NCBI GenBank assembly: GCA_038325875.1
Contig: JBBQJL010000008.1
Span: 454 to 64,453, forward strand
DNA length: 64,000 nt
Direction: 5' to 3'
Origin: Candidatus Limnocylindrales bacterium
Lineage (GTDB): Bacteria; Chloroflexota; Limnocylindria; Limnocylindrales; CSP1-4
Shown: piece after piece, positions 1 to 64,000 of the stretch
Layout: each line of letters begins with the position of its first letter
Numbering within the stretch: the first letter of the stretch is position 1
Position numbers and translations under genes: made by a program
Notes under the pieces: model-generated
Databases searched by the model: none
What the model saw: the letters and a program-made list of their open reading frames with translations, nothing else
What the model was told of the DNA's origin: nothing

Positions 1-344
1 CGGAGCAGCACCCGGCGCTCATCGGCCAGGGCGGTCCCCAGCCGACCGATCGCATCGAGCGTCTCGGCCATCTCGAGGAACTGGCCGGGCTCCAGCCGAC
101 CGCCCCGCGCCGCCCGCTCGATCCACGGCCCGATGTCGTGGGCCGCCCCGATCCCGACGGTCGATCGCTCCTCGAGCAGGTCCCGGGTCTGGTCGGTCTC
201 ATCGAGCCCGCGCGCCACCACGACGAGGTCGTCCGACGGCCCGATCGACTCGGCCAGGCGACGGCCGGGGGCGAACGCGGTGAGACCGGCCAGACGCTCC
301 CGGATCGCCGGGAACTCGAGTAGCAGGAGGGACTTGTCGTCCAT
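1..344 (-). CDS. mutS2: Endonuclease MutS2, N-terminal part (runs off the window start)
   Basis: Hand translation from ATG 344: MDDKSLLLLEFPAIRERLAGLTAFAPGRRLAESIGPSDDLVVVARGLDET..., typical MutS2 N-terminus; cvpA-mutS2 linkage is common. Confidence 0.8.
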   Translation of the reverse strand, partial: MDDKSLLLLEFPAIRERLAGLTAFAPGRRLAESIGPSDDLVVVARGLDETDQTRDLLEERSTVGIGAAHDIGPWIERAARGGRLEPGQFLEMAETLDAIGRLGTALADERRVLL

Positions 345-360
345 CAGATGACCCTGAGCG

Positions 361-1056
361 TCAACGCTGCGACCCGGGCCCGGACGCCGCTCCGCTGCCC
401 GCGACCACGAACCGCCAGGGCAGGCTCGTCCACGGCTCACCGGCGTAGGTGATGCCGATCCGCGGCGTCGTCACGATCCGGGTCTCCGCCAGGCCGGTGG
501 AGGCAGGCTCGAGTCGGAGGCGGGACGACGGATCGCACAGGTCGAGTCCACCGAGCGACGGGTCCAGCCCGAAGGCTGCGCCGACGAGTCCGGGTCCGGA
601 TGCCAGACGAAAGGCCGGGGTCGATCCGATCCGGTCGGCGTCGCGGCCGACGGCCCGAGGGTCGTCCCGCAGGCGTCGTCGTGCCCTGGCGCGACGCAGT
701 CGGAGGGTCCGCGCAGCGTCGATCCCGGACTCGATCGCGACGGCTCGGATGAGGACCGCAGCCGGGCGGCCGGGCGGCTCGGTCACGACGTTGAGACAGG
801 TATGCATGCCATACACAAGGTACAGGTAGGCGTGACCTGGGTCCTGGTACATCACGGCATTGCGGGCCGTCCGGCCGAACCGCGCATGTGAGGCGCGATC
901 ATCCTCGCCGATGTACGCCTCGACCTCGACGATCCGTCCGGCGATCCGCCCGACCGTCGGGTCGTCCGCCACGAGGTGGCTGCCGATAAGTGCCCGCGCC
1001 GCCGCCAGCGTCGAGCCGGCCAGCAACTCGCGATCGAGCGTCGAGGGTCGGCTCAG
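361..1056 (-). CDS. mpg: DNA-3-methyladenine glycosylase (AAG/MPG family)
   Basis: GRIVEVEAYIG, YLYLVYGMHTCLNVV, AVLIRA, TPRIGI, PWRF motifs; start uncertain (TTG 1026 or CTG 1056). Confidence 0.9.
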   Translation of the reverse strand: MSRPSTLDRELLAGSTLAAARALIGSHLVADDPTVGRIAGRIVEVEAYIGEDDRASHARFGRTARNAVMYQDPGHAYLYLVYGMHTCLNVVTEPPGRPAAVLIRAVAIESGIDAARTLRLRRARARRRLRDDPRAVGRDADRIGSTPAFRLASGPGLVGAAFGLDPSLGGLDLCDPSSRLRLEPASTGLAETRIVTTPRIGITYAGEPWTSLPWRFVVAGSGAASGPGSQR

Positions 1057-1637
1057 GAGCGCGGGAAGAGGGCGCGGATGTCGGACGGTACGAGCGGGCC
1101 GGTGATCGCCACGAAGACCGGGATCAGGGTGCCGCGGAAGACCGCCGCCGTGCCCGACGCATTGACCGCACCGTACAGGTCCTTGAGCAGCATGACCTGC
1201 TGGTCGCCGATCCCGATCGGCAGCCGGAAGAACGAGTCAAGGATGGCGATCCCGCAGCCGACGATCAGGAGCGCCTCGAACACACCAAGGACCCCGCCGA
1301 GCAGCTCGTCCACGATCGGCCATTTGGCCAGGATCGGTGTCCGCTTGTAGAACGACTCGATGACGATGGCGAAGATCACCGAGCTCAGGATGAACATGAT
1401 CCCGAACGCGAGCATGTACGAGTACTCGCGCGGGAACTGAGTCCAGCTGTCGGCCAGGAAACTGCCCAGGCTGTCGCGCAGGTTGGCCGCCAGCAGGAAT
1501 GAGAAGGCGATCGAGGCGATCCCCAGCAACCGCCGGATCACCCCCTGGGCGAAGCCCAGCACGAACATCAGGACGCACAAGCCGATGACCAGCCAGTCGA
1601 AGGCGGCGGTGTTGGTGATCGTCTGGACGATGTCCAC
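1053..1637 (-). CDS. cvpA: CvpA (colicin V production) family membrane protein
   Basis: D-hydrophobic-GFxQG start, four TM segments, DELLGGVLG motif. Confidence 0.8.
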   Translation of the reverse strand: MDIVQTITNTAAFDWLVIGLCVLMFVLGFAQGVIRRLLGIASIAFSFLLAANLRDSLGSFLADSWTQFPREYSYMLAFGIMFILSSVIFAIVIESFYKRTPILAKWPIVDELLGGVLGVFEALLIVGCGIAILDSFFRLPIGIGDQQVMLLKDLYGAVNASGTAAVFRGTLIPVFVAITGPLVPSDIRALFPRS

Positions 1638-1736
1638 GCAGTCTCCTAAGACGGATCGAGACTCGCCCAGGCCGTGCCCATCGCGAGGCGGCGCAAGGGT
1701 ACCGCGTGACTATCGGCCCAACAAGCAGGACGATAG

Positions 1737-4253
1737 TCAGGTGCGCAGGTGCGCCCCGAGTCCGGCGGCCAGGGCGGATGTGATCGCACCGAGCTCGACG
1801 TCGATCTCCGAGTCGGTCAGCGTCCGGTCCGCGGCCTGGAAGACGAGGCGCTCGGCGAGGCTCTTCTCCCCCGCGCCGAGGGGAGTGCCGCGATACACGT
1901 CGAACAGGTGGACATCGACCAGGAGCGCGCCCGCGGCAGCCCGGATGACCGCATCGACCGCGCTTGCCGCCACCGACTCACCGACGACGACAGCGAGGTC
2001 TCGCGCGACCGCCGGGTGACGGACGATCGGCACCACCTTGACCACCGGGAGCTGGCCGTGGGTCAACCCCGCGATCGACAGCTCGGCGACGATCAACCGA
2101 TCGACCCGGATGTCCCATCGTTCGGCCAGCAAGGGGTGGAGCTCGCCGATCCGACCGCTCAGGCCGACCCGCCCGTCGTCGGTGCGAGCCAGAACCGAGG
2201 CGGCCCGACCGGGATGAAGAACAGGCTCATCGGTCAACGGCGTCCAGGCCGGCCGGCCGAACCCGAACCGGGCCGCCAGCAGCTCGACCAGACCCTTGAT
2301 GTCGTCGACGTCTGCCACGCGGCCGGGGCGGTTCCAGGCGACCGGCTCACGATTCCCGGCCAGGCCGATCGCCAGGCGCCACCACTCGGACGGGACCCCA
2401 TCCGTGCGACCGTAGCCTTTGCCGATCTCGAACAGGGCCAGGTCCGACCGACCGTTGCGGGCATTCGTCGAGACGATGTCGGCGAGGGTTGCCAGGAGGC
2501 CCCGGCGCATCACCGAGTGATCGGGTGCGATTGGGTTGACGATGGCGATGGGCGACCCTTCGGCGGAGCCCTCGCCATCGGCCGGTTCCGCCGTCGAGGA
2601 CCAGGCGAACGCCTCCAGATGCCGCTGCGAGACGAGAGCGTGGGTCACGATCTCGGTCACGCCAGCCCCGACGAGGGTCTCCCGGACGGCGTCCCGCAGC
2701 GCGAGTGGACTGGGGCTCCAGACCGGCGGGACCGTGTCCGGGAGGGTCGGCGGGATCGACTCGTAGCCGTGCACCCGGGCGACCTCCTCCGCGATGTCGC
2801 CTTCGATGGCGAGATCGCGCCGCCAGGTCGGGATGGTCGCGATCAGTGCGTTTCCCGCGGGGGCGACGACGGCGTACGGGTCCGCTCCGCCGGCGACCTC
2901 GATGCGCACCTCGCCGGACGCGGCGACAGTGTCGATCCCGGCCCGGGCAAGTACGCGGCGTTGGCCCTCCGGGTCGAGATCGAGACCGAGCAGGCGGACG
3001 ACCCGAGCCGGCCGGAACGCGACGGTCAGCTCGGCGGGCTCGTCCGGTGCACTATCGACCCGGCCGACGGCGAGGCTGCCGCCGGCCCAGTCGAGGATGA
3101 GCTGCGCGCAGCGGTCGGCGCCGATCCTGGCCATCCGCGTCTCCTGCCCCTTCTCGAAGCGCAGGCTGGCCTCCGATCGCAGCCCATAGCGCTGGCCAGT
3201 CCGGCGGATGCTGATCGGATCGAAGATGGCGGACTCGACGATGACCGCCGTGGTGCCGTCCGAGATCTCGCTCGAGACGCTGCCCATCACGCCAGCGATG
3301 CCGATCGGCCCGTTCGCGTCGGCGATGATCAGGGTGTCCTCGTCCAGCGTCCGAGCGACGTGGTCGAGGGTCTCCAGCCGCTCTCCGGCGCTGGCCCGCC
3401 GGACGACGATCCGGGCCTGACCGTCACGTTCTCGTGCGACCGCGGCGGCGTCGAACGTGTGGATCGGCTTGCCCAGCTCGAGCATCACGTAGTTGCTGGC
3501 ATCGACGACGTTGCTGACCGGACGCATCCCGGCGGCCAGCAGACGCGCCTGGACGGTTCGCGGCGAGGGACCTATCCGGACATCGCTCAGCCAGCGTCCG
3601 ACGAACCGCGGACACAGCCCCGGCTCGACGACGGTCACGGCCAGGCGCGCGGTGGTGGGATCGGCCGGGTCCTCGAGCAGCTCGATGACGGGCGGTCGGA
3701 CCGGGGCGCCGGTCACGATCGAGATCTCGCGGGCCAGGCCGAGGATCGACAGGGCGTCGCCGCGGTTGGGCTTCACGTCGATGTCCAGGACGATGTCACC
3801 GAACAGGTCCGCCAACGGGGTGCCGAGCGGAGTGTCGGCCGGCAGGATGAGGATCCCGTCGGCATCGGCGGTCAGCTGGAGCTCGTCGCCGGAGCAGAGC
3901 ATGCCGTTGCTGACGACGCCCATCTTGTCGGTCCGCTCGATCTGTCGACCGCCGGGCAGGACGGCGCCGGGCAGGGCGACCGGTATTCGTTGGCCGACGG
4001 CGATGTTGGTGGCGCCGCACACGATCTCGAGTGGCTCGCCGGCGCCCACGGTCACCCGGGTCAGTGACAGGCGGTCCGCTCGCGGATGCTTGTCCACCGC
4101 CAGCAGCTCGCCGACCACGACGTTCGTCCAGTCCGTTCCCCGTCGCTCGATGCCCTTGACCTCCATCCCGAGCATCGTCAGCTGCTCGGCGAGACGCTGC
4201 GGCTCGAGATCGACGTCGATGTAGTCGCGCAGCCAGGACAGGGGCACCCTCAT
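1737..4253 (-). CDS. pheT: Phenylalanine--tRNA ligase beta subunit
   Basis: MRVPLSWLRDY, IVCGATN, PNRGDALS, EASLRFEKG, C-terminal FDX-ACB domain (LFDVYRG...KSLA). Confidence 0.97.
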   Translation of the reverse strand: MRVPLSWLRDYIDVDLEPQRLAEQLTMLGMEVKGIERRGTDWTNVVVGELLAVDKHPRADRLSLTRVTVGAGEPLEIVCGATNIAVGQRIPVALPGAVLPGGRQIERTDKMGVVSNGMLCSGDELQLTADADGILILPADTPLGTPLADLFGDIVLDIDVKPNRGDALSILGLAREISIVTGAPVRPPVIELLEDPADPTTARLAVTVVEPGLCPRFVGRWLSDVRIGPSPRTVQARLLAAGMRPVSNVVDASNYVMLELGKPIHTFDAAAVARERDGQARIVVRRASAGERLETLDHVARTLDEDTLIIADANGPIGIAGVMGSVSSEISDGTTAVIVESAIFDPISIRRTGQRYGLRSEASLRFEKGQETRMARIGADRCAQLILDWAGGSLAVGRVDSAPDEPAELTVAFRPARVVRLLGLDLDPEGQRRVLARAGIDTVAASGEVRIEVAGGADPYAVVAPAGNALIATIPTWRRDLAIEGDIAEEVARVHGYESIPPTLPDTVPPVWSPSPLALRDAVRETLVGAGVTEIVTHALVSQRHLEAFAWSSTAEPADGEGSAEGSPIAIVNPIAPDHSVMRRGLLATLADIVSTNARNGRSDLALFEIGKGYGRTDGVPSEWWRLAIGLAGNREPVAWNRPGRVADVDDIKGLVELLAARFGFGRPAWTPLTDEPVLHPGRAASVLARTDDGRVGLSGRIGELHPLLAERWDIRVDRLIVAELSIAGLTHGQLPVVKVVPIVRHPAVARDLAVVVGESVAASAVDAVIRAAAGALLVDVHLFDVYRGTPLGAGEKSLAERLVFQAADRTLTDSEIDVELGAITSALAAGLGAHLRT

Positions 4254-4324
4254 CGGAACTGGCCGAGGAACCGGAACTCACCCTTTATGAACTGGTGCAA
4301 GTCGGCGATCGCGTCCATAAGCAT
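4250..4324 (-). repeat. Diverged copy of the pheS 3' end forming a 24-aa mini-ORF overlapping the pheT start
   Basis: MLMDAIADLHQFIKGEFRFLGQFR* vs PheS tail MLKHGITDLRLFLDDDLRFLSQFR* (12/24 aa, 56/75 nt, ungapped); GAGGT RBS 6 nt upstream; TGA overlaps pheT ATG. Confidence 0.75.
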
Positions 4325-4386
4325 ACCGGTACCTCGACCAGAGGTCGCCCATTCGGCCAACCAGACGGCGTCTGCTCCTGACCTCA

Positions 4387-4809
4387 TTAGCACTGCGGAT
4401 TGCCACTCCCGAGAGTGTCGGTCCCGTCGCGGTTCCAGAGCGAGACCCCCGCAGCTGCGTCGGCGCGGATCGGGCGGAGGCCGTTCATCTGGAGGGTCGA
4501 GCCGGTCGCGGTGGCCTTCCCAGCGCCGGCCGCGGCGATCACGACGCTGCACCAGAAGGCGTCGGCCTGCGCTTCGGTGGAGCCCGGCTTCAGGTACACA
4601 TTGACCCTTGCGGGATCGAGGAAGTTCGCCGAAATGTAGTCGACATGGTCGATGAGGTCCGAGCCCGATCCCCGGATCGCATCGGCGACCGACTGGCTCG
4701 GACCACCCTCCGCAGTACCAAAGATGGGAACGCAGCCTGCGAGGCTGATCAGTACCGCGGCGATCGCAACAACCTGGGTCGCGCGGAGTGTGCGGCAGGT
4801 TTGCATCAT
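4387..4809 (-). CDS. Hypothetical lipoprotein between pheS and pheT
   Basis: ATG overlaps pheS TGA (ATGA); basic N-region, hydrophobic stretch and LAGC lipobox; 140 aa. Confidence 0.7.
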   Translation of the reverse strand: MMQTCRTLRATQVVAIAAVLISLAGCVPIFGTAEGGPSQSVADAIRGSGSDLIDHVDYISANFLDPARVNVYLKPGSTEAQADAFWCSVVIAAAGAGKATATGSTLQMNGLRPIRADAAAGVSLWNRDGTDTLGSGNPQC

Positions 4810-5846
4810 CGGAACTGGCTGAGGAAGCGCAGGTCGTCGTCCAGGAACAGGCGCAGGTCGGTGATCCCGTGCTTGAGCATCTTCATCCGCTCGGGACCCA
4901 TCCCGAAGGCGAAGCCCTGGTAGCGCTCCGGATCGAGCCCACCCGCGCGGAGCACGACCGGGTGGACCATCCCCGCGCCGAGGATGGTCATCCAGCCCGT
5001 CCGCGCGCAGGCCGGACAGCCGACGCCGCCGCACACCAGGCACTCGACGTCGAGCGCCACCGACGGCTCGGTGAACGGGTAGTAGCCAGGCCGGAATCGG
5101 GTCTTCCGGCCAGGCCCGAACATCGCCCGGGCGAACTCGTCGAGCAGGCCGCGCAGGTCGCCCATCGTGGTTCCCTCGTCGACCATCAGGCCCTCGACCT
5201 GGAAGAACTCGAAGCCATGCGACGCGTCGACAGCCTCATACCGGAAGCAGCGACCCGGGAGCAACGCCCGGATGGGCGGTGCCGTGGAGCGCATCACCCG
5301 GATCTGGCCGGGCGAGGTATGGGTCCGCAGGAGGTAGCCCGGCAGGTCGACGTAGAGGGTGTCCCACAAGTCCCGGGCCGGATGGTCCGGTGGGATGTTG
5401 AGGAGCTGGAAGTTGGTGACGTCGTCCTCGATCTCCGGTGACTCGAAGACGGTGAACCCGAACCTGGCGAAGATGTCGGCGATCTCGCCCATCGCCTCCA
5501 GGCTGGGATGGAACGTCCCTCGGGCGACCGGTCGTCCGGGCGTGGTCAGGTCGATCGCCTCGCTGGCAAGGCGGGCATCGAGCGCGCCGGCATGGAGGAC
5601 GACGTCGCGCTCGGCGAAGGCAGTCTCGATCGCCTGGCGGATGGGGTTCGCGACGGCGCCGATCTTCGGGCGGTCTTCGGCCGGGAGGGCGCCGATCCCG
5701 CGCGAGACGAGGGTCAGCCTGCCCTTCTTGCCGAGGATGTCCACCTCGAGGAGCTGCAGGGCGGCCCGGTCGGGCGCCGCAGCGATGGCGCCGAGCGCGT
5801 CGTCGCGGAGCGCCTGGAGGTCTCGGGTGAGGTCGGCCAGGTCCAC
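4806..5846 (-). CDS. pheS: Phenylalanine--tRNA ligase alpha subunit
   Basis: HPARDLWDT, LRTHTS, FFQVEGL, YPFTEPS, GFAFGMGPER; GTG 5846 chosen as start. Confidence 0.97.
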   Translation of the reverse strand: MDLADLTRDLQALRDDALGAIAAAPDRAALQLLEVDILGKKGRLTLVSRGIGALPAEDRPKIGAVANPIRQAIETAFAERDVVLHAGALDARLASEAIDLTTPGRPVARGTFHPSLEAMGEIADIFARFGFTVFESPEIEDDVTNFQLLNIPPDHPARDLWDTLYVDLPGYLLRTHTSPGQIRVMRSTAPPIRALLPGRCFRYEAVDASHGFEFFQVEGLMVDEGTTMGDLRGLLDEFARAMFGPGRKTRFRPGYYPFTEPSVALDVECLVCGGVGCPACARTGWMTILGAGMVHPVVLRAGGLDPERYQGFAFGMGPERMKMLKHGITDLRLFLDDDLRFLSQFR

Positions 5847-5856
5847 CGGGCGCGAT

Positions 5857-6207
5857 CTAGGCGGTGCGCGCGGCCTCGGCGATCTTCCCGAAGGTCGCGG
5901 CATCGCGGACGGCAAGGTCGGCGAGGATCTTGCGGTCGATCGCGATGTCCGCCCGCTTCAGTCCGGAGATGAAGGCGCCGTAGGTCAGACCGTTGAGTCG
6001 CGCAGCCGCGTTGATCCGGACGATCCACAGCTCGCGCATCTGGCGCTTGCGCTGCTTCCGGTCCCGGGTCGCGTAGGCGAGCGCGTGGAGGGTCGCCTCG
6101 CGCGCCGGCTTGATCAGGCGCGACTTGGTACCCTTCCGGCCCTCAGCGGCGTTCAGGAGGCGCTTGTGGCGCTTGTGGGCCGTGACGCCCCGCTTGACTC
6201 GTGCCAT
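5857..6207 (-). CDS. rplT: 50S ribosomal protein L20
   Basis: MARVKRGV...[23 protein letters not shown]...[10 protein letters not shown]. Confidence 0.98.
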
Positions 6208-6222
6208 GAGGTGAGTGTGCTC

Positions 6223-6426
6223 CTACTTGCCGAGGTACGGGAGCAGGCGGCGGACCTGCTTCGCATGCTCGGTCCCGATGATCGTCTTGCCGGCGTAACG
6301 TCGGGTCCGACGCGACGACTTGATCTCGAGGTGGTGGCCACGCCAGCTGTTGACCCGGTACGCCTTGCCGCCGCCGGTCACGCCGATCCGCTTGGCGGCC
6401 GCCTTGTGCGTCTTCATCTTTGGCAC
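6223..6426 (-). CDS. rpmI: 50S ribosomal protein L35
   Basis: (V/M)PKMKTHKAAAKR...LLPY; lies between infC and rplT. Confidence 0.95.
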   Translation of the reverse strand: MPKMKTHKAAAKRIGVTGGGKAYRVNSWRGHHLEIKSSRRTRRYAGKTIIGTEHAKQVRRLLPYLGK

Positions 6427-6433
6427 GGTCGCC

Positions 6434-7480
6434 TCACTCTCCCGCTGAAGCCGGGGCGGGCGCCCCTGACTCGGTCGTCTTCCTGATCCGGGCCGGCCTT
6501 GGCGCCGGTTTGGTCTCGGCGGCGGCCACCGTGGCCGGGCCGTCGTTCGTGGCAGTCTTCGGTGGCGCCTTCGCTCGCGCTGTCTTCGGTCCGGCGGCCG
6601 GACTCGCCGGTGCCTTCGCAACGCCCACCGTCACGGACGGCTTCGCGGCCGTCTTCGGCAGTGCTTCGGTCGGCGCCACCACAGCGGCCGCCTCCGGAGC
6701 AGCCTCCGTCGGTGCCGGGGCGGTGGTGGTCGGGACGACGGCCTCAGATGGTACTTCGACTTCGGCCGGTTCCGCAGGCGCAGCCTGAGTGGGGACTGCG
6801 GCAGCGACTTGCCTTGCGCCTGGAGCCGGAGCGTCGGCGGCCGGTATCGGAGCGGGGGCGGCCGGAGCTTGAACCGCGTCGGTCGTGGTGGACGGCTCGA
6901 CGTCCGCTTCGGTTGGCGCGGTCGCATCGAGTTCGGTCGGGTGTTTCGACACGTGCTCGATGACCTTGGGTTTGTGCGTCGACGCCACCGTGATGTGCAT
7001 CGACTTGCCTTCGAGGAGCGGTGCTCGCTCGACCGCGCCGTGGTCCTTGATCTGCTCGGCGAACTTCGCCAGGAGGGCTCGTCCGATCTCCGGGTGGGTC
7101 AGCTCTCGACCGCGGAACTGGACGGCGACCTTGATCCGATCCCCTTCCTCGAGGAACTGGATCGCCCGACGGACCTTGGTGTCGAAGTCGCCCACGCCGA
7201 TCTTCGGCTTGAGCCGGACTTCCTTGAACGTCACGGAGCGCTGCTTCCGCTTGGCTTCCTTGTCCCGCTTCGTCAGCTCGTACTTGTACTGCCCGAAGTC
7301 GAGGAACTTGACCACCGGCGGTGACGCCATGGGCGCCACCTCGACGAGGTCCAACCCCCGTTCCTGCGCCATCTCAAGGGCCTGCGGCGTCGGCATGACG
7401 CCCAGCTGGGCTCCTTCTTCATCCACGACCCGGACCTGGGGGATCCGGATCATCTGGTTGATGCGCAGGTCTCGGCTGAT
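6434..7480 (-). CDS. infC: Translation initiation factor IF-3 with long Ala/Pro/Thr-rich C-terminal extension
   Basis: RINQMIRIPQVRVV, LDLVEVAP, DFGQYKYE, FRGRE; probable ATC start at 7480 behind an AAGGGG RBS. Confidence 0.93.
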   Translation of the reverse strand: MSRDLRINQMIRIPQVRVVDEEGAQLGVMPTPQALEMAQERGLDLVEVAPMASPPVVKFLDFGQYKYELTKRDKEAKRKQRSVTFKEVRLKPKIGVGDFDTKVRRAIQFLEEGDRIKVAVQFRGRELTHPEIGRALLAKFAEQIKDHGAVERAPLLEGKSMHITVASTHKPKVIEHVSKHPTELDATAPTEADVEPSTTTDAVQAPAAPAPIPAADAPAPGARQVAAAVPTQAAPAEPAEVEVPSEAVVPTTTAPAPTEAAPEAAAVVAPTEALPKTAAKPSVTVGVAKAPASPAAGPKTARAKAPPKTATNDGPATVAAAETKPAPRPARIRKTTESGAPAPASAGE

Positions 7481-7559
7481 GGTCGAACCCCTTCGTGCGT
7501 GCTCTGGCGGTGGCTGACGCTCGCGCAGGCGCAGTCCGGCCCGGCCGAGGTCGCAGGCG

Positions 7560-7589
7560 AGGATAGCACAGGGGTTCAGCGGCGGCCAA
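7560..7589 (-). promoter_or_regulatory. Putative sigma70 promoter for infC-rpmI-rplT
   Basis: TTGGCC-18 nt-TATCCT with extended TGn on the minus strand. Confidence 0.45.
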
Positions 7590-7614
7590 TCAGGACCCCG
7601 CGTCCAGGCGCCGG

Positions 7615-9450
7615 TCAGAGCTGGCGCGATGCGGCCTCGGCGGCGAGGCGGTCGGCCAGGGCTTCCCAGGGGATCGCCTCCTGCTGCTCGCCGCGAGCCG
7701 CGTCCCTGGGTCGCGCGGCCACCGACCGCGCTTCCACTTCCCGGTCGCCGAGGACCAGCATGTACGGAACCTTCTGCTCCTGGGCAAGGCGGATCTTGTT
7801 CTGCATCCGGTTGTCCGACTCGTCGACCTCGACCCAGAGCCCCCTCGCCCCGAGGATGCCGGCCAGCTCGGCAGCGGCCGGGATGTGGCGGTCGGCGATC
7901 GGGATGATGACCGCCTGGACCGGCGCCAACCAGAGCGGGAAGGCACCGGCGAAGTGCTCGACCAGGATCCCGATGAAGCGTTCGAGCGAGCCGTAGATCG
8001 CCCGATGGATGGCGATCGGGCGCTGCGGCTGGCCGTGCTCGTCGATGTAGGTCAGGTCGAATCGCTCGGGCAACATGACCAGATCCGCCTGGATGGTCGC
8101 CATCTGCCACTCGCGGCCGAGCGCATCGTCGATGTAGATGTCGATCTTCGGCGCATAGAACGTGCCATCTTTGGGCTTGACCACGTAGGCGCCCTCGGCA
8201 CGATCGAGGGCGGTCTTGATGAACGCCTCGGCCCGTTCCCACAACGCCGGATCGCCGAGGGCCTTGTCCGGCCGGGTGGCGAAAGCGAAGCGGGGTTCGA
8301 GACCGAACCAGCCGTACGCCTCGCGGACCTCGCCGAGCATCGCCTCGATCTCGTCGATCAGCTGGTCGGGACGGACGTAGACGTGGGCGTCGTCCTGGAT
8401 GAACTGGCGGACCCGGGTGAGGCCGGACAGCGTGCCCGAACGCTCGTTGCGATGGAGGCGACCGTACTCATTGAGCCGGAGCGGCAGGTCCCGGTACGAG
8501 CGGATCCTGGAGCGGTAGATGAAGGTCGACTCAGGGCAGTTCATCGGCTTGAGGCTGAACGTATGGCCCTCGGCCTCGAGCTTGAACATGTTGTCGTCGT
8601 AGTGGCCCCAGTGGCCCGACTGCTCCCAGAGCTTCTTGTCGACCAGGATCGGCGTGCTGATCTCCTGGTAGCCGCGCCGTTCCTGGAGTTCGCGCATCGC
8701 GCCCTCGAGGGTTCGCCAGATGCGCTGGCCCTTGGCGTGCCAGAAGGCCGAGCCGGGCGACACGTCGTGGAAGCTGTACAGGTCGAGCTGGACGCCCAGC
8801 CGGCGATGGTCGCGCTTCTTGGCCTCGGCCCGCCGCCACAGGTAGGCATCGAGCTGCTCCTGGCTCGCCCAGACCGTGCCGTAGATCCGCTGGAGCATCG
8901 GCCGCTTCTCGTCGCCCCGCCAGTAGGCGCCGGCCACGCTGAGCAGCTTGTACGGTCCGATCCGACCGGTGCTGGCCACGTGCGGGCCCTTGCACAGGTC
9001 GATGAACGGACCGTGGGCGAAGGTGGACGTCGGCGGCATCGGCTGGCCGCTGGCAGCCGACTTCGCGGCGAGGTCGTCCAGGATCTCGACCTTGAACGGC
9101 TGGTCGCGCTCGACGAAGAACGACCGACCCTCGGCCGGTGAGAACTCGCGCCGGACGATCGGGTGATCCGCGGCGATGCTCGACGCCATCCGGGCCTCGA
9201 TCGCAGCGAGGTCGTCGGGGGTAAGCGGGCGGGCCAGTTCGAAGTCGTAGTAGAAGCCATCGGCGATGGCCGGGCCGATCCCGAGCTTCGTCCCCGGGAA
9301 GAGGTCCATCACGGCCTCGGCCATGACGTGCGCGGCGGAGTGCCGCATCGGCCCCAGCTCGTCGGCGGCGCCCGCATCGAGGAGCTCGTCGGCCGAGCCC
9401 CGTTCGGGCGCCTCGAGGAAGTCCTCCTCGTCGTGCACCTGGTTGGTCAT
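7615..9450 (-). CDS. thrS: Threonine--tRNA ligase
   Basis: RHSAAHVMAEA, DLCKGPHV, RDHRRLG, LKPMNCP, IHRAIYGSLERF; ATG 9450 behind GGAGGT. Confidence 0.97.
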   Translation of the reverse strand: MTNQVHDEEDFLEAPERGSADELLDAGAADELGPMRHSAAHVMAEAVMDLFPGTKLGIGPAIADGFYYDFELARPLTPDDLAAIEARMASSIAADHPIVRREFSPAEGRSFFVERDQPFKVEILDDLAAKSAASGQPMPPTSTFAHGPFIDLCKGPHVASTGRIGPYKLLSVAGAYWRGDEKRPMLQRIYGTVWASQEQLDAYLWRRAEAKKRDHRRLGVQLDLYSFHDVSPGSAFWHAKGQRIWRTLEGAMRELQERRGYQEISTPILVDKKLWEQSGHWGHYDDNMFKLEAEGHTFSLKPMNCPESTFIYRSRIRSYRDLPLRLNEYGRLHRNERSGTLSGLTRVRQFIQDDAHVYVRPDQLIDEIEAMLGEVREAYGWFGLEPRFAFATRPDKALGDPALWERAEAFIKTALDRAEGAYVVKPKDGTFYAPKIDIYIDDALGREWQMATIQADLVMLPERFDLTYIDEHGQPQRPIAIHRAIYGSLERFIGILVEHFAGAFPLWLAPVQAVIIPIADRHIPAAAELAGILGARGLWVEVDESDNRMQNKIRLAQEQKVPYMLVLGDREVEARSVAARPRDAARGEQQEAIPWEALADRLAAEAASRQL

Positions 9451-9469
9451 CGTCATACCTCCGCGAATC

Positions 9470-9712
9470 ATGAAGCCTCTCGCCTTCGACAGGACGAGAG
9501 GCTCAGCTCCCGCGGTCCCACCCGCCTTCGCGGCAGGGCACCAGATGGTCCGTGCTGCCGCACGCTCGTGCCGCGCTAACGGGCGGATCCCGGACCGGTT
9601 CACCGGCCACTCGCGGGTGGTGCCTCCCAGGCTCGGTCGTCGCGGCTCTCAGCGCTGCCGCAGCTCTCTGCGGACCGTCAGGCCCCGGGTGCGTGTCCCG
9701 CTCGAAGCGTTC
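9470..9712 (-). promoter_or_regulatory. T-box riboswitch (Thr specifier ACC) upstream of thrS
   Basis: Minus strand: AGAGA and GCTGAGAG stem I elements, GGAGGC-ACC specifier loop, T-box AAGGCGGGTGGGACCGCG, then GAGCCTCTCG...CGAGAGGCTTC hairpin. Confidence 0.85.
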
Positions 9713-9716
9713 GATC

Positions 9717-9793
9717 TGGTGGGCGACACTGGGCTCGAACCAGTGACCTCTTGCATGTCAAGCAAGTGCTCTAACCAACTGAGCTAGCCGCCC
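9717..9793 (-). tRNA. tRNA-Val(GAC)
   Basis: GGGCGGCTAGCTCAGTTGGTTAGAGCACTTGC-TTGACAT-GCAAGAGGTCACTGGTTCGAGCCCAGTGTCGCCCACCA. Confidence 0.97.
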
Positions 9794-9893
9794 ATGCGGC
9801 GCGGTTCCGTCGCGCCGCCCGCGAATGATACCGCAGGGTCGTTCGGGAGCGCCGACCGGGTCAGCCGGCGCTCCCTGACCGTGATCGGTGGGC

Positions 9894-10454
9894 CTACGGT
9901 GCGGCGATGAACCAGATCCCTCCGACATTCTGGCCGTTGGAGTCGCCGGCCTTGGTGTCGGCCGCGAAGTAGTACAGCGGGGCACCGTTGTAGGTCACCT
10001 GGTCGGTCCCGTCGTCGCGCTTGATCGTGGCCAGCGTGCCGCTCACGCCGGCACCGGCCTTGAGCGTGTCGGCGGCGGTCGTCATGAACGGCGGCCAGTT
10101 GGTCGCGCAATCGCCGTTGCAGACGCTCTTGCCGGGCGTGGTGTCCTTCTTGAAGGTGTACAGCGTCTTGCCGCCCTCGCCGGCCAGGGTCTTACCGGCG
10201 GCCACGGTCGCGACGGTGACCTCGTAGGTCTCACCGGCGTCCGACGGCTCGACACTGGGCGGAGCTGCCGAGGCGGGGGCGACGGAGGCCGGAGCTGCGG
10301 TGGCAGGTGCGGCAGAGGCGGGCGCTGCCGTCGGGGCCGCGGTCGCCCCGCTGCTCGAGCAGGCAGCGACGAGGATGAGGGCGGCTCCCGCGACGGCCAA
10401 CCCCCGGACGAGCCCGCGCGGGCGATCGGATGCGGTCATTGGCCTGTTCTCCAC
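9894..10454 (-). CDS. COG4315-type secreted lipoprotein (Lipoprotein_15 repeats)
   Basis: VAAC lipobox, GKTLYTFKKD...CNGDCATNWPP, QVTYNGAPLYYFAAD...G..W. Confidence 0.9.
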   Translation of the reverse strand: MENRPMTASDRPRGLVRGLAVAGAALILVAACSSSGATAAPTAAPASAAPATAAPASVAPASAAPPSVEPSDAGETYEVTVATVAAGKTLAGEGGKTLYTFKKDTTPGKSVCNGDCATNWPPFMTTAADTLKAGAGVSGTLATIKRDDGTDQVTYNGAPLYYFAADTKAGDSNGQNVGGIWFIAAP

Positions 10455-10563
10455 TTCGTCGCCGGACTTGGATCACCGGCGGATGACAGGCGATACGTCG
10501 TGAGCAGTCGGTCGGTTCCCTGCTGGTCCTTCGCGGATCGCCGGGTTCGGTCACTATGGCCGA

Positions 10564-11493
10564 GTGGACGACGGCGCCGACTATCAGCTGCTCGACATCG
10601 GCGACCTACGCCGGCTGGAGCGGTTCGGGTCGCGGATCGTCGACCGCCCAGCGCTCGCCGAAGGTGGCTTCCCAGTCCGGGATCCGACCGCCTGGGCGAC
10701 CGCCGACGCGAGGTTCGAGCCGCACGGCGACGCAACGACGGGACGATGGGTGACGGTCGATCCTTCGATCGAGACCCCCTGGCAGGTCGCCGTCGGCGGG
10801 ATCACGTTCGAGGTCCGGCTCGCGCCGTCGGGGCAGGTCGGCTGTTTCCCGGAGCAGGCATCGACGTGGGCCTGGCTGACCACCTGGCTCGACGCGGCCG
10901 GAACGCGCCACGACGGCGGGGCGACCCCCGATGAGACTGTTGAAGCGGCGCTCGAGCTGACCTCGACCGGACGGCCGCCCGTCGAGGTCCTCGACCTGTT
11001 CGCCCACACGGGCGGCTCGACCCTGGCGGCGGCGCGAGCCGGGGCACGCGTCGTCCACGTCGATGCCGGGCGACCGTCGCTTGCGTGGGCCCGCCGGAAC
11101 GCGGAGCTGAATGGGCTGACCGACGCGCCGATCCGCTGGATCGTCGACGACGCAGCGGCGTTCGTCCGGCGGGAGTCCCGGCGCGCTCGGCGCTACGACG
11201 GGATCGTGCTCGACCCGCCGAGCTTCGGGCATGGTCCAGGCGGCACCGCGTGGAGGCTAACCGACGATCTCGCGGATCTCCTCGCCGGTTGCGCCGAGCT
11301 GCTGGTCCACGGTCCGGCGTTCGTCGTCCTGTCGGCGCACACGCCGGGGTTCGGCGCGGAACGGCTCGGCCAGGCGCTGTCCGATGCGCTCGGACCGCGG
11401 GCCGGCGGGCGGATCGACGTCGACGAGCTGAGCATCGCGGCCGGCAGCGGTCGCGTCCTCGGCCTCGGTGCGGTCGCGCGGTGGAGCCGATGA
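10564..11493 (+). CDS. SAM-dependent methyltransferase (RlmI/RlmK-like)
   Basis: YQLLDIGD..RLERFG, VGCFPEQ, VLDLFAHTGG, LDPPSFG. Confidence 0.88.
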   Translation: MDDGADYQLLDIGDLRRLERFGSRIVDRPALAEGGFPVRDPTAWATADARFEPHGDATTGRWVTVDPSIETPWQVAVGGITFEVRLAPSGQVGCFPEQASTWAWLTTWLDAAGTRHDGGATPDETVEAALELTSTGRPPVEVLDLFAHTGGSTLAAARAGARVVHVDAGRPSLAWARRNAELNGLTDAPIRWIVDDAAAFVRRESRRARRYDGIVLDPPSFGHGPGGTAWRLTDDLADLLAGCAELLVHGPAFVVLSAHTPGFGAERLGQALSDALGPRAGGRIDVDELSIAAGSGRVLGLGAVARWSR

Positions 11494-12308
11494 CCCCGCC
11501 CAGCGACTCGATCGCCAGCCCCGCCAACCCCCGGGTCCGGGCCGCAGCTGCACTCCGTGATCGGCGAGAGCGTGACCGGACCGGGCGGATCCTCATCGAC
11601 GGAGCGCGCGAGCTGCTTCGCGCGCTCGATTCGGGGGTCGTCCTCGAGACCCTGTTCGTGTCCGAGCGGATGTGTCGCTCGGCTGCCTGCCTGGAGCTGC
11701 TAGAACGGATCACTCCCGCCGATCGGCGGCGGGCGGCGGTCAGCGAGACCGCCTTCGCCAAGCTCGCCTTCGGGGATCGTGCCGAAGGTGTCGTCGGCGT
11801 GGCGATCCGGCCCACGACCGACCTCGACACATTCGATCCGCCGGCTGAGCCTCTCCTGGCAGTGGTCGAGGCGGTCGAGAAGCCCGGCAACCTCGGGGCG
11901 ATCCTGCGCAGCGCCGACGGCGCCGGCGTCGACGGGCTCATCGCCGCCGACCCGCGCACGGACCTGTACAACCCGAATGCGATCCGGGCCAGCCTCGGCA
12001 CGATCTTCAGCGTCCCGCTCGCGTCGGCCTCAAGCGCGGCCTCACTCGCCTGGCTGCGGGCGCGGACGATCCGGGTGGTCGTCGCACGGGTGGACGGCGC
12101 CGAGCTATACGGCGCGACCGACCTGACCGGGCCCCTTGCGATCGTCCTCGGCAGCGAGGCGGATGGCCTGAGCGACACGTGGTCGGGCACCGACGTGGTG
12201 CCTGTCCGACTTCCGATGCTCGGCGCGGCCGACAGCCTGAACGTGTCGGCGGCCGCCGCGGTTCTCCTTTATGAGGCGCGTCGCCAGCGAACCCTCGCCG
12301 GCCGCTGA
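11490..12308 (+). CDS. TrmH/SpoU family RNA methyltransferase
   Basis: EKPGNLGAILRSA, LGSEADGL, DSLNVSAAAAVLLYE. Confidence 0.92.
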   Translation: MTPPSDSIASPANPRVRAAAALRDRRERDRTGRILIDGARELLRALDSGVVLETLFVSERMCRSAACLELLERITPADRRRAAVSETAFAKLAFGDRAEGVVGVAIRPTTDLDTFDPPAEPLLAVVEAVEKPGNLGAILRSADGAGVDGLIAADPRTDLYNPNAIRASLGTIFSVPLASASSAASLAWLRARTIRVVVARVDGAELYGATDLTGPLAIVLGSEADGLSDTWSGTDVVPVRLPMLGAADSLNVSAAAAVLLYEARRQRTLAGR

Positions 12309-12316
12309 ACCAGCGC

Positions 12317-13972
12317 TCAGGCCTCGAAGACCGTCCGACCGTCCATCAGCACGAGCCGTGGGCGGACCGTCGCCAGCGGCCCGCCGACCTCGACGGGCTC
12401 CGCGAACGCCGCGCCGGGCAGGACGACGAGATCCGCCCGGTGGCCCGCGACCAGACGTCCGCGATCCCCTTCTCCCGCCGACAGCGGGCCGTCGAGGCAG
12501 GTCGCCCGAATCGCCCGGGCGAGGGTCAGGGCCTCAGCCGGACCGAACCGACCGACACCGGCAGGCCACGAGGCATCCGCCCGGGTCACCGCCATGGCGA
12601 TGCCAGGCCACGGATCGAGCGGCTCGACCGGCGCGTCGGTCCCGAACGGGATGAGCGCACCAGATCCGGCGAGCGAGTGCCAGCGATAGCCTGATCGCTC
12701 GGCTCGATCGCCCCACAGGTGACGGGCCTGGGCGGCATCGCTCCGCAGGTGGACCGGCTGGATCGACGCCGCGATCCCGAGCCGGCCGAAGCGCGGCAGG
12801 TCGACCGGGTCGACGAGCTGGACGTGCTCCACGCGCGGCACGAGCCCATGTCGACCGACCTGCGGCTCGAGCGCGTCGAGCGCGGCGCGTAGGGCGGCGT
12901 CCCCGATCGCGTGGATCTGCGTCGCCAGCCCGGCGTCCGAGGCTCGCCGGGTCAAGTCGGCCAGGATCTCGGGCTCGGTGATGAAGATGCCACGCTCGCG
13001 GCCAGGTTCAAGCGGGCGATCGGGCTCGAACGCGAACGGTTCGAGGAGGGCAGCGGTCCGCGACCCGAGCGAGCCGTCCGCGAACAGCTTCTGCCACCCC
13101 ACCCGCGCCCGGGGATCGGGCCCGGCGCCCAGGGCCAGGCCGCTCCGGAGGCCGCGCAGTTCGGCGCTCCCCACCGCCTCCTGGCACAGGCACGCGTGGA
13201 CGCGGAGCGGTAGCCGCCCGGCCTCGTCGAGCCGGGCATAGGCCGCGAACGGCCCGCTCAGCTCGGCGTCGGGCACCAGGTCGCCCGGATCGTGGACGGC
13301 GACGACGCCCAGCGCCAGAAGGTCGCGGGAGATGAGCGGGAGGGCCTCGACCAGGGCGTCCGCCGTCGGTGGCGGGACGCGGCCCGCCACCATCCTCGTG
13401 GCCGACTCGTGGAGGACGCCGGTCGGCGTCCCGTCGGGCCGGCGTCTGATCTCACCGCCGGCCGGGTCAGGCGTCCCAGGTCCGACGCCGGCGAGCGCGA
13501 GAGCCGCCCGACTCGCCCACAGCGAGTGATGGTCGTGCGCCCACAGGGCGACCGGCCGGCCCGGTGCGATGCCAGCCAGGTCGTCGGCCGTCGGCCAACC
13601 GCCCCAGCGGTCTGATTCCCAGCCCTGTCCGAGCAGCCACGCATCGGGATCGACCAGCGCGAGGTGGGCGGCTGCGATCCGGGTCAGGCCGAGGGCCAGG
13701 GTCGGCTCGTCGGATAGGTCGACCTGATCGGCGGCGATGGCCGCCTGGCCCAGGTGGAGATGGGCGTCGGTCAGTCCCGGGATCGCCACCTCCTCCGGCG
13801 ACAGGGCGATCCGTCGCGTGTGCGGGTCGGTCATCGCCTCGACCTCGGCTCGCGGGCCGGCCGCCACGACGCGTCCGCCCGCGATCGCCAGCGCCTCGAC
13901 CCAGCCGAACCCGCTCTCGCCAGCGAGCGTGGCGATCCGTCCTTCGACGACGAGGTCGGCGACGGTGCTCAC
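12317..13972 (-). CDS. Amidohydrolase 3 family protein (YtcJ-like)
   Basis: PGLTDAHLH, KLFADGSLGSRTA, IHAIGD, RVEHVQ, FGTDAPVE. Confidence 0.9.
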   Translation of the reverse strand: MSTVADLVVEGRIATLAGESGFGWVEALAIAGGRVVAAGPRAEVEAMTDPHTRRIALSPEEVAIPGLTDAHLHLGQAAIAADQVDLSDEPTLALGLTRIAAAHLALVDPDAWLLGQGWESDRWGGWPTADDLAGIAPGRPVALWAHDHHSLWASRAALALAGVGPGTPDPAGGEIRRRPDGTPTGVLHESATRMVAGRVPPPTADALVEALPLISRDLLALGVVAVHDPGDLVPDAELSGPFAAYARLDEAGRLPLRVHACLCQEAVGSAELRGLRSGLALGAGPDPRARVGWQKLFADGSLGSRTAALLEPFAFEPDRPLEPGRERGIFITEPEILADLTRRASDAGLATQIHAIGDAALRAALDALEPQVGRHGLVPRVEHVQLVDPVDLPRFGRLGIAASIQPVHLRSDAAQARHLWGDRAERSGYRWHSLAGSGALIPFGTDAPVEPLDPWPGIAMAVTRADASWPAGVGRFGPAEALTLARAIRATCLDGPLSAGEGDRGRLVAGHRADLVVLPGAAFAEPVEVGGPLATVRPRLVLMDGRTVFEA

Positions 13973-15000
13973 TCGGGTGGTCCGGGCGGTCCGGGCGGCC
14001 GCGAGGTTCCCGGCGGCCCGGCCAGGAACCGAGCCAGGTCGGGGCCGCGCAGACCGGCCCCGAGACCGACCGACAGGGCGATCCGCGCCTTGGGCGCGCT
14101 GAGCGTGCCGGCCAGCATGGCTCCCGCCCGGACCCAGGTCGCGCCGCCGCCCGGGAACGCGTAACCCGTTCCGGCCGCGCCGGACGCGGTTCGACTGGCC
14201 AGCACGAGCGGGATCCCCGCGGCGATCGCCCGCTCGCCGGCGGCCAGCAACGCCGAGGACGTGTTGCCCGATCCGGTGGCCGCCACGACGATCCCGGCCG
14301 GCTCCAGCCCGATCGCGGCGTCGAGGATACGCGGATCCATCCCGACGGTGGCCGTGACGATCGGGATCGGCTCGGCCAGGAAGCGCGCGTCGACCGGTCC
14401 GCGCCGTGCTTCCCGCTCGCGCTCGAGCGTGACCCTTCCGCGGTCGAGTCGTCCGAGACGGCCGGCGTTGAGGCTGCGGAACGTGTCGAGTGCGCTGGTG
14501 TGCGTCTTCGTGACGTCGTCGGCGGGTTCGATCGTCCCGGCCAGGACGACCACCGCGCCAGCGCCCTTGAGGGCCGGTGAGGCGGCGGTCGCGACGGCGT
14601 CACGCAGGTTGTCGGGCCCGTCGTAGTCGAGCTCGGTCGCGTTCCGCATCGCGCCGGTCACCACGACCGGCTTCAGGGCGTCGAGCATGAGATCCAGGGC
14701 GAACGACGTCTCGTCGATCGTGTCGGTGCCCTGGACCACGACCACCCCATCGACTGTGGCGTCCGCCAGGAGCGCTCGGACGTCCATGGCGACCGCGAAC
14801 AGCTCGGTCATCGTCCAGTGGCTGGCGGGCTTCAGGCCGCGGTCGATGGCGACAACCTCGGCGATCCGATCCAGTCCGGGTGTGCGCGCCAGGATCGCCG
14901 CTCCGTCGAGGGCCGGCAGCGCGCCGCCCGCGAGCGGGTCGACGATCATGCTGATCGTCCCGCCGGTGAACACGACCGCGACTCGTCTCAGCGCTGCCAC
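13969..15000 (-). CDS. Asparaginase/glutaminase family protein
   Basis: TGGTISM, QGTDTIDET, VTGAMR, DGPDNL, TKTHT; GTG 15000 behind GGAGG. Confidence 0.9.
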   Translation of the reverse strand: MAALRRVAVVFTGGTISMIVDPLAGGALPALDGAAILARTPGLDRIAEVVAIDRGLKPASHWTMTELFAVAMDVRALLADATVDGVVVVQGTDTIDETSFALDLMLDALKPVVVTGAMRNATELDYDGPDNLRDAVATAASPALKGAGAVVVLAGTIEPADDVTKTHTSALDTFRSLNAGRLGRLDRGRVTLEREREARRGPVDARFLAEPIPIVTATVGMDPRILDAAIGLEPAGIVVAATGSGNTSSALLAAGERAIAAGIPLVLASRTASGAAGTGYAFPGGGATWVRAGAMLAGTLSAPKARIALSVGLGAGLRGPDLARFLAGPPGTSRPPGPPGPPE

Positions 15001-16346
15001 TCGCCCAAGCCTCCTCCGACGTGCGGCATCTTCTCGTAGCCGACACTCCCCCGCCGCGTCGCCAGTCGCCACATCGCCCCGGGGATCGCACCCAGCCAGA
15101 CGGCGTTGAACAGGCCGACCCGGAGCGCCCGCCGGAGCCGTGATCGGGCGGCCAGCGGGGCGCCCTCCGGTCCCGACTCCCAGCGCAGGCCGTCCCAGGC
15201 CAGCACGCTGCCCGCGGCGAGGTAGGTCCCGAGCAGGATCGCGGCCGGAACCGGGCGACGTCGGATCAGGGCGCCCCCGACGGATCCCAGGATGAGCGGC
15301 GCGATCACGAGCTGGCCGGCGTAGGCGGCGAAGTCGAGCCGGGCGTAGAGGCTGAGGGCCGGGCTGCGGACGACCTCCGGGCCGTGCTCCAGCACGCGTC
15401 GGAGCCCACCCTCGGCCCAGCGCAGACGCTGGCGCAACAGGCCTCCGACGGTTCGAACGGGCTCCTCCCAGACTTCCGCGTCGACCGCCCAGGCCACCCT
15501 GACCCCGGCTCGGGCGGCCAGTCGGCTCGACAGGTCGAGGTCCTCGGTCAGCGCCTCCGCTCGCCATCCGCCGACCCCCGCCAGGAGATCGCGCCGCACG
15601 ACGATCCCATTGCCGCGAAACTCCGAGCAGCCACCGAGCGCCCAGCGTCCGCGCTGGATCTCGCCGTCCAGCGTCTGCTCGTCGGCCTGGGCGCCGGCCA
15701 GCCAGTCGCCCTCAGCATCGATCACCCGCCGGCGGGCCGTGACGGCACCGGCACCGGCCCCGACATAGGCCGCCAGCCGGCGCAGGAACGTGGGCCCGAT
15801 CCGGGCGTCGGCGTCAAGCACGACGATGACGTCGCCCCGGCAGGCGTCGGGCTGGACGGCGGCCAAAGCGGCAGCCTTGCCGTCGGCCAGATCGGGTCCG
15901 GATCGCCGGACGACGGTGGTGACGGCCCCGATCCCGGCCGCTTCCGCCGCTGCACGAGCAACGGCGCCCGAGCCGTCCGTCGACCGATCGTCGATGACCA
16001 CCAGCTCGAACAGTGGCGACCCATCGGCGGCGGACCGGTGATCCTGCACGGCGATGTCGCGGATCAGGCCGGCCACGACAGCGGCCTCGTCCCGTGCCGC
16101 CACGAGCACGGTGAAGGTAGCTGGGTCCGCATCCGGGTCGAGCGGGTCGGCCGCGGGACCGATCGGTGGACGCCGGCTGGCGAGCGCCAGCGGGAGCACG
16201 TAACCCCCGGCGATCAGCGCCGCCACGCCGACGGTGCGTCGTGCCCCGGCGACCGATCCGGCAGCGACCCCGCAGACGATCCCACCGGCCAGCATGCCGA
16301 GCGACACCAACCGCCAGGCGGTCGGCGTCCGGTCAGGCGCCGGCAT
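14988..16346 (-). CDS. Family 2 glycosyltransferase, processive type
   Basis: DDRSTD, DAD, TEDLD, QRLRWAEG (D,D,D,QxxRW). Confidence 0.9.
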   Translation of the reverse strand: MPAPDRTPTAWRLVSLGMLAGGIVCGVAAGSVAGARRTVGVAALIAGGYVLPLALASRRPPIGPAADPLDPDADPATFTVLVAARDEAAVVAGLIRDIAVQDHRSAADGSPLFELVVIDDRSTDGSGAVARAAAEAAGIGAVTTVVRRSGPDLADGKAAALAAVQPDACRGDVIVVLDADARIGPTFLRRLAAYVGAGAGAVTARRRVIDAEGDWLAGAQADEQTLDGEIQRGRWALGGCSEFRGNGIVVRRDLLAGVGGWRAEALTEDLDLSSRLAARAGVRVAWAVDAEVWEEPVRTVGGLLRQRLRWAEGGLRRVLEHGPEVVRSPALSLYARLDFAAYAGQLVIAPLILGSVGGALIRRRPVPAAILLGTYLAAGSVLAWDGLRWESGPEGAPLAARSRLRRALRVGLFNAVWLGAIPGAMWRLATRRGSVGYEKMPHVGGGLGEWQR

Positions 16347-17835
16347 CGCCGGGCGAGGTCGTTTGGGGCCGGTGGGACAGCACCGAGGCGACACCGGTCA
16401 ACGTGACCGACAGGCCGACCACGATCAGGATGACGGTTGTCCCGACGAACGCGGAGACCGACCCGACGATGATGATGGGGATGAAGCTGGCGACCGATAC
16501 CAGCATGTTCAGGACGCCGAAGACCCGCCCGCGAACCTGCTCAGGGAGCTCCTCCTGGAGACGGACCTGGGCTGGGATCGCCACTAGCGCGTAGGCGATC
16601 CCAGCCAGGAAGCCGATCCCGATGACGACCGCCAGGAGTGACACGAGCCCCGAGAAGTTGACCGGACTGAGGTTCTCGGCACGCTGCAGGAAACGGGTGA
16701 TCGGTCCGGCGGCGGCCAGGGCCGTCAGGAGCACTCCGAGCCCGACCAGGCCGCCCTCCATCAGGCGTCGACGCGGGAAGTACTTGCCATAGCTGTTGAG
16801 CAGCAGGATCCCGGTCACGATGCCCATCCCGAGCGGCAGGACGACGACCACGAAGTCCGTCGGCGCAAGGCCGAGCGCCTCGGTCGCGAAGGCCGGCCCG
16901 AGGACGCCCAGGACCCCGATCAGGGACGCGGTGACGCCGAGGTAGATCAGCGACCAGGACACGTTCCGATGGACGCGGATGTAGCTGAACCCTTCGCGCA
17001 GCTCGGTGAAGATCGTGGCCACGGCCTGTTCCGTGCCCTCGACGGTGTCACGGGTCGCCAAGCCCGACTTCGTTCCGGGCACGGACGGCAGGATGATCGT
17101 GAACGCCGACGCCACCAGGTACAGGGCAGCGACGGTCAGGATCAGGGTCACCGGCCCGGCCAGCTTGACGACGAGCGGTCCGAGCAGGGCGAAGCCGAGC
17201 GCGAACGACGCGTTCTGGGTGAAGGTGAACAAGCCGTTCGCGGCGAGCAGTTGCTTGCGCTCGACCAGGACCGGGATCATGGCCGCCTCAGCCGGGGCGA
17301 AGAACGTGGTGACCGTCGAGATGGCGATGTTCAGGACGAAGATCGCCAGGATGTTGCCCGAGGCCAGGTAGATCAGGGCGAAGAAGAAGGCTCGGAGCAG
17401 GTTCGTGACGATCAGGATGATCCGGCGATCGAGCCGATCGACGAAGACGCCGGCCAACGCCGAGAAGAGCACCGCCGGCACGAGGAAGGTGAGCAGGAGC
17501 AGGCTCACCGCCGAGGTCGACTTGGTCCCCGAGTAGATCAGGACGGTCAGTCCGTAGACGACCATGTTCCCACCGATCTGGGTGGCCGCCTGGGCCAGCC
17601 ACAGGAGCAGGAAGTTCCGGTTGCGCAGGACGGCCAGCGCGTTCGAGCTGGCGCCGTCCGCCGGTTCGTCCTCGGCGGGGTCGTAGTGGGCGTCGACCGG
17701 CGACGGCTCCGTTGCATCGTCGTCCGGGCCCAGGAGTCCGACATCGTCCTTCGCCGGCGGCGTCGCCATCGACGACAGTGGCGGCGGCGGGATCGTCGCC
17801 CGATCCGGGTCGAGCCGGCGGTCGCGCTCGGTCAT
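16333..17835 (-). CDS. MFS transporter
   Basis: LRNRNFLLLWLAQ, GVFVDRLDRR, RGRVFG; about 12 TM segments. Confidence 0.9.
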   Translation of the reverse strand: MTERDRRLDPDRATIPPPPLSSMATPPAKDDVGLLGPDDDATEPSPVDAHYDPAEDEPADGASSNALAVLRNRNFLLLWLAQAATQIGGNMVVYGLTVLIYSGTKSTSAVSLLLLTFLVPAVLFSALAGVFVDRLDRRIILIVTNLLRAFFFALIYLASGNILAIFVLNIAISTVTTFFAPAEAAMIPVLVERKQLLAANGLFTFTQNASFALGFALLGPLVVKLAGPVTLILTVAALYLVASAFTIILPSVPGTKSGLATRDTVEGTEQAVATIFTELREGFSYIRVHRNVSWSLIYLGVTASLIGVLGVLGPAFATEALGLAPTDFVVVVLPLGMGIVTGILLLNSYGKYFPRRRLMEGGLVGLGVLLTALAAAGPITRFLQRAENLSPVNFSGLVSLLAVVIGIGFLAGIAYALVAIPAQVRLQEELPEQVRGRVFGVLNMLVSVASFIPIIIVGSVSAFVGTTVILIVVGLSVTLTGVASVLSHRPQTTSPGDAGA

Positions 17836-18083
17836 CGCTCCGCGTCCCGTGCCTGCGGTGTCACTGCAGCGCTGAGCGCCGCATCGCCGCGGGTTTCGAA
17901 CCCGACCAGCCGACGCTCGATCTGGGTCCGGGCCAGGAGGATGTGGCGCGCGCAGGTCGTGCAGCGCAGGCCGAGGTCCGCGCCCAACCGATCGACCAGC
18001 CAGGTCGACCCGCCGCACGGGTGGGCCCGCCGGAGACGGACGACATCGCCGAGCAGGAAGGTCACCGGTGTGCGGTCAGTCAT
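17832..18083 (-). CDS. DUF951 family protein
   Basis: GDVVRLRRAHPCGG..W..RLGADLGLRCTTC. Confidence 0.85.
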   Translation of the reverse strand: MTDRTPVTFLLGDVVRLRRAHPCGGSTWLVDRLGADLGLRCTTCARHILLARTQIERRLVGFETRGDAALSAAVTPQARDAER

Positions 18084-18111
18084 GGGCGGTTCGCATTCGG
18101 CCGGGAGGGTA

Positions 18112-18786
18112 TCAGAGCTTGGGCGTGCCGTGCGCCGGCAGGAGGTCCCGCGAGGTCGCGGGGATCTCGACGACGTCGACCGGCACTACCGTGATCTGGA
18201 CCTCAGGGTACGTCGCCGCGAGCTGGGCGACGATCCCACCGGCCCGGGTGAGGGATCCTGTCAGCGTAGCCGGATTGCCGATGGCGGTGACCTCGAACCC
18301 GTTCGGCAGGGCGGTGTTCTCGACGGACAGTCCGCCCGCGGGTCCGGCGACGACGGTGCCGGGCACGACCCGGACATCGGCCACCACCAGGGCCTCCGCA
18401 CCGGCGTTGTGCAGTTCGTTGAGGAGGTCCTGGACGCCGGCACCGGCGATCATCCCGTCGACCGATACCCTGATGCCCGTGCCGGTCACGGCGTCGAGAC
18501 CGGTCCAGGCCCGGACGCGGGCCAGGTCGAGGCGGAGCTGGTCGACCGACGACTCCCCTCGCGAATGCGCTCCCTGGAGGTCGGCCAGCTCGCGCTCGGT
18601 CGTGGCGATCTCTGCCCGGAGCTGGTCGTTGCGGGTATTGAGGTTCGCCACGAGCACGGTCAGGTCCTGGGCGGACAACGCCTCGAGCCCTGTCCCGATC
18701 GACTGCGACCTGAGCTGGACGACCACCAGCAGACCGAGGAGGAGGGTGACCGCGGCGATCGTCAGTTGGCTGTTGCGCTTGCGCAT
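18112..18786 (-). CDS. DUF881 family protein
   Basis: N-terminal TM, coiled coil, GLDAVTGTG, NELHNAGAEA, AIGNP. Confidence 0.85.
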   Translation of the reverse strand: MRKRNSQLTIAAVTLLLGLLVVVQLRSQSIGTGLEALSAQDLTVLVANLNTRNDQLRAEIATTERELADLQGAHSRGESSVDQLRLDLARVRAWTGLDAVTGTGIRVSVDGMIAGAGVQDLLNELHNAGAEALVVADVRVVPGTVVAGPAGGLSVENTALPNGFEVTAIGNPATLTGSLTRAGGIVAQLAATYPEVQITVVPVDVVEIPATSRDLLPAHGTPKL

Positions 18787-18791
18787 GGCGG

Positions 18792-19553
18792 CTACGGTCC
18801 TTCGCTCGGAGCCGGCGTGACCGGCCGGGCGTAGCGCAGATTGATGGTGCCGGCGTAGGCCGGGATCAGCACGTCCTTCGGCTCCGCGAATCCCACCTGC
18901 AGGCCGAATGCCTCGATCCGCGTCCGGATGAAGTCGCGGAAGCTCGCCGAGCCGTTGACCTGGTCGAACAGGTCAGACGGTCCGATGGCCGAGAGCTGGT
19001 AGGGCGGCGACAGGTAGGCGGCATTGAGCAGGACCGAGCCCCCGATGTCGATGATCGCGGTGGCCGAGGTGACCCGCTCGCCGTTGACCGCGACCGCCTC
19101 GGCCCCGGCCAGCCACAACTCCTCGACCACCGTCCGGATGTCGCGGGCGGAGACGAGGTAATCGGTCGGGTTGTCGCCCGGTGGCACGGTGTTGGTCGAA
19201 TCGCGCAGCTGCAGGACCACGCCCGGACCTTCGAGCGCGGTCAGGCCCGCCTCGACCCGTGCTTGGCGAAGACGGTCGTCGAGGGCTTGGACCGCGGCTG
19301 CGCTGCCCTTGCCCTGCGACTCGGCGCCCTCGATCTCCGCCCGCAGGTCGAGCAGCCGCTGCTTGAGCGCATCCTGCTGGGTCTGCAGGCCCTGGGCGGT
19401 CTCGACCAGCGGCACCCGTTCGTTGCTCGCGTAGCTGACCCGGGGCGCCTCGCTTCGAAGCTGAGCCGCGATCAGGAAGCCGAGGGCCAGGAGTGCGACG
19501 CCAAGGGTGATCTGCCAGCCCGCGATCGATCGGACCCGGGTGGCCATGCTCAT
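18792..19553 (-). CDS. DUF881 family protein
   Basis: AGLTALEGPG, ELWLAGAEAVAVNGER, PPY..SAIG. Confidence 0.88.
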   Translation of the reverse strand: MSMATRVRSIAGWQITLGVALLALGFLIAAQLRSEAPRVSYASNERVPLVETAQGLQTQQDALKQRLLDLRAEIEGAESQGKGSAAAVQALDDRLRQARVEAGLTALEGPGVVLQLRDSTNTVPPGDNPTDYLVSARDIRTVVEELWLAGAEAVAVNGERVTSATAIIDIGGSVLLNAAYLSPPYQLSAIGPSDLFDQVNGSASFRDFIRTRIEAFGLQVGFAEPKDVLIPAYAGTINLRYARPVTPAPSEGP

Positions 19554-20929
19554 GGCTCGTCCTCGATCTCGCGCCGCCGGCGAGTCCGTCTCCGGCCGAT
19601 GAGCGCCAGGGCGACCACCACGATCGCCAGGACCACGAGGACCGCCAGGCCAAGCGTGTCGCGGTCGCCGGTCGATAGGTTGGGTGCGGTCGTCGGTATC
19701 GCAGGCACGGCCGTCGCGGGTGCCGGGCCGGTCGGCTGGTCAGGTGCGCCGGTCCAACCCGACGGCAACGGCCCGACAGGTCCGGGCTTTGGGCCGAACG
19801 CAGCGGGCGTCTTCGCCCCGAGATCGGCCAGCCAGCCCGCCTGGAACGCCGCCGCGTCCTGGCCGATCCCGGCCTTGAACGCCTGGTCGTCGGTGACCCC
19901 ATCGGCGTACGACCGGACGAGCTTGACCAGGGCGTCCTGCCCGAACGTCCGGACGAGGTAGTCGACCGCGGACACGCTCTCACCGTAGGCCAGGAAGAAC
20001 TGGTCGCGGGTCGTGGGGAACTGGCCGGTCAGGCCGTCGAGCGGGATGAGCGCGTCGCCCCGGACCGCGTTCTTGACGCTCGAACGCCACGAGTCGCCAT
20101 AGCCCTCCGAGAGGTACACCGCCAGGCCCTCATTGAGCCAGCGCGGCGGGAAGTGATACGGGTTCTTGACCGCGGTGTCGAACACCAGGTGGGTCAGCTC
20201 GTGCGGGACGACCGTCGACACCCAGGTCGCGTCGATGTCGTCCGGGGCGATCAGGGCGAACATCGTCCGGATGTCGGCATGGGCCTCGCCGCCGACGTTC
20301 TCGCGCGTCCCCGGACCGAGGGCGTCGTAGAACGCCTTCTGGTCAGCGTAGATGAAGAAGTCGACCGGTTCGGTCTCGCTCACACCGAGGATCTTGGCGG
20401 CCGCGTCGATGCCCTTCTGGCCGATCTCCAGGGCACGCTTGCCGAAGTCGGTCGAGCCCTTGTACCAGTGGACCCGGACGACCGGGCCGCTGACCGTCTT
20501 CCAATCGAACCGGGTGTCCTTGTACAGGACGGAGGTCGGCTCGCCGAGGCGGACGGTCCCGTCGGCGTCGGTCACCCGCCACTGGGCGGTGAACCGGGTG
20601 TTGGGCACGATATGGGACCCGGCATCTGCCAGCTCGTAGGTCAGTGTCGTCGGTTGACAGCACGGCGGGGCCTTGACCGAGCTCACGAACGGACCGATCG
20701 AGCCGGGCGTCGTGAGCAGGAGCTCGACCCGCTTGAGCTCGCTCGGCGGCGTGAACGGCTGCTCGAAGGTCACCCCGGTCCCGTAGGTCGCGCTCGCCGA
20801 CGACGTCCCGAAGGCAGGATCGGCGGCCGTGACCGGGCCGACCCAACCGAACGCGATGACCAGCGTCGCGAACGCGACGGCGACCGTGCGCAGCGCCCCG
20901 GGGCAGCCACGCCGATCCGCGGTCCTCAC
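19550..20929 (-). CDS. Secreted, C-terminally anchored peptidase MA-like metallohydrolase
   Basis: Signal peptide, HELTH...WLNEGLA zincin motif, C-terminal TM with basic tail. Confidence 0.85.
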   Translation of the reverse strand: MRTADRRGCPGALRTVAVAFATLVIAFGWVGPVTAADPAFGTSSASATYGTGVTFEQPFTPPSELKRVELLLTTPGSIGPFVSSVKAPPCCQPTTLTYELADAGSHIVPNTRFTAQWRVTDADGTVRLGEPTSVLYKDTRFDWKTVSGPVVRVHWYKGSTDFGKRALEIGQKGIDAAAKILGVSETEPVDFFIYADQKAFYDALGPGTRENVGGEAHADIRTMFALIAPDDIDATWVSTVVPHELTHLVFDTAVKNPYHFPPRWLNEGLAVYLSEGYGDSWRSSVKNAVRGDALIPLDGLTGQFPTTRDQFFLAYGESVSAVDYLVRTFGQDALVKLVRSYADGVTDDQAFKAGIGQDAAAFQAGWLADLGAKTPAAFGPKPGPVGPLPSGWTGAPDQPTGPAPATAVPAIPTTAPNLSTGDRDTLGLAVLVVLAIVVVALALIGRRRTRRRREIEDEP

Positions 20930-22542
20930 TTGGTCGCCCAGTCGAGGCCTGCGAAGCGCATGATCCCGAGCCCGCTCTCGGTCGCCCCGAGGAGCCCATC
21001 GCGGGCCAGGGCGTAGCCATCGCCGTAGGCCAGCGGGACCACCGGAACGTCGCGCTGGACGATCGATTCGGCCCGATCATAGGCGGACCGCTGCGCGGCC
21101 GGGTCGGTCGCTGCCGCCGCGTCCGCGATCGCCGCGTCGAAGTCCGGCGAGTCCCAGCGGCCGTAGTCGTTGGTGCTGCCCTTGCTCAACAGCAGCCCCA
21201 GGAAATCGTTCGGTCCCGGATAGTCGGCCACCCAGCCCAGCGACCAGAACGCCGGCGGATCGGTCCCGAGTCGCTTGAAGTAGTCGTCCCACTCCTCCGA
21301 CTTGAGGCCGATCCCGAGCTCACGCTCGAGGTCCGCGAGGACCGCCTGGTCGTAGCCTGACCCGTTGACCAGGGTGACCTCCGGGAAGGCGGCTCCCCTG
21401 GGATAGCCGGCGGCAGCAAGGGCCGCGCGCGCAGCTTCGGGGTCGTGCTTCGGGCTGAAGTCGCGCTCACTCCGGCCGGGGATGCCGGGTGGGACCATGC
21501 TCGTGGCCGGGGAAGATCTCGCCCCGGCCGCGAGGGCCACGATCCGCTTCCAGTCGACGGCCCAGGCGAACGCCTGGCGAACGCGAACGTCGTCGAACGG
21601 TGGCTTGCTCGTGTCGAAGCCGAAGTACGTCAGGCCGGCCGACGGGACCGTCCGGAGCGCGCCCCCGAGGTTCCGGTCGTAGCGGATCCAGTTCGCGTCG
21701 TATTCGCCGATCTGGGTGTAGTCAAGGTCGCCGTCCTCGAAGGCCTGGACGGGGCTCCGGCCGTTGAGCGTGGTCAGGAGGTGGACGGTCTTGATCGCGG
21801 GCTCGCCGGCCCAGTACTGGTCGTTGGCGGTCAGGGTCAGCTCGGTCGCTGTGCTGTCGGTCAGCCGGTAGCCGCCGCTGGCGATGAAGCCGTCACCGGG
21901 CGCGAGCGCCTCCGGCCCCGTGTCGAGGCCGGGCGGCACGACCGCGAACGTCGGGCCCGAGACCACCGCCGGGAAGTCCGTCGCCGGTCGGCTCAGGCGG
22001 ACCTCGACGTCGTTGCCGGACGCCTTGAGCCCGACCGTGGTCGGGTCGGTCGAGGTCCCGCGAAGGTATCCGACCGCACCATCGACGTCCGCCATCAAGG
22101 ACGCCAGCGGCGAGGGCCGCTTCGGTTCGATGATCCGCAGCCAGCTCCTGACCACGTCCGCGCCGGTCAGCGGCGAGCCGTCGGAGAAGGTGAGGCCGTC
22201 CCTGACATGGAACACGATCCGGCGGCCGCCGTCGAGGACCTCCCACGACTCCGCCAGAGCTGGGCGAAGGACCAGGCCGGGGTCGAACGCGGTCAGGCTC
22301 TCGAACAGTTGAGCGCCGACGGCCGCACTGCCGATGTCGCCCTGGAGCGCCGGATCGAGTTCGGCTGGCGCGCCCCCGAAGATCTTGACATCGTCCCTGG
22401 CGGCCGCCGCGACCGTCGTTGGACGACCGACGGGACCGGGCGCAACACCCAGGGCGATCACGCCCAGCAGCACAGCCACGACCAGGGGCCGGAGACGCCT
22501 GACCGAGGAGCGGCGACGGAGACGGCCCCCCAGGCGGCGCAT
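20926..22542 (-). CDS. Peptide ABC transporter substrate-binding protein (family 5)
   Basis: PALAESW, FSDGSPLT..DV..SW, PFDDVRVRQAF, WVADYP. Confidence 0.9.
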   Translation of the reverse strand: MRRLGGRLRRRSSVRRLRPLVVAVLLGVIALGVAPGPVGRPTTVAAAARDDVKIFGGAPAELDPALQGDIGSAAVGAQLFESLTAFDPGLVLRPALAESWEVLDGGRRIVFHVRDGLTFSDGSPLTGADVVRSWLRIIEPKRPSPLASLMADVDGAVGYLRGTSTDPTTVGLKASGNDVEVRLSRPATDFPAVVSGPTFAVVPPGLDTGPEALAPGDGFIASGGYRLTDSTATELTLTANDQYWAGEPAIKTVHLLTTLNGRSPVQAFEDGDLDYTQIGEYDANWIRYDRNLGGALRTVPSAGLTYFGFDTSKPPFDDVRVRQAFAWAVDWKRIVALAAGARSSPATSMVPPGIPGRSERDFSPKHDPEAARAALAAAGYPRGAAFPEVTLVNGSGYDQAVLADLERELGIGLKSEEWDDYFKRLGTDPPAFWSLGWVADYPGPNDFLGLLLSKGSTNDYGRWDSPDFDAAIADAAAATDPAAQRSAYDRAESIVQRDVPVVPLAYGDGYALARDGLLGATESGLGIMRFAGLDWATK

Positions 22543-22559
22543 GGCCGGAGTGTAGCCCG

Positions 22560-23558
22560 TCAGGGCTGCGCAGGCCCTCGAGCGTCCTGCTCCTCGACGA
22601 TGAGATCACGGCGGCGGCCGAATCGCTCGACGATCCGGTAGAAGGCACGTTTGTCGAGGCGGACACGCTCTCCGGGCGGATATGCCTCGTCGTCCGGCTG
22701 GTCGTGGCGGACGACCGGGAGGTCGCCGAGGTGGACCGCGCGACGAGGCGTGGCCCCCTCCCCCGCGTCGCGCAGGGTCAAGCTCAACCAGGCTTCCAGA
22801 TGACGTCCGGTCCGGAACGCCTCGTCGAGCGGGCCACGGACGAGGACGTCGTCGCGTCGGAACGCGACGATCCCGCCGTCGACCACGGCGACGTCGCCGG
22901 GCGGCGCATCCACGAACCGGCGGAGGTCGGGGCTGAAGCTCCCCCAGGCACCCACCACGGCCACGGTCGGATCGTCGAGGGCGACGGCGAGCGGGGTGAC
23001 GATGTCGCCGACGGGCTCGACGCTCGAGTCGACGACGATGACGACCGCTCCACCCGCCCGGCGCAGCCCGGCGTTGAAGGCCCCGGCCTGGCCGAGCCGG
23101 TTCGCCAGCCAGACGATCTCAGGCGCGGTCCCAGCGATCGGCCCGACGAGGGGATCCTGCGCGTCCTCGAGCGCCTCAGCCTGCCCGCGGGATGGCGCGT
23201 CGGCGACGAGCACCGTCTGCAGCCCGGGCGAGGCGTGCCGCCGCAGACCGTCGAGCAGCCGGCGCACGTCGGCGGGTCGGTCCGTCGCCCGAACGACGAT
23301 CGTCACGCCCGTCGTGGCCGGCTCGGCCAGCCGCGACGGGACTGCGGCACTCGCGCCGTAGCGGACCCGGCCGTCCTCGATCAGGTCAGGAGCTGAGGCC
23401 GGCGACAGGCGGAAGCTCGTCCCGGCGTCGACGATCTTCCAGCCGGCGCCCTCGATCTCGTCGCGCAGGCGATCCGCCTCTGCCCAGTCCGCAGCCGTGC
23501 GGGCGGCCGCCCTGGCCTCGGCCAGCTCGCAGATCTCGACGGGGGCCGAGTCACTCAC
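22560..23558 (-). CDS. Fusion of a CysRS C-terminal-like helical domain and a GT2-like domain
   Basis: N-terminus ARAAARTAADWAEADRLRDEIEGAGWKIVD resembles the CysS C-terminus; remainder GT2-like (LGQAGAFNAGL, VIVVDSS). Confidence 0.7.
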   Translation of the reverse strand: MSDSAPVEICELAEARAAARTAADWAEADRLRDEIEGAGWKIVDAGTSFRLSPASAPDLIEDGRVRYGASAAVPSRLAEPATTGVTIVVRATDRPADVRRLLDGLRRHASPGLQTVLVADAPSRGQAEALEDAQDPLVGPIAGTAPEIVWLANRLGQAGAFNAGLRRAGGAVVIVVDSSVEPVGDIVTPLAVALDDPTVAVVGAWGSFSPDLRRFVDAPPGDVAVVDGGIVAFRRDDVLVRGPLDEAFRTGRHLEAWLSLTLRDAGEGATPRRAVHLGDLPVVRHDQPDDEAYPPGERVRLDKRAFYRIVERFGRRRDLIVEEQDARGPAQP

Positions 23559-23633
23559 CAGCCAAGGCTAGCAGCCCTCGCCGAACCGTCGGATGTCGGA
23601 TGGCCCGCATCTGATCCGAGTGGCATGCCGGCG

Positions 23634-23885
23634 CTACCGATTCGGCGCCATCCGCCAATGCCCGTTACGGCTGGGGACGACCGTGACCCGCTCGCGGGTA
23701 GCCGCCTGCGCCGAGGCCACGGCGCTGGTCTCGTGGGCCAGGAATGTCGGCTTGACTCGCACGTGGGTCGCCTGCTCGAGGTCGTAGGCCAAGCCGAGCA
23801 GCTCGGGTTCGGACCAGCGGCTGCCGATGAGCGACATGCCGATCGGCAGGTGGCCGACGTACCCGGCCGGGACCGTGATGCTCGG
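23634..23885 (-). pseudogene. Amidase C-terminal fragment (5' part missing)
   Basis: PSITVPAGYVGHLPIGMSLIGSRWSEPELLGLAYDLEQAT is a typical amidase-family C-terminus; similarity stops at about 23885. Confidence 0.8.
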
Positions 23886-24016
23886 CTGCTCATCGCATGG
23901 ACCTCCACGATGTCAGGTGGGGCGGACGCGGCTGGGCGCTGGGGACGCTGCGGTTCACGTCCATCGAGGATGAACGCCCGGGAGGTCAGGCGATCGACGA
24001 CAGCCGCCGCGAGGCG

Positions 24017-24652
24017 TCATCCCGTGGTCGTGCGCCCGAGGAGTTGCTCCCGGAGGATGCCCCCGAGCCAAGCCGTGTATGCGTCGTCCGACCATCCGCG
24101 GCCGCGCAACTCCCGGTAGAGCTCGAGCATGCTCAGCGCGAGCAGCAGGTCATGGGCGGTGTCGACCGTGAGCGTTTCGCGAAGGTACGGCCCAAGAGGC
24201 GCCACGACCGCTCGGAGCGCTTCGGCACGGCCCTCGAGGACCGTGACGATCTCGGCCGCGACCTCCGGGTCCGCGCGCGCCGCGTCCTGCTGGATCGCCA
24301 GCGCCTCCGCGCCCGTCGCCCACTGGTTGCCCATGAACCGGGCATACGCCTCGAGTCGCGCGCCCGGCTCGTCGGTCGCGAGGACGTCTCGCATGCGCGC
24401 CCCGGTCTGGGCCTGCGCGAACCACGCCTCGCGGATCTCGCCGACGATCGCGCGCTTTGACCCGAACGCCCAGTAGATCGTCGGCACGGCGACGCCGGCC
24501 GTCTTGGCGATGGCCGGGATCGTCGTGGCCGCGTAGCCGCGCTCGAGGAAGAGCCGGAGCGCGGCATCGAGCATCCGGGCCCGGGTCTCCGCTCGGTCGC
24601 GGCGACGAGGCCCGGCCGGAGCACCGACCGGTGGGGTCTTGACATCGTCCAC
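24017..24652 (-). CDS. TetR/AcrR family transcriptional regulator
   Basis: LFLERGYAATTIPAIAKTAGVAVPTIYWAFGSK HTH. Confidence 0.92.
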   Translation of the reverse strand: MDDVKTPPVGAPAGPRRRDRAETRARMLDAALRLFLERGYAATTIPAIAKTAGVAVPTIYWAFGSKRAIVGEIREAWFAQAQTGARMRDVLATDEPGARLEAYARFMGNQWATGAEALAIQQDAARADPEVAAEIVTVLEGRAEALRAVVAPLGPYLRETLTVDTAHDLLLALSMLELYRELRGRGWSDDAYTAWLGGILREQLLGRTTTG

Positions 24653-24697
24653 GGAACTACTGTATCACTCTAGTTCCAACTAAAGCGACAGTCTAGT
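24653..24697. promoter_or_regulatory. Tandem ACTA-N11-TAGT inverted repeats, probable TetR operators
   Basis: GGAACTA-N11-TAGTTCC (24653-24677) and ACTA-N11-TAGT (24679-24697) in the divergent intergenic region. Confidence 0.6.
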
Positions 24698-24709
24698 AAG
24701 GAGTCAGTC

Positions 24710-25162
24710 ATGTCTGCGTCCCAGTCGCCTGTCCAGGCCGAGAACATCGCGAACTCTCGCAGGATCATCGAAGCCTTCTCGACCGGCGACCCTGATGTCA
24801 TCGATGAGCTCGTGGCGCCCGACTGCATCGAGCACCAGCGGGGGAACAACCCGGGATCCGAAGGCGCGAAGGAAGTCATCCGCTTCCTCCACCGGGGGAT
24901 GTCGGACTTCTCCCTGACGATCGAGGATCTCGTCGCGGACGGCGATATGGTCTGGACCCGCAACCGCGCCCGGGGCGTGAACACCGGGTCGATCATGGGC
25001 AACCCGCCGTCTGGGCGATCGGTCGAAGTCGACGTTATCGACATCCTGCGGTTCCGAGACGGGAAGCTCGTCGAGCACTGGGGCATCGCGGACCAGCTGG
25101 GCCTGATGCTCCAGATCGGGGCCGTCCCGGGCAAGCGCCAAGAGCCGGCACCCGTCGGCTGA
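24710..25162 (+). CDS. SnoaL-like ester cyclase (NTF2 fold)
   Basis: IEDLVADGD.VW, G.PPSGR, IDILRF.DGKLVEHW. Confidence 0.9.
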   Translation: MSASQSPVQAENIANSRRIIEAFSTGDPDVIDELVAPDCIEHQRGNNPGSEGAKEVIRFLHRGMSDFSLTIEDLVADGDMVWTRNRARGVNTGSIMGNPPSGRSVEVDVIDILRFRDGKLVEHWGIADQLGLMLQIGAVPGKRQEPAPVG

Positions 25163-25181
25163 GGCTCACGTAGTCCGCACA

Positions 25182-25209
25182 GCGGATTCGACTCCCGTCT
25201 CCCGCTCCA
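25182..25209 (+). repeat. tRNA-Gly 3'-end fragment (att-like scar)
   Basis: GCGGATTCGACTCCCGTCTCCCGCTCCA matches the T arm, acceptor strand, U discriminator and CCA of tRNA-Gly; no 5' half present. Confidence 0.7.
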
Positions 25210-25237
25210 CTCGTCCCGCTGCCCCGCCGAACACGCC

Positions 25238-25450
25238 ACGGACCGTGAGGTCGGCGTGGTCGCGGCGGTCCTGGTGGCCGGGTCGGAGAAGGCCGCCGCC
25301 CACCGCCTGGGCCTGTCGCACTCGACGGTCAAGCACCGCCTCGCGAACGCCCGGTCTAAGGTGGGCACGACGACCACCGCGCAGCTCGTGTGGATCCTCG
25401 CCCCGCGGCTGCCGGAGCCCGCAGGGGGTGACCCAGCCGACTCCCAGTGA
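25238..25450 (+). CDS. Stand-alone LuxR/GerE-type HTH protein (start uncertain, possibly truncated)
   Basis: TDREVGVVAAVLVAGSEKAAAHRLGLSHSTVKHRLANARSKVGTTTTAQLV. Confidence 0.7.
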   Translation, partial: TDREVGVVAAVLVAGSEKAAAHRLGLSHSTVKHRLANARSKVGTTTTAQLVWILAPRLPEPAGGDPADSQ

Positions 25451-25641
25451 CTAGAACTAGACCAGCGGGGGGGGTGGGTGTTGGGGCTGGTGAACGCCGA
25501 CAATGGCGGGCCAGGCGCTCCGGTGCTGTTGGCGCCCCCCCCGTCTGCACATGGCCGCCCGCTGCGATGGCAGGCAGGGCTAGACTGGAATTCGTTGCCG
25601 ATGCCCGATGTGGGCGTCGGTCCTGCGAATCCGAGGAGCAG

Positions 25642-26061
25642 ATGAGCGATCCTGAGTTGACGGTCTCTGCCGTCCTTGCCGACGACCTGCGCGACTGGTT
25701 GACCAGCGAGCTGCGCTACCCGGTCCTTGCCATCAACACGGCCGACGGTCCACCGAACCAATCGGTGATGTGGTTCGACCTGCATCCTGATCGTCCGGAC
25801 ACAATCATCATGAACACGATGGTCCGGCGCCTCAAATACCGCCAACTCCAGGCGGACCCTCGGCTGAGCGTGCTCTTCGAGGACGGCGGCAAGTGGGTCG
25901 GCTTGCGGGGGACCGTGGAGATGGACGCCGACTTCGATCGCGCGCTCCAGAGCATCCAGGACCTTGCCCGGCGTTACGGCGTCGGTCCGGAGCGCTATGC
26001 CGGCCAGGAGCGGGTGATCCTTCACTTTCGGGTGGAGAAGGTCATTCGCCATGACGATTAA
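25642..26061 (+). CDS. PPOX-class (pyridoxamine oxidase-like) probable F420-dependent oxidoreductase
   Basis: ADGPPNQSVMWF, RLKYRQLQADPRLSV, LARRY; GAGGAG RBS. Confidence 0.85.
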   Translation: MSDPELTVSAVLADDLRDWLTSELRYPVLAINTADGPPNQSVMWFDLHPDRPDTIIMNTMVRRLKYRQLQADPRLSVLFEDGGKWVGLRGTVEMDADFDRALQSIQDLARRYGVGPERYAGQERVILHFRVEKVIRHDD

Positions 26062-26100
26062 GGCCGTGAAGCTGGTGGGATAGCCCGCCACCACCGCTCT

Positions 26101-26163
26101 CCTATCGCCGACGTGCTCGACTTCTACGCGGAGACGGTCCGGCAGACCGCTCGACACCTCCGG
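26101..26163 (+). repeat. Post-att tail repeat, copy A (encodes PIADVLDFYAETV)
   Basis: First 39 nt are 33/39 identical to 28007-28045; similarity continues loosely to a shared ACCTCCGG. Confidence 0.8.
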
Positions 26164-26286
26164 TGTCAATTGGAATTGGTGTCCTGCCCCCACACCAGAA
26201 GAAGCAGAGCCCGTCGCCGTCAGCTCATCTCAGCCGGACGCGCCCAGCGGGCTCAACTCGAGCACTAGGCCCTTTGTGCAGCTTGC

Positions 26287-27636
26287 TCACGGCAGCGTGG
26301 CGTGAGTCAGGTCACCAACACCGTCCGCCGTGGATCCGTCAGCCGATGCTCGAAGGCCGATAAGCTCGTAGACCTCGGTCGGGATGGACTTTCCCTTGAG
26401 GTCCGGCGTTCCCAATAAGCGAACCTCGACGCGACCCTGGACGAGGTCGTACGTTTGCTGGCCCAAGACTACGCTGCCCGCCGGCGCGAATGACTGGAGC
26501 CTCGCCGCGACATTGGTGGTGTCGCCGATGGCGAGGAAATTGTGGAGCTCTGCGCTCCCCACGTTGCCGACAAGGGCCGGTCCGCTGTTGATCCCCACCC
26601 GGAACCGTGGGGTCGTCGCAGGAGCATCTCGGAGACTCGTGAGGCGCTGCATCGCTAGACCAGCCCGGCATGCTCGAAGCGCATGGTCGGGCTGGCGAAT
26701 CGGCGCGTTGAACACGGCCATCAAGGCATCGCCCATGAACTGGACGACCGTCCCCCCCTCGGCGAAGACCGCCGGTACGGCTGCTCCGAAGGCGGCATTG
26801 AGCATGGCCACGACCTCGGGCGCAGGCGTCCGTTCGGAGAACTCGGTGAAGCCCTCCAGGTCCGCGAAGAGCACCGTCACGTCAGCCACCTCGCCGCCAA
26901 GATCGGCGCGAGCGGGGTCGTCGACGAGGGCCTGGGCGACGTCCGGCGAAAGGTACTGGCGAAAAAGGCGGTCTACCCGACGATGGAGATCGGCGACAAG
27001 GTAGCTCGATCTGAAGGCTGCCCGCTCCGCTTCTTCGAGGTACCGACTGCCGATCGTCGCCCCGATCAGCATCGTGACGAGCAAGAAGGCCTGAAAGACA
27101 CCGGTTCCAGCCATGCCGAACGCGAGCGCCACCGCGCTGAATACCACGATCGTCATGACGCTCACCGCCATCGCCACCAACCACTCGGGACGGACCAATG
27201 CGATGCCGAACGCGGCGCTCGTCATCAGCGCCGCCACCCCTGTCGTCGCGAACGTTCCTTCGGCTCCGAAGGCCACGACAACGCCCACCGCACTGATCGT
27301 GGACGAGGCAAACGCGAGCGCCCCGACATGCGCGAGGCTGATGTCTCGCAGCGTAACGAGCGTGACGAATCCCTCCCAACCGGCGTTGACGGCCGCGGCC
27401 AGATAGAAGGGCGTCGCCGGGACTCCCAGCAGGGGTGGGCCAACGAGCCCGATCGCGATCCAGATCCAGGCGCCGACGAAATTGGCGATCCGAAGGCGCT
27501 GGCGGCCTGGCTCGGCCACTGCCGACCGGTACGTCCGCTCGAGCGCCGGATCGACGAAGCGTAAGGTCAGACGATCCTGGCGGTCCCAGTCAAGCGACAG
27601 GACGGGCGGTTTCGCCGCACCGTCGAGGGACGTCAT
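26287..27636 (-). CDS. Membrane-bound class III adenylate/guanylate cyclase
   Basis: About six TM helices, then VTVLFADLEGFT, FMGDALM, RVGINSG, IGDTTNVAARL. Confidence 0.92.
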   Translation of the reverse strand: MTSLDGAAKPPVLSLDWDRQDRLTLRFVDPALERTYRSAVAEPGRQRLRIANFVGAWIWIAIGLVGPPLLGVPATPFYLAAAVNAGWEGFVTLVTLRDISLAHVGALAFASSTISAVGVVVAFGAEGTFATTGVAALMTSAAFGIALVRPEWLVAMAVSVMTIVVFSAVALAFGMAGTGVFQAFLLVTMLIGATIGSRYLEEAERAAFRSSYLVADLHRRVDRLFRQYLSPDVAQALVDDPARADLGGEVADVTVLFADLEGFTEFSERTPAPEVVAMLNAAFGAAVPAVFAEGGTVVQFMGDALMAVFNAPIRQPDHALRACRAGLAMQRLTSLRDAPATTPRFRVGINSGPALVGNVGSAELHNFLAIGDTTNVAARLQSFAPAGSVVLGQQTYDLVQGRVEVRLLGTPDLKGKSIPTEVYELIGLRASADGSTADGVGDLTHATLP

Positions 27637-27872
27637 CGCGGACCCACGATCGATTTGTGACACCCTGTACCGGGCACCCGACGTCTGTTGGCTGGACGAC
27701 TGATCATCACGCGAGGCGTACCCAAGGTCCAAAGCCTGAACCACGCTGACATCCCAGGAAGTCGCGGACTGACCCCGACCTCCAGCGGTCTGGAGCGAGT
27801 GGCGTCGAGCCTACTCTCGCCGGCGTGTTCTAGCGTCGCGCTGTCCCGCAGACTTCGTCGCCGCTGGCCGTC

Positions 27873-28048
27873 ATGCCGGTCGTCCAGCGAGTCGCTGGGT
27901 TCGGCCGGTGATCTGGCTGAACTGGAGGCCAGAAACGCTGCCGTTCGTGCGGTCTGCCGACGGCGTCGGTGTGGTGCCCCTGGAGGGTCGAGGAGACACG
28001 ACCTACCCTATCGGCGACGTGCTTGACTTCTATGCTGACGCGGTCTGA
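27873..28048 (+). pseudogene. C-terminal remnant of a serine recombinase continuing through att into a tail peptide
   Basis: MPVVQRV (frameshift) IWLNWRPETLPFV resembles MVVERVEAADRQLGAIVWQPAARPFF of the intact recombinase; continues in frame as VVPLEGRGDTTYPIGDVLDFYADAV*. Confidence 0.6.
27972..27987 (+). repeat. att core, copy of the tRNA-Arg 3' end
   Basis: TGGTGCCCCTGGAGGG identical to 43333-43348. Confidence 0.9.
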
Positions 28049-28199
28049 CGATACCGCACGGTGTACCTCCGGGCGCACCCGACGGAATAGCTCCGACTAC
28101 ACAGGGAGCCGGTCCTGGTCCGTTCCTGGCGGCATTGGCAGCCTAGACTAAAGAACCTGATGACCAACGATCAGATGACCGAGTTCGAGATTGACTCTC

Positions 28200-28772
28200 T
28201 CACGCTGCCACCACCACAGGGTCGTCGCCTCGGTCGATCGCCAGCAGGCCGACGGCCATCCCGGCGATGACGACGACGACCCCGCCGACGGCCGCGACCA
28301 CCGTCCCGAACGCCGGCGCGCCCAACCCGTACGCGATCACCGCGCTAGCGACGCACAGGCCGAACCCGCCGAGAAACACCCACCCGACCGTCCGGGGGTG
28401 GCCAGGCGCGCGGAGCAACGAAAGTGCCGTCACGATCGCCCCAATGGCGCTCGTCCAGCCACCGAGGAAAAGCAGGCCGATCGTGGCGACGCTCTCGGAA
28501 CCGGAGGTGGACGCGCCGCTCAGGATCGCCGAGGCGCTCGCGCAGGCCAGCCCGATACCGAACAACGCGAGACCGATGCGCACAGCACGGCCGTGGAGCA
28601 GCCGCGGGCCGTCGATCACGATCGCGGCAAAGCCGATCGCCGGCATGGCAAGGCCGGCCGCCAGGACGGTCCCGCCGACGCTTTGCGGCCCTACGGCGAA
28701 GGATCCGCCGGTGACGAAGATGAGCCCCGTGACGATAACTAGCGCCCAGCCACCGATGACTAACAGCGGCAC
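28200..28772 (-). CDS. Hypothetical multi-pass membrane protein
   Basis: About six hydrophobic Gly/Ala-rich segments; family not recognised. Confidence 0.55.
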   Translation of the reverse strand: MPLLVIGGWALVIVTGLIFVTGGSFAVGPQSVGGTVLAAGLAMPAIGFAAIVIDGPRLLHGRAVRIGLALFGIGLACASASAILSGASTSGSESVATIGLLFLGGWTSAIGAIVTALSLLRAPGHPRTVGWVFLGGFGLCVASAVIAYGLGAPAFGTVVAAVGGVVVVIAGMAVGLLAIDRGDDPVVVAA

Positions 28773-28917
28773 GGCAGACGAACGTCCGGGTTGATGAACT
28801 CGACACCCTCGTCATTGGTGCCGCAGGTCAGTGCACTCAGAGGGGTCGGGACCCACCGAGCGCGCCAGCGAGTCGCGTAGTCGTGCCCGGCCACCCCAGG
28901 CGTGTGCTGCGTTCAGG

Positions 28918-29715
28918 CTAGTTGGTGATTGCCGGCGGCAGCGCCTCGACTTCATCCGCGCCTACCATGAGGCTGACGATTTCCTCGGGTCGCGTCTGAG
29001 TCGCTTGGAGGTCGCCGACCTTCCTGCCACGACGCATGACGATTATTCGGTCTGCGACGGCAAAGATGTCGGCGAGATTGTGACTGATGATGATCACTGG
29101 GACGCCTTGACTCTTGAGGGCACGGACCAACTCGTACACTTTTCGCTGCTCCAAGACACCGAGTGCGGCGGTTGGTTCATCCATGATGACTAGCTTCGCA
29201 TTCCAATAGATCGCCCGCGCGATCGCGACCGCCTGGCGCTGCCCACCGGACAGATTGCGGATCTTCTCCTGTGGCGCGGGCAAGCGGATGTCCAACCGAT
29301 CGAGGATGTGTGCTGATTCAAGTGCCATTTGCTTGCGGTCGACAAATCTAAATAGACCCAAATGGCGGTGGGTTGGCTCGCGCCCCATGAAGATGTTGTC
29401 GCCTGCATTCATGTTCTCGGCGAGAGCTAGGTCCTGGTAGATAGTCTCTATGCCGGCATCGCGCGCTTCACGCGGCGAAGTCGTGGGCACGGGCTGACCA
29501 TCGAACCAGATCGTGCCCTCGTCTGGCGCATACACCCCAGAGATCATTTTGATGAGGGTCGACTTGCCCGCGCCGTTGTCCCCGAGGAGACCGACTACTT
29601 CGCCTGCATTGACCTCAAGGCTCACGCGGTCAACGGCGACGAGTCCACCGAACCGTTTGACGAGACCGTCCACCTGCAGGACGGGAGTTGCTTGTGGCAG
29701 CGCATCAACTCCCAT
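28918..29715 (-). CDS. Sugar ABC transporter ATP-binding protein
   Basis: GDNGAGKST, IYQDLAL, LSGGQRQ, IMDEPT. Confidence 0.95.
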   Translation of the reverse strand: MGVDALPQATPVLQVDGLVKRFGGLVAVDRVSLEVNAGEVVGLLGDNGAGKSTLIKMISGVYAPDEGTIWFDGQPVPTTSPREARDAGIETIYQDLALAENMNAGDNIFMGREPTHRHLGLFRFVDRKQMALESAHILDRLDIRLPAPQEKIRNLSGGQRQAVAIARAIYWNAKLVIMDEPTAALGVLEQRKVYELVRALKSQGVPVIIISHNLADIFAVADRIIVMRRGRKVGDLQATQTRPEEIVSLMVGADEVEALPPAITN

Positions 29716-30841
29716 GGGCCGGCCCCTCCTTTACCACAAGCCGACCCCGAAACTGGTCGATCAAGACAGCGATGATAATGACGCTGCCGACGGCGATGTA
29801 TTGATAGAAGGGATTGATACCCTGGATGACAAAACCGGTCTCGAGGACCGCGATGATGAGGGCACCGATCACAGTTCCCCAAATCGTGCCCTCGCCACCG
29901 TACAGGCTGGCCCCACCGATCACGACGGCAGCGATTGCGGTCAGAAGGAGGGGTTCACCCGCAACTGCGGAACCGCTCGTAAAGCGCATGACATACATCT
30001 GTCCCGCGATTCCAGCCAACAATCCCGAGAGCGCATAGATCTTGACGATGTGACGGTCAACTTGGATTCCCGCGCGTCGGGCGGCCTCAGGGTTCCCGCC
30101 AACGGCGTAGGTGTGTTGTCCGAACAAGGTCCTCGACAAGACGACATAGCAGACCAGGACGACGACCGCGGCAAGGCTCACCATGTTGGGGATGAAACCT
30201 TGAACCTGACGAAGCTGATCCTGTGCCACGACGGGCGCACTACCGAGGCTCCATCCGCCGCTGGGACCATGGTAGAAAAGGTATCCATTCCCGATCGCCC
30301 CTAACGGGGGTGGCTGCCCACCTACGGGTGGTCCTCCGGTAAGAATGAGGGCGATGCCTCGGCAAATGCCCAACATGCCGAGCGTGGCAATGAAGGCTGG
30401 CACCTTCAGTTTGGAGATGATCAGCCCGCTCGTCGCGCCAGCCGTGACTGTCACCAGCAGCGCCGTGCCCATCGCCAGCGGCATCAGGATCAAAAGACTG
30501 ATTCCGGATGGGTACAGCTCGCGCATGATTACTGCGGAGACGACAGACGACAACCCCATGAGGTAGCCGGCCGAAAGGTCGATGCCGCCACTGATGACTA
30601 CGAATGTTTCGCCCAACGCGACTATCAGGTTCTGCGCACTGGCCACGCCGACTGACTGGAAGTTTGTGATGGTAAGGAATCCGGGAGCAAGGACCGAGAA
30701 GTAGACAACGAGGCAGACCAGAAAGATCCAGGACCAGGCCCTAACGCCGACTGCCCAAAGGTGCCTCCCGCTGCTGGAGCGCCATCCTTGTGCTCGTGAG
30801 GTGAGGGCTTGGATGCGCCGAACGATCATTCTCGCTGACAC
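29705..30841 (-). CDS. Sugar ABC transporter permease (RbsC-like)
   Basis: GGIDLS, PAFIATLG, YAVGGNPEAARRAGI, IAAVVIGG.SL.GG.G. Confidence 0.95.
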   Translation of the reverse strand: MSARMIVRRIQALTSRAQGWRSSSGRHLWAVGVRAWSWIFLVCLVVYFSVLAPGFLTITNFQSVGVASAQNLIVALGETFVVISGGIDLSAGYLMGLSSVVSAVIMRELYPSGISLLILMPLAMGTALLVTVTAGATSGLIISKLKVPAFIATLGMLGICRGIALILTGGPPVGGQPPPLGAIGNGYLFYHGPSGGWSLGSAPVVAQDQLRQVQGFIPNMVSLAAVVVLVCYVVLSRTLFGQHTYAVGGNPEAARRAGIQVDRHIVKIYALSGLLAGIAGQMYVMRFTSGSAVAGEPLLLTAIAAVVIGGASLYGGEGTIWGTVIGALIIAVLETGFVIQGINPFYQYIAVGSVIIIAVLIDQFRGRLVVKEGPAHGS

Positions 30842-30930
30842 CCGGGACGCCCGGTTTGGATCGCGTCATCCACCGTTTCTCCTTGGTCCACCTGAATGAG
30901 CTGCCAAGATTCGCGCCAGCACCCCTCGGA

Positions 30931-30975
30931 ACTCTTTCGCCGACGACCGGTTCGATCCGACGCGGGCGAAAGAGT
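30931..30975. promoter_or_regulatory. Intergenic stem-loop between binding protein and permease genes
   Basis: ACTCTTTCGCC...GGCGAAAGAGT 11-bp inverted repeat. Confidence 0.5.
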
Positions 30976-31014
30976 CCGACGAGGCCGAGGGCGCCTCCCG
31001 CCTTTGGAGAAGTC

Positions 31015-32157
31015 CTAGTAGATGAGGTCCTTGGTTTCAGGATTGTCGACGGTGTCCCGAGTGATAATCCCGAACCCTGTCGCAACGTTTCGCGGTAGGT
31101 CCCGGTTGCCCTCGAGATAGTTCACGGCGAAGTTCAACCCGAGCTGTGCCATCTGCCATGGCTTCTGGGCAATGACGATGTCGTTCACATTGTTGCGAAG
31201 ATCCTCGATCGCCACGGCGGTTGCGTCGAATGCCACGACCTTGACCTTGCCGGTCAAGGCTGCGTTCTTGACTGCCTTACCGGCACCCTCCGCCGCGAAG
31301 ACGTTGGTGCCAAAGATTCCACCCAGGTCGGGCATGCGCTGAAGGAAGGCCGAAACCAACGCTTGTGCCTTGTTGGGATCGTTGTCGTCATAGTTGACGC
31401 CGGCGAGCTCAACACCCGGGTGCTTCTGGATGGCAGCCTTACAACCGTTCTCCCGTCCGTCATTCGAGCTGTCTCCCGGGATCGTGTTCTCGATTAGGAG
31501 CTTGCCTTTGTCACCCATGTCCTTGATCAAGGCTTCGCAAGCGACCATTCCACCTTCAAAATTGTCGGAGCCGACGTAGCTAGTGACGAAGCCTTCGGGA
31601 CCGCTGCCGCCGTAGTTGCCCTTACCGATAAAGGTATCGAGCGTGATCACCGGAATGCCCGCATCGTGGGCGCGCTGTAGCGGGGCGATCATGGCCTCTG
31701 CGTCAGTTGGCACCACCAACAAGAAGTCGACCTTACGCGCGATCATCGCGTCGACGATGGGGGTCTGAAGGACCGGTCGGTATTCCTGGGGACCTTCCAC
31801 GATGAGGTCGATACCGAGTTTCTCGGCTTCGGCCTTGGCTGCCTTTTCCATGCTTACGTAGAACGGATCACCGACTGCGCCCACGACCAGTCCCATGGTG
31901 TACTTCTTGGACGGCTTGCCCGGAGGCACCGTCACATCATCGGCGCGCACCGGCGACGGCGCGACGTCCCCGCCGCCGGCAGCGGACGGGGCCAACGAGC
32001 CGGATGGAGCGGCGACCGAAGGCTGGGCAGTCGTCGGCCCGGGAACGGCATTGGTTGGAACTCCGGTCGAGCTCGGAGCGGCGGCTTGACACTGGACTAA
32101 GAGCAGGCTCAGCACGGCCAACGTCAGCAACGGTGTCCGCATTCCCAATGTGTGCAT
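31015..32157 (-). CDS. Sugar ABC transporter substrate-binding protein (RbsB-like)
   Basis: Signal peptide, DPFYVSM, GIPVITLD, GSDNFEGG, KVVAFD, AQKP; GGAGGAG RBS. Confidence 0.92.
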   Translation of the reverse strand: MHTLGMRTPLLTLAVLSLLLVQCQAAAPSSTGVPTNAVPGPTTAQPSVAAPSGSLAPSAAGGGDVAPSPVRADDVTVPPGKPSKKYTMGLVVGAVGDPFYVSMEKAAKAEAEKLGIDLIVEGPQEYRPVLQTPIVDAMIARKVDFLLVVPTDAEAMIAPLQRAHDAGIPVITLDTFIGKGNYGGSGPEGFVTSYVGSDNFEGGMVACEALIKDMGDKGKLLIENTIPGDSSNDGRENGCKAAIQKHPGVELAGVNYDDNDPNKAQALVSAFLQRMPDLGGIFGTNVFAAEGAGKAVKNAALTGKVKVVAFDATAVAIEDLRNNVNDIVIAQKPWQMAQLGLNFAVNYLEGNRDLPRNVATGFGIITRDTVDNPETKDLIY

Positions 32158-32464
32158 ATCTGTTTTCTCCTCCAAACGCGGCGAGGATCTAGGACGGGGT
32201 ACGCCTACGACATGAGCCTTCAGGCGCAGTCGGCGCTCGCCACGGCGGCCAGATTCGATGTGCCCCAACTGATTTCTCTCATCCACCTCCTGTCCGGACG
32301 GACCAATCCGGCTGCATGAATACAACTCGCTCGATCGGGCGTCGCAACAGCTCCCAACGAAACTCGTTGTCGACACGGCCCCGATGGTCGTAGTCGGATC
32401 GGGAGCACCGACCGGACGTGGGTGACGCGATGCGACTGGTTCGCACCCGCGCCCACCCAGCGAC

Positions 32465-33301
32465 TCAGGTCCCAAGGCCCGGTTTGAGTTGCAACGAAGG
32501 CTGCGCCGCGGGAGGATCTGGCTGCAGCTCATAACAAAGCGCTCTCAGCCCGCCGTCGACCACCACTTCAGTTCCCGTGACAAACGAGGATTCGTCGGAG
32601 GCGAGAAAGAGCGCGACTTGTGCGACCTCGTCCGGGCGTGCAATCCGCCGCATTGGGTAGAGCTGTTCGACCCGTGTCCTGGCGGCGACGGGATCCGACG
32701 CTTGGGCGAAGTAGGCCTGGTTCAGCTCCGTGTCGATGTCGCCAGGGCATATGGCGTTGGAACGGACGCCATCCTGTCCGTACGTGATCGCGATGCTTCG
32801 CATCAGCCCCAGGATCCCCGTCTTGGTCATGCCGTAAAGCGGGAGGATCGGGTCGGCCGCGAGTCCCACCAGCGACGACATGAAGACGAGGGAGCCACGA
32901 CCCTGCTCGATCATGGCCGGGAGCACCGCTCGGGCAAACAAGAATGGGCCGAGCAGGTTGACAGCAATGTGGTTGTCGAAGTCCTTCCTCGACGCGTCGA
33001 GCAGCTTGCCTTCTCTCTGGTATGCCGCGTTGCTGATAAGCACGTCGATCCGACCATAGGTCTTGAGGACCTGGCTCACAAGGCCGACCACGGTCGCCTC
33101 GTTTGACACGTCGCCCTCGACGAACTCGGCCCGGCATCCGGCTTCTACAAGTCCGTCTGCCAGTGCTCGTCCCCGCTCGCCATTGAGATCCATGCCAACG
33201 GCAATGGCTCCCTCGCGCGCAAATAGCTCGGTCACAGCTGCGCCGACTCCGCGTGCGGACCCGGTCACGATGGCGACACGATCCATCAACCTACCCGACA
33301 C
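32465..33301 (-). CDS. SDR family oxidoreductase
   Basis: TGSARGVG, SNAA, YGMTK, CPG, VDGG. Confidence 0.93.
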   Translation of the reverse strand: MSGRLMDRVAIVTGSARGVGAAVTELFAREGAIAVGMDLNGERGRALADGLVEAGCRAEFVEGDVSNEATVVGLVSQVLKTYGRIDVLISNAAYQREGKLLDASRKDFDNHIAVNLLGPFLFARAVLPAMIEQGRGSLVFMSSLVGLAADPILPLYGMTKTGILGLMRSIAITYGQDGVRSNAICPGDIDTELNQAYFAQASDPVAARTRVEQLYPMRRIARPDEVAQVALFLASDESSFVTGTEVVVDGGLRALCYELQPDPPAAQPSLQLKPGLGT

Positions 33302-33461
33302 GTGGCCTACTCCCTACGGCTCGCCGGAGCGTCCCGCCACTGCGGCGGTTCGATCGCGTGCCCTCGATTGCACTTCTGTGCGTCGCTGTCTCCCCTGCCT
33401 GGCGACGGTTGCGCTGCGGACATGGGTCGCGGACGTACCGAGCTACGCTCCTCGCCGGACA

Positions 33462-33477
33462 AATGTAACATCGTTAC
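33462..33477. promoter_or_regulatory. Operator AATGTAAC-N3-GTTAC, copy 1
   Basis: AATGTAACATCGTTAC just downstream of a minus-strand TTGACA...CACAAT promoter. Confidence 0.7.
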
Positions 33478-33882
33478 GATTGTGCCGGGCGCGGCCCTTT
33501 GTTGTCAATTCGCTTCTACCCGGAGCCTGCTTGGAATTCTGCGGTACTGCAGTGTCGCGGCTCTGTTCGGCCAACGGTCGGACGACCCTCCGCCTCCGCC
33601 GGATGGTCAGCCTGAAGCGGGCACTCAGGGACGCCAGGAGAGAGACGCGAGTGGGTCCAAGCCAGCGGGCGTGCGATCGGGACTCGACGCGCGGGAGCTG
33701 AAGCGACGCTGGATCGCCTTAGTCTTTAGTGAATCCCAAGCCCTACTCGATAGCCCACTTCGATTCTCGGCTCGAGCCCTAGATGGGTGGCATGATCCTG
33801 GCGGGCCGCCCAAGGCAAATCAGACGTTTCAGGCTCGACCGACCTCGACAGCCCACCGGACTAGGTGCGGACTCTCCCGCTG

Positions 33883-34926
33883 TCAATGTCCCGGACCGTA
33901 AACGGCCTCACGAAGGCCAGTGATGTAGCCGATCGCGAAGAGTCGGCCAAGAGTTGAATAGCCGAACGTGTCGTTCGTCTCGCCTTCGAGCGCCGGCACG
34001 TGATCGGGACGAACCACGCCATCGAAGCCGATATCGCGATATGCACGCATGCACTCGAGCATGTCGGTCGGGCCTTCATCGTGAAAGACCTCAACGAAGT
34101 GCTGTTTGTCTCCGGCGACGTCTCTGAAATGAGCGAAAAAGATGCGCCTGTCTCGACCGAGCTGTCGGATGAGGGAGGGTACATCGGTGGTCATCAACGC
34201 GAAGTTGCCTTGGCAGAAGGTGATGCCGCTGTACTCGCTGTCTACCGTCGTGAGCACACGCTCGAAAGCGTCTGGCGTGGTCATGATGTGAGGTACTCCA
34301 CGGACCTCGGGGATTGGCGGATCATCAGGGTGAAGCGCGATTCGCACACCGGCGCGCTCTGCAACTGGCACGACAGCGCGAAGAAAGTACTCGTAAGCGC
34401 CCCAAAGCTGCTCATGGGTGATGCTCCCGGGCTCAACGAGTGGCGGTGCGCTGCGCATGACAGCTTCGTCATACCCTGAGGTGATGGCTCCACCCCGGAG
34501 ACGCACCGACGCGTTGGTGCGGGCCCAATCCGAGATGGCCACCCAGTTGTAGCACAGCGTTGTGATGCCAACCTCGCCCATGGCTCGCAGCTGTGTACAA
34601 AACCAGTCGATTTGCTCATCTCGGCCGGGGCGGCCCAGCCGGATCTCGTCCATCGGGGGTGTGTCTTCAATGACGACGACCTCGAGCCCGTAATTGCGAT
34701 ATCGTTCCTGCATTCTCGCCAGGGCCTGCCGCTCCCAGGGCCGCTCGCCCACGGGAGGCGCGCTGTAGCGGGGCGGCGCCACTGACAGCTGGATCTCCGC
34801 TGTTGGCCATCGCCACTTTTGCTCGCCGGCTTCGAGAAGGCTGACGACATGGTCGACGCCGACCTGTTTGACCAGTCGCCACAGTGAACTCGGGAAGGGT
34901 TCCAGCTGCTCGGCGATGTTCAACAT
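33883..34926 (-). CDS. uxuA: Mannonate dehydratase (UxuA family)
   Basis: CYNW...W.RT, LHPDDPP, GITFCQG, HFRDV, RPDHVP, GRLFAIGY. Confidence 0.9.
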   Translation of the reverse strand: MLNIAEQLEPFPSSLWRLVKQVGVDHVVSLLEAGEQKWRWPTAEIQLSVAPPRYSAPPVGERPWERQALARMQERYRNYGLEVVVIEDTPPMDEIRLGRPGRDEQIDWFCTQLRAMGEVGITTLCYNWVAISDWARTNASVRLRGGAITSGYDEAVMRSAPPLVEPGSITHEQLWGAYEYFLRAVVPVAERAGVRIALHPDDPPIPEVRGVPHIMTTPDAFERVLTTVDSEYSGITFCQGNFALMTTDVPSLIRQLGRDRRIFFAHFRDVAGDKQHFVEVFHDEGPTDMLECMRAYRDIGFDGVVRPDHVPALEGETNDTFGYSTLGRLFAIGYITGLREAVYGPGH

Positions 34927-35088
34927 GATTGCCCTCGGACCTCGTGCACCGTTTGTGGCGAATCGGCTCAGCGGACTGCCTGGTGAGGAGATCCCACTTC
35001 GCCTCCTAGACAAGTCACCGACCCGGAGGCCGCCGATGGCGCCGGGGCCGTCCACTCACGATTGTCAGTCGACGCGACCAGCACCATG

Positions 35089-35104
35089 AATGTAACGCTG
35101 TTAC
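35089..35104. promoter_or_regulatory. Operator AATGTAAC-N3-GTTAC, copy 2
   Basis: AATGTAACGCTGTTAC in the uxuA/aminotransferase divergent region, overlapping the -10 of TTGACG-18-TACATT (minus strand). Confidence 0.7.
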
Positions 35105-35224
35105 CTTGAGGGCGTCAAACTAGATCAAGGGACGGGTAGGATCACAACAGGCGACCCGCGGGCGCATAGCGCGGTGACCAGTAGCCGGATCGCGGGCACG
35201 TTCGCCACGGGAGGTCTCGAGCCG

Positions 35225-36526
35225 ATGAATCAGGAGCGTTCGAGTAGCCTATTCGAGGCTGCGCGCGAAGTGATTCCTGGAGGCGTGACCTCGACCGTCC
35301 GAGCAGGCCGCCAGCCGCACCCGCTCTACTTCGAGCGTGGTATAGGTCCGTTCATGTGGGACGTGGACGGCAACCGCTACGTCGACTACGTGCTGGCCCT
35401 GGGACCGCTCATCCTAGGTCATGCCCCCCAGGTCGTCCGAGCCGCCGTGCACCGCCAGCTTGATCAAGACCTGATCTTCGGCTCGCAGCATCCTCTCGAG
35501 CCGGAGGTCGCTGGCTTGATGGTGGAGCTTGTCCCGGGTGCCGAGCAGGTGATTTTCGCAACTACGGGGAGCGACGCGGTCGCCGTGGCATTGCGCCTGG
35601 CTCGGGTTGTCACTGGGCGCGATCTTGTGATGAAATTCGAGGGTCATTATCACGGCTGGCTGGACGGAGTCTTCGCAAGTACAGGGTTCGATGGTTATGA
35701 TCCGGCCCGTTCCGGCCGCGTCGAGCGGCCCGCGACGGTCCCATCGGCACCCGGGATACCGACCCGGGCGCAAGCCGACACGGTGGTGGCGCAGTGGAAC
35801 GACCTCGAGTCCGTCGAGGCGATCCTGGAGGGGCACCGCGGCGAAGTGGCGGCGGTGATCTGCGAACCGCTCGCGGTCAATGGTGGGGTGATCGCGCCCG
35901 ATCCGGGGTTCCTCGAGGGCCTGCGGCGTCTGGCGTCCGCGAATGGCACGCTGCTTGTATTCGACGAAATCATCACCGGGTTCCGGCTTGCCCCCGGCGG
36001 AGGTCAGGAGCGGTTCGGCGTGACAGCGGACCTCGCGATCTTCGGAAAGGCGATGGGAGGCGGCATTGCTGTCAGTGCAGTCACTGGAACTCGCGCAATG
36101 ATGCGTCCGATCGAGGACGGGCGCCTCGTCCATAACGGGACGTTCAACGGCAATCCGATCGGACTGTCCGCCGCGGCCGCGACGCTTCATCACCTTGCGA
36201 CAACGCGCGACTCGACCTATCCAGCACTCGAAACCCTCGGGCGTCGCCTAGGCGAAGGACTTGCGGCGGCGTCCCCTCGCCTGACCGTCCGGCAAGTCGG
36301 GTCGATCCTCTTCACCGCGGTCGACGAACCCGCGGTCGTACGGACAGTTCGGGACCGGATCGGTGGGAACCCGGCCGTCCACTCCAGGTTCACGGAGGCG
36401 CTTCTACGCCGGGGCGTCCACGCCACACCTCGAGGACTGTGGTACCTCTCGACCGCTCACACCGATGCGGAGGTCGACCTAACGATCGCGGCGGCGGCTG
36501 ATGCCGCCAAAGAAGTCCTGGCCTGA
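35225..36526 (+). CDS. Class III PLP aminotransferase (GSA-aminomutase-like fold)
   Basis: PGGV.S..R, DVDGNRYVD, KFEGHYHG, FDEIITGFR, FGKAMGGG, GTFNGNP. Confidence 0.9.
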   Translation: MNQERSSSLFEAAREVIPGGVTSTVRAGRQPHPLYFERGIGPFMWDVDGNRYVDYVLALGPLILGHAPQVVRAAVHRQLDQDLIFGSQHPLEPEVAGLMVELVPGAEQVIFATTGSDAVAVALRLARVVTGRDLVMKFEGHYHGWLDGVFASTGFDGYDPARSGRVERPATVPSAPGIPTRAQADTVVAQWNDLESVEAILEGHRGEVAAVICEPLAVNGGVIAPDPGFLEGLRRLASANGTLLVFDEIITGFRLAPGGGQERFGVTADLAIFGKAMGGGIAVSAVTGTRAMMRPIEDGRLVHNGTFNGNPIGLSAAAATLHHLATTRDSTYPALETLGRRLGEGLAAASPRLTVRQVGSILFTAVDEPAVVRTVRDRIGGNPAVHSRFTEALLRRGVHATPRGLWYLSTAHTDAEVDLTIAAAADAAKEVLA

Positions 36527-36638
36527 GTCCCTACTCCGCCTCCTCCTACGGGTCGCCTGGGCAGGAGCCTCAACCACGTTCGTCGGGCCCGCGGAGAGGC
36601 CTGGTGGGAGTCGAACCGGGTGCTGCCAGGGTGGGAAT

Positions 36639-37475
36639 CTAGGTGACCTGGGAAGGGTGGTCTGGCAGGCTGGCCCCTGGCGGCGCCGCATCAGGCACCG
36701 TCGACGAGACGAGGTGCTCGTACAGGTGCCATTGGCCTCCGAGCTTGTCCGCCGTTGCGCGGAGCGCCGGTCCGAACCTCAGCAGCGCGAGGGGAGTCAG
36801 GCGGGCGGCTGGTCCTGCAATACTGACGGTGGCGACCCCTCGTCCCCGAGGATCGGATGTGGGTACGATCGGAGCAGCGATCGCGTTCACGCCCGCCTCC
36901 ATCTCCTCATGTGTGACAGCGAACCCGAGGCGCTTCGCCTCGGCGATCTCATGGAGCAGGCGACGGAGGTCAGTCTCGGTCCGGAGTGTCTGGGCGTCGA
37001 GGCCCCGGGCGTCGAGGAGGGCAGTGGCCTCGTCCTCTGGCAGCGTGGAGAGCCACGCCTTGCCCGTGGCGGTGGCATGCAGGACGACCTCGGTGCCCGA
37101 CACGCCATCCACCGTCAGGGCGGTATCGGCACCTTGCGCCTTTGCGATGAAACGGAGCACCGAACCAGACACGACGGCAAGGCGAACGAGCTCACCACTC
37201 AACGCTGCGAGCTCAGCCAACTCGTCACGCGACCACCTCGTCAGGCCCGCGGTTTCGAGCTGGCGCACGCCGAGACCGCCCAGCTTGAATGTCGCGCGAT
37301 AGCGTTCGGTGGTCGGATTCTGCACGACATAGCCTAGCTCGATGAGCTCCGCAAGGAGCCGATGTGGGATCGCCCGATTGAGTTGCAGCGCGATGGCAAG
37401 GTCGGTCACTCGGACTCCCTCTGGCTCGCTCGCGAGGAGTTCGAGGATTCGCATCCCTCGGCCGACGCTAGACAT
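36639..37475 (-). CDS. IclR family transcriptional regulator
   Basis: SVGRGMRILELLA HTH, LHATATGKA, EEMEAGVNAIAAPI, SIAGP. Confidence 0.92.
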   Translation of the reverse strand: MSSVGRGMRILELLASEPEGVRVTDLAIALQLNRAIPHRLLAELIELGYVVQNPTTERYRATFKLGGLGVRQLETAGLTRWSRDELAELAALSGELVRLAVVSGSVLRFIAKAQGADTALTVDGVSGTEVVLHATATGKAWLSTLPEDEATALLDARGLDAQTLRTETDLRRLLHEIAEAKRLGFAVTHEEMEAGVNAIAAPIVPTSDPRGRGVATVSIAGPAARLTPLALLRFGPALRATADKLGGQWHLYEHLVSSTVPDAAPPGASLPDHPSQVT

Positions 37476-37598
37476 GAGCCACATCTCCCTCACTGGTTGA
37501 CTGGGGTCGCACGAACTTGAGCTGTCCGCGGAGGAGGGAACTGACCTGGCCAGAGGGTCTGCGAACCCGACGAGACACTACGGAACGGCGGTCCGAAG

Positions 37599-38495
37599 TC
37601 ATGCCGCCGGTCCGACGAGCATTCGAAGCCGGCGAGCGCTCTCGGGAAATCCGGTTCCAGGCTCGGGGAGATCGTCGGGATTCCATCGGTACTCGTATTC
37701 GATCGAGTATGAGCCGTCGTAGCCAGCGTCGCGGAGCTTTCCGATGATTGCGGGCCATTCAAGAATTCCGTCGCCGATCATTCGCGAATGATGCACGCGG
37801 TCTGCCTTGTCGATTCGAGCGACCGAGCTTGTGGTCAGGACTTTGTGGGGATCGATGAACTCGAGATCCTTGACATGAACGTGCTGGATCCATGGAGCCT
37901 GCAGCTCGATGGCCTCCTCATAGGACTCGCGGTGGGTGAACGTGAGGTTCGCCTGGTCGTACAGGATCCCGACCCCTGCCGAGTCGACGTCGGCCATGAG
38001 TCGGGCCGTTTCGGCGGCCGAGATCGTCATCGTGCTGAAGTGGTTCTCAACGCAGAGGACCAATCCGTCTCTCGTGGCCTCCTCCCCCAGGGTGCGTAGC
38101 GAGTCCACCAGTCGGCGATACATCAGACGGACTTCCTCGTCGGTTTCGTGACCAAGGAGGGCTCCCCCGTAGACTCGCATTCGTGAGCAGCCAAGCGCCT
38201 TTGCCGTCTGCATCGCAGCTGCGAGGCGAGCGATGTCCCGCTGGCGGATCACTTCATCAAGACTATTCAGGTCGGTCACATATGGAGTGAGGCAGCCGAT
38301 CGTCAGGCCAAGGTCGCGAGCCCGGCGCCCAATGTTGCGCACGATTTCGCCGTTCTCGGTCTCGGGAATACCACCGCGGTAGCCGTCCTGCCAGATGATC
38401 TCCGCGCCATCTAGACCGGACACAGCGAAAAGGTCCAAGGCCTCGAGCGGAGTGAGCGCTGGCGTTCCGAGCGTGTGACCGAGAAGCGCGGCCAT
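37599..38495 (-). CDS. Sugar phosphate isomerase/epimerase (xylose isomerase-like TIM barrel)
   Basis: VENH, YDQAN, HVHVKD, G.G..EW, SIEYE. Confidence 0.88.
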   Translation of the reverse strand: MAALLGHTLGTPALTPLEALDLFAVSGLDGAEIIWQDGYRGGIPETENGEIVRNIGRRARDLGLTIGCLTPYVTDLNSLDEVIRQRDIARLAAAMQTAKALGCSRMRVYGGALLGHETDEEVRLMYRRLVDSLRTLGEEATRDGLVLCVENHFSTMTISAAETARLMADVDSAGVGILYDQANLTFTHRESYEEAIELQAPWIQHVHVKDLEFIDPHKVLTTSSVARIDKADRVHHSRMIGDGILEWPAIIGKLRDAGYDGSYSIEYEYRWNPDDLPEPGTGFPESARRLRMLVGPAA

Positions 38496-38591
38496 GGGAC
38501 CTCCTATCGAGGCCGATTAAGGCCGTCTGGCGACCGGTTCTGCGTGATCATGCGACAAGAGCCGGCTCCGATGTTCGTCTCGGGTCGAAGG

Positions 38592-39629
38592 TCAACGACG
38601 AACGCGCCCTGACGCGTCCCCGCCGACAAGGGCCTCGATCTCGCCGAGTGAGACAAGACCGAAGTCGCCCGGGATCGAGTGCTTAAGGCAGGAAGCCGCG
38701 GTGGCGAATTCCACACTGGATTGTGAATCGTAGCCTCGCAGGATGGCGTAGATGAGACCACCCGCGAAGGCGTCACCGGCGCCCACGCGATCGACCACGG
38801 GGCTGATCTCGTACGAACGGCTCAGGTGATGGCCTTGGTCGTCGTAGAGCATCCCAGCCCAGTGATTGACGGACGCCGAGATGCTGCGGCGCAGGGTCGT
38901 GGCCACCCGGCCAACCCCGAACCTGCGCGACAGCTCGGTGGCGACGCGCTGGTACGCAGCGGCTGGCAGTTCTCCTGCCGTAACGTCGCTTCCGTCGGCG
39001 ACGATGCCAAAGACCTTCGCCGCGTCCTCCTCGTTGCCGATCAGCACATCGACATACGTCATCAGCTCGGTCATGACCTCGTTGGCCTCGTGGGTACTCC
39101 ACAGCTTCGCCCGATAGTTCAGGTCACAACTCACGCGAATGCCGCGCTCGTTCGCGACCCGTAGCGCGTCGCGCAGGGTAGCGCGCACGGGCTCGCCCAG
39201 GGCCGGAGTGGTGCCAGAGAAATGGAACCAGTCGGCGCCTTCGAGAATCGTCCTCCAATCGAAATCCGACGATCGCACGTCGCGGATCGACGTTTGACCG
39301 CGATCGTAGATGACGCTCGATGCCCGTTGTGACGCTCCTGTCTCGAGGTACAGGATCCCTAGGCGCTCGCCGCCACGGGCGATGTAGTCGGTCTTGATGC
39401 CGAACCGACGGAGGTAATTGACGCACGCATCACCGACCTCATGACCTGGCACCTTCGATACGGCAAACACCTCAACGCCGAGGCCAGCAAGCAAGGCGGC
39501 CACGTTTGCCTCGGCGCCCGTATATCGGACCTCGAACTCGCTTGCCTGTACGATCCGCTCGTTGCCGTGCGGGTTCAGTCGCAGCATCAGCTCGCCGAAG
39601 ACGACGACCCTGGGAGATTCAAGGGTCAC
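38592..39629 (-). CDS. kdgK: 2-dehydro-3-deoxygluconokinase (PfkB family)
   Basis: FGELMLRL, GAEANVA, DLNYRAKLW, NEED, DRVGAGDAF. Confidence 0.9.
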   Translation of the reverse strand: MTLESPRVVVFGELMLRLNPHGNERIVQASEFEVRYTGAEANVAALLAGLGVEVFAVSKVPGHEVGDACVNYLRRFGIKTDYIARGGERLGILYLETGASQRASSVIYDRGQTSIRDVRSSDFDWRTILEGADWFHFSGTTPALGEPVRATLRDALRVANERGIRVSCDLNYRAKLWSTHEANEVMTELMTYVDVLIGNEEDAAKVFGIVADGSDVTAGELPAAAYQRVATELSRRFGVGRVATTLRRSISASVNHWAGMLYDDQGHHLSRSYEISPVVDRVGAGDAFAGGLIYAILRGYDSQSSVEFATAASCLKHSIPGDFGLVSLGEIEALVGGDASGRVRR

Positions 39630-40282
39630 CGTCCGTCCCTCGCGACGTCGACTGCTGCTCTAAACCGTCGGGCGTTCTCAGTGATCAGGGACCAGTCCTG
39701 CTCAAGCAGGGCGCGATCGTCGACAAGTGCACGACCTACTCCGACTGCGATCGCGCCCGCTTTGATGTATTTCGGCGCGCTATCCAGGTCAACGTTGCCA
39801 GTAGGGAGCATCTTGATTTGCGGGAACGGTCCTTTGAGGTCTCTGAAGTAGTCCGGGGTCGCCACCCTGCCCGGGAAGAGCTTCACTACGTCCGCGCCGA
39901 GACTCCAAGCGTGGGTGATCTCGGTCGGTGTCAGGCAGCCCGGAATCACTGCGGCGCCATGTGCATGGGAGGTCGTGATCACCTCTGGAATCAGTGATGG
40001 CCCAACGATGAACGCGGCGCCCGCATTGATCGCGAGCGTCGCCGTCGCGGCATCGAGGACTGTTCCTGCTCCAATGAGAACCTCCTCGCCCAACACTCGC
40101 GTGGCGTCTTCGATGGCACGAAGCGCTCCTGGCACCGTCATTGTGATCTCGACCAGCACGACCCCGCCGTCACGCAGCGCACCCGCGAGCTTCGTCAGGT
40201 CTGCCCGCCGATCGATGCGGACCACGGCGACGACCCCTGTCTCCTCCAGGGTCTGCACGATCGCCTGTCTGTCATGGCCCAC
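39626..40282 (-). CDS. eda: KDPG/KHG aldolase
   Basis: VVAVVR, EITMTVP, GAGTVLD, TPTEI, VKLFP, PTGNV; GTG 40282 behind AAAGGAG. Confidence 0.92.
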   Translation of the reverse strand: MGHDRQAIVQTLEETGVVAVVRIDRRADLTKLAGALRDGGVVLVEITMTVPGALRAIEDATRVLGEEVLIGAGTVLDAATATLAINAGAAFIVGPSLIPEVITTSHAHGAAVIPGCLTPTEITHAWSLGADVVKLFPGRVATPDYFRDLKGPFPQIKMLPTGNVDLDSAPKYIKAGAIAVGVGRALVDDRALLEQDWSLITENARRFRAAVDVARDGR

Positions 40283-40414
40283 CGGACAGCTCCTTTGTTC
40301 CCGCCGCGTTCGTGATCGCCTGATACCCGGCTTCATACCGACTCGGCGACGAGCTAACGGCTCCGAGCGAGTTCCGCGATGCAGGGCTTCGAGCCGGGCC
40401 TAGTGACGATGTCG

Positions 40415-41170
40415 CTACCAGATGGTCTGACCTCCGTCGAGCACCAAAAGTTGGCCGATCATGTAGTCCGATGCCGGACTCGCCAGGAACACGAAGGCAC
40501 CCTTGAGGTCCTCTACGTCGGCAAACCGCCCTAGCGGGATTCGGGCAAGGTATTCGGCCTCTCGCTCCGAGTGGATGAAGTCGTGCGTCATGGGTGTTTC
40601 GACATAGCCCGGCGCAATCCCGTTGACCCGGACCCCGTAGCGCGCGAGCTCGACAGCCGAGCTTCGTGTGTATTGGGCGAGCGCACCCTTCGTCATGGCG
40701 TAGACCGTCTTGCCGTCCAGGCCCATGAACGAGCCGATCGAACAGACATTGATGATCTTGCCGTACCCCTTCGCGACCATCTGGGGTAGGAGCGCGCGCG
40801 TCATGGCGAATACCCCAGCCACGTTGACGCCCCAGACGTATTCGAGATCCTCGGAGGTTGCTTCGAGGATGGGTCGTCGCCGTTGCACGCCGATGCTGTT
40901 GACGAGGATGTCGGCTCCACCCATGGAATCCGCTACCTCGGGGAGGCGGTCTAGGTCGGCCTGATCACGCACGTCACCCGGCTCGACCGAAACATCAGCG
41001 CCACTTGGAAATGTTCGGCGGGCGACTTCGAGCTTGCCTCGATCGCGGCCACAGAGGAGGATTCGCGCATTGGCGTTCGCAAGTGCGTGCGCGGCAGCAA
41101 GACCGATCGCGCCGGACCCTCCTCCGATGACAGCCAATCGTCCGTCAAGAGAGAACAAGATCACGACCAT
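40415..41170 (-). CDS. SDR oxidoreductase (gluconate 5-dehydrogenase/KduD-like)
   Basis: LFSLDGR, GGSGAIG, YAMTK, IAPGY, RIPLGR, ASDY. Confidence 0.88.
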   Translation of the reverse strand: MVVILFSLDGRLAVIGGGSGAIGLAAAHALANANARILLCGRDRGKLEVARRTFPSGADVSVEPGDVRDQADLDRLPEVADSMGGADILVNSIGVQRRRPILEATSEDLEYVWGVNVAGVFAMTRALLPQMVAKGYGKIINVCSIGSFMGLDGKTVYAMTKGALAQYTRSSAVELARYGVRVNGIAPGYVETPMTHDFIHSEREAEYLARIPLGRFADVEDLKGAFVFLASPASDYMIGQLLVLDGGQTIW

Positions 41171-41200
41171 GCACCGGGATGAGCCTCGTAGTCACGAGCA

Positions 41201-41254
41201 AATGTAACAGCGTTACCTGTGACCATGATAGCGATGCATGTGGCGGGGCGTCAA
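41201..41254 (-). promoter_or_regulatory. Sigma70 promoter plus operator copy 3
   Basis: TTGACG (41254-41249)-18 nt-TATCAT (41230-41225); AATGTAACAGCGTTAC at 41201-41216. Confidence 0.7.
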
Positions 41255-41820
41255 GGGTGGGGCTGAGCACCACTCGCTGTGATCCAGACCAAGCGCTCAT
41301 GGCGGGCTGTACCGCCGGCCCGACAGGTCCACCCCGTCGACGTCGAAGCTCCCGCAGAAGCGGAACGAGGATCTGACCGGCCCCACGGGCCACGTCGAGA
41401 GCCGGTTGCCCGGACCGCCGGACCGCCGCGCCGTAGGTAGGCGAGCCCTGCCGGCTCGGCGACGTTGAACTCGGTCCACGAGCGGGCCATCGGCCCGTGG
41501 TGCCACGTCTGGGACCGCTTGCTCATCGCCGACGAGCCGGGCCGTCAACCCCCTAGGGCGACGGATGCAACGATGTCAGTTCACCAATTGACAGGCTGGC
41601 CGCAGCGGGGCACCCCACAACACAGGCCCGAATACGAACACGCCCGTCGCCGACCCGCCCTGCCCGGACTGCGGCGGGCCGACGTTCCGCCACCGCCACT
41701 GATATTCGTTGCTCATCTGCGACTGGTGCCCGTGGGAGATCAACGAGGAGCCCATGCCGCACCCGTTGGCCTGCGACTGCTACTGGTGCATATCGGGCTC
41801 GTCCTAGCCGACGGGGCCCG

Positions 41821-43374
41821 GTGATGGCCGCCCATCATTGGTTGGTCTATCGACGTCGATCACTAAAGCGCCTCGGCTCCGCCCGCGTCGTCGCATCGGC
41901 CGACGTCTCGGATGCCGTGCAACTCGAGCGATGTCTGGCCTTGCTCCCGGTCGGCGTGACGTATGACGTCGTTGACGATCTCGGGGGCAAGCAGTCAGGC
42001 CGCACCGATAAGCGCAACGGCTGGGCCGAGATCGCCCGCCGGATCGCGGGTGGCGGCATCGCGGGGGTCGTCGCCTACGATGTCAGCAGGTTGGCACGGA
42101 ACGCCCGGCTGATCCTGAACTTGAAGGACGCGCTGGAAAAGCAGGGCGGGGTTCTCCGTCTGGGCACGATGCCCGACATCGACCTGACGCGGCCCGAAGT
42201 TCAGTTCCTGCTCACCAGCCTCGCCGGGGCCGCCCAACTACAGGCCGATCTCGACTCTGCCCGCATGGTCGGCATGATGCGCCAGACGTTCGAGACGGGC
42301 GGCCATCGTGGCAAGGACCCGATGGGCTACACGTCGGCCCGGGACGACAAGGGCACGTTGATCCAGCCCCGCTCGCTCGTCGTCGTGCCCGAGGAAGCCG
42401 AAGTCGTCCGGCGGGTATTCGCCCTGCTGGCCTGCCACCCGCTGGTCGAAGTCGCCGCGATCCTGAACCGGGAGGGCGTCCCCCACCGGGTGCCCCGACC
42501 GTGGACGGCAGCCGCGATCCGCGATCTGTGGCGGCGGCGCGATCTGTACCTAGGCAACGTCACCAGCAAGCGCGGGCTCGAAGTCCGGCCCGGCCGTCAT
42601 GAGGCGATCCTGACCGACGAGGTTTACCGCGATGTCGTCGTGGGCGTCGGGCGGCGGCGACACAGCAAGGGACCCAAGCCGCGCACCGCCAAGCGGACCT
42701 ACGTCCTGCGAGGTCTTGTCTTCTGCGCTTGCGGTGCCCGGATGCGCGGCGACACCCGGGTCAGTCGCGGGTCGGAGTGGCTGTATTACCAATGCCCGGT
42801 CGCCGACGGCAAGATGGCGATCGTCGGACCCGACGGCGAACTCGTCGAGTGCCACGCCCGTCGGCTCCCGGCTCGGACTGCCGAGCAGGCCGTCCTTGAC
42901 GCGATCCGGACCTTCGCCGTGCCGGAGGCCACGATGACAGCGGCCCGCGCCGAACTTGCCCGCCGACTGCGCCAGACGCCCGAGGCGACCGGGAGCGCGG
43001 CCCGGGACAAGGTCCGGCTCACCGCCCGGCTGGGCAAGCTCGCCGACCTCTACGGATGGGGTCACATCGACGAGGCGAGGTACCGCGCTGATCGGGCCGA
43101 GATCGAGGCCGGACTGGCGGCGCTGTCAGAGGATGACCGGCTGGTGAAGTTCGACCGGACCAGGGCTCTGGTGCGGACGCTGCCCGAGGCGATGGCCGGT
43201 GCGTCCCGCGATCGGCTCCAAGAACTCGTCGCGATGGTCGTGGAGCGTGTCGAGGCGGCCGACAGGCAACTGGGCGCGATCGTCTGGCAACCTGCGGCCC
43301 GGCCGTTCTTCGCGACCTCGACGCTGGGGATATGGTGCCCCTGGAGGGAATCGAACCCCCGACGCAGGCCTTAG
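41821..43374 (+). CDS. Large serine recombinase (resolvase, recombinase and zinc-ribbon domains)
   Basis: VYRRRS catalytic Ser region, DVSRLARN, PMGY, HEAIL, LRGLVFCACGARM...YYQC; last 13 residues antisense to tRNA-Arg. Confidence 0.92.
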   Translation: MMAAHHWLVYRRRSLKRLGSARVVASADVSDAVQLERCLALLPVGVTYDVVDDLGGKQSGRTDKRNGWAEIARRIAGGGIAGVVAYDVSRLARNARLILNLKDALEKQGGVLRLGTMPDIDLTRPEVQFLLTSLAGAAQLQADLDSARMVGMMRQTFETGGHRGKDPMGYTSARDDKGTLIQPRSLVVVPEEAEVVRRVFALLACHPLVEVAAILNREGVPHRVPRPWTAAAIRDLWRRRDLYLGNVTSKRGLEVRPGRHEAILTDEVYRDVVVGVGRRRHSKGPKPRTAKRTYVLRGLVFCACGARMRGDTRVSRGSEWLYYQCPVADGKMAIVGPDGELVECHARRLPARTAEQAVLDAIRTFAVPEATMTAARAELARRLRQTPEATGSAARDKVRLTARLGKLADLYGWGHIDEARYRADRAEIEAGLAALSEDDRLVKFDRTRALVRTLPEAMAGASRDRLQELVAMVVERVEAADRQLGAIVWQPAARPFFATSTLGIWCPWRESNPRRRP

Positions 43375-43408
43375 GACGGCCTCGCTCTATCCGCTGAGCT
43401 ACAGGGGC
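43333..43408 (-). tRNA. tRNA-Arg(CCT)
   Basis: GCCCCTGTAGCTCAGCGGATAGAGCGAGGCC-GTCCTAA-GGCCTGCGTCGGGGGTTCGATTCCCTCCAGGGGCACCA. Confidence 0.95.
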
Positions 43409-43503
43409 GCTGCGCCGAAGGGCATGGTACCGCGCCCCGAACTGGCTATCGACTGATGTGTCGCGGACGTGGTTCCATGATGGCGGCCCAACGAGGAGGA
43501 TCC

Positions 43504-44721
43504 ATGGTCCCGACGACCCGCCGCTCGAACGGCACAACCGCCACCTTGGCCGCCGCCCTTCTTGCCCTCGCCGCGCTCCTCGGAAGTGCCGGCTCGGCCG
43601 GCGCTGTCGTACCGCCAGACTTCCGCGCGGTCAGGATCAACCTGAACTCGGTCGCCAGTGGGCTGACTGGGCCGGTCCTGGTCACCAACGCCCATGACGG
43701 CTCCCATCGCCTGTTCATCGTCGAGCAGCGTGGTGTGATCAAGATCTGGAAGAGCGGCAAGGTCCTCGGCCCGGCCTTCCTCGACATCCGGTCAAAGGTC
43801 AAGGCCAGCAGCGAGCAAGGCCTTCTCGCCCTCGCCTTCCACCCGAACTACAAGCACAACCACAAGTTCTACGTGCTGTACACCGCCAGGGGCACGGGCG
43901 ACGTCACCGTCGCCGAGTTCCGCTCGAGCACGACCAACAAGAACCGCGCCCCAGCCACGACCTATCGGCGCGTCCTGTCGATCCGCCACCGGACGAACAC
44001 CAACCACAACGGCGGAATGCTCGCGTTCGGCAAGTACAACGGCTTCCTGTACATCTCGGTCGGCGACGGAGGGGGCGGCGGCGACGTCGACAACCACGCT
44101 CAGTCGCGCGGCAGCCTCCTCGGCAAGATGCTCCGGATCGATGTCGATGCGACCTCGCCGGGCAAGGCCTACCGCATCCCGACCAACAATCCGTACGCCA
44201 AGAGCACGATCGCCAAGCGTGAGATCTGGGCGCGCGGCCTGCGCAATCCGTGGCGCTTCTCGTTCGACCGGGCGAACGGAGACCTGTGGATCGGCGACGT
44301 CGGTCAGGGCGCCTGGGAGGAAGTCGACCGGGCGACCCTCGCCAGCGGTGGCGGACGTGGCCTCAACTTCGGCTGGCACGTGATGGAGGGCGACGCCTGC
44401 TATCAGCCATCCTCGGGGTGCGTGACGACCGGCCTGACCACGCCGATCGCCGTGTATGACCACGGCACGGGCTGCGCGATCATCGGCGGCTACGTCTACC
44501 GCGGGCCGCAGGCCATCCTGGCCGGCGCCTACCTGTTCTCGGATGTCTGCTCAGGCAAGATCTGGTCGATCGTGGCGGCGGGGCCGAAGCCCCAGACCCC
44601 GACCGAGATGGCGTCTACCGGATTGGGCATCACCTCGTTCGGCGAGGGCGAGAGCGGAACGGTCTACGTCACGGCCCAGGACGGTCACGTCTACCGGCTC
44701 TCGGCGGCGGTCCGGCCGTAG
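43504..44721 (+). CDS. PQQ-dependent sugar dehydrogenase (GSDH family), secreted
   Basis: Signal peptide, EQGLL.LAFHP, NHNGG, GDGG, GLRNPWRFSFD, GDVGQ..WEE. Confidence 0.92.
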   Translation: MVPTTRRSNGTTATLAAALLALAALLGSAGSAGAVVPPDFRAVRINLNSVASGLTGPVLVTNAHDGSHRLFIVEQRGVIKIWKSGKVLGPAFLDIRSKVKASSEQGLLALAFHPNYKHNHKFYVLYTARGTGDVTVAEFRSSTTNKNRAPATTYRRVLSIRHRTNTNHNGGMLAFGKYNGFLYISVGDGGGGGDVDNHAQSRGSLLGKMLRIDVDATSPGKAYRIPTNNPYAKSTIAKREIWARGLRNPWRFSFDRANGDLWIGDVGQGAWEEVDRATLASGGGRGLNFGWHVMEGDACYQPSSGCVTTGLTTPIAVYDHGTGCAIIGGYVYRGPQAILAGAYLFSDVCSGKIWSIVAAGPKPQTPTEMASTGLGITSFGEGESGTVYVTAQDGHVYRLSAAVRP

Positions 44722-44779
44722 CCGATCCTGTGGCGGTTCGAGGGCGGCCCGCCGGCACCCTCGACTACAATCGGAGGGT

Positions 44780-45082
44780 ATGGATGACGCCACCCCGACC
44801 GGGGCCGACGGCGCCCCCCCGACCGAGCTCGTCCTGTACACGCGCCCGGGTTGCGGGCTGTGTGGCGAGACCCGCGACTTCCTGACGGCCGTTCTCGCAC
44901 AGCGGCTGGCGGCCGGCCGTCCCTCCCCCGCCCTGGTCGAGCGCGACATCAGCTCGGACCCGACCTGGGAGCGAGCGTTCTTCGCCGAGATCCCGGTCGT
45001 CGAGCTTGGTCAACGCCGGCTGACCCTGGCCATCAGCCCGGTCCGGATCGAACGCCTCCTGGCCGAGGTCCTGGACCGGTGA
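44780..45082 (+). CDS. Glutaredoxin-like protein (DUF836)
   Basis: LYTRPGCGLC...DI..D......IPVV. Confidence 0.85.
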   Translation: MDDATPTGADGAPPTELVLYTRPGCGLCGETRDFLTAVLAQRLAAGRPSPALVERDISSDPTWERAFFAEIPVVELGQRRLTLAISPVRIERLLAEVLDR

Positions 45083-45903
45083 CCGGCGGGACGGAACTGA
45101 CCTTTCTCGTGGCCTTCGCCGCGGGCCTCCTCAGCTTCCTGTCACCGTGCGTGCTGCCGCTCGTGCCGGCCTACCTCGGCCAGCTCAGCGCGGTGGCTGT
45201 CGCCGGCGCGCCCCCCGGGACCGCGCCGTCGCGCTGGCTGGTGATGCGCCACTCGGTGGCGTACGTCCTCGGCTTCGGGACGGTCTTCACGATCCTCGGG
45301 ATCAGCGCCACCTACGCGGGCGGGGCGCTGGGTCAGTGGCTGCCGTTGCTTCGCCAGATCGGCGGGGTCGCCCTGATCCTGATGGGGCTGAGCCTGGCCG
45401 GCTTCCTGTCGATCGACCGGCTCCAGCGGACGTGGCGCCCGCTCCATCTTGGGGCCAGCACGACCGTCGCCGGCGCCACCGGTGGGATGGTCCTCCAGGA
45501 TCCGAGCCGGTCGACTCCGGGCATCGCCGACCGGATCGGGGGGAGGCTGGTCGGCGACGGCCGCGGGCTGGTCGCCTCCTTCGGACTCGGGACGATCTTC
45601 GCTATCGGCTGGACGCCGTGCATCGGGATCATCCTCGGCGGCATCCTCACCCTGGCCGCGACGTCCGGCTCGACCGCCCAGGGCGCGATCCTGCTGATCG
45701 GCTACACGCTCGGGCTGGGCATCCCGTTCCTGGCCATCGGGGCGCTGTTCGATCGCGCCCCGGCCGTCCTCCGCCCACTCCAGCACCACGCGCACACCGT
45801 ATCGGTCATCGGTGGGCTGCTGGTCGCGGCGATCGGCGTGGCGATGCTGTTCGACCTGCTGTCGCTGATGCCGCGCTACTTCCAGTTCCTGACCGGGATC
45901 TGA
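45079..45903 (+). CDS. ccdA: Cytochrome c biogenesis protein CcdA
   Basis: AGLLSFLSPCVLPLVPAY, GWTPCIG, YTLGLGIPF. Confidence 0.92.
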   Translation: MTGGTELTFLVAFAAGLLSFLSPCVLPLVPAYLGQLSAVAVAGAPPGTAPSRWLVMRHSVAYVLGFGTVFTILGISATYAGGALGQWLPLLRQIGGVALILMGLSLAGFLSIDRLQRTWRPLHLGASTTVAGATGGMVLQDPSRSTPGIADRIGGRLVGDGRGLVASFGLGTIFAIGWTPCIGIILGGILTLAATSGSTAQGAILLIGYTLGLGIPFLAIGALFDRAPAVLRPLQHHAHTVSVIGGLLVAAIGVAMLFDLLSLMPRYFQFLTGI

Positions 45904-46622
45904 TGACTGGTCCGACACCCGACTTCGAGCATCGCCCCGAGCGCCATGGCCTGATCGGTCCGTTCAGCGGCCGACAGCTGGGCGTGGTCCTCGCCATCGT
46001 GATGGTCGTGGCGGTGATCCTCGTCGCTGCGACCCGACCGCTCGGGACGACCGGCGTGACCGGGCCGGGCGACCCGCGACCGACCGCCTACCTGATCGGC
46101 TCCCCGACGACCGGCCTCGAGGTCGGCAGCCTCGCGCCCGAGCTGGCCGGCACGCACCCGGACGGGACGACCTGGCAGCTGACCGACGTGACCGGCAAGC
46201 CAGTCCGCCTGGCCGACCTCCGCGGCAAGGGCGTCTGGATCAACTTCTGGGCGAGCTGGTGCCCGCCCTGTCAGGCGGAGACGCCGATCCTGCGCGACAC
46301 CTACGCCGCGTACAAGGACCGAAGCATCGAGCTGATCGGGATCAGCGTCCAGGAGACGAACCCCGCCGACGTCCAGGCCTACGCCACGAAGTACGGGCTC
46401 GACTACACCATCGCCGCCGACCTGTCGGCCGACGTCTTCCACCTGTACAAGGTCTACGGCCTGCCGACCCAGGTGTTCATCGGCCCGGACGGCCGGATCC
46501 AGAGGGTGATCGCCGGTCCGCTGTCCGCCGCCGAAGCCGCCGCCCAGGTCGAGGCGATCCTGCCGCCGCCGTCGAGTGCTGCGCCGCCGGGCACTTCGCC
46601 GGCCGCCTCCCCGCCGCCGTAA
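45903..46622 (+). CDS. TlpA/ResA-like membrane thiol-disulfide oxidoreductase
   Basis: TM anchor, INFWASWCPPC, GLPT. Confidence 0.92.
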   Translation: MTGPTPDFEHRPERHGLIGPFSGRQLGVVLAIVMVVAVILVAATRPLGTTGVTGPGDPRPTAYLIGSPTTGLEVGSLAPELAGTHPDGTTWQLTDVTGKPVRLADLRGKGVWINFWASWCPPCQAETPILRDTYAAYKDRSIELIGISVQETNPADVQAYATKYGLDYTIAADLSADVFHLYKVYGLPTQVFIGPDGRIQRVIAGPLSAAEAAAQVEAILPPPSSAAPPGTSPAASPPP

Positions 46623-46624
46623 GG

Positions 46625-47485
46625 TCAGCCCGGCTCGTAGCGGAAGCGGTCGCGGTCCCGGACGAGGCGGCCGACCGGGTGGAACGGCTCGTGCGACAGG
46701 ACGACGATCCAGCCCTCATCGGCGGCCTGGGCGAATAGCGCGCCCTTGACCAGGACCGAATCGAGCGGGAAGTCGTCGAACGCAGTGACCCAGCGCGGGT
46801 TGGCGCTCCACGGCCGCATGCACAGGTCGCCGAAGAAGGCCAGCGTCCGCCCGCCGGGGCCGGCGCCGCGGACGACGACCGCCTGGTGCCCGGCCGAATG
46901 CCCGCCCGTCGGCACGACCGATACGCCCGGCAGGATCTCGCGCTCGCCGTCCGCCCAACCCTCGGCGCCCCAGTCGTGGACGAGCCGAAGCTCGGCCTGG
47001 ACGTAGCTGGCGACCAGGCGCGGGTTGTCGCCGAGGGCGATCTCCCACTCCGCCCGCTGGGCGACGATCGTCGCCCTCGAGAATGCCCGCTCGCCGTCGG
47101 GCATGAGCAAGCCCCCGGCGTGGTCGAAGTGGAGATGGCTCATCGCCACGATGTCGACCGACCTGGGCGCGAAACCGGCCCGCTCGAGCGCCGGGACGAT
47201 CCAGAGGCCCTCGTAGCCGCGCATCGCCCGACCCCTGTCGTCGATCCGCCCGCCGATCCCGGTCTCGACGAGGACCCTCCCGCCGGGCGTCTCGATGAGC
47301 AGGCAGTTGAGCGCCTGGAGCAGCCGGTTGTCGGCGTCGATCTCGTCGCTGACGAGCCGATCCCAGAGCAGCCGTGGGACCGGGCCGAACAGGGTGCCCG
47401 CGTCGGACCGGAAGGTGCCCGCCTGGATGAGCGCGGCGGTCGTGCCGCCGCCGAGCTCGGTCGACCAGTGGACGGCGTCGTTCAT
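46625..47485 (-). CDS. Metallo-beta-lactamase fold hydrolase (YtnP-like)
   Basis: DAGTLFGPVP, SHLHFDHAGG, GGHSAGHQ, GDL. Confidence 0.88.
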   Translation of the reverse strand: MNDAVHWSTELGGGTTAALIQAGTFRSDAGTLFGPVPRLLWDRLVSDEIDADNRLLQALNCLLIETPGGRVLVETGIGGRIDDRGRAMRGYEGLWIVPALERAGFAPRSVDIVAMSHLHFDHAGGLLMPDGERAFSRATIVAQRAEWEIALGDNPRLVASYVQAELRLVHDWGAEGWADGEREILPGVSVVPTGGHSAGHQAVVVRGAGPGGRTLAFFGDLCMRPWSANPRWVTAFDDFPLDSVLVKGALFAQAADEGWIVVLSHEPFHPVGRLVRDRDRFRYEPG

Positions 47486-47525
47486 GCTCACGGCCGCTCG
47501 GTCGTATCCTCGTGCCGCGGTCCCG

Positions 47526-48122
47526 TCAGGACCGGGACGACTCCTCGGTCTTGCGGGCGGTGAAATCCCGGTGGAAGGCCGAGGCGGTCGGTTCGGACTG
47601 GCCCTGGTATTTCGAGCCAAGGGCCGGCGAGCCATACGGCCGCTCGACCGGGCTCGACATCGCGAAGAAGCTGATCTGTCCGATGCGCATCCCGAAGTAG
47701 AGCGCGATCGGCAGGTTGGCGACATTCGACAGCTCGAGCGTCAGATTGCCCTTCCAGCCAGGGTCCACATAGCCGGCGGTCGAGTGGATGAGCAGGCCGA
47801 GTCTCCCTAACGACGACTTACCCTCCAGGCGGGCGACGAGGTCATTCGGCAGTTCCACCCACTCATGGGTCTGGCCGAGCACGAACTCTCCGGGATGGAG
47901 GATGAATGGCTCATCGTCTGAGATGGTCAGCAGCTCGGTCAGATCGGGCTGCGGTGCCCGGACGTCGATGAAGGCATATCGATTGTTGCGAAAGACGCGG
48001 AACGACCGGTCCAGGTGCAGATCCACCGATGACGGCTGGAGGTCCTGCGGGTCATACGGGTCGATCCGGACATCGCCGGCCTCGAGGGCGGTCCGGATAT
48101 CGCGGTCGGAGAGGACGCTCAC
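47526..48122 (-). CDS. dcd: dCTP deaminase
   Basis: [35 protein letters not shown]. Confidence 0.96.
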
Positions 48123-48628
48123 GCTCGAGCCCGCTGGGCAGACTTCGGGCGCAGGTCTACGGCGTTCGTGTCGCCGCGCTCGGCGTAGAGCGTGTCGACC
48201 TCACGCTTGAGCGCCTCGAGATCCTCGAAGCTCTGGTACACGCTCGCGAACCGGATGTAGGCGATCTGGTCGATACCGCGGAGCTGCTCCATCGCCAGCG
48301 CACCGATCCGCGAGGAGGGCACCTCGGTCACACCGGCGGCCCGGAGCTCGGCCTCGATCGCATCGGCGGCGGCCTCGGCGGCGCCATCAGGTACGGGTCG
48401 GCGGGTCAGCGCCTTGCGCAGCCCGGAGACGAGCCGGTCCCGATCGAACTCCTGGCGCGCGCCCTCGCGCTTGATGACGACGAGCCGCGCCGCTTCGATC
48501 CGCTCGTAGGTGGTGAACCGCATCGCACACGCGGCGCACTCGCGCCGGCGTCGGATGGTGGCTGAATCATCGAGATCCCGCGAGTCGACGACGCGGGTCT
48601 CCCGCTCGCCGCATTGGGGGCAGCGCAT
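48119..48628 (-). CDS. nrdR: Transcriptional repressor NrdR
   Basis: MRCPQC, VVDSR, IRRRREC..C..RFTTYER, ATP cone, AYIRFASVY. Confidence 0.97.
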
Positions 48629-48649
48629 CGCTCTCCTGTGTCCCTCGCA

Positions 48650-48696
48650 CCACAAGGGATAGTGGTGTTGCCCGAGGATACCACTAGATGGTGTGG
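48650..48696. promoter_or_regulatory. Tandem NrdR boxes
   Basis: CCACAAGGGATAGTGG (48650) and CCACTAGATGGTGTGG (48681), 31 bp apart, resembling acaCwAtATaTwGtgt. Confidence 0.7.
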
Positions 48697-48709
48697 TCTC
48701 GCCCGTGGA

Positions 48710-49264
48710 CTAGAAGATCCCGCGACCGGCCTTCTGCGCCTTCGTATCGACCTCGAACTCCTGGGCCAGGACGGCGTGGCGGGCGAACGCCTCGCGGGCG
48801 TGGATGAGGTTCAGATAGCCGCGCTTGATCGAGGTCTGGGCCTCGAGCTCGCGCGGGCCGCGCCGCGCGGCGACCATGATCGAGCGGCCGTGCTCGACCA
48901 TCTCGAGCGCTCGTCGCGAGCGCTCGAGCTCGGCCACGAGGTCGGATCGGATGTGCTGGGCCTTACGCGGCCCGCGAAGGGCCTTCGCCTCTTCGGCGTA
49001 GCGCTCGACCGCGTCCATCGCGGCATCGATCGTGTCGGCGATGGTGTCCGGCCCGGCCTGCCGGCGGCGGACCGCATCGATCTGGGCGACGGCGCCGCCC
49101 AGCGACGCATCGACCCGCATGGCGAGGTCCTTGACCGTCCCCCGGAAATGCTCGACCTCGCGGGTCCGGGCGACGATCCGACCGGTGCCCCGGAGGACGA
49201 CCGCCAGCCCCGCGGCGAGCGCGACGAACGCCGCGATCGGGAGCAGGATGGCGATCTGTTCCAT
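48710..49264 (-). CDS. Hypothetical protein, N-terminal TM and helical domain
   Basis: Hydrophobic N-terminus, charged helical remainder, co-oriented with etfA. Confidence 0.7.
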   Translation of the reverse strand: MEQIAILLPIAAFVALAAGLAVVLRGTGRIVARTREVEHFRGTVKDLAMRVDASLGGAVAQIDAVRRRQAGPDTIADTIDAAMDAVERYAEEAKALRGPRKAQHIRSDLVAELERSRRALEMVEHGRSIMVAARRGPRELEAQTSIKRGYLNLIHAREAFARHAVLAQEFEVDTKAQKAGRGIF

Positions 49265-49290
49265 CGTGCCCTTGCCCCCCGCCGGGCCGC

Positions 49291-50277
49291 TCAGCCGGTC
49301 CGGGCGCGGAGCCCTTCGAGGAGGGCCGTGCCGACCTCGAACAGGTCCCCGACGACGAACAGGTCGGCGAATTCACCGATCGGCGCGTCCGGGTCGCGAT
49401 TGACCGCGACGATCACGCCCGAGGTGCGCATCCCGACCTTGTGCTGGATGGCGCCGCTGATGCCGAGCGCGAGGTAGAGCTCGGGCTTGACGATCTTGCC
49501 TGTCTGGCCGATCTGCTGGCTGTACGGGACCCAGCCCGAATCGACCGCTGCGCGGGTCGCCCCCACGGCGCCGCCCAATGCCGCCGCGAGTTGCTCGACG
49601 ATCCCGAAACCATCCGGGCCACCGACCCCGCGCCCGCCGGCGACGATGATCCGGGCTTCCTCGATGGAGGCCTGGGCGCCAGCCTCGCTGACCCGCTCGA
49701 CGACGCGGACCGCGGGCAGGGCCGCCGCCCCCTCGACCGTTCGCGTCTCGACCTTGCCGGTCGCCGCCGCGGGGGCTGCGGTCGTCACGTTCGGGCGAAC
49801 GGTCACGATCCCCCGCCCGCCGGTGAACCCCGAGGTGGTGAGCAGCTTGCCGCCGAAGGCGCTCATCTCGACCGCCGGCCCGGCATCGGTCCAGGCGACC
49901 GCCGTGGCGTTGACGAGGACCCCAAGACCCGTCAGCGCCGAGACGGCGCCAGCCAGATCACGGCCATCCGCGCCGGCCCCGACGAAGACCGCGTCCGGCA
50001 CGTCCGAGTCCCCCGCCGCGAGCAGGTTGGCGAGGTGGGCGGCCGCCACGGCCGACCACGCGTGCTCGGCCGCGGCCGGGTCGGTGATGGCCCAGACGAC
50101 AGGCAGATAGCCGGCCAGCTCCGTCGCCATCGCGGATGGGTCCGCCCCGATGACGATCCCGACCACATCGCGCTTCGCCGACCCGGCGAGCTCGCGTGCC
50201 AGCGTGGCCGCCTCTGCGCTGACCCGGGCGATCGCGCCGTCGGCGCCGGGTTCGGCGACGACCCACAACGCGCCCAT
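49291..50277 (-). CDS. etfA: Electron transfer flavoprotein alpha subunit
   Basis: AGGRG, GATRAAVD, QIGQTGK, GISGAIQH. Confidence 0.96.
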   Translation of the reverse strand: MGALWVVAEPGADGAIARVSAEAATLARELAGSAKRDVVGIVIGADPSAMATELAGYLPVVWAITDPAAAEHAWSAVAAAHLANLLAAGDSDVPDAVFVGAGADGRDLAGAVSALTGLGVLVNATAVAWTDAGPAVEMSAFGGKLLTTSGFTGGRGIVTVRPNVTTAAPAAATGKVETRTVEGAAALPAVRVVERVSEAGAQASIEEARIIVAGGRGVGGPDGFGIVEQLAAALGGAVGATRAAVDSGWVPYSQQIGQTGKIVKPELYLALGISGAIQHKVGMRTSGVIVAVNRDPDAPIGEFADLFVVGDLFEVGTALLEGLRARTG

Positions 50278-51068
50278 CAGATGAGCCTCCGCTCGGCCAG
50301 GAAGTCGACGATCCGGGCGGCGCCCTCGGCCGGGGTGCCGCGCACGACCTCGGTCGCGGCGCGGGCCGGCGGCTGGCGGCTGTCGAGCAAGGATGTTGTT
50401 GCCACGCTTCCACCGACCGTCGCCGGATCGAGTCCAAGGTCCGCCAGCGAGCGGGTGACGATCTCCTTGCTCCGGGCGGCCATGATCCCCTTGAGCGATG
50501 GGTAGCGCGGCTCGCCGAGCGCCTGCGTGCCGGCGATGACGACGGGCATCGGCGCCTCGAGCAGGTCGTAGCCGGTGGCGCTGATCCGCCGGACCCGGAC
50601 GGTGCGTGCCGCCATGTCGGGTTCGATGCGCGCGGCGTAGGACAGGAACGGCAGCCCGAGGTGGGCCGCCACCGATGCGGGCACGATGCCGCCGACCCCG
50701 TCGGATGCGTCGATCCCGGCGAAGACCATGTCGAACTCGAGGTCGCCGAGGGCGGCAGCCAGGACCTTTGCCGTGGAAACGTGGTCGGAGCCGGCCAGGG
50801 CCGAGTCGGTGATATGGACGCCGCGGGTCGCCCCCATGGCCAGCGCCTTGCGCAGCGTCTCGGGGGCGTTGGCAGGCGCCATCGATAGCAGTGTGATCTC
50901 GCCCTCGCCCGCCTCGGCGATCAGCCTGAGCGCCGCCTCGAGGACATACTCGTCGTTGCCGTTGACCACGGCCGGCACGGCGGCCCGGTCGAGCCGGCCA
51001 TCGGGGCCGAGCTTCTCACCGCCTGACGCCGGATCCGGCACGGGTTTCACGAGGACGACGATGCGCAC
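50277..51068 (-). CDS. etfB: Electron transfer flavoprotein beta subunit
   Basis: VKPVPD, ALAMGA, EPRYPSLKGIMAA. Confidence 0.95.
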   Translation of the reverse strand: MRIVVLVKPVPDPASGGEKLGPDGRLDRAAVPAVVNGNDEYVLEAALRLIAEAGEGEITLLSMAPANAPETLRKALAMGATRGVHITDSALAGSDHVSTAKVLAAALGDLEFDMVFAGIDASDGVGGIVPASVAAHLGLPFLSYAARIEPDMAARTVRVRRISATGYDLLEAPMPVVIAGTQALGEPRYPSLKGIMAARSKEIVTRSLADLGLDPATVGGSVATTSLLDSRQPPARAATEVVRGTPAEGAARIVDFLAERRLI

Positions 51069-51091
51069 GACGCGAGGCTCCTCCCTGGCGG

Positions 51092-52282
51092 TCAGCTGCC
51101 CTTGCCGAGCAGTGCCCGCGCGACGACCAGACGCTGGATCTGTTGGGTGCCTTCGTAGAGCTGGGTGAGCTTCGCATCGCGCATCATCCGCTCCACCGGG
51201 AACTCATCGATGTAGCCGTAGCCCCCGAGCACCTGGACGGCATCGGTGGTGACGCGCATCGCGGCATCCCCGGCCACGAGTTTACACATCGCCGACCACC
51301 GGCTCGCGTCGGCTGCACCGGCGTCGATCTCGACGCAGGCCTTGTACAGGAGCTGACGAGCGCCCTCGGTGGCTGCGTCCATGTCGGCCAGCATCGCGCC
51401 GACCATCTGGAGGTCGCCGATCCGTTTGCCGAACTGCTCGCGGTCCCTTGCGTACGCGGTCGCGACCTCGAGCGCGCCCTGGGCGATCCCGACTGCCTGG
51501 GCGGCGATCCCGGGCCGGCTACGATCGAACGTCCGCATGGCCAGGGAGAACCCGTCCCCCTCGGCGCCGATCCGGTTTGTCGCCGGGACCCGCACGCCAT
51601 CGAAGGCGAGCTCCGCGGTCGGGCTCCCGCGCATGCCCATCTTGTGCTCGATCCGGGCGACCGAGAAGCCGGGCGTCGGGACCTCGACGATGAAGCAGGT
51701 CATCCGGTCGCGGCGGGAAGCATCGCCCTCGCCCTCGCCCTCGACGACGGCGAAGACCGTGATCAGATCCGCCACCGATCCCTGGCTGATGAACCGCTTC
51801 GAACCGGTGATGACGTAGGCGTCGCCGTCCCGGGTGGCGGTCGTTCGGATCGATGCGACATCCGAGCCAGCCTCGGCCTCGGTCAGCGCGAACGCGATCA
51901 GGTGTTCACCGGTTGCCAGCTTCGGGATCCAGCGGGCTTTCTGGTCATCGGTGCCGACCAGGAGCAACGGCAGCGAGGCCAGCTCCTGGACGGCCAGGAT
52001 GAGCCCGGTCGTGGCGCACGCCCGGCTGAGCTGCTCCACAGCGAGACAGACGCTGAGCAGATCGCCGCCCAGACCGCCGTATTCGGCCGGGAACGGCAGG
52101 GCGAGGATGTCCTGGGCCGCCAGCAACTCGCGGAGGTCCTGCGGGAACTCGCCCGTCCGGTCGATCTCGCCGGCCCGCGGGGCGACCCTGGCATCGGCGA
52201 GGGTGCGGACGGCGTCGCGGAGGAGCGTCTGCTCCTCGGTCAGGCGGTACGTGGGCGGCGTCGAGGCGGTCACCGTCGGCAT
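51092..52282 (-). CDS. Acyl-CoA dehydrogenase
   Basis: FALTEAEAGSD, KMGMRGS, REQFG, GGYGY, YEGT. Confidence 0.95.
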   Translation of the reverse strand: MPTVTASTPPTYRLTEEQTLLRDAVRTLADARVAPRAGEIDRTGEFPQDLRELLAAQDILALPFPAEYGGLGGDLLSVCLAVEQLSRACATTGLILAVQELASLPLLLVGTDDQKARWIPKLATGEHLIAFALTEAEAGSDVASIRTTATRDGDAYVITGSKRFISQGSVADLITVFAVVEGEGEGDASRRDRMTCFIVEVPTPGFSVARIEHKMGMRGSPTAELAFDGVRVPATNRIGAEGDGFSLAMRTFDRSRPGIAAQAVGIAQGALEVATAYARDREQFGKRIGDLQMVGAMLADMDAATEGARQLLYKACVEIDAGAADASRWSAMCKLVAGDAAMRVTTDAVQVLGGYGYIDEFPVERMMRDAKLTQLYEGTQQIQRLVVARALLGKGS

Positions 52283-52409
52283 CGTAGCAGCGAGGGCCTA
52301 TCCGAACGCCATGAGCATGGTGAGGCTGCGTGTGCCGGGTACCGTGCTCTTCGAGGGCAGCCCTTGCGGTCGACGCCCCGGCTACATGACGAAACGCCGA
52401 AACGTCGGA

Positions 52410-52742
52410 TCAGCCGGTCGGGGGCTTGTACGCTTTGCGTGCGGTAGCGGCCTGCTGGACGATGGCCGCCTGCTCGTCGCCGTCGAAGATCTGGTGCGTC
52501 TCGACACCGGTGATGGCGCCCGTTGCGCCAACCGCGGCGGCCAACGCAGCGGCGGCCACGCCGTCAGGCAAGTCCGCGATGAAGAAGCCATCGTGCTTGC
52601 CTTGCATCCAGTAGAAGGCCTCCTGCGTGCCTCCCAGCGATTCGACGAGCGTCCTCGCCGCTGCGGACCGGTCGCTCGGCTTCTCGATCATGGCCTTCGC
52701 GGAATCGGGTGTGTACGAGAAAAATGCGATGAACCTCGGCAT
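52410..52742 (-). CDS. GYD domain protein
   Basis: DR..AAR.LVESLGG...FYWMQGKHD...AYKPP. Confidence 0.8.
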   Translation of the reverse strand: MPRFIAFFSYTPDSAKAMIEKPSDRSAAARTLVESLGGTQEAFYWMQGKHDGFFIADLPDGVAAAALAAAVGATGAITGVETHQIFDGDEQAAIVQQAATARKAYKPPTG

Positions 52743-52890
52743 TGGGGGTCCTCCTTGTGGGCGCTGAGCGCCAGCTCTGAGCCGTTTCGTCGATCGCCTG
52801 GTGCGACCGGACCGGCCGCCGCACTCGCGGCTCCTGTGTTGGTTCGGGATGGCTCCGCGTACAGACAAGAGTATGTCGCAGTTGGGCCAG

Positions 52891-55008
52891 TCACATCACC
52901 GGCAGCTGCCGCTCCGCGGGGGCCGTGGCGATGCGTGCCGCCAGGACCTCGCTGATGTCCATGGCCTTGACCGTCGTTCCGCCGGGGGCCGCCGCCAGCC
53001 CGTCGCTCATCATCACCATGCAGAACGGGCATGACGTGGCCACGGTCTCCGCGCCCGTTTCGAGCACCTGGGCGGTCCGGGCCTCGTTGATGCGCGTGCC
53101 GCGGGTCTCCTCCATCCACATCCGGCCGCCACCGGCGCCGCAGCAGAACGTGTTCTTGCCCGACTTCTCCATCTCCGTGATCGAGACGCCCGCCGCGCCC
53201 AGCACGTCCCGTGGCGCGGCGATCACATTGTTGTAGCGGGCGAGGTAGCACGAATCGTGGACCGTGACGCTGCCCGGGCGATGGTCGCCGGTCTCCGAGC
53301 CCGCCTCCTCAGGCAACGTCGCCAGCCGTCCGGACGACACCAGCTCGGCCAGGAACTGCGAGTGATGGACGATCCGGTAATCGCCACCCAGCTGGCCGTA
53401 CTCGTTGCCGATCGTGTTGAAGCAGTGCGGACACGCGGTCACGATCGTCCGCTCGCCCATCCCGTAGCGATCAAGTGTCTCGACGTTGCCGCCGGCCAGC
53501 ATCTGGAAGACGTAATCATTGCCCATCCGACGGGCCGGATCGCCGGTGCACGACTCCTCCTGGCCCAGGATCGCGAACCGGACGCCGGCCGCATGGAGGC
53601 ACGTCGCGACCGCGCGGGCGACCTTCTGGTTGCGCGGATCGAACGCCGCCGCACAGCCGACCCAATAGAGCACGTCGAGCTCGTCGAGCCGGCCCTCGGC
53701 CGCCATCGAGGCGACGGTCGGGACCTCGAACTCGAGCGGCTTGGTCCAGTCGAGCCGCGCCGATGCCGGCTGACCCCACGGGTTGCCCTGGTTCTCCATC
53801 GAGCGGAAGGCGTTGGTCAGCTCGCCCGGGAAGCGGCTCTCCTCGAGGACGAGGTTCCGCCGCAGGCCGACGATCTTGTCGACATGCTCGATCAGGACCG
53901 GGCAGGCCTCGACGCAGGCGCCGCAGGTCACGCAGTCCCAAACGGCGTCATACGGGATGGCGTCGTCGACGATCGGCTTGGCCAGGGCGGCCGCGGACAC
54001 GGTCGTGTCGTCGAGCCCGTACGTCTCGCGCACGATCGGCGAGTTGGGGATGATGTCGATCCCGTGCTCGGCATCCACCGCCATGTGGCGGATGCCCATG
54101 ATCATCGCCTTGGGGTTGAGCGGCTTGCCCGTGTTGTAGGCGGGGCAGGCTTCCTGGCAGCGGCCGCACTCGGTGCACGTGAAGCCGTCGAGCAGATCCT
54201 TCCAGCCGAGGTCCTGGAGGGTCTTGAGCCCGAACGTCGCGTTCTCGTCCTCGAGATCGAGCTTGGGCAACTCGCCGCGCGGCGCCAGCTTGCGGAAGAA
54301 GATGTTCGGGAAGGCCGTCGCCATGTGGAGGTGCTTGCTGAACGGCAGGTAGCACAGGAATGCGGCGACTAGCGCGATATGCGCCCACCACAGCACCGCG
54401 AAGGCGCTCTCGAGGACGCCAGGCGACAGGTTCCGCAACGGCACCGCCAGCGTGTTGGAGATGAAGGCGCCCGGGATCTCGCCGTGCGCCGCGACCTGGA
54501 AGACCTGGGCGAGAAGCTCGGTCGCGACGACGCCGCCGATCATCCCGAGGATGAGCAGCGCGTCACGGTTGAGCGAAAGGCGGGGTGGCTTGAGCACCAG
54601 CCGGCGGTAGTAGGCCCAGCCGATCGATACGATGACGACGACCGCCACCACGTTCTGCATCGCGCTGATCGCGGCCCACAGCAGCCCGTCGAACGGGATC
54701 GACAGCACCGTCTGGATGAGGCCACCGGTCACGATGTCCGCCGTGCCGATGGTCAGCAGCACGAACCCCCAGAAGATGCCGGCGTGCATCACCCCGGCCT
54801 CGAGATCCTTGAACATCTTTCTCTGGATGAACGCGTACTCGACCAGACCGACCACTCGCGCCGGGACGTTGGCGAACGGGCGCGACGGGCGGGCGACCGC
54901 GAACACCCGCAGGTGACGGGCCATCGCGAGCAGGAAGAAGACGGCCGAGCCCCAGAAGATCGGGAAGACCAACGGATAGGCCGGGACTTCGGCGAATGGC
55001 GCGAACAT
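52891..55008 (-). CDS. fadF: FadF-like membrane Fe-S oxidoreductase (heterodisulfide reductase-related)
   Basis: TM region, CTECGRCQEACP, CVTCGACVEACP, CCG domains (CTGD, CCGAGGG). Confidence 0.88.
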   Translation of the reverse strand: MFAPFAEVPAYPLVFPIFWGSAVFFLLAMARHLRVFAVARPSRPFANVPARVVGLVEYAFIQRKMFKDLEAGVMHAGIFWGFVLLTIGTADIVTGGLIQTVLSIPFDGLLWAAISAMQNVVAVVVIVSIGWAYYRRLVLKPPRLSLNRDALLILGMIGGVVATELLAQVFQVAAHGEIPGAFISNTLAVPLRNLSPGVLESAFAVLWWAHIALVAAFLCYLPFSKHLHMATAFPNIFFRKLAPRGELPKLDLEDENATFGLKTLQDLGWKDLLDGFTCTECGRCQEACPAYNTGKPLNPKAMIMGIRHMAVDAEHGIDIIPNSPIVRETYGLDDTTVSAAALAKPIVDDAIPYDAVWDCVTCGACVEACPVLIEHVDKIVGLRRNLVLEESRFPGELTNAFRSMENQGNPWGQPASARLDWTKPLEFEVPTVASMAAEGRLDELDVLYWVGCAAAFDPRNQKVARAVATCLHAAGVRFAILGQEESCTGDPARRMGNDYVFQMLAGGNVETLDRYGMGERTIVTACPHCFNTIGNEYGQLGGDYRIVHHSQFLAELVSSGRLATLPEEAGSETGDHRPGSVTVHDSCYLARYNNVIAAPRDVLGAAGVSITEMEKSGKNTFCCGAGGGRMWMEETRGTRINEARTAQVLETGAETVATSCPFCMVMMSDGLAAAPGGTTVKAMDISEVLAARIATAPAERQLPVM

Positions 55009-55015
55009 CGGGCGG

Positions 55016-55522
55016 TCAGCCTCCCTCGGATGTGATCGCGTGATCGTACGGGCCGGCGAGGGTGTCGAGGGCGTGATCCAGCACGCCCTCGATCGCCTCG
55101 AGCGACTCGATGGCGCCCTTGGGGCTGCCGGGCCGATTGACGATCAGCGCCCGACCCCGCACCCCGACGACGCCGCGCGACAGGTCCGCCAGCGGGGTCA
55201 CGGCCCGCCCGGCCGCGCGCATCGCCTCGGCCAGCCCTGGGACCTCGTAGTCGACCACCGCGCGGGTGGCCTGCGGGGTCACGTCGCGTGGGGTCAGCCC
55301 CGTGCCGCCGGTCGTGATGACCAGCGGGTGCCGTGCCGCGCCGTCGGTCAGCGCGGCCTCGATGGCCCGCTGGTCGTCCGGGACGAGCCCGCGCTCGACG
55401 GCGTAGCCGAGGGCCGTCAGCCGGTCCTCCACTCGCGCCCCTGAGGCATCCTGACGGACACCCGCCGCGACACCATCGCTGGCGGTGATGACCAGCACCG
55501 ACCGGAGGCGGGCATCGGTCAT
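55016..55522 (-). CDS. moaB: MoaB/MogA molybdopterin adenylyltransferase
   Basis: SD, D.SG, VPDD, TTGGTG..PRDVTP, N(R)PGSP. Confidence 0.88.
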   Translation of the reverse strand: MTDARLRSVLVITASDGVAAGVRQDASGARVEDRLTALGYAVERGLVPDDQRAIEAALTDGAARHPLVITTGGTGLTPRDVTPQATRAVVDYEVPGLAEAMRAAGRAVTPLADLSRGVVGVRGRALIVNRPGSPKGAIESLEAIEGVLDHALDTLAGPYDHAITSEGG

Positions 55523-55529
55523 CGGGCGA

Positions 55530-56120
55530 TCACCCGTTTCCCTTGTGCTTCGACCCAACCCGACCCGCCACTCGCGATCCCGGGCGTGGCCGGGCGGGGG
55601 CGACATCGGGGGCCGCCTGACGCGTCCATGTCCCGGTCTTGCCACCTGTCTTGGACACGAGCCGGACGGCCCGGATCTCGACCCCGCGCTCGACGCCCTT
55701 GACCATGTCGTAGATCGTCAACGCGGCGACGGAGGCGGCGGTCATGGCCTCCATCTCGACCCCGGTCTGACCGGTCGTCGCGGCCTCGGCCCGGATCCGC
55801 AGCACGCCGGCGGCACGGTCCGGCGTGATGGCCACCACCAGATCGGTCAATGCCAGCGGGTGGCACAGCGGGATGAGCTCGCTGGTGCGCTTGCCGCCCA
55901 TCACCCCGGCCAGCTCGGCCACACCCAGGACGTCGCCCTTGGTCCCGCCGCCATCGATGACCAGGCTCATCGTCTCCTGCGAGACCGCGACTGCCGCCTC
56001 GGCCACCGCACGTCGTGCCGTCATGGGCTTGTCGGAGACGTCGACCATCCGCGGCCGGCCGGCCCGGTCCATGTGCGAGAGCCGGCGCCGTTCGGCGCGC
56101 GGTTGTGGTCTCGATTCCAT
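55530..56120 (-). CDS. moaC: Cyclic pyranopterin monophosphate synthase
   Basis: LSH, MVDVSDK, KGDVL, LIPLCHP, TGVEMEA, IYDMVK. Confidence 0.96.
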   Translation of the reverse strand: MESRPQPRAERRRLSHMDRAGRPRMVDVSDKPMTARRAVAEAAVAVSQETMSLVIDGGGTKGDVLGVAELAGVMGGKRTSELIPLCHPLALTDLVVAITPDRAAGVLRIRAEAATTGQTGVEMEAMTAASVAALTIYDMVKGVERGVEIRAVRLVSKTGGKTGTWTRQAAPDVAPARPRPGSRVAGRVGSKHKGNG

Positions 56121-56174
56121 CGGGTCCTCCGGGATATGGGCGGGTCGCGGACGATGTTCAGTCGCAGGGCGCCC

Positions 56175-57509
56175 TCATGCGCGGTCGAGCCACCACAGCG
56201 CGACCTCGGCGCCGGCCGGCAGCGAATCGTCAGCTTCAGGGATGACGGCCAATGCGTCGGCGACCGCGAGGGCCGAGATCACATGGCTCCCCTGCCCGCC
56301 CGCGAGGTGGACCCGGACCCGACCCCGCTCGTCGCGCAGGATCGAGCCGGCACCATCGCGCTCGGCTTCGACGCGCAGGAACGCCCGCCGACCGTGGCTC
56401 TTGTCCACGCGCTCGCCGAGCACGGCGCGATCGACCGGGCGCAGGAGGTCATGGCGGCCGGCCAGCCGCCGGATGGCGGGTCGGACGAAGAGCTCGAAGG
56501 TGACGGCGGACGACACCGGGTTGCCTGGCAGGCCGAAGACGACGATCGAGGGGCCTCCGCCGGATCGCTCGGCCGTGCCGAACGCGAACGGCTTGCCGGG
56601 CTGGACCGCGACGCGCCAGAGGTCGATCCGGCCGATCGTCTCGATCGCGGTCTTGACCACGTCATACGGGCCGACCGAGACGCCGCCGGCGACGATGATC
56701 GCGTCGACGCCTGCATCGAGCCCGCGTCGCAACCGGGTCACCACGTCGTCGAGATCGTCGCTCGCGATCCCCAGGTCGACGGCCTCGCCGCCCGACGCCG
56801 TCACGAGGGCGCGCAGACCGGGGCCGTTGGCGTCCGGGATGCCGGCCGGGCCGAGCGGCTGGCCGGGCGCCCGGACCTCGTCGCCGGTCGCCAGGACCGC
56901 GACCCGCGGTCGGCGATGGACCACGACGGCTTCGACCCCGGCGCCGGCGAGCAGCGTCACGATAGCGGCGGTCACCGCCGTGCCCGGACCGACGAGCGTC
57001 GCCCCCGCCTCGAGATCGCTCCCGAGGGCGCGCACGGAGCCGCCGGTCCGCACGGCTTCGTGAACCAGGCAGGCCCTCGGCAGCGGACCCGTTGCGTCGC
57101 GCCCGCGGTCCCCCGGCCGACCCGCCGCGTCGATCGGTGTGGTCGCCTCCACGGGGACCACGGCGTCCGCGCCATCCGGGAGCCGGGCGCCCGTCGCGAT
57201 GCGGACGGCCGTTCCGGGTCGGACCGTCACGTCGGGATCGGCCCCGGCGGCGATGTCCCCGATGACCTCGAGCCGGGCGGGTTCGGTCTCGGCCGCGCTG
57301 GCGGTGTCGGCCGCGCGGATCGCGTAGCCGTCCATCGCAGAGTTGGGCCATGGCGGGAGTGCGACCCGCGCCGACACGGTCTCGGCGGTGATGCGCCCGA
57401 GCGCGTCGGCGGCCGGGATCCGCTCCGTCCCGACCGGCTCGACGGCGGCCAGCACGGCGTCGCGCGCGGTCTCGACGCTGAGCAGGCCGGGCACGGCGGA
57501 CGCGGTCAC
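56175..57509 (-). CDS. moeA: Molybdopterin molybdenumtransferase
   Basis: NSAMDGYA, IATGA, TGDE, GGVSVG.YD, QPGKP, LPGNP; GTG 57509. Confidence 0.95.
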   Translation of the reverse strand: MTASAVPGLLSVETARDAVLAAVEPVGTERIPAADALGRITAETVSARVALPPWPNSAMDGYAIRAADTASAAETEPARLEVIGDIAAGADPDVTVRPGTAVRIATGARLPDGADAVVPVEATTPIDAAGRPGDRGRDATGPLPRACLVHEAVRTGGSVRALGSDLEAGATLVGPGTAVTAAIVTLLAGAGVEAVVVHRRPRVAVLATGDEVRAPGQPLGPAGIPDANGPGLRALVTASGGEAVDLGIASDDLDDVVTRLRRGLDAGVDAIIVAGGVSVGPYDVVKTAIETIGRIDLWRVAVQPGKPFAFGTAERSGGGPSIVVFGLPGNPVSSAVTFELFVRPAIRRLAGRHDLLRPVDRAVLGERVDKSHGRRAFLRVEAERDGAGSILRDERGRVRVHLAGGQGSHVISALAVADALAVIPEADDSLPAGAEVALWWLDRA

Positions 57510-57544
57510 GAGCCGGGCTCCCACGCGGTCACGAGCCAGGTTCC
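57500..57544 (-). repeat. 23-bp-period tandem duplication of a stop/start junction creating mini-ORF MTAWEPGS*
   Basis: ACGCGGTCACGAGCCGGGCTCC (57500-57521) and ACGCGGTCACGAGCCAGGTTCC (57523-57544). Confidence 0.75.
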
Positions 57545-58221
57545 GCCATGGCCGCCAGCTCGCGTTCCGGGCGGGCGGCCCCGAATCGTGCCGCACGTCG
57601 TCCGGCCGCGAAGGTGACTGCCAGGGCGACCGCGATGATGACCGCGCCGACGACCAACGCGGTCTCGTCCCAGAACTGGAACGGGAAGAGCTGGACGAGG
57701 CGGTCGGTGGCCGGGTCGAAGAGATACGACCCGGCCGGGAAGAAGATCTCGTGGAAGACCTCGAAGAGCTGATCGAACGCGAAGAACCCGACCACCCCGA
57801 CGATGACGGTGCCGACCGTCAGACCGAGCGCGCCGCCGCGGACCGCGCGCCAGACGCCGGCCCGATGCGCCCGCCGACTCGCGAGGACCAGGACTACGAC
57901 CGAGAGTACGGCCAGGATCCAGAGCCCGCGAAACACCGAACGGACGTCCGCCATGTGGGCCTGTTCGCGCTCGTTCAGCACCGCTTGCCCGTGCAGCTCG
58001 ACCGCGAAGCCGCCACCGACTACGAGATCGGCCAGGATCGCGTCGGTCGCGACACGCAGCCCCTCGGTCGTGAAGCCGGTCCAGGCGGTCGCATCCGCCC
58101 GGCCCTGTTCGAAGGCGACCCACTGTGGCGAGAGGAACGGCACGATCGTGAGGGTCACGATGACGATCGCCGTGGCGACGCCGATCAGGACCGAGGCGGC
58201 ACGGCTGCCGGTGGCGTTCAC
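57529..58221 (-). CDS. DUF1461/TIGR01906 family membrane protein (Lit-like)
   Basis: REQAHMADVR, FDQLFEVFHEIFF, FDP..D.LVQLFP..FW. Confidence 0.82.
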   Translation of the reverse strand: MNATGSRAASVLIGVATAIVIVTLTIVPFLSPQWVAFEQGRADATAWTGFTTEGLRVATDAILADLVVGGGFAVELHGQAVLNEREQAHMADVRSVFRGLWILAVLSVVVLVLASRRAHRAGVWRAVRGGALGLTVGTVIVGVVGFFAFDQLFEVFHEIFFPAGSYLFDPATDRLVQLFPFQFWDETALVVGAVIIAVALAVTFAAGRRAARFGAARPERELAAMAEPGS

Positions 58222-58249
58222 CGCGTCATCCTAGCCCGTTCGGGCCGGA

Positions 58250-58639
58250 TCACTCGTCCTCGAGGGTCCTCGCCTGGTCCCACCAGCCCTCGAGCGTGAG
58301 GTCGCTGGGTGGCTCCATCGCCAGCTCCGCGGCGGCCCGGCGGGCTCGCTCCCGGAACGCGGCCAGATCGAGATCGAGGATGTCGCGCAGCCCGTCGATA
58401 CCGGCCTGGATCATCAGCTGGTGCTCGTCTGGCCCGAAGCTCGCGAGGTTGAGCATGAGCGCCTCGTCGCGCCACGTCAGGACCTCGGTCGTGTCGGTCG
58501 CGACCTGGTCGGCCAGCGTCTGGCGGCGGGTCGGCGTCTCGGAGACCTCGAGCAGCAGCCCGGTCGTGAAGATGCCCATCTTGTCGAGACGCGCGAGCAG
58601 GGTGGGCTCGATGCGGGTCAGCTCGTTGATCGGCGGCAT
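58250..58639 (-). CDS. DUF4332-like helix-hairpin-helix protein
   Basis: L.KMGI.TT..LL....TPT.R..LA, W...A, PS...LEGWWDQAR.L. Confidence 0.7.
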   Translation of the reverse strand: MPPINELTRIEPTLLARLDKMGIFTTGLLLEVSETPTRRQTLADQVATDTTEVLTWRDEALMLNLASFGPDEHQLMIQAGIDGLRDILDLDLAAFRERARRAAAELAMEPPSDLTLEGWWDQARTLEDE

Positions 58640-58673
58640 GGACGTGATGATGCCATGCACGCACCCTGCCGTG

Positions 58674-58877
58674 TCAGGAGGCAGCCGGATCCACCGGCCA
58701 CAGTCGCGACGTGTGGTATCCATGGATCGGGTGGTGGGCGCGAGCCTGGAACCGCAAGGCCCCCTGTGTGCCGTCGCGCGAGCGCAGGCGGAACTCGCCG
58801 TCCTGTCGGCCGTCGGCGATGAACCTTCGCCACTGGTCCGGGGTGGTCTCGGCCAGGTCCGGTGCGGTGGTCGTCAT
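58674..58877 (-). CDS. Small hypothetical protein (PAS C-terminal-like fragment)
   Basis: W..F...GRQDGEFRLRSRDGT; GGAGG RBS. Confidence 0.45.
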   Translation of the reverse strand: MTTTAPDLAETTPDQWRRFIADGRQDGEFRLRSRDGTQGALRFQARAHHPIHGYHTSRLWPVDPAAS

Positions 58878-59036
58878 GGGCTCAGCCTCCTGGCCTGTCG
58901 CCGAAGTTCGTGTAGTGCCGATGCGTCCGGGAGTGCGCGAACCGCTGGGCGGCCCTGGACGCGATGCGCACGGCCATCGCGGCGATGCTCGAGGTCGCCT
59001 CGGACGCGTTCGACCTCGATTTCAGTTAGGACAGCA

Positions 59037-59071
59037 ATACGCCCGGAGCATTCTGGGTGCTCCGGGCGTAT
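59037..59071. repeat. Perfect 14-bp inverted repeat hairpin
   Basis: ATACGCCCGGAGCA-ttctggg-TGCTCCGGGCGTAT. Confidence 0.75.
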
Positions 59072-59322
59072 CGGGGCCGGTGGGCCCTTCTGATCCGCTG
59101 GCTTGGGGGAAGCGGCGGACCAGTCGCGCACCGTACGCCGGGTCACGGACCTTTTGCATTAGGGCGATGCACCTATCAAACGAGGAACGGCCCCGCTGCC
59201 GGTCAAGTTCAGCGCGGTCGATGATCGGGCGTCACGCGGCTCTTTCGAAGCGGATCACGTAGTGCGGGCCGCTGGCGCACAAGGCCACGCGATTGAGTGA
59301 CTGAGACCTCCTGGTAGGTTGA

Positions 59323-59456
59323 CGCGATCGAGTCTACGCGCACCTCGATCCGAAGCGAGCGAAGGCGGCGGCGAGACGCATTGACGCCGCGCTCACCTGT
59401 CGACACGACGAGGTCGAAGGCGCGGCCAGGTAACTGCGGTCAGAGCTGCGGTCAGA
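59323..59456 (+). pseudogene. Tyrosine integrase C-terminal remnant with arm-site-like direct repeats
   Basis: DRVYAHLDPKRAKAAARRIDAAL (catalytic-Tyr helix pattern) followed by CTGCGGTCAGA twice (59434, 59446). Confidence 0.55.
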
Positions 59457-59488
59457 CGGCCCTCGGGTAGCCCCCGGGGGCCGTTTTT
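59456..59488 (+). terminator. Intrinsic terminator-like hairpin
   Basis: ACGGCCCTCGGG/CCCGGGGGCCGT stem followed by TTTT. Confidence 0.65.
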
Positions 59489-59502
59489 GTGCTGACACTC
59501 CA

Positions 59503-61026
59503 CTACCCCTCCGGCTTGTCGCCAAAGATCGTGTAGTGCCAGGGCTTCTCGGGCTCGCCGGTCAGCTCGAGCATGACGTGCTTGACCCGCGTGTATTCCT
59601 CGAAGGCATAGCTCGACATGTCTTTGCCGCTGCCCGATTGTTTGAACCCGCCGTGGGGCATCTCCGAGGTCACCATCAGATGGTCGTTGACCTGGACGTG
59701 CCCGAAGTCGAGGGTACGGGCCGCCTCCATCGCGGTGAACACGTCGCGTGTCCAGATCGAGGCCGCCAGGCCGTAGCGGGTGTCGTTCGCGAGCCGGAGC
59801 GCCTCATCGACCGTGTCGAACGGCAGCACTGCCAGGACCGGTCCGAAGACCTCGTCCCGGACGATCTCGCTGTCCTGGGTGCAATCGGTGACGATGGTCG
59901 GCCGGTAGAACGCGCCCTCGGGGAAGCCCGGCACATCGGGCCGGTAGCCACCGGCGACGACGCGGGCGCCGGCCGCGACCGCGCGCTGGACGAAGCCCTC
60001 GACCCGGACCACCTGCTCCGCCGAGATGAGTGTGCCGAGGTCGGTCGCCGGGTCGAACGGATCGCCGACCCGGACGGCGTCGAACAGCTCGGCCGTCCGA
60101 GCGAGGAACGGCTCGAGGACGCTTCGATGGACGTAGGCCCTCGTCGCCGCGGTGCAGTCCTGACCGCCGTTGATGAGCGCCCCCGCCGTCGCGCCGCGGG
60201 CCGCCGCCTCGATGTCCGCATAGGCGCAGACGATGAACGGCGCCTTGCCACCGAGCTCGAGATGGACGCGCTTGAGGTTCGATGACGCCAGCGCCTGGAT
60301 GCGCTTGCCGGTCTCCGTGTCGCCGGTCAACGAGATGAGATCGATGTCCATGTGCGCCGCCAGCGCCGCGCCGACCACATCGCCCCGACCGGTGACGACG
60401 TCGAAGACGCCAGTCGGGATGCCCGCTTCCAGGGCAAGCTCCACAAGCCGGACCGTGGTCAGCGGCGTCGCGGACGCGGGCTTCAGCACGACCGAGTTCC
60501 CGGCCGCCAACGCCGGCCCGATCTTCCAGATGGCCATCCACAACGGATAGTTCCAGGGACTGACCTGACCGACGACGCCTAGCGGCTCGCGCCGGATGAA
60601 GCTCGTGTGCGTGCCGGTGTACTCGTACGCGGCCTTGCCCTCGAGGTTGCGGATCTGGGTCGCGAAGAAGCGCAGGTTGTCACTGGCGAAGGCGAAGTCG
60701 GAATCACGCCGGAGCTTGTAAGCCGTGCCGGTCTGGAGGGTTTCGAGGCGAGCCAGGTCGTTGGCATCGCGATCGAGGAGGTCGCCGAGCCGGTTCATCG
60801 CGGCGACCCGGTCCGGGAGCGGCATCCGCGACCACCGGCCGTCTCGGAAGGCGGCGCGAGCGGCGGCGACCGCCAGATCCACGTCCGCCTCGATCCCGTC
60901 CGGGACGCGGCCCACCAGCTCGCGAGTCGCCGGGCTCCGGACCTCCAGCCAACGCCCGCTCGCCGATGGCGCCGAGGCGCCATCGATGAACATCGGAGAG
61001 TCGGTCGGGATGACCTCGACGGCCAT
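59503..61026 (-). CDS. Aldehyde dehydrogenase (aminobutyraldehyde dehydrogenase-like)
   Basis: PWNYP, LELGGK, NGGQDCTA, EVFGP, EMPHGGFKQSG.GKD.S. Confidence 0.92.
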   Translation of the reverse strand: MAVEVIPTDSPMFIDGASAPSASGRWLEVRSPATRELVGRVPDGIEADVDLAVAAARAAFRDGRWSRMPLPDRVAAMNRLGDLLDRDANDLARLETLQTGTAYKLRRDSDFAFASDNLRFFATQIRNLEGKAAYEYTGTHTSFIRREPLGVVGQVSPWNYPLWMAIWKIGPALAAGNSVVLKPASATPLTTVRLVELALEAGIPTGVFDVVTGRGDVVGAALAAHMDIDLISLTGDTETGKRIQALASSNLKRVHLELGGKAPFIVCAYADIEAAARGATAGALINGGQDCTAATRAYVHRSVLEPFLARTAELFDAVRVGDPFDPATDLGTLISAEQVVRVEGFVQRAVAAGARVVAGGYRPDVPGFPEGAFYRPTIVTDCTQDSEIVRDEVFGPVLAVLPFDTVDEALRLANDTRYGLAASIWTRDVFTAMEAARTLDFGHVQVNDHLMVTSEMPHGGFKQSGSGKDMSSYAFEEYTRVKHVMLELTGEPEKPWHYTIFGDKPEG

Positions 61027-61070
61027 GTAGGGCGCCTCCGCAGTCGTGAGATCGATGGCTGGAGCCGAGT

Positions 61071-62246
61071 CTAGCGGGTCAGGTCGATCGGCCCGCGCGC
61101 TCGGCCCAGGACACTGCGCGCGAATCCGGTCAAGGCCACGTCCTCCAGCGGCGGGTTGATGAGACCGGCCCGCGCGTCACGGAAGGCGCGCTCGAGACGG
61201 CCGGCCAGGAAGCCCGGACCGCCGGCGATCCGCAGCGCCTCATCGGTCGCGGCGACGGCCGCTCGGGTGGCGACGAGCTTGGCCAGCGCGACGTCATCGG
61301 CCGCGGCGGCGAGGTCCGGTCCGTCTCCGGCGGCGATCGCGGCGTCCCACCGCCGGGCGACATCGAGGACGACGATCCGGGCCGCCCGCAGGTCGGCATC
61401 CAGCCGCCCGAGACGGAGCTGGACGCTCGGCACCTCCGCCACCGACGACGAGCCGTCGCCCGGTCGCCGGGACAGCGCCCACCGCGCGACCTCGCTCCGG
61501 GCGCCGTCCCCCACCCCGAGATAGGTCGCCGCGATCGACAGACCGAACCAGGCGCCGGGTACCGGACCGCGCGGATCCGGGTCGGCCACGGTCCGTCGGA
61601 CGAGGAGCGCGTCGGCTGGGACCGGCACGCCATCGAGCACGAGGCGGCCCGAGGCGGACCCGCGCATCCCCATGGCCTCGAAGCCCTGCCGCCGGTCGAT
61701 GCCATCGCTCGTCAGGTCGACCCACCAGACACCTACCTCGACGGGATCCGTCTCAGCCACCCGGGCCGAGACGAAGGCATGAGTCAGGTTCGGGAGCCAG
61801 GTCGTCCAGGTCTTCTCCCCGGTCAGCCGCCAGCCGCCATCCGGGTCGGCGGCCGCCACGGTGCCCGGGATCGCGCCGCGGGCCGGCGAGCCGCCACCTT
61901 CCTCGGTCGCAGCATTGTTGACCAACGCGCCATCGTCGACGATCGCCCGGTAGACGCGCTCGCGGAGCCCGTCCGGAACACCAGCCGAGTCGACCAGTGC
62001 GCCGGTGACGTGGACCTGCATGGCGAACCCGAGCGCCGTCGCACCGTCGACGGCACCGAGCGCCATCAGGACCTCGGTCGCGTCGACCATCCGCCCGCCG
62101 AGACCGCCCGCGGGAGCCGGGACACCAAGCCGGTGCAGCCCAGCCTCGACGATCGCGCGCGCGGCAGCCGGCTCGAACGCGTCGCCGAGGTCGAGCGCCC
62201 CGAGCCCCTCCATCGCGTCCGCAAGGGCTTCCTCGATCTGGCTCAC
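61071..62246 (-). CDS. Acyl-CoA dehydrogenase-fold flavoprotein
   Basis: NNAATE, GEKTWTT, GMRGSAS, LERAFRDAR; GTG 62246 overlaps the upstream stop. Confidence 0.85.
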   Translation of the reverse strand: MSQIEEALADAMEGLGALDLGDAFEPAAARAIVEAGLHRLGVPAPAGGLGGRMVDATEVLMALGAVDGATALGFAMQVHVTGALVDSAGVPDGLRERVYRAIVDDGALVNNAATEEGGGSPARGAIPGTVAAADPDGGWRLTGEKTWTTWLPNLTHAFVSARVAETDPVEVGVWWVDLTSDGIDRRQGFEAMGMRGSASGRLVLDGVPVPADALLVRRTVADPDPRGPVPGAWFGLSIAATYLGVGDGARSEVARWALSRRPGDGSSSVAEVPSVQLRLGRLDADLRAARIVVLDVARRWDAAIAAGDGPDLAAAADDVALAKLVATRAAVAATDEALRIAGGPGFLAGRLERAFRDARAGLINPPLEDVALTGFARSVLGRARGPIDLTR

Positions 62247-62845
62247 TCGCGTTTCCATGTCGTGGCCATCGGGCCGACTGGCCGTCCCGCCCGCGAGTCC
62301 TCGATGAGCCGTGTCAGTCGGCGTTCTCGGGTCGCCGCCTGTTTGGCGCCGGTCACCCAATGGGTCACCGTCTTCCGATACCCCGGCGGCCGGCGCTCCC
62401 AGTCCGCCCAGGCGATCGGGTCGGCGCGGAACCTGGCCGTTTCCTCGTCGCTCAGGGAGCTCGCCTGCCGCTCGTACGAGTAGATCTCGGTCCGCTCCGC
62501 CGTGCGCGCCTCGAACGCCGCGATGCCGGCCGGGCGCATCCGGCCCTGGCCGGTCAGTTCGGCCACCTTGGCGACATTGATGGCGCTCCAGTTACTCCCC
62601 TTGCGACGCGGCGTGAAGCGCTGGACATGGCTCACATCGTCGATCCGCTTGGCGATGCCGTCGATCCAGCCGACGCACAGCGCCTCGTCGACCGCCTGCG
62701 ACCAGGGGACGGTCGGGCGGTCGGTGGCCTTCTTGTAGATGCCGAGCCAGAGCTCGTCGGCGGTGGCGTGGTTCGCGTCGAACCAGTCGCGCAGGTCGGC
62801 TGGGGTCTCGAAGAAGCGGATGTCATGGGGGACCAGCTTCACCAT
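62243..62845 (-). CDS. YdeI/OmpD-associated family protein
   Basis: EALCVGWIDG, RFTPRR..S.WS..N, AKQAATRERRL. Confidence 0.9.
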   Translation of the reverse strand: MVKLVPHDIRFFETPADLRDWFDANHATADELWLGIYKKATDRPTVPWSQAVDEALCVGWIDGIAKRIDDVSHVQRFTPRRKGSNWSAINVAKVAELTGQGRMRPAGIAAFEARTAERTEIYSYERQASSLSDEETARFRADPIAWADWERRPPGYRKTVTHWVTGAKQAATRERRLTRLIEDSRAGRPVGPMATTWKRE

Positions 62846-62867
62846 GCGCGTTGGGTCCGGCGGCCGG

Positions 62868-63818
62868 TCAGACCGAGTTCCCGATCTCGATCAGGACGTC
62901 CCGGATCTGGTCGCCGTACAGCACCAAGAGCGCCACCGGCAGCAAGACCCCGACGAACACGATCAGGACGAGGCAGGTCACGATGGCCAGACCGGAGCCC
63001 CCCGGTGCCGGTTGGACCACGACGGAGCGGGCCCATCGGTCGTGAAGGCCCTGGCGTAGCGGATGCGTGGCGGTCGAGATCAGGAGAACCAGGACCCACA
63101 GGAGGCTGATGAGACCGATCACCGACCCGAGCCCGGGCACCAGGGTGAGGATCGAGATCGCGCCGCTCAACGCGATCCAGCGGAGGACCGCGTCATTGAG
63201 CGACAGCGTCCCGCCCGTCTGTGCCCCGAGGACGCGCAACCGAAGCAGGCGCATGCCAAGAGTGGCGTGCAACGGGCTCGTCCAGAACCCGATGAAGTAC
63301 AGGAAGTCGATGCCCACGAAAGCGATGCCCAATCCCAGGGCCAGGGTGGCGTTACGGTCCGGATTGTAGAAGCCCAGCAGGGCGGTGACACTCGTCGCGA
63401 TCAACCCGAGCAGCAGGGTGTCCGTGAAGAACGCAACCACCCGGGGAAAGGTCGTCGCGATAACGACGCCTTCCGCGACCGAGGTGGCGGCCGGCGTCGC
63501 AGGTGGTGCCCAGGCGACCGCCGGTCCGTCGGCCGGTCCCTTGGATGGATCCGCTTCGGCACCCGTCCAGCCGACCGGTTGGGCCGAGATGATCCCTCCC
63601 GGTGGCGGTGCGGGCGCTGGCTCGAGGGGCGTGACGCCGGGCTCGGCGGGGGGCGTCGGCGGGGCGGGCTCGGCCGGGCCGGACGCGGCGGCCGAATCGA
63701 CCGGGAACCGCGCCGTCTCGGCGTCGGGCTCGGGGGGCGTGGCGTCGGGCTCGACCGCGTCGGGCGGCGGCGTGGCGGGTTCGGGCGGTGGATCCCCATC
63801 GGGGGTCTGCCAGCTCAT
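62868..63818 (-). CDS. RDD family membrane protein with Pro-rich N-terminus
   Basis: RVVAFFTD, ATLGMRLLRLRV, RQGLHDRWA. Confidence 0.88.
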   Translation of the reverse strand: MSWQTPDGDPPPEPATPPPDAVEPDATPPEPDAETARFPVDSAAASGPAEPAPPTPPAEPGVTPLEPAPAPPPGGIISAQPVGWTGAEADPSKGPADGPAVAWAPPATPAATSVAEGVVIATTFPRVVAFFTDTLLLGLIATSVTALLGFYNPDRNATLALGLGIAFVGIDFLYFIGFWTSPLHATLGMRLLRLRVLGAQTGGTLSLNDAVLRWIALSGAISILTLVPGLGSVIGLISLLWVLVLLISTATHPLRQGLHDRWARSVVVQPAPGGSGLAIVTCLVLIVFVGVLLPVALLVLYGDQIRDVLIEIGNSV

Positions 63819-63872
63819 GTCAGCCTCGTCGTGCGGTGTCAGCCCATCCTAGCGACCCGCCCAGGGCCGCGG

Positions 63873-64000
63873 TCAGGCCTCGCCGTCGTCGGTGGCTCGT
63901 CGGCGCCGAGCGCGCCGAGCGACCACGAGGAAGGCCGCCGTGAGCGTCGCGACGACCACCGCGATGACCGCATCGCCGCCTTCGAAGGCCGGAGTCCCGA
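63873..64000 (-). CDS. C-terminal end of a membrane-anchored protein (partial)
   Basis: ...DAVIAVVVATLTAAFLVVARRARRRRATDDGEA*: TM segment plus basic tail. Confidence 0.45.
   Translation of the reverse strand, partial: GTPAFEGGDAVIAVVVATLTAAFLVVARRARRRRATDDGEA

Follow-up and report, generated by a model that had tools for sequence, protein, structure and literature searches.

The e14 element and phage 21 insert into icd, a protein gene, at its 3′ end and supply a replacement tail. Passages of PMC12548453 describe MIRUs (mycobacterial interspersed repetitive units; Supply et al. 1997) as insertions at a start codon whose internal ORF is coupled at −4, an arrangement thought to limit downstream harm, and describe the hand-on of ribosomes by these ORFs as likely. 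In integrons, according to passages of PMC8876359, the gene that follows is translated better owing to ORF-11, ORF-17 and ORF-18 in attI1 and to short ORFs within attC. Their peptide sequence is of little importance, and translation is proposed to melt a hairpin. The relay principle is already known from MIRUs and from integron ORF-11. Excerpts on translational coupling (PMC10666635) state that little of it remains when the genes are about 20 nt apart and that the upstream gene need contribute no more than its last 15 nt. CIMEs are decayed integrative elements which retain att sites and cargo (excerpts of PMC7563491), and SPDIR, described as very rare, introduces patches of 3 to about 100 bp taken from other parts of the genome (excerpts of 10.1101/2023.11.22.568220).

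We describe here an insert of 552 nt between pheS and pheT in a 64,000-nt stretch of DNA (the window) from a Candidatus Limnocylindrales bacterium, referred to as G000, whose assembly is 87% complete. All parts of the locus lie on the − strand (Table 1), in the order pheS (−4) lipoprotein gene (−1) ORF45 (−4) pheT, each joint overlapping by −4 or −1. A sequence-only reading of the window had noticed that the ATGA at the pheS end starts a 140-aa lipoprotein gene and that a diverged copy of the pheS tail, ungapped and free of internal stops, has a TGA which overlaps the pheT ATG; these observations are all borne out. The explanation we favour, and consider fairly probable, is that the insert is a shrunken serine-recombinase relic at the pheS stop and that an unbroken chain of overlapping frames hands ribosomes on to pheT.

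Table 1. Features of the pheS–pheT junction in G000, in − strand order (positions in the window).
Feature	Coordinates	Strand	Remarks
pheS	4806..5915	−	longest ORF, its true start probably more internal; TGA lies within ATGA 4809-4806
Putative attL-like left-arm motif, decayed	4792..4805	−	14 nt after pheS; read as lipoprotein codons 2-6
Lipoprotein gene	4387..4809	−	140 aa; lipobox LAGC26; ORF starting on the ATGA of the pheS stop
hisG patch	4461..4508	−	48 nt, in frame; copy of host hisG (G000:C38:20037-20084)
Relay ORF (ORF45)	4250..4387	−	45 codons, MRSGADAV...FLGQFR-stop; frame contains the tail copy
Predicted RNA hairpin	4259..4341	−	83 nt; ends 5 nt ahead of the pheT start
pheS-tail copy	4250..4324	−	75 nt; diverged copy of the pheS 3′ end, ungapped, 56/75 nt
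pheT	1737..4253	−	838 aa, intact; start ATG at 4253

PF01409 and PF02912 are found in pheS, whose 3′ end reads ...CAGTTCCGATGA at 4806 (− strand). The usual arrangement among relatives is an overlap of 4 or 1 nt between pheS and pheT. Among 19 genomes of the genus, 11 give one contiguous match, 7 (G000 included) a split match and 1 no match, as expected from the earlier suggestion of a variable slot, and the empty-site relatives that it called for exist: G000 groups in a 100/99 clade of the tree with five empty-site genomes, which are its closest relatives. We collected 70 distinct gapped junctions. Gaps shorter than 300 nt (59) are mostly of length 3n+1 (51, against 5 of 3n and 3 of 3n+2). 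Sequence clustering of the 34 inserts of 20–299 nt gives 13 groups. Twelve of these are non-repeat clusters, and each of their 13 inserts is a single ORF running from the pheS stop to the pheT start (null by shuffling 0.01–0.34 each), those of 175–256 nt being open end to end (null 0.05–0.10 each); four of the inserts counted as independent (G334, G391, L104, G201) belong to one clade, all sampled members of which carry inserts. The remaining cluster is a repeat of about 80 nt, found at the junction in 21 genomes and dispersed in 15/41 genomes; 16 of its 21 junction copies form a single ORF, and a nearby start links up the chain in the remaining 5. Its relay frame is broken in 9/27 copies elsewhere vs 2/21 at the pheS joint, a weak comparison made by eye which leaves out L156 (poor match), may include sequencing errors among the one-base changes and is not taken as evidence. 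Under a loose definition of the chain, nulls for the 20–299 nt inserts rise to 0.25–0.78. Frame retention over unrelated inserts is far above chance, which suggests that insertions at the joint survive mainly when ribosomes can still pass to pheT.

The same filter on frame could be real and yet serve another purpose, such as keeping ribosomes from overrunning the pheT start or avoiding polarity, with pheT perhaps initiating by itself. Ribosomes would reinitiate at the pheS ATGA in any case; a wrong-frame ORF would carry them across the pheT start, and untranslated RNA would favour polarity. We hold this to be unlikely, though it is among the more serious alternatives. Gaps shorter than 20 nt, most of which direct coupling should span, are also 3n+1 in 22/25 cases; many insert carriers have an SD-like signal ahead of pheT (about −6 kcal/mol); and long inserts manage without the chain, 5/7 of those of 0.5–2.3 kb lacking a complete one from pheS (G072, G381, G213, L080, G284) and L184 and L185/186 lacking its first link. 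However, an early stop in the insert should be equally good if interference were the problem, yet the 175–256 nt inserts stay open throughout, and G000 has no SD-like signal upstream of pheT (−2.4 kcal/mol). Duplex energies were calculated with an assumed anti-SD motif, no 16S 3′ end having been recognised.

In G000 itself, ORF45 starts on the lipoprotein stop (TAATG, 4389-4385) and its stop overlaps the pheT start (ATGA). The strict chain seen here arises in 3% of shuffles. The tail copy matches pheS by blastn (E 4e-12) and, by nhmmer, a set of 65 pheS tails (E 7e-11), with an extension of at most about 8 nt further upstream. Its last 21 nt are the same as pheS at 20 positions, the first 54 nt carrying 18 changes (Fisher p 0.016). 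At three positions it has the allele of close empty-site relatives and not that of its own pheS, so that identity is 58/75 to G015 and G016 vs 56/75 to the G000 gene; joined to the pheT start, it recreates a sequence like that of the empty site. Sliding identities between pheS and pheT gave no clear signal of a donor/recipient mosaic. The sequence-only reading had taken the 24-codon copy for the relay, which probably does not hold: the frame is open upstream as far as the TAATG, and the openness of 24 codons is at chance level, P(no stop) being 0.57–0.70 after 19 random changes. Peptide-level selection on the copy was considered and rejected, the split of 7 synonymous and 12 non-synonymous changes fitting neutrality (p 0.28). 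Relatives with other cargo and relay frames, also foreseen, do occur (L189 with overlaps of −4, −1, −4; L178 with −4, −4, −4; G004 with +3, −4, −1, −4), but not with comparable pheS-tail copies: the pheS-like stretch ahead of pheT is 71 nt in G000 and at most 23 nt in the 15 other inserts of at least 150 nt, and a copy as long as that of G000 was seen in no other genome. Judging from these sequences, inserts at this site do not in general rely on a long pheS-tail duplicate. Since relatives use other sequence for the relay and the changes in the copy look neutral, the frame seems to matter and not the pheS peptide.

These features could also belong to a neutral relic, in which the overlaps are luck, pheT initiates from signals of its own and the copy is drifting. 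The neutral pattern of changes and the probable openness of the copy fit such a relic, the ATGA overlaps at both ends would be inherited automatically, and the loose definition raises the chain null for G000 to 0.27. Against it stand the strict null of 0.03, the strong family-wide excess of 3n+1, a pheT start region whose predicted opening cost, 25.8 kcal/mol, ranks third among 53 junctions, and the lack of a promoter-like site in 4100-6300 (sigma-70 consensus only). We rate a neutral relic as slightly less likely than an interference filter.

In relatives labelled Limnocylindrales, serine-recombinase elements of 7.5–9.2 kb insert at the pheS stop. Full elements occupy the joint in G012 (8565 nt), G180 (9191 nt), G333 (7817 nt) and G344 (7505 nt, with its recombinase gene in pieces); in G380 and G321 a recombinase element lies at a contig end, and G284 has a fragment. 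The element recombinases, candidate large serine recombinases, include the resolvase catalytic domain PF00239 (E 6.5e-18 and 2.2e-20); in a 435-aa recombinase the Pfam hits stop at residue 159 (cut-off E 0.01), with none to a recombinase or zinc-ribbon domain after it. The element of G012, the only one scanned, has small terminase, AAA_25 and HTH genes and, among its 10 ORFs, no relaxase family or conjugation genes in Pfam. The first gene after its left arm encodes a lipoprotein without similarity to that of G000 (P0001) at E 1e-6. A search of viral contigs with the G180 recombinase returned none. When joined, the reconstructed element arms make up an inverted repeat, at the centre of which lies the TT of CAG-TT-CCG. 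The probable crossover of the family, 9 nt ahead of the pheS end, would account for short duplications, not for one of 75 nt.

Because its first 14 nt match the left arm of these elements, the G000 insert is probably a decayed member of the group. The match has p about 5e-4 at offset 0 against 100,000 random genome positions; the matrix was built from 6 element arms, three offsets were tried and the G000 match is among the weakest. The motif also scores in G072, G277 and G238, and not in 8 other tested junctions. No right arm was detected in G000 (score −13.9, p 0.15); the pheS-tail copy occupies its place. No recombinase was found in the insert and elsewhere in the assembly there is just a 26%-identity match; no integrase-like ORF was recognised in 1-15000. 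The earlier statement that no integrase is nearby holds only locally: recombinase elements occupy exactly this site in relatives, and the insert here begins with a putative decayed left arm.

That statement had gone with a different proposal, an integrase-free capture of the gene with a 24-codon duplicate that recruits ribosomes through its own GAGGT. The copy indeed starts exactly at ATG 4324, GAGGT lies 6 nt ahead (4335-4331; duplex −7.2 kcal/mol), and no cognate recombinase was found in the 87%-complete assembly. Both signals, however, are paired with the tail copy in the predicted hairpin (−37.4 kcal/mol, z −4.3; no match in an Rfam search), where GAGG complements CCTC of the tail within a 14/16 inverted arm (shuffle P <0.001). 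Given this pairing, the proposed relay most likely begins at the TAATG overlap rather than at the ATG with GAGGT. With the left-arm motif and the elements in relatives pointing to a recombinase origin, we regard integrase-free capture as improbable. Off-target spacer integration is without support, since no Cas1 was found in the 87%-complete assembly.

The cargo belongs to a real protein family, to judge from 82 relatives at E<=1e-3. The lipoprotein frame offers two ATGs that overlap the pheS stop (−4 and −1); there is no SD-like signal at the start and no further start codon ahead of the hydrophobic stretch, after which LAGC26 is predicted to provide the lipobox cysteine of a signal peptide II. 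An alignment of 78 members gives a consensus with GC at the lipobox position and shows conservation of at least 90% for Cys87 and Cys140. No Pfam family was found, a weak HisG match being due to the captured patch. Structure models improved from a poor pLDDT of 44 with 2 sequences to 78.7 with 78 sequences. No Foldseek match reached E<=0.001 (FliF ring motifs came closest, E 0.014), and none from VIA-align had a Z of 8 or more (top Z 5.8, rmsd 3.6, 86 aligned); the model thus appears to be a common small alpha/beta arrangement, pointing to no particular function. The single clear homologue in the genus lies within an unrelated region of G003, and metagenome contigs searched with the P0001/P0003 alignment yielded no confirmed relative. 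P0003 is the closest homologue, and the hisG patch (45/48 nt same as host hisG, first 34 nt exact) sits in a 19-aa loop insertion relative to it. Within G000 the insert resembles the pheS tail and hisG and nothing else, and is not a repeat at many loci.

An assembly artefact, also raised earlier, is not supported: Logan contigs of run X1, an independent assembly although not an independent sample as X1 is possibly the source sample, match 4145-4504 and 4479-4855 with 0 mismatches. A chimera on the pheS or hisG repeat is very improbable, for although these contigs break within the 34-nt exact hisG repeat and none among those listed spans the whole insert, the zero-mismatch contigs enclose each border of the hisG patch and each gene junction, 19 sites distinguish the copy from pheS and both lipoprotein halves align in order with P0003.

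We return to a relic with a relay. A recombinase element would have entered the G000 lineage and kept only its left arm and a single cargo gene, that of the lipoprotein. The 75-nt pheS-tail piece would have replaced the right end, most likely by illegitimate recombination with an empty allele or short-patch capture, and the hisG piece may have been acquired separately in like manner. With no SD at pheT and a predicted hairpin ahead of it, pheT would depend on ribosomes translating ORF45, and selection would act on the frame and not on the peptide. Against full dependence on the chain, four full elements part pheS and pheT by kilobases, so pheT can be expressed without it. A bolder version is that the pheS/pheT overlap of Limnocylindrales is a recombinase landing pad and one-gene cassette slot, where att-flanked single genes are exchanged by a recombinase that acts in trans, wired into the ribosome chain and frame-protected as PheT depends on them, the pheS-copy hairpin locking pheT to the relay here. 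This we consider doubtful; if true, an accessory lipoprotein gene would be conditionally indispensable.

We found no literature on pheS/pheT as a serine-recombinase attB, integration site, genomic-island or coupled-insertion locus, and the main text of a Limnocylindria genomics paper (PMC13212565) mentions no pheS, pheT, recombinase or translational coupling. Unrelated sequences have repeatedly invaded one essential junction, namely recombinase elements, their single-gene relics, a dispersed repeat and small fillers, with surviving insertions strongly biased to one reading frame. It offers a natural replicate series on the worth of translational coupling between heteromeric enzyme subunits and bears on whether throw-away ORFs really pass on ribosomes; it also supplies a target site and att motif for a serine recombinase family not found in print.

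The locus shares some properties with each known system. Like e14 and phage 21 in icd, it has a diverged 3′-end duplicate at the far side, here with some ancestral alleles, but the inferred crossover is too close to the pheS end to yield 75 nt. As in CIMEs, to the extent that the excerpts describe them, the recombinase is gone and cargo remains at a site-specific integration site; in contrast, only the left arm is detectable, the right end resembles the empty host site and the one parent element scanned has no conjugation genes. The hisG and pheS pieces are within the size range given for SPDIR, unlike which the upstream border of the hisG patch shows no extended microhomology. As with integron ORF-11 in the passages cited, a short relay ORF precedes a gene and a hairpin is predicted; no integron integrase, attC or cassette array, however, was recognised at pheS/pheT, and the relay would serve an essential host gene and be fed by a stop/start overlap, not by its own SD. 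Unlike MIRUs as described in those passages, the G000 insert is not a dispersed repeat and has a two-step chain through cargo, an att-like arm and a pheS-derived relay. Like MIRUs, its ORF45 stops on the pheT ATGA in a −4 coupling, and the dispersed repeat of about 80 nt at the junction in 21 genomes behaves in the same way.

The 552-nt insert at the pheS/pheT junction of the window joins the two genes through a chain of stop/start overlaps (in nt), pheS (-4) lipoprotein (-1) ORF45 (-4) pheT, in which ORF45 is the proposed ribosome relay from the lipoprotein gene to pheT. Re-measurement returned the counts of the sequence-only reading for the lipoprotein ORF and the duplicated pheS tail, with overlaps at both genes. 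The mini-ORF proposed within the copy does have an open frame and a TGA on the pheT ATG, but this frame is longer, at 45 codons, and starts at the lipoprotein TAA. Of 400 shuffles in which the length also varied at random, 3% gave a chain restricted to -4/-1 overlaps and 27% a looser one (-8 to +15). With an assumed anti-SD sequence, SD-like signals are absent at the lipoprotein (0), ORF45 (-1.5) and pheT (-2.4 kcal/mol) starts and one precedes the ATG at 4324 (-7.2 kcal/mol). Zero-mismatch Logan contigs from sequencing run X1, which may be the source sample, cover 4145-4504 and 4479-4855 and argue against an assembly chimera.

Features of the pheS/pheT junction and associated loci (window coordinates unless a contig or locus is named)
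Feature	Position	Strand	Remarks
pheS end	4806	-	gene intact
pheT start	4253	-	gene intact
Lipoprotein ORF, 140 aa	4809-4387	-	ATG overlaps pheS stop
pheS-end copy, 75 nt, ungapped	4324-4250	-	56/75 nt, E 4e-12; TGA overlaps pheT ATG
ORF45, 45 codons	4387-4250	-	copy's frame, open upstream; ATG shares A with lipoprotein TAA
Predicted hairpin	4341-4259		-37.4 kcal/mol
hisG piece in lipoprotein gene, 48 nt, in frame	4508-4461	-	45/48 nt, 34 exact
hisG source piece	G000:C38:20037-20084		
Element in G012	L032 1754-10319		satellite-like
Element in G180	L036		satellite-like
Element in G333	L053		satellite-like
Element in G344	L057		satellite-like
Canonical large serine recombinase	41821-43374	+	Resolvase, Recombinase, zinc ribbon
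tRNA-Arg	43333-43408		
~80-nt repeat in G000	C33:33240-33319 and 33436-33518		after two tRNA-like sequences

Among 19 genomes of the genus, the pheS/pheT match is contiguous in 11, split in seven (including G000, the genome of the window) and missing in one; 29 relative loci inspected comprise 22 contiguous junctions, six with inserts and one unresolved. G000 groups with five genomes whose site is empty (support 100/99, in a tree of ~500 flanking columns whose bootstrap is not fully settled). Across the order the pair is matched in 391/401 genomes; two unpublished genomes enter this tally and no other result, and the junction census covers the best 150 of these 391 matches. It drew on split matches, alignments of unusual length among the matches listed and a pattern scan, none of which selects for frame; duplicates were merged and G014, both gene ends of which are apparently frameshifted by sequencing error, was left out. 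Insert classes are scattered across the tree (44 changes vs 53.9 when shuffled), and four non-repeat inserts fall in one clade. Two genomes show an additional pheS end, by duplication or binning contamination: G283 (L140) has two pheS-pheT junctions of identical score, on C2 and C3, and in G277 (L069, C76) a left arm comes after a second pheS end.

The junction is an integration site of recombinase elements. Elements of 7.5-9.2 kb lie between pheS and pheT in G012, G180, G333 and G344, each with a recombinase gene adjoining pheT and pointing away from it. The protein, a serine recombinase, is ~430 aa where whole (the gene is broken into pieces in G012 and G344) and has a Resolvase domain and no further Pfam match, its C-terminal part being without one. 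The same gene lies at contig ends in G380 and G321 and as a fragment in G284, where it belongs to a 2.3-kb relic (L060) with an opposite-strand 420-aa ORF resembling, by eye, a glycosyltransferase. The G012 element carries a small terminase, an AAA_25 protein and, as first cargo, a lipoprotein; viral contigs scanned with the G180 recombinase gave no relative. A canonical large serine recombinase elsewhere in the window, whose end overlaps a tRNA-Arg, marks a separate integrated island.

Rejoined, the element arms form an inverted repeat whose centre is the TT of CAG-TT-CCG. In G000 the left-arm matrix finds a match in the first 14 nt past the pheS stop, at offset 0 (p ~5e-4; leave-one-out scoring of the training arms gave p 0 to 5.5e-4), and no right arm was seen in the insert (p 0.15). 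A metagenome scan with the left arm found 13 loci, six of which extend to pheT and are single-gene relics of 180-708 nt. We infer an element origin for the G000 insert.

Inserts at this junction are biased in frame. The census holds 70 gapped junctions, 59 of them under 300 nt, and 51 of these are 3n+1, a length that allows an ORF to begin on the pheS stop and finish on the pheT start; the binomial p exaggerates this excess, as related genomes are not independent samples. Clustering divides the 34 inserts of 20-299 nt into 13 groups. Twelve of these are non-repeat clusters, and each of their 13 inserts is a single ORF that stays open from pheS to pheT (nulls of 0.01-0.34; the smallest are underestimates, since inherited overlaps are lost on shuffling). 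The 21-member repeat cluster comprises 16 that are one ORF and five chained via a nearby start. Below 20 nt, 22/25 junctions are 3n+1 (e.g. L106-L127); gaps of 4, 7, 10 and 13 nt mostly give 3-6-codon ORFs that run between the pheS stop and the pheT start.

Cargo relics vary in their links. L189 has the -4/-1/-4 design of G000 with an 8-residue pheS-like relay, L178 a mini-ORF and then cargo whose frame crosses the right arm and ends on the pheT start, and G004 an MFS gene plus a 41-codon relay. The complete chain from pheS is absent in G072, G381, G213, L080 and G284 and the first link in L184 and L185/186; cargo is linked to pheT in G072, G381, L184 and L185/186. Full elements break the operon outright, and an SD-like signal precedes pheT in many insert carriers. 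The anatomy of the insert, the element site and the frame bias are directly observed; in the proposed relay ORF45 would be translated and pheT would depend on it. In L178, L184 and L185/L186 a ~210-aa cargo gene has grown across the right att arm, and its final residues, at the pheT start, are the pheS-like QPEQFR or QPELFR.

At three sites the tail copy carries the allele of the relatives and not that of G000 pheS (58 vs 56 of 75), which makes it a displaced original pheS end or an old duplicate. Its last 21 nt are conserved (20/21 vs 36/54 for the rest, p 0.016) and the rest drifts neutrally (7 synonymous, 12 non-synonymous changes). This fits the published report that reinitiation is almost lost at a spacing of ~20 nt and that the upstream gene's last 15 nt suffice (PMC10666635). 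Illegitimate recombination with an empty allele, an aberrantly excised circle re-entering through the pheS tail, or short-patch capture would each yield the observed structure. The element family's own crossover accounts for a few bases only; pheS-like sequence in other inserts reaches at most 23 nt.

The GAGGT upstream of the copy sits in a 16-nt arm that forms a 14/16 inverted match to the 3' end of the copy, a value reached by 0/1000 shuffles; the 15 other inserts compared reach 11/16 at most. The region folds into a single predicted hairpin (z -4.3, in a window picked after seeing it); a fixed window before pheT gives z -3.6 in G000, none of 52 other junctions goes beyond -2.1, and 5/129 background windows reach z -3. 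Among the 19 changes between copy and pheS, 10 make pairs in the predicted fold, three keep pairs and six are unpaired, a partly circular count; of 3000 sets of random changes, only 1-2% attain the hairpin's energy. The predicted hairpin may stem from concerted repair between the inverted arms or from selection.

The lipoprotein belongs to an unnamed small-lipoprotein family of 82 or more members; its modelled core is helix-strand-strand-helix-strand (pLDDT 78.7), and no informative structural match to it was found. A piece of G000 hisG makes up most of its 19-aa insertion relative to P0003, its closest homologue; a comparable match elsewhere exists for 11/300 random segments of that size. In relatives hisG lies ~15 kb from pheS. 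We read the lipoprotein as a passenger now held in frame as a chain link; a surface function is possible.

A dispersed ~80-nt repeat, MIRU-like at the pheS joint, occurs at 21 pheS/pheT junctions and loci L142-L171, and elsewhere at gene ends (15/41 genomes).

The junction feature described in the sequence-only reading, a lipoprotein gene and a diverged copy of the pheS end between pheS and pheT, is real, and a probable recombinase-element scar explains it better than the first reading: judged from the sequence comparisons, whose support is strong, the G000 insert is probably such a scar, filtered for translational coupling. No published account of pheS/pheT as an integration site was found in the literature covered, which excludes most subscription journals. 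The insert would work like MIRUs (PMC12548453) and like integron ORF-11 (PMC8876359) but is neither, and it resembles a CIME minus one arm (PMC7563491).
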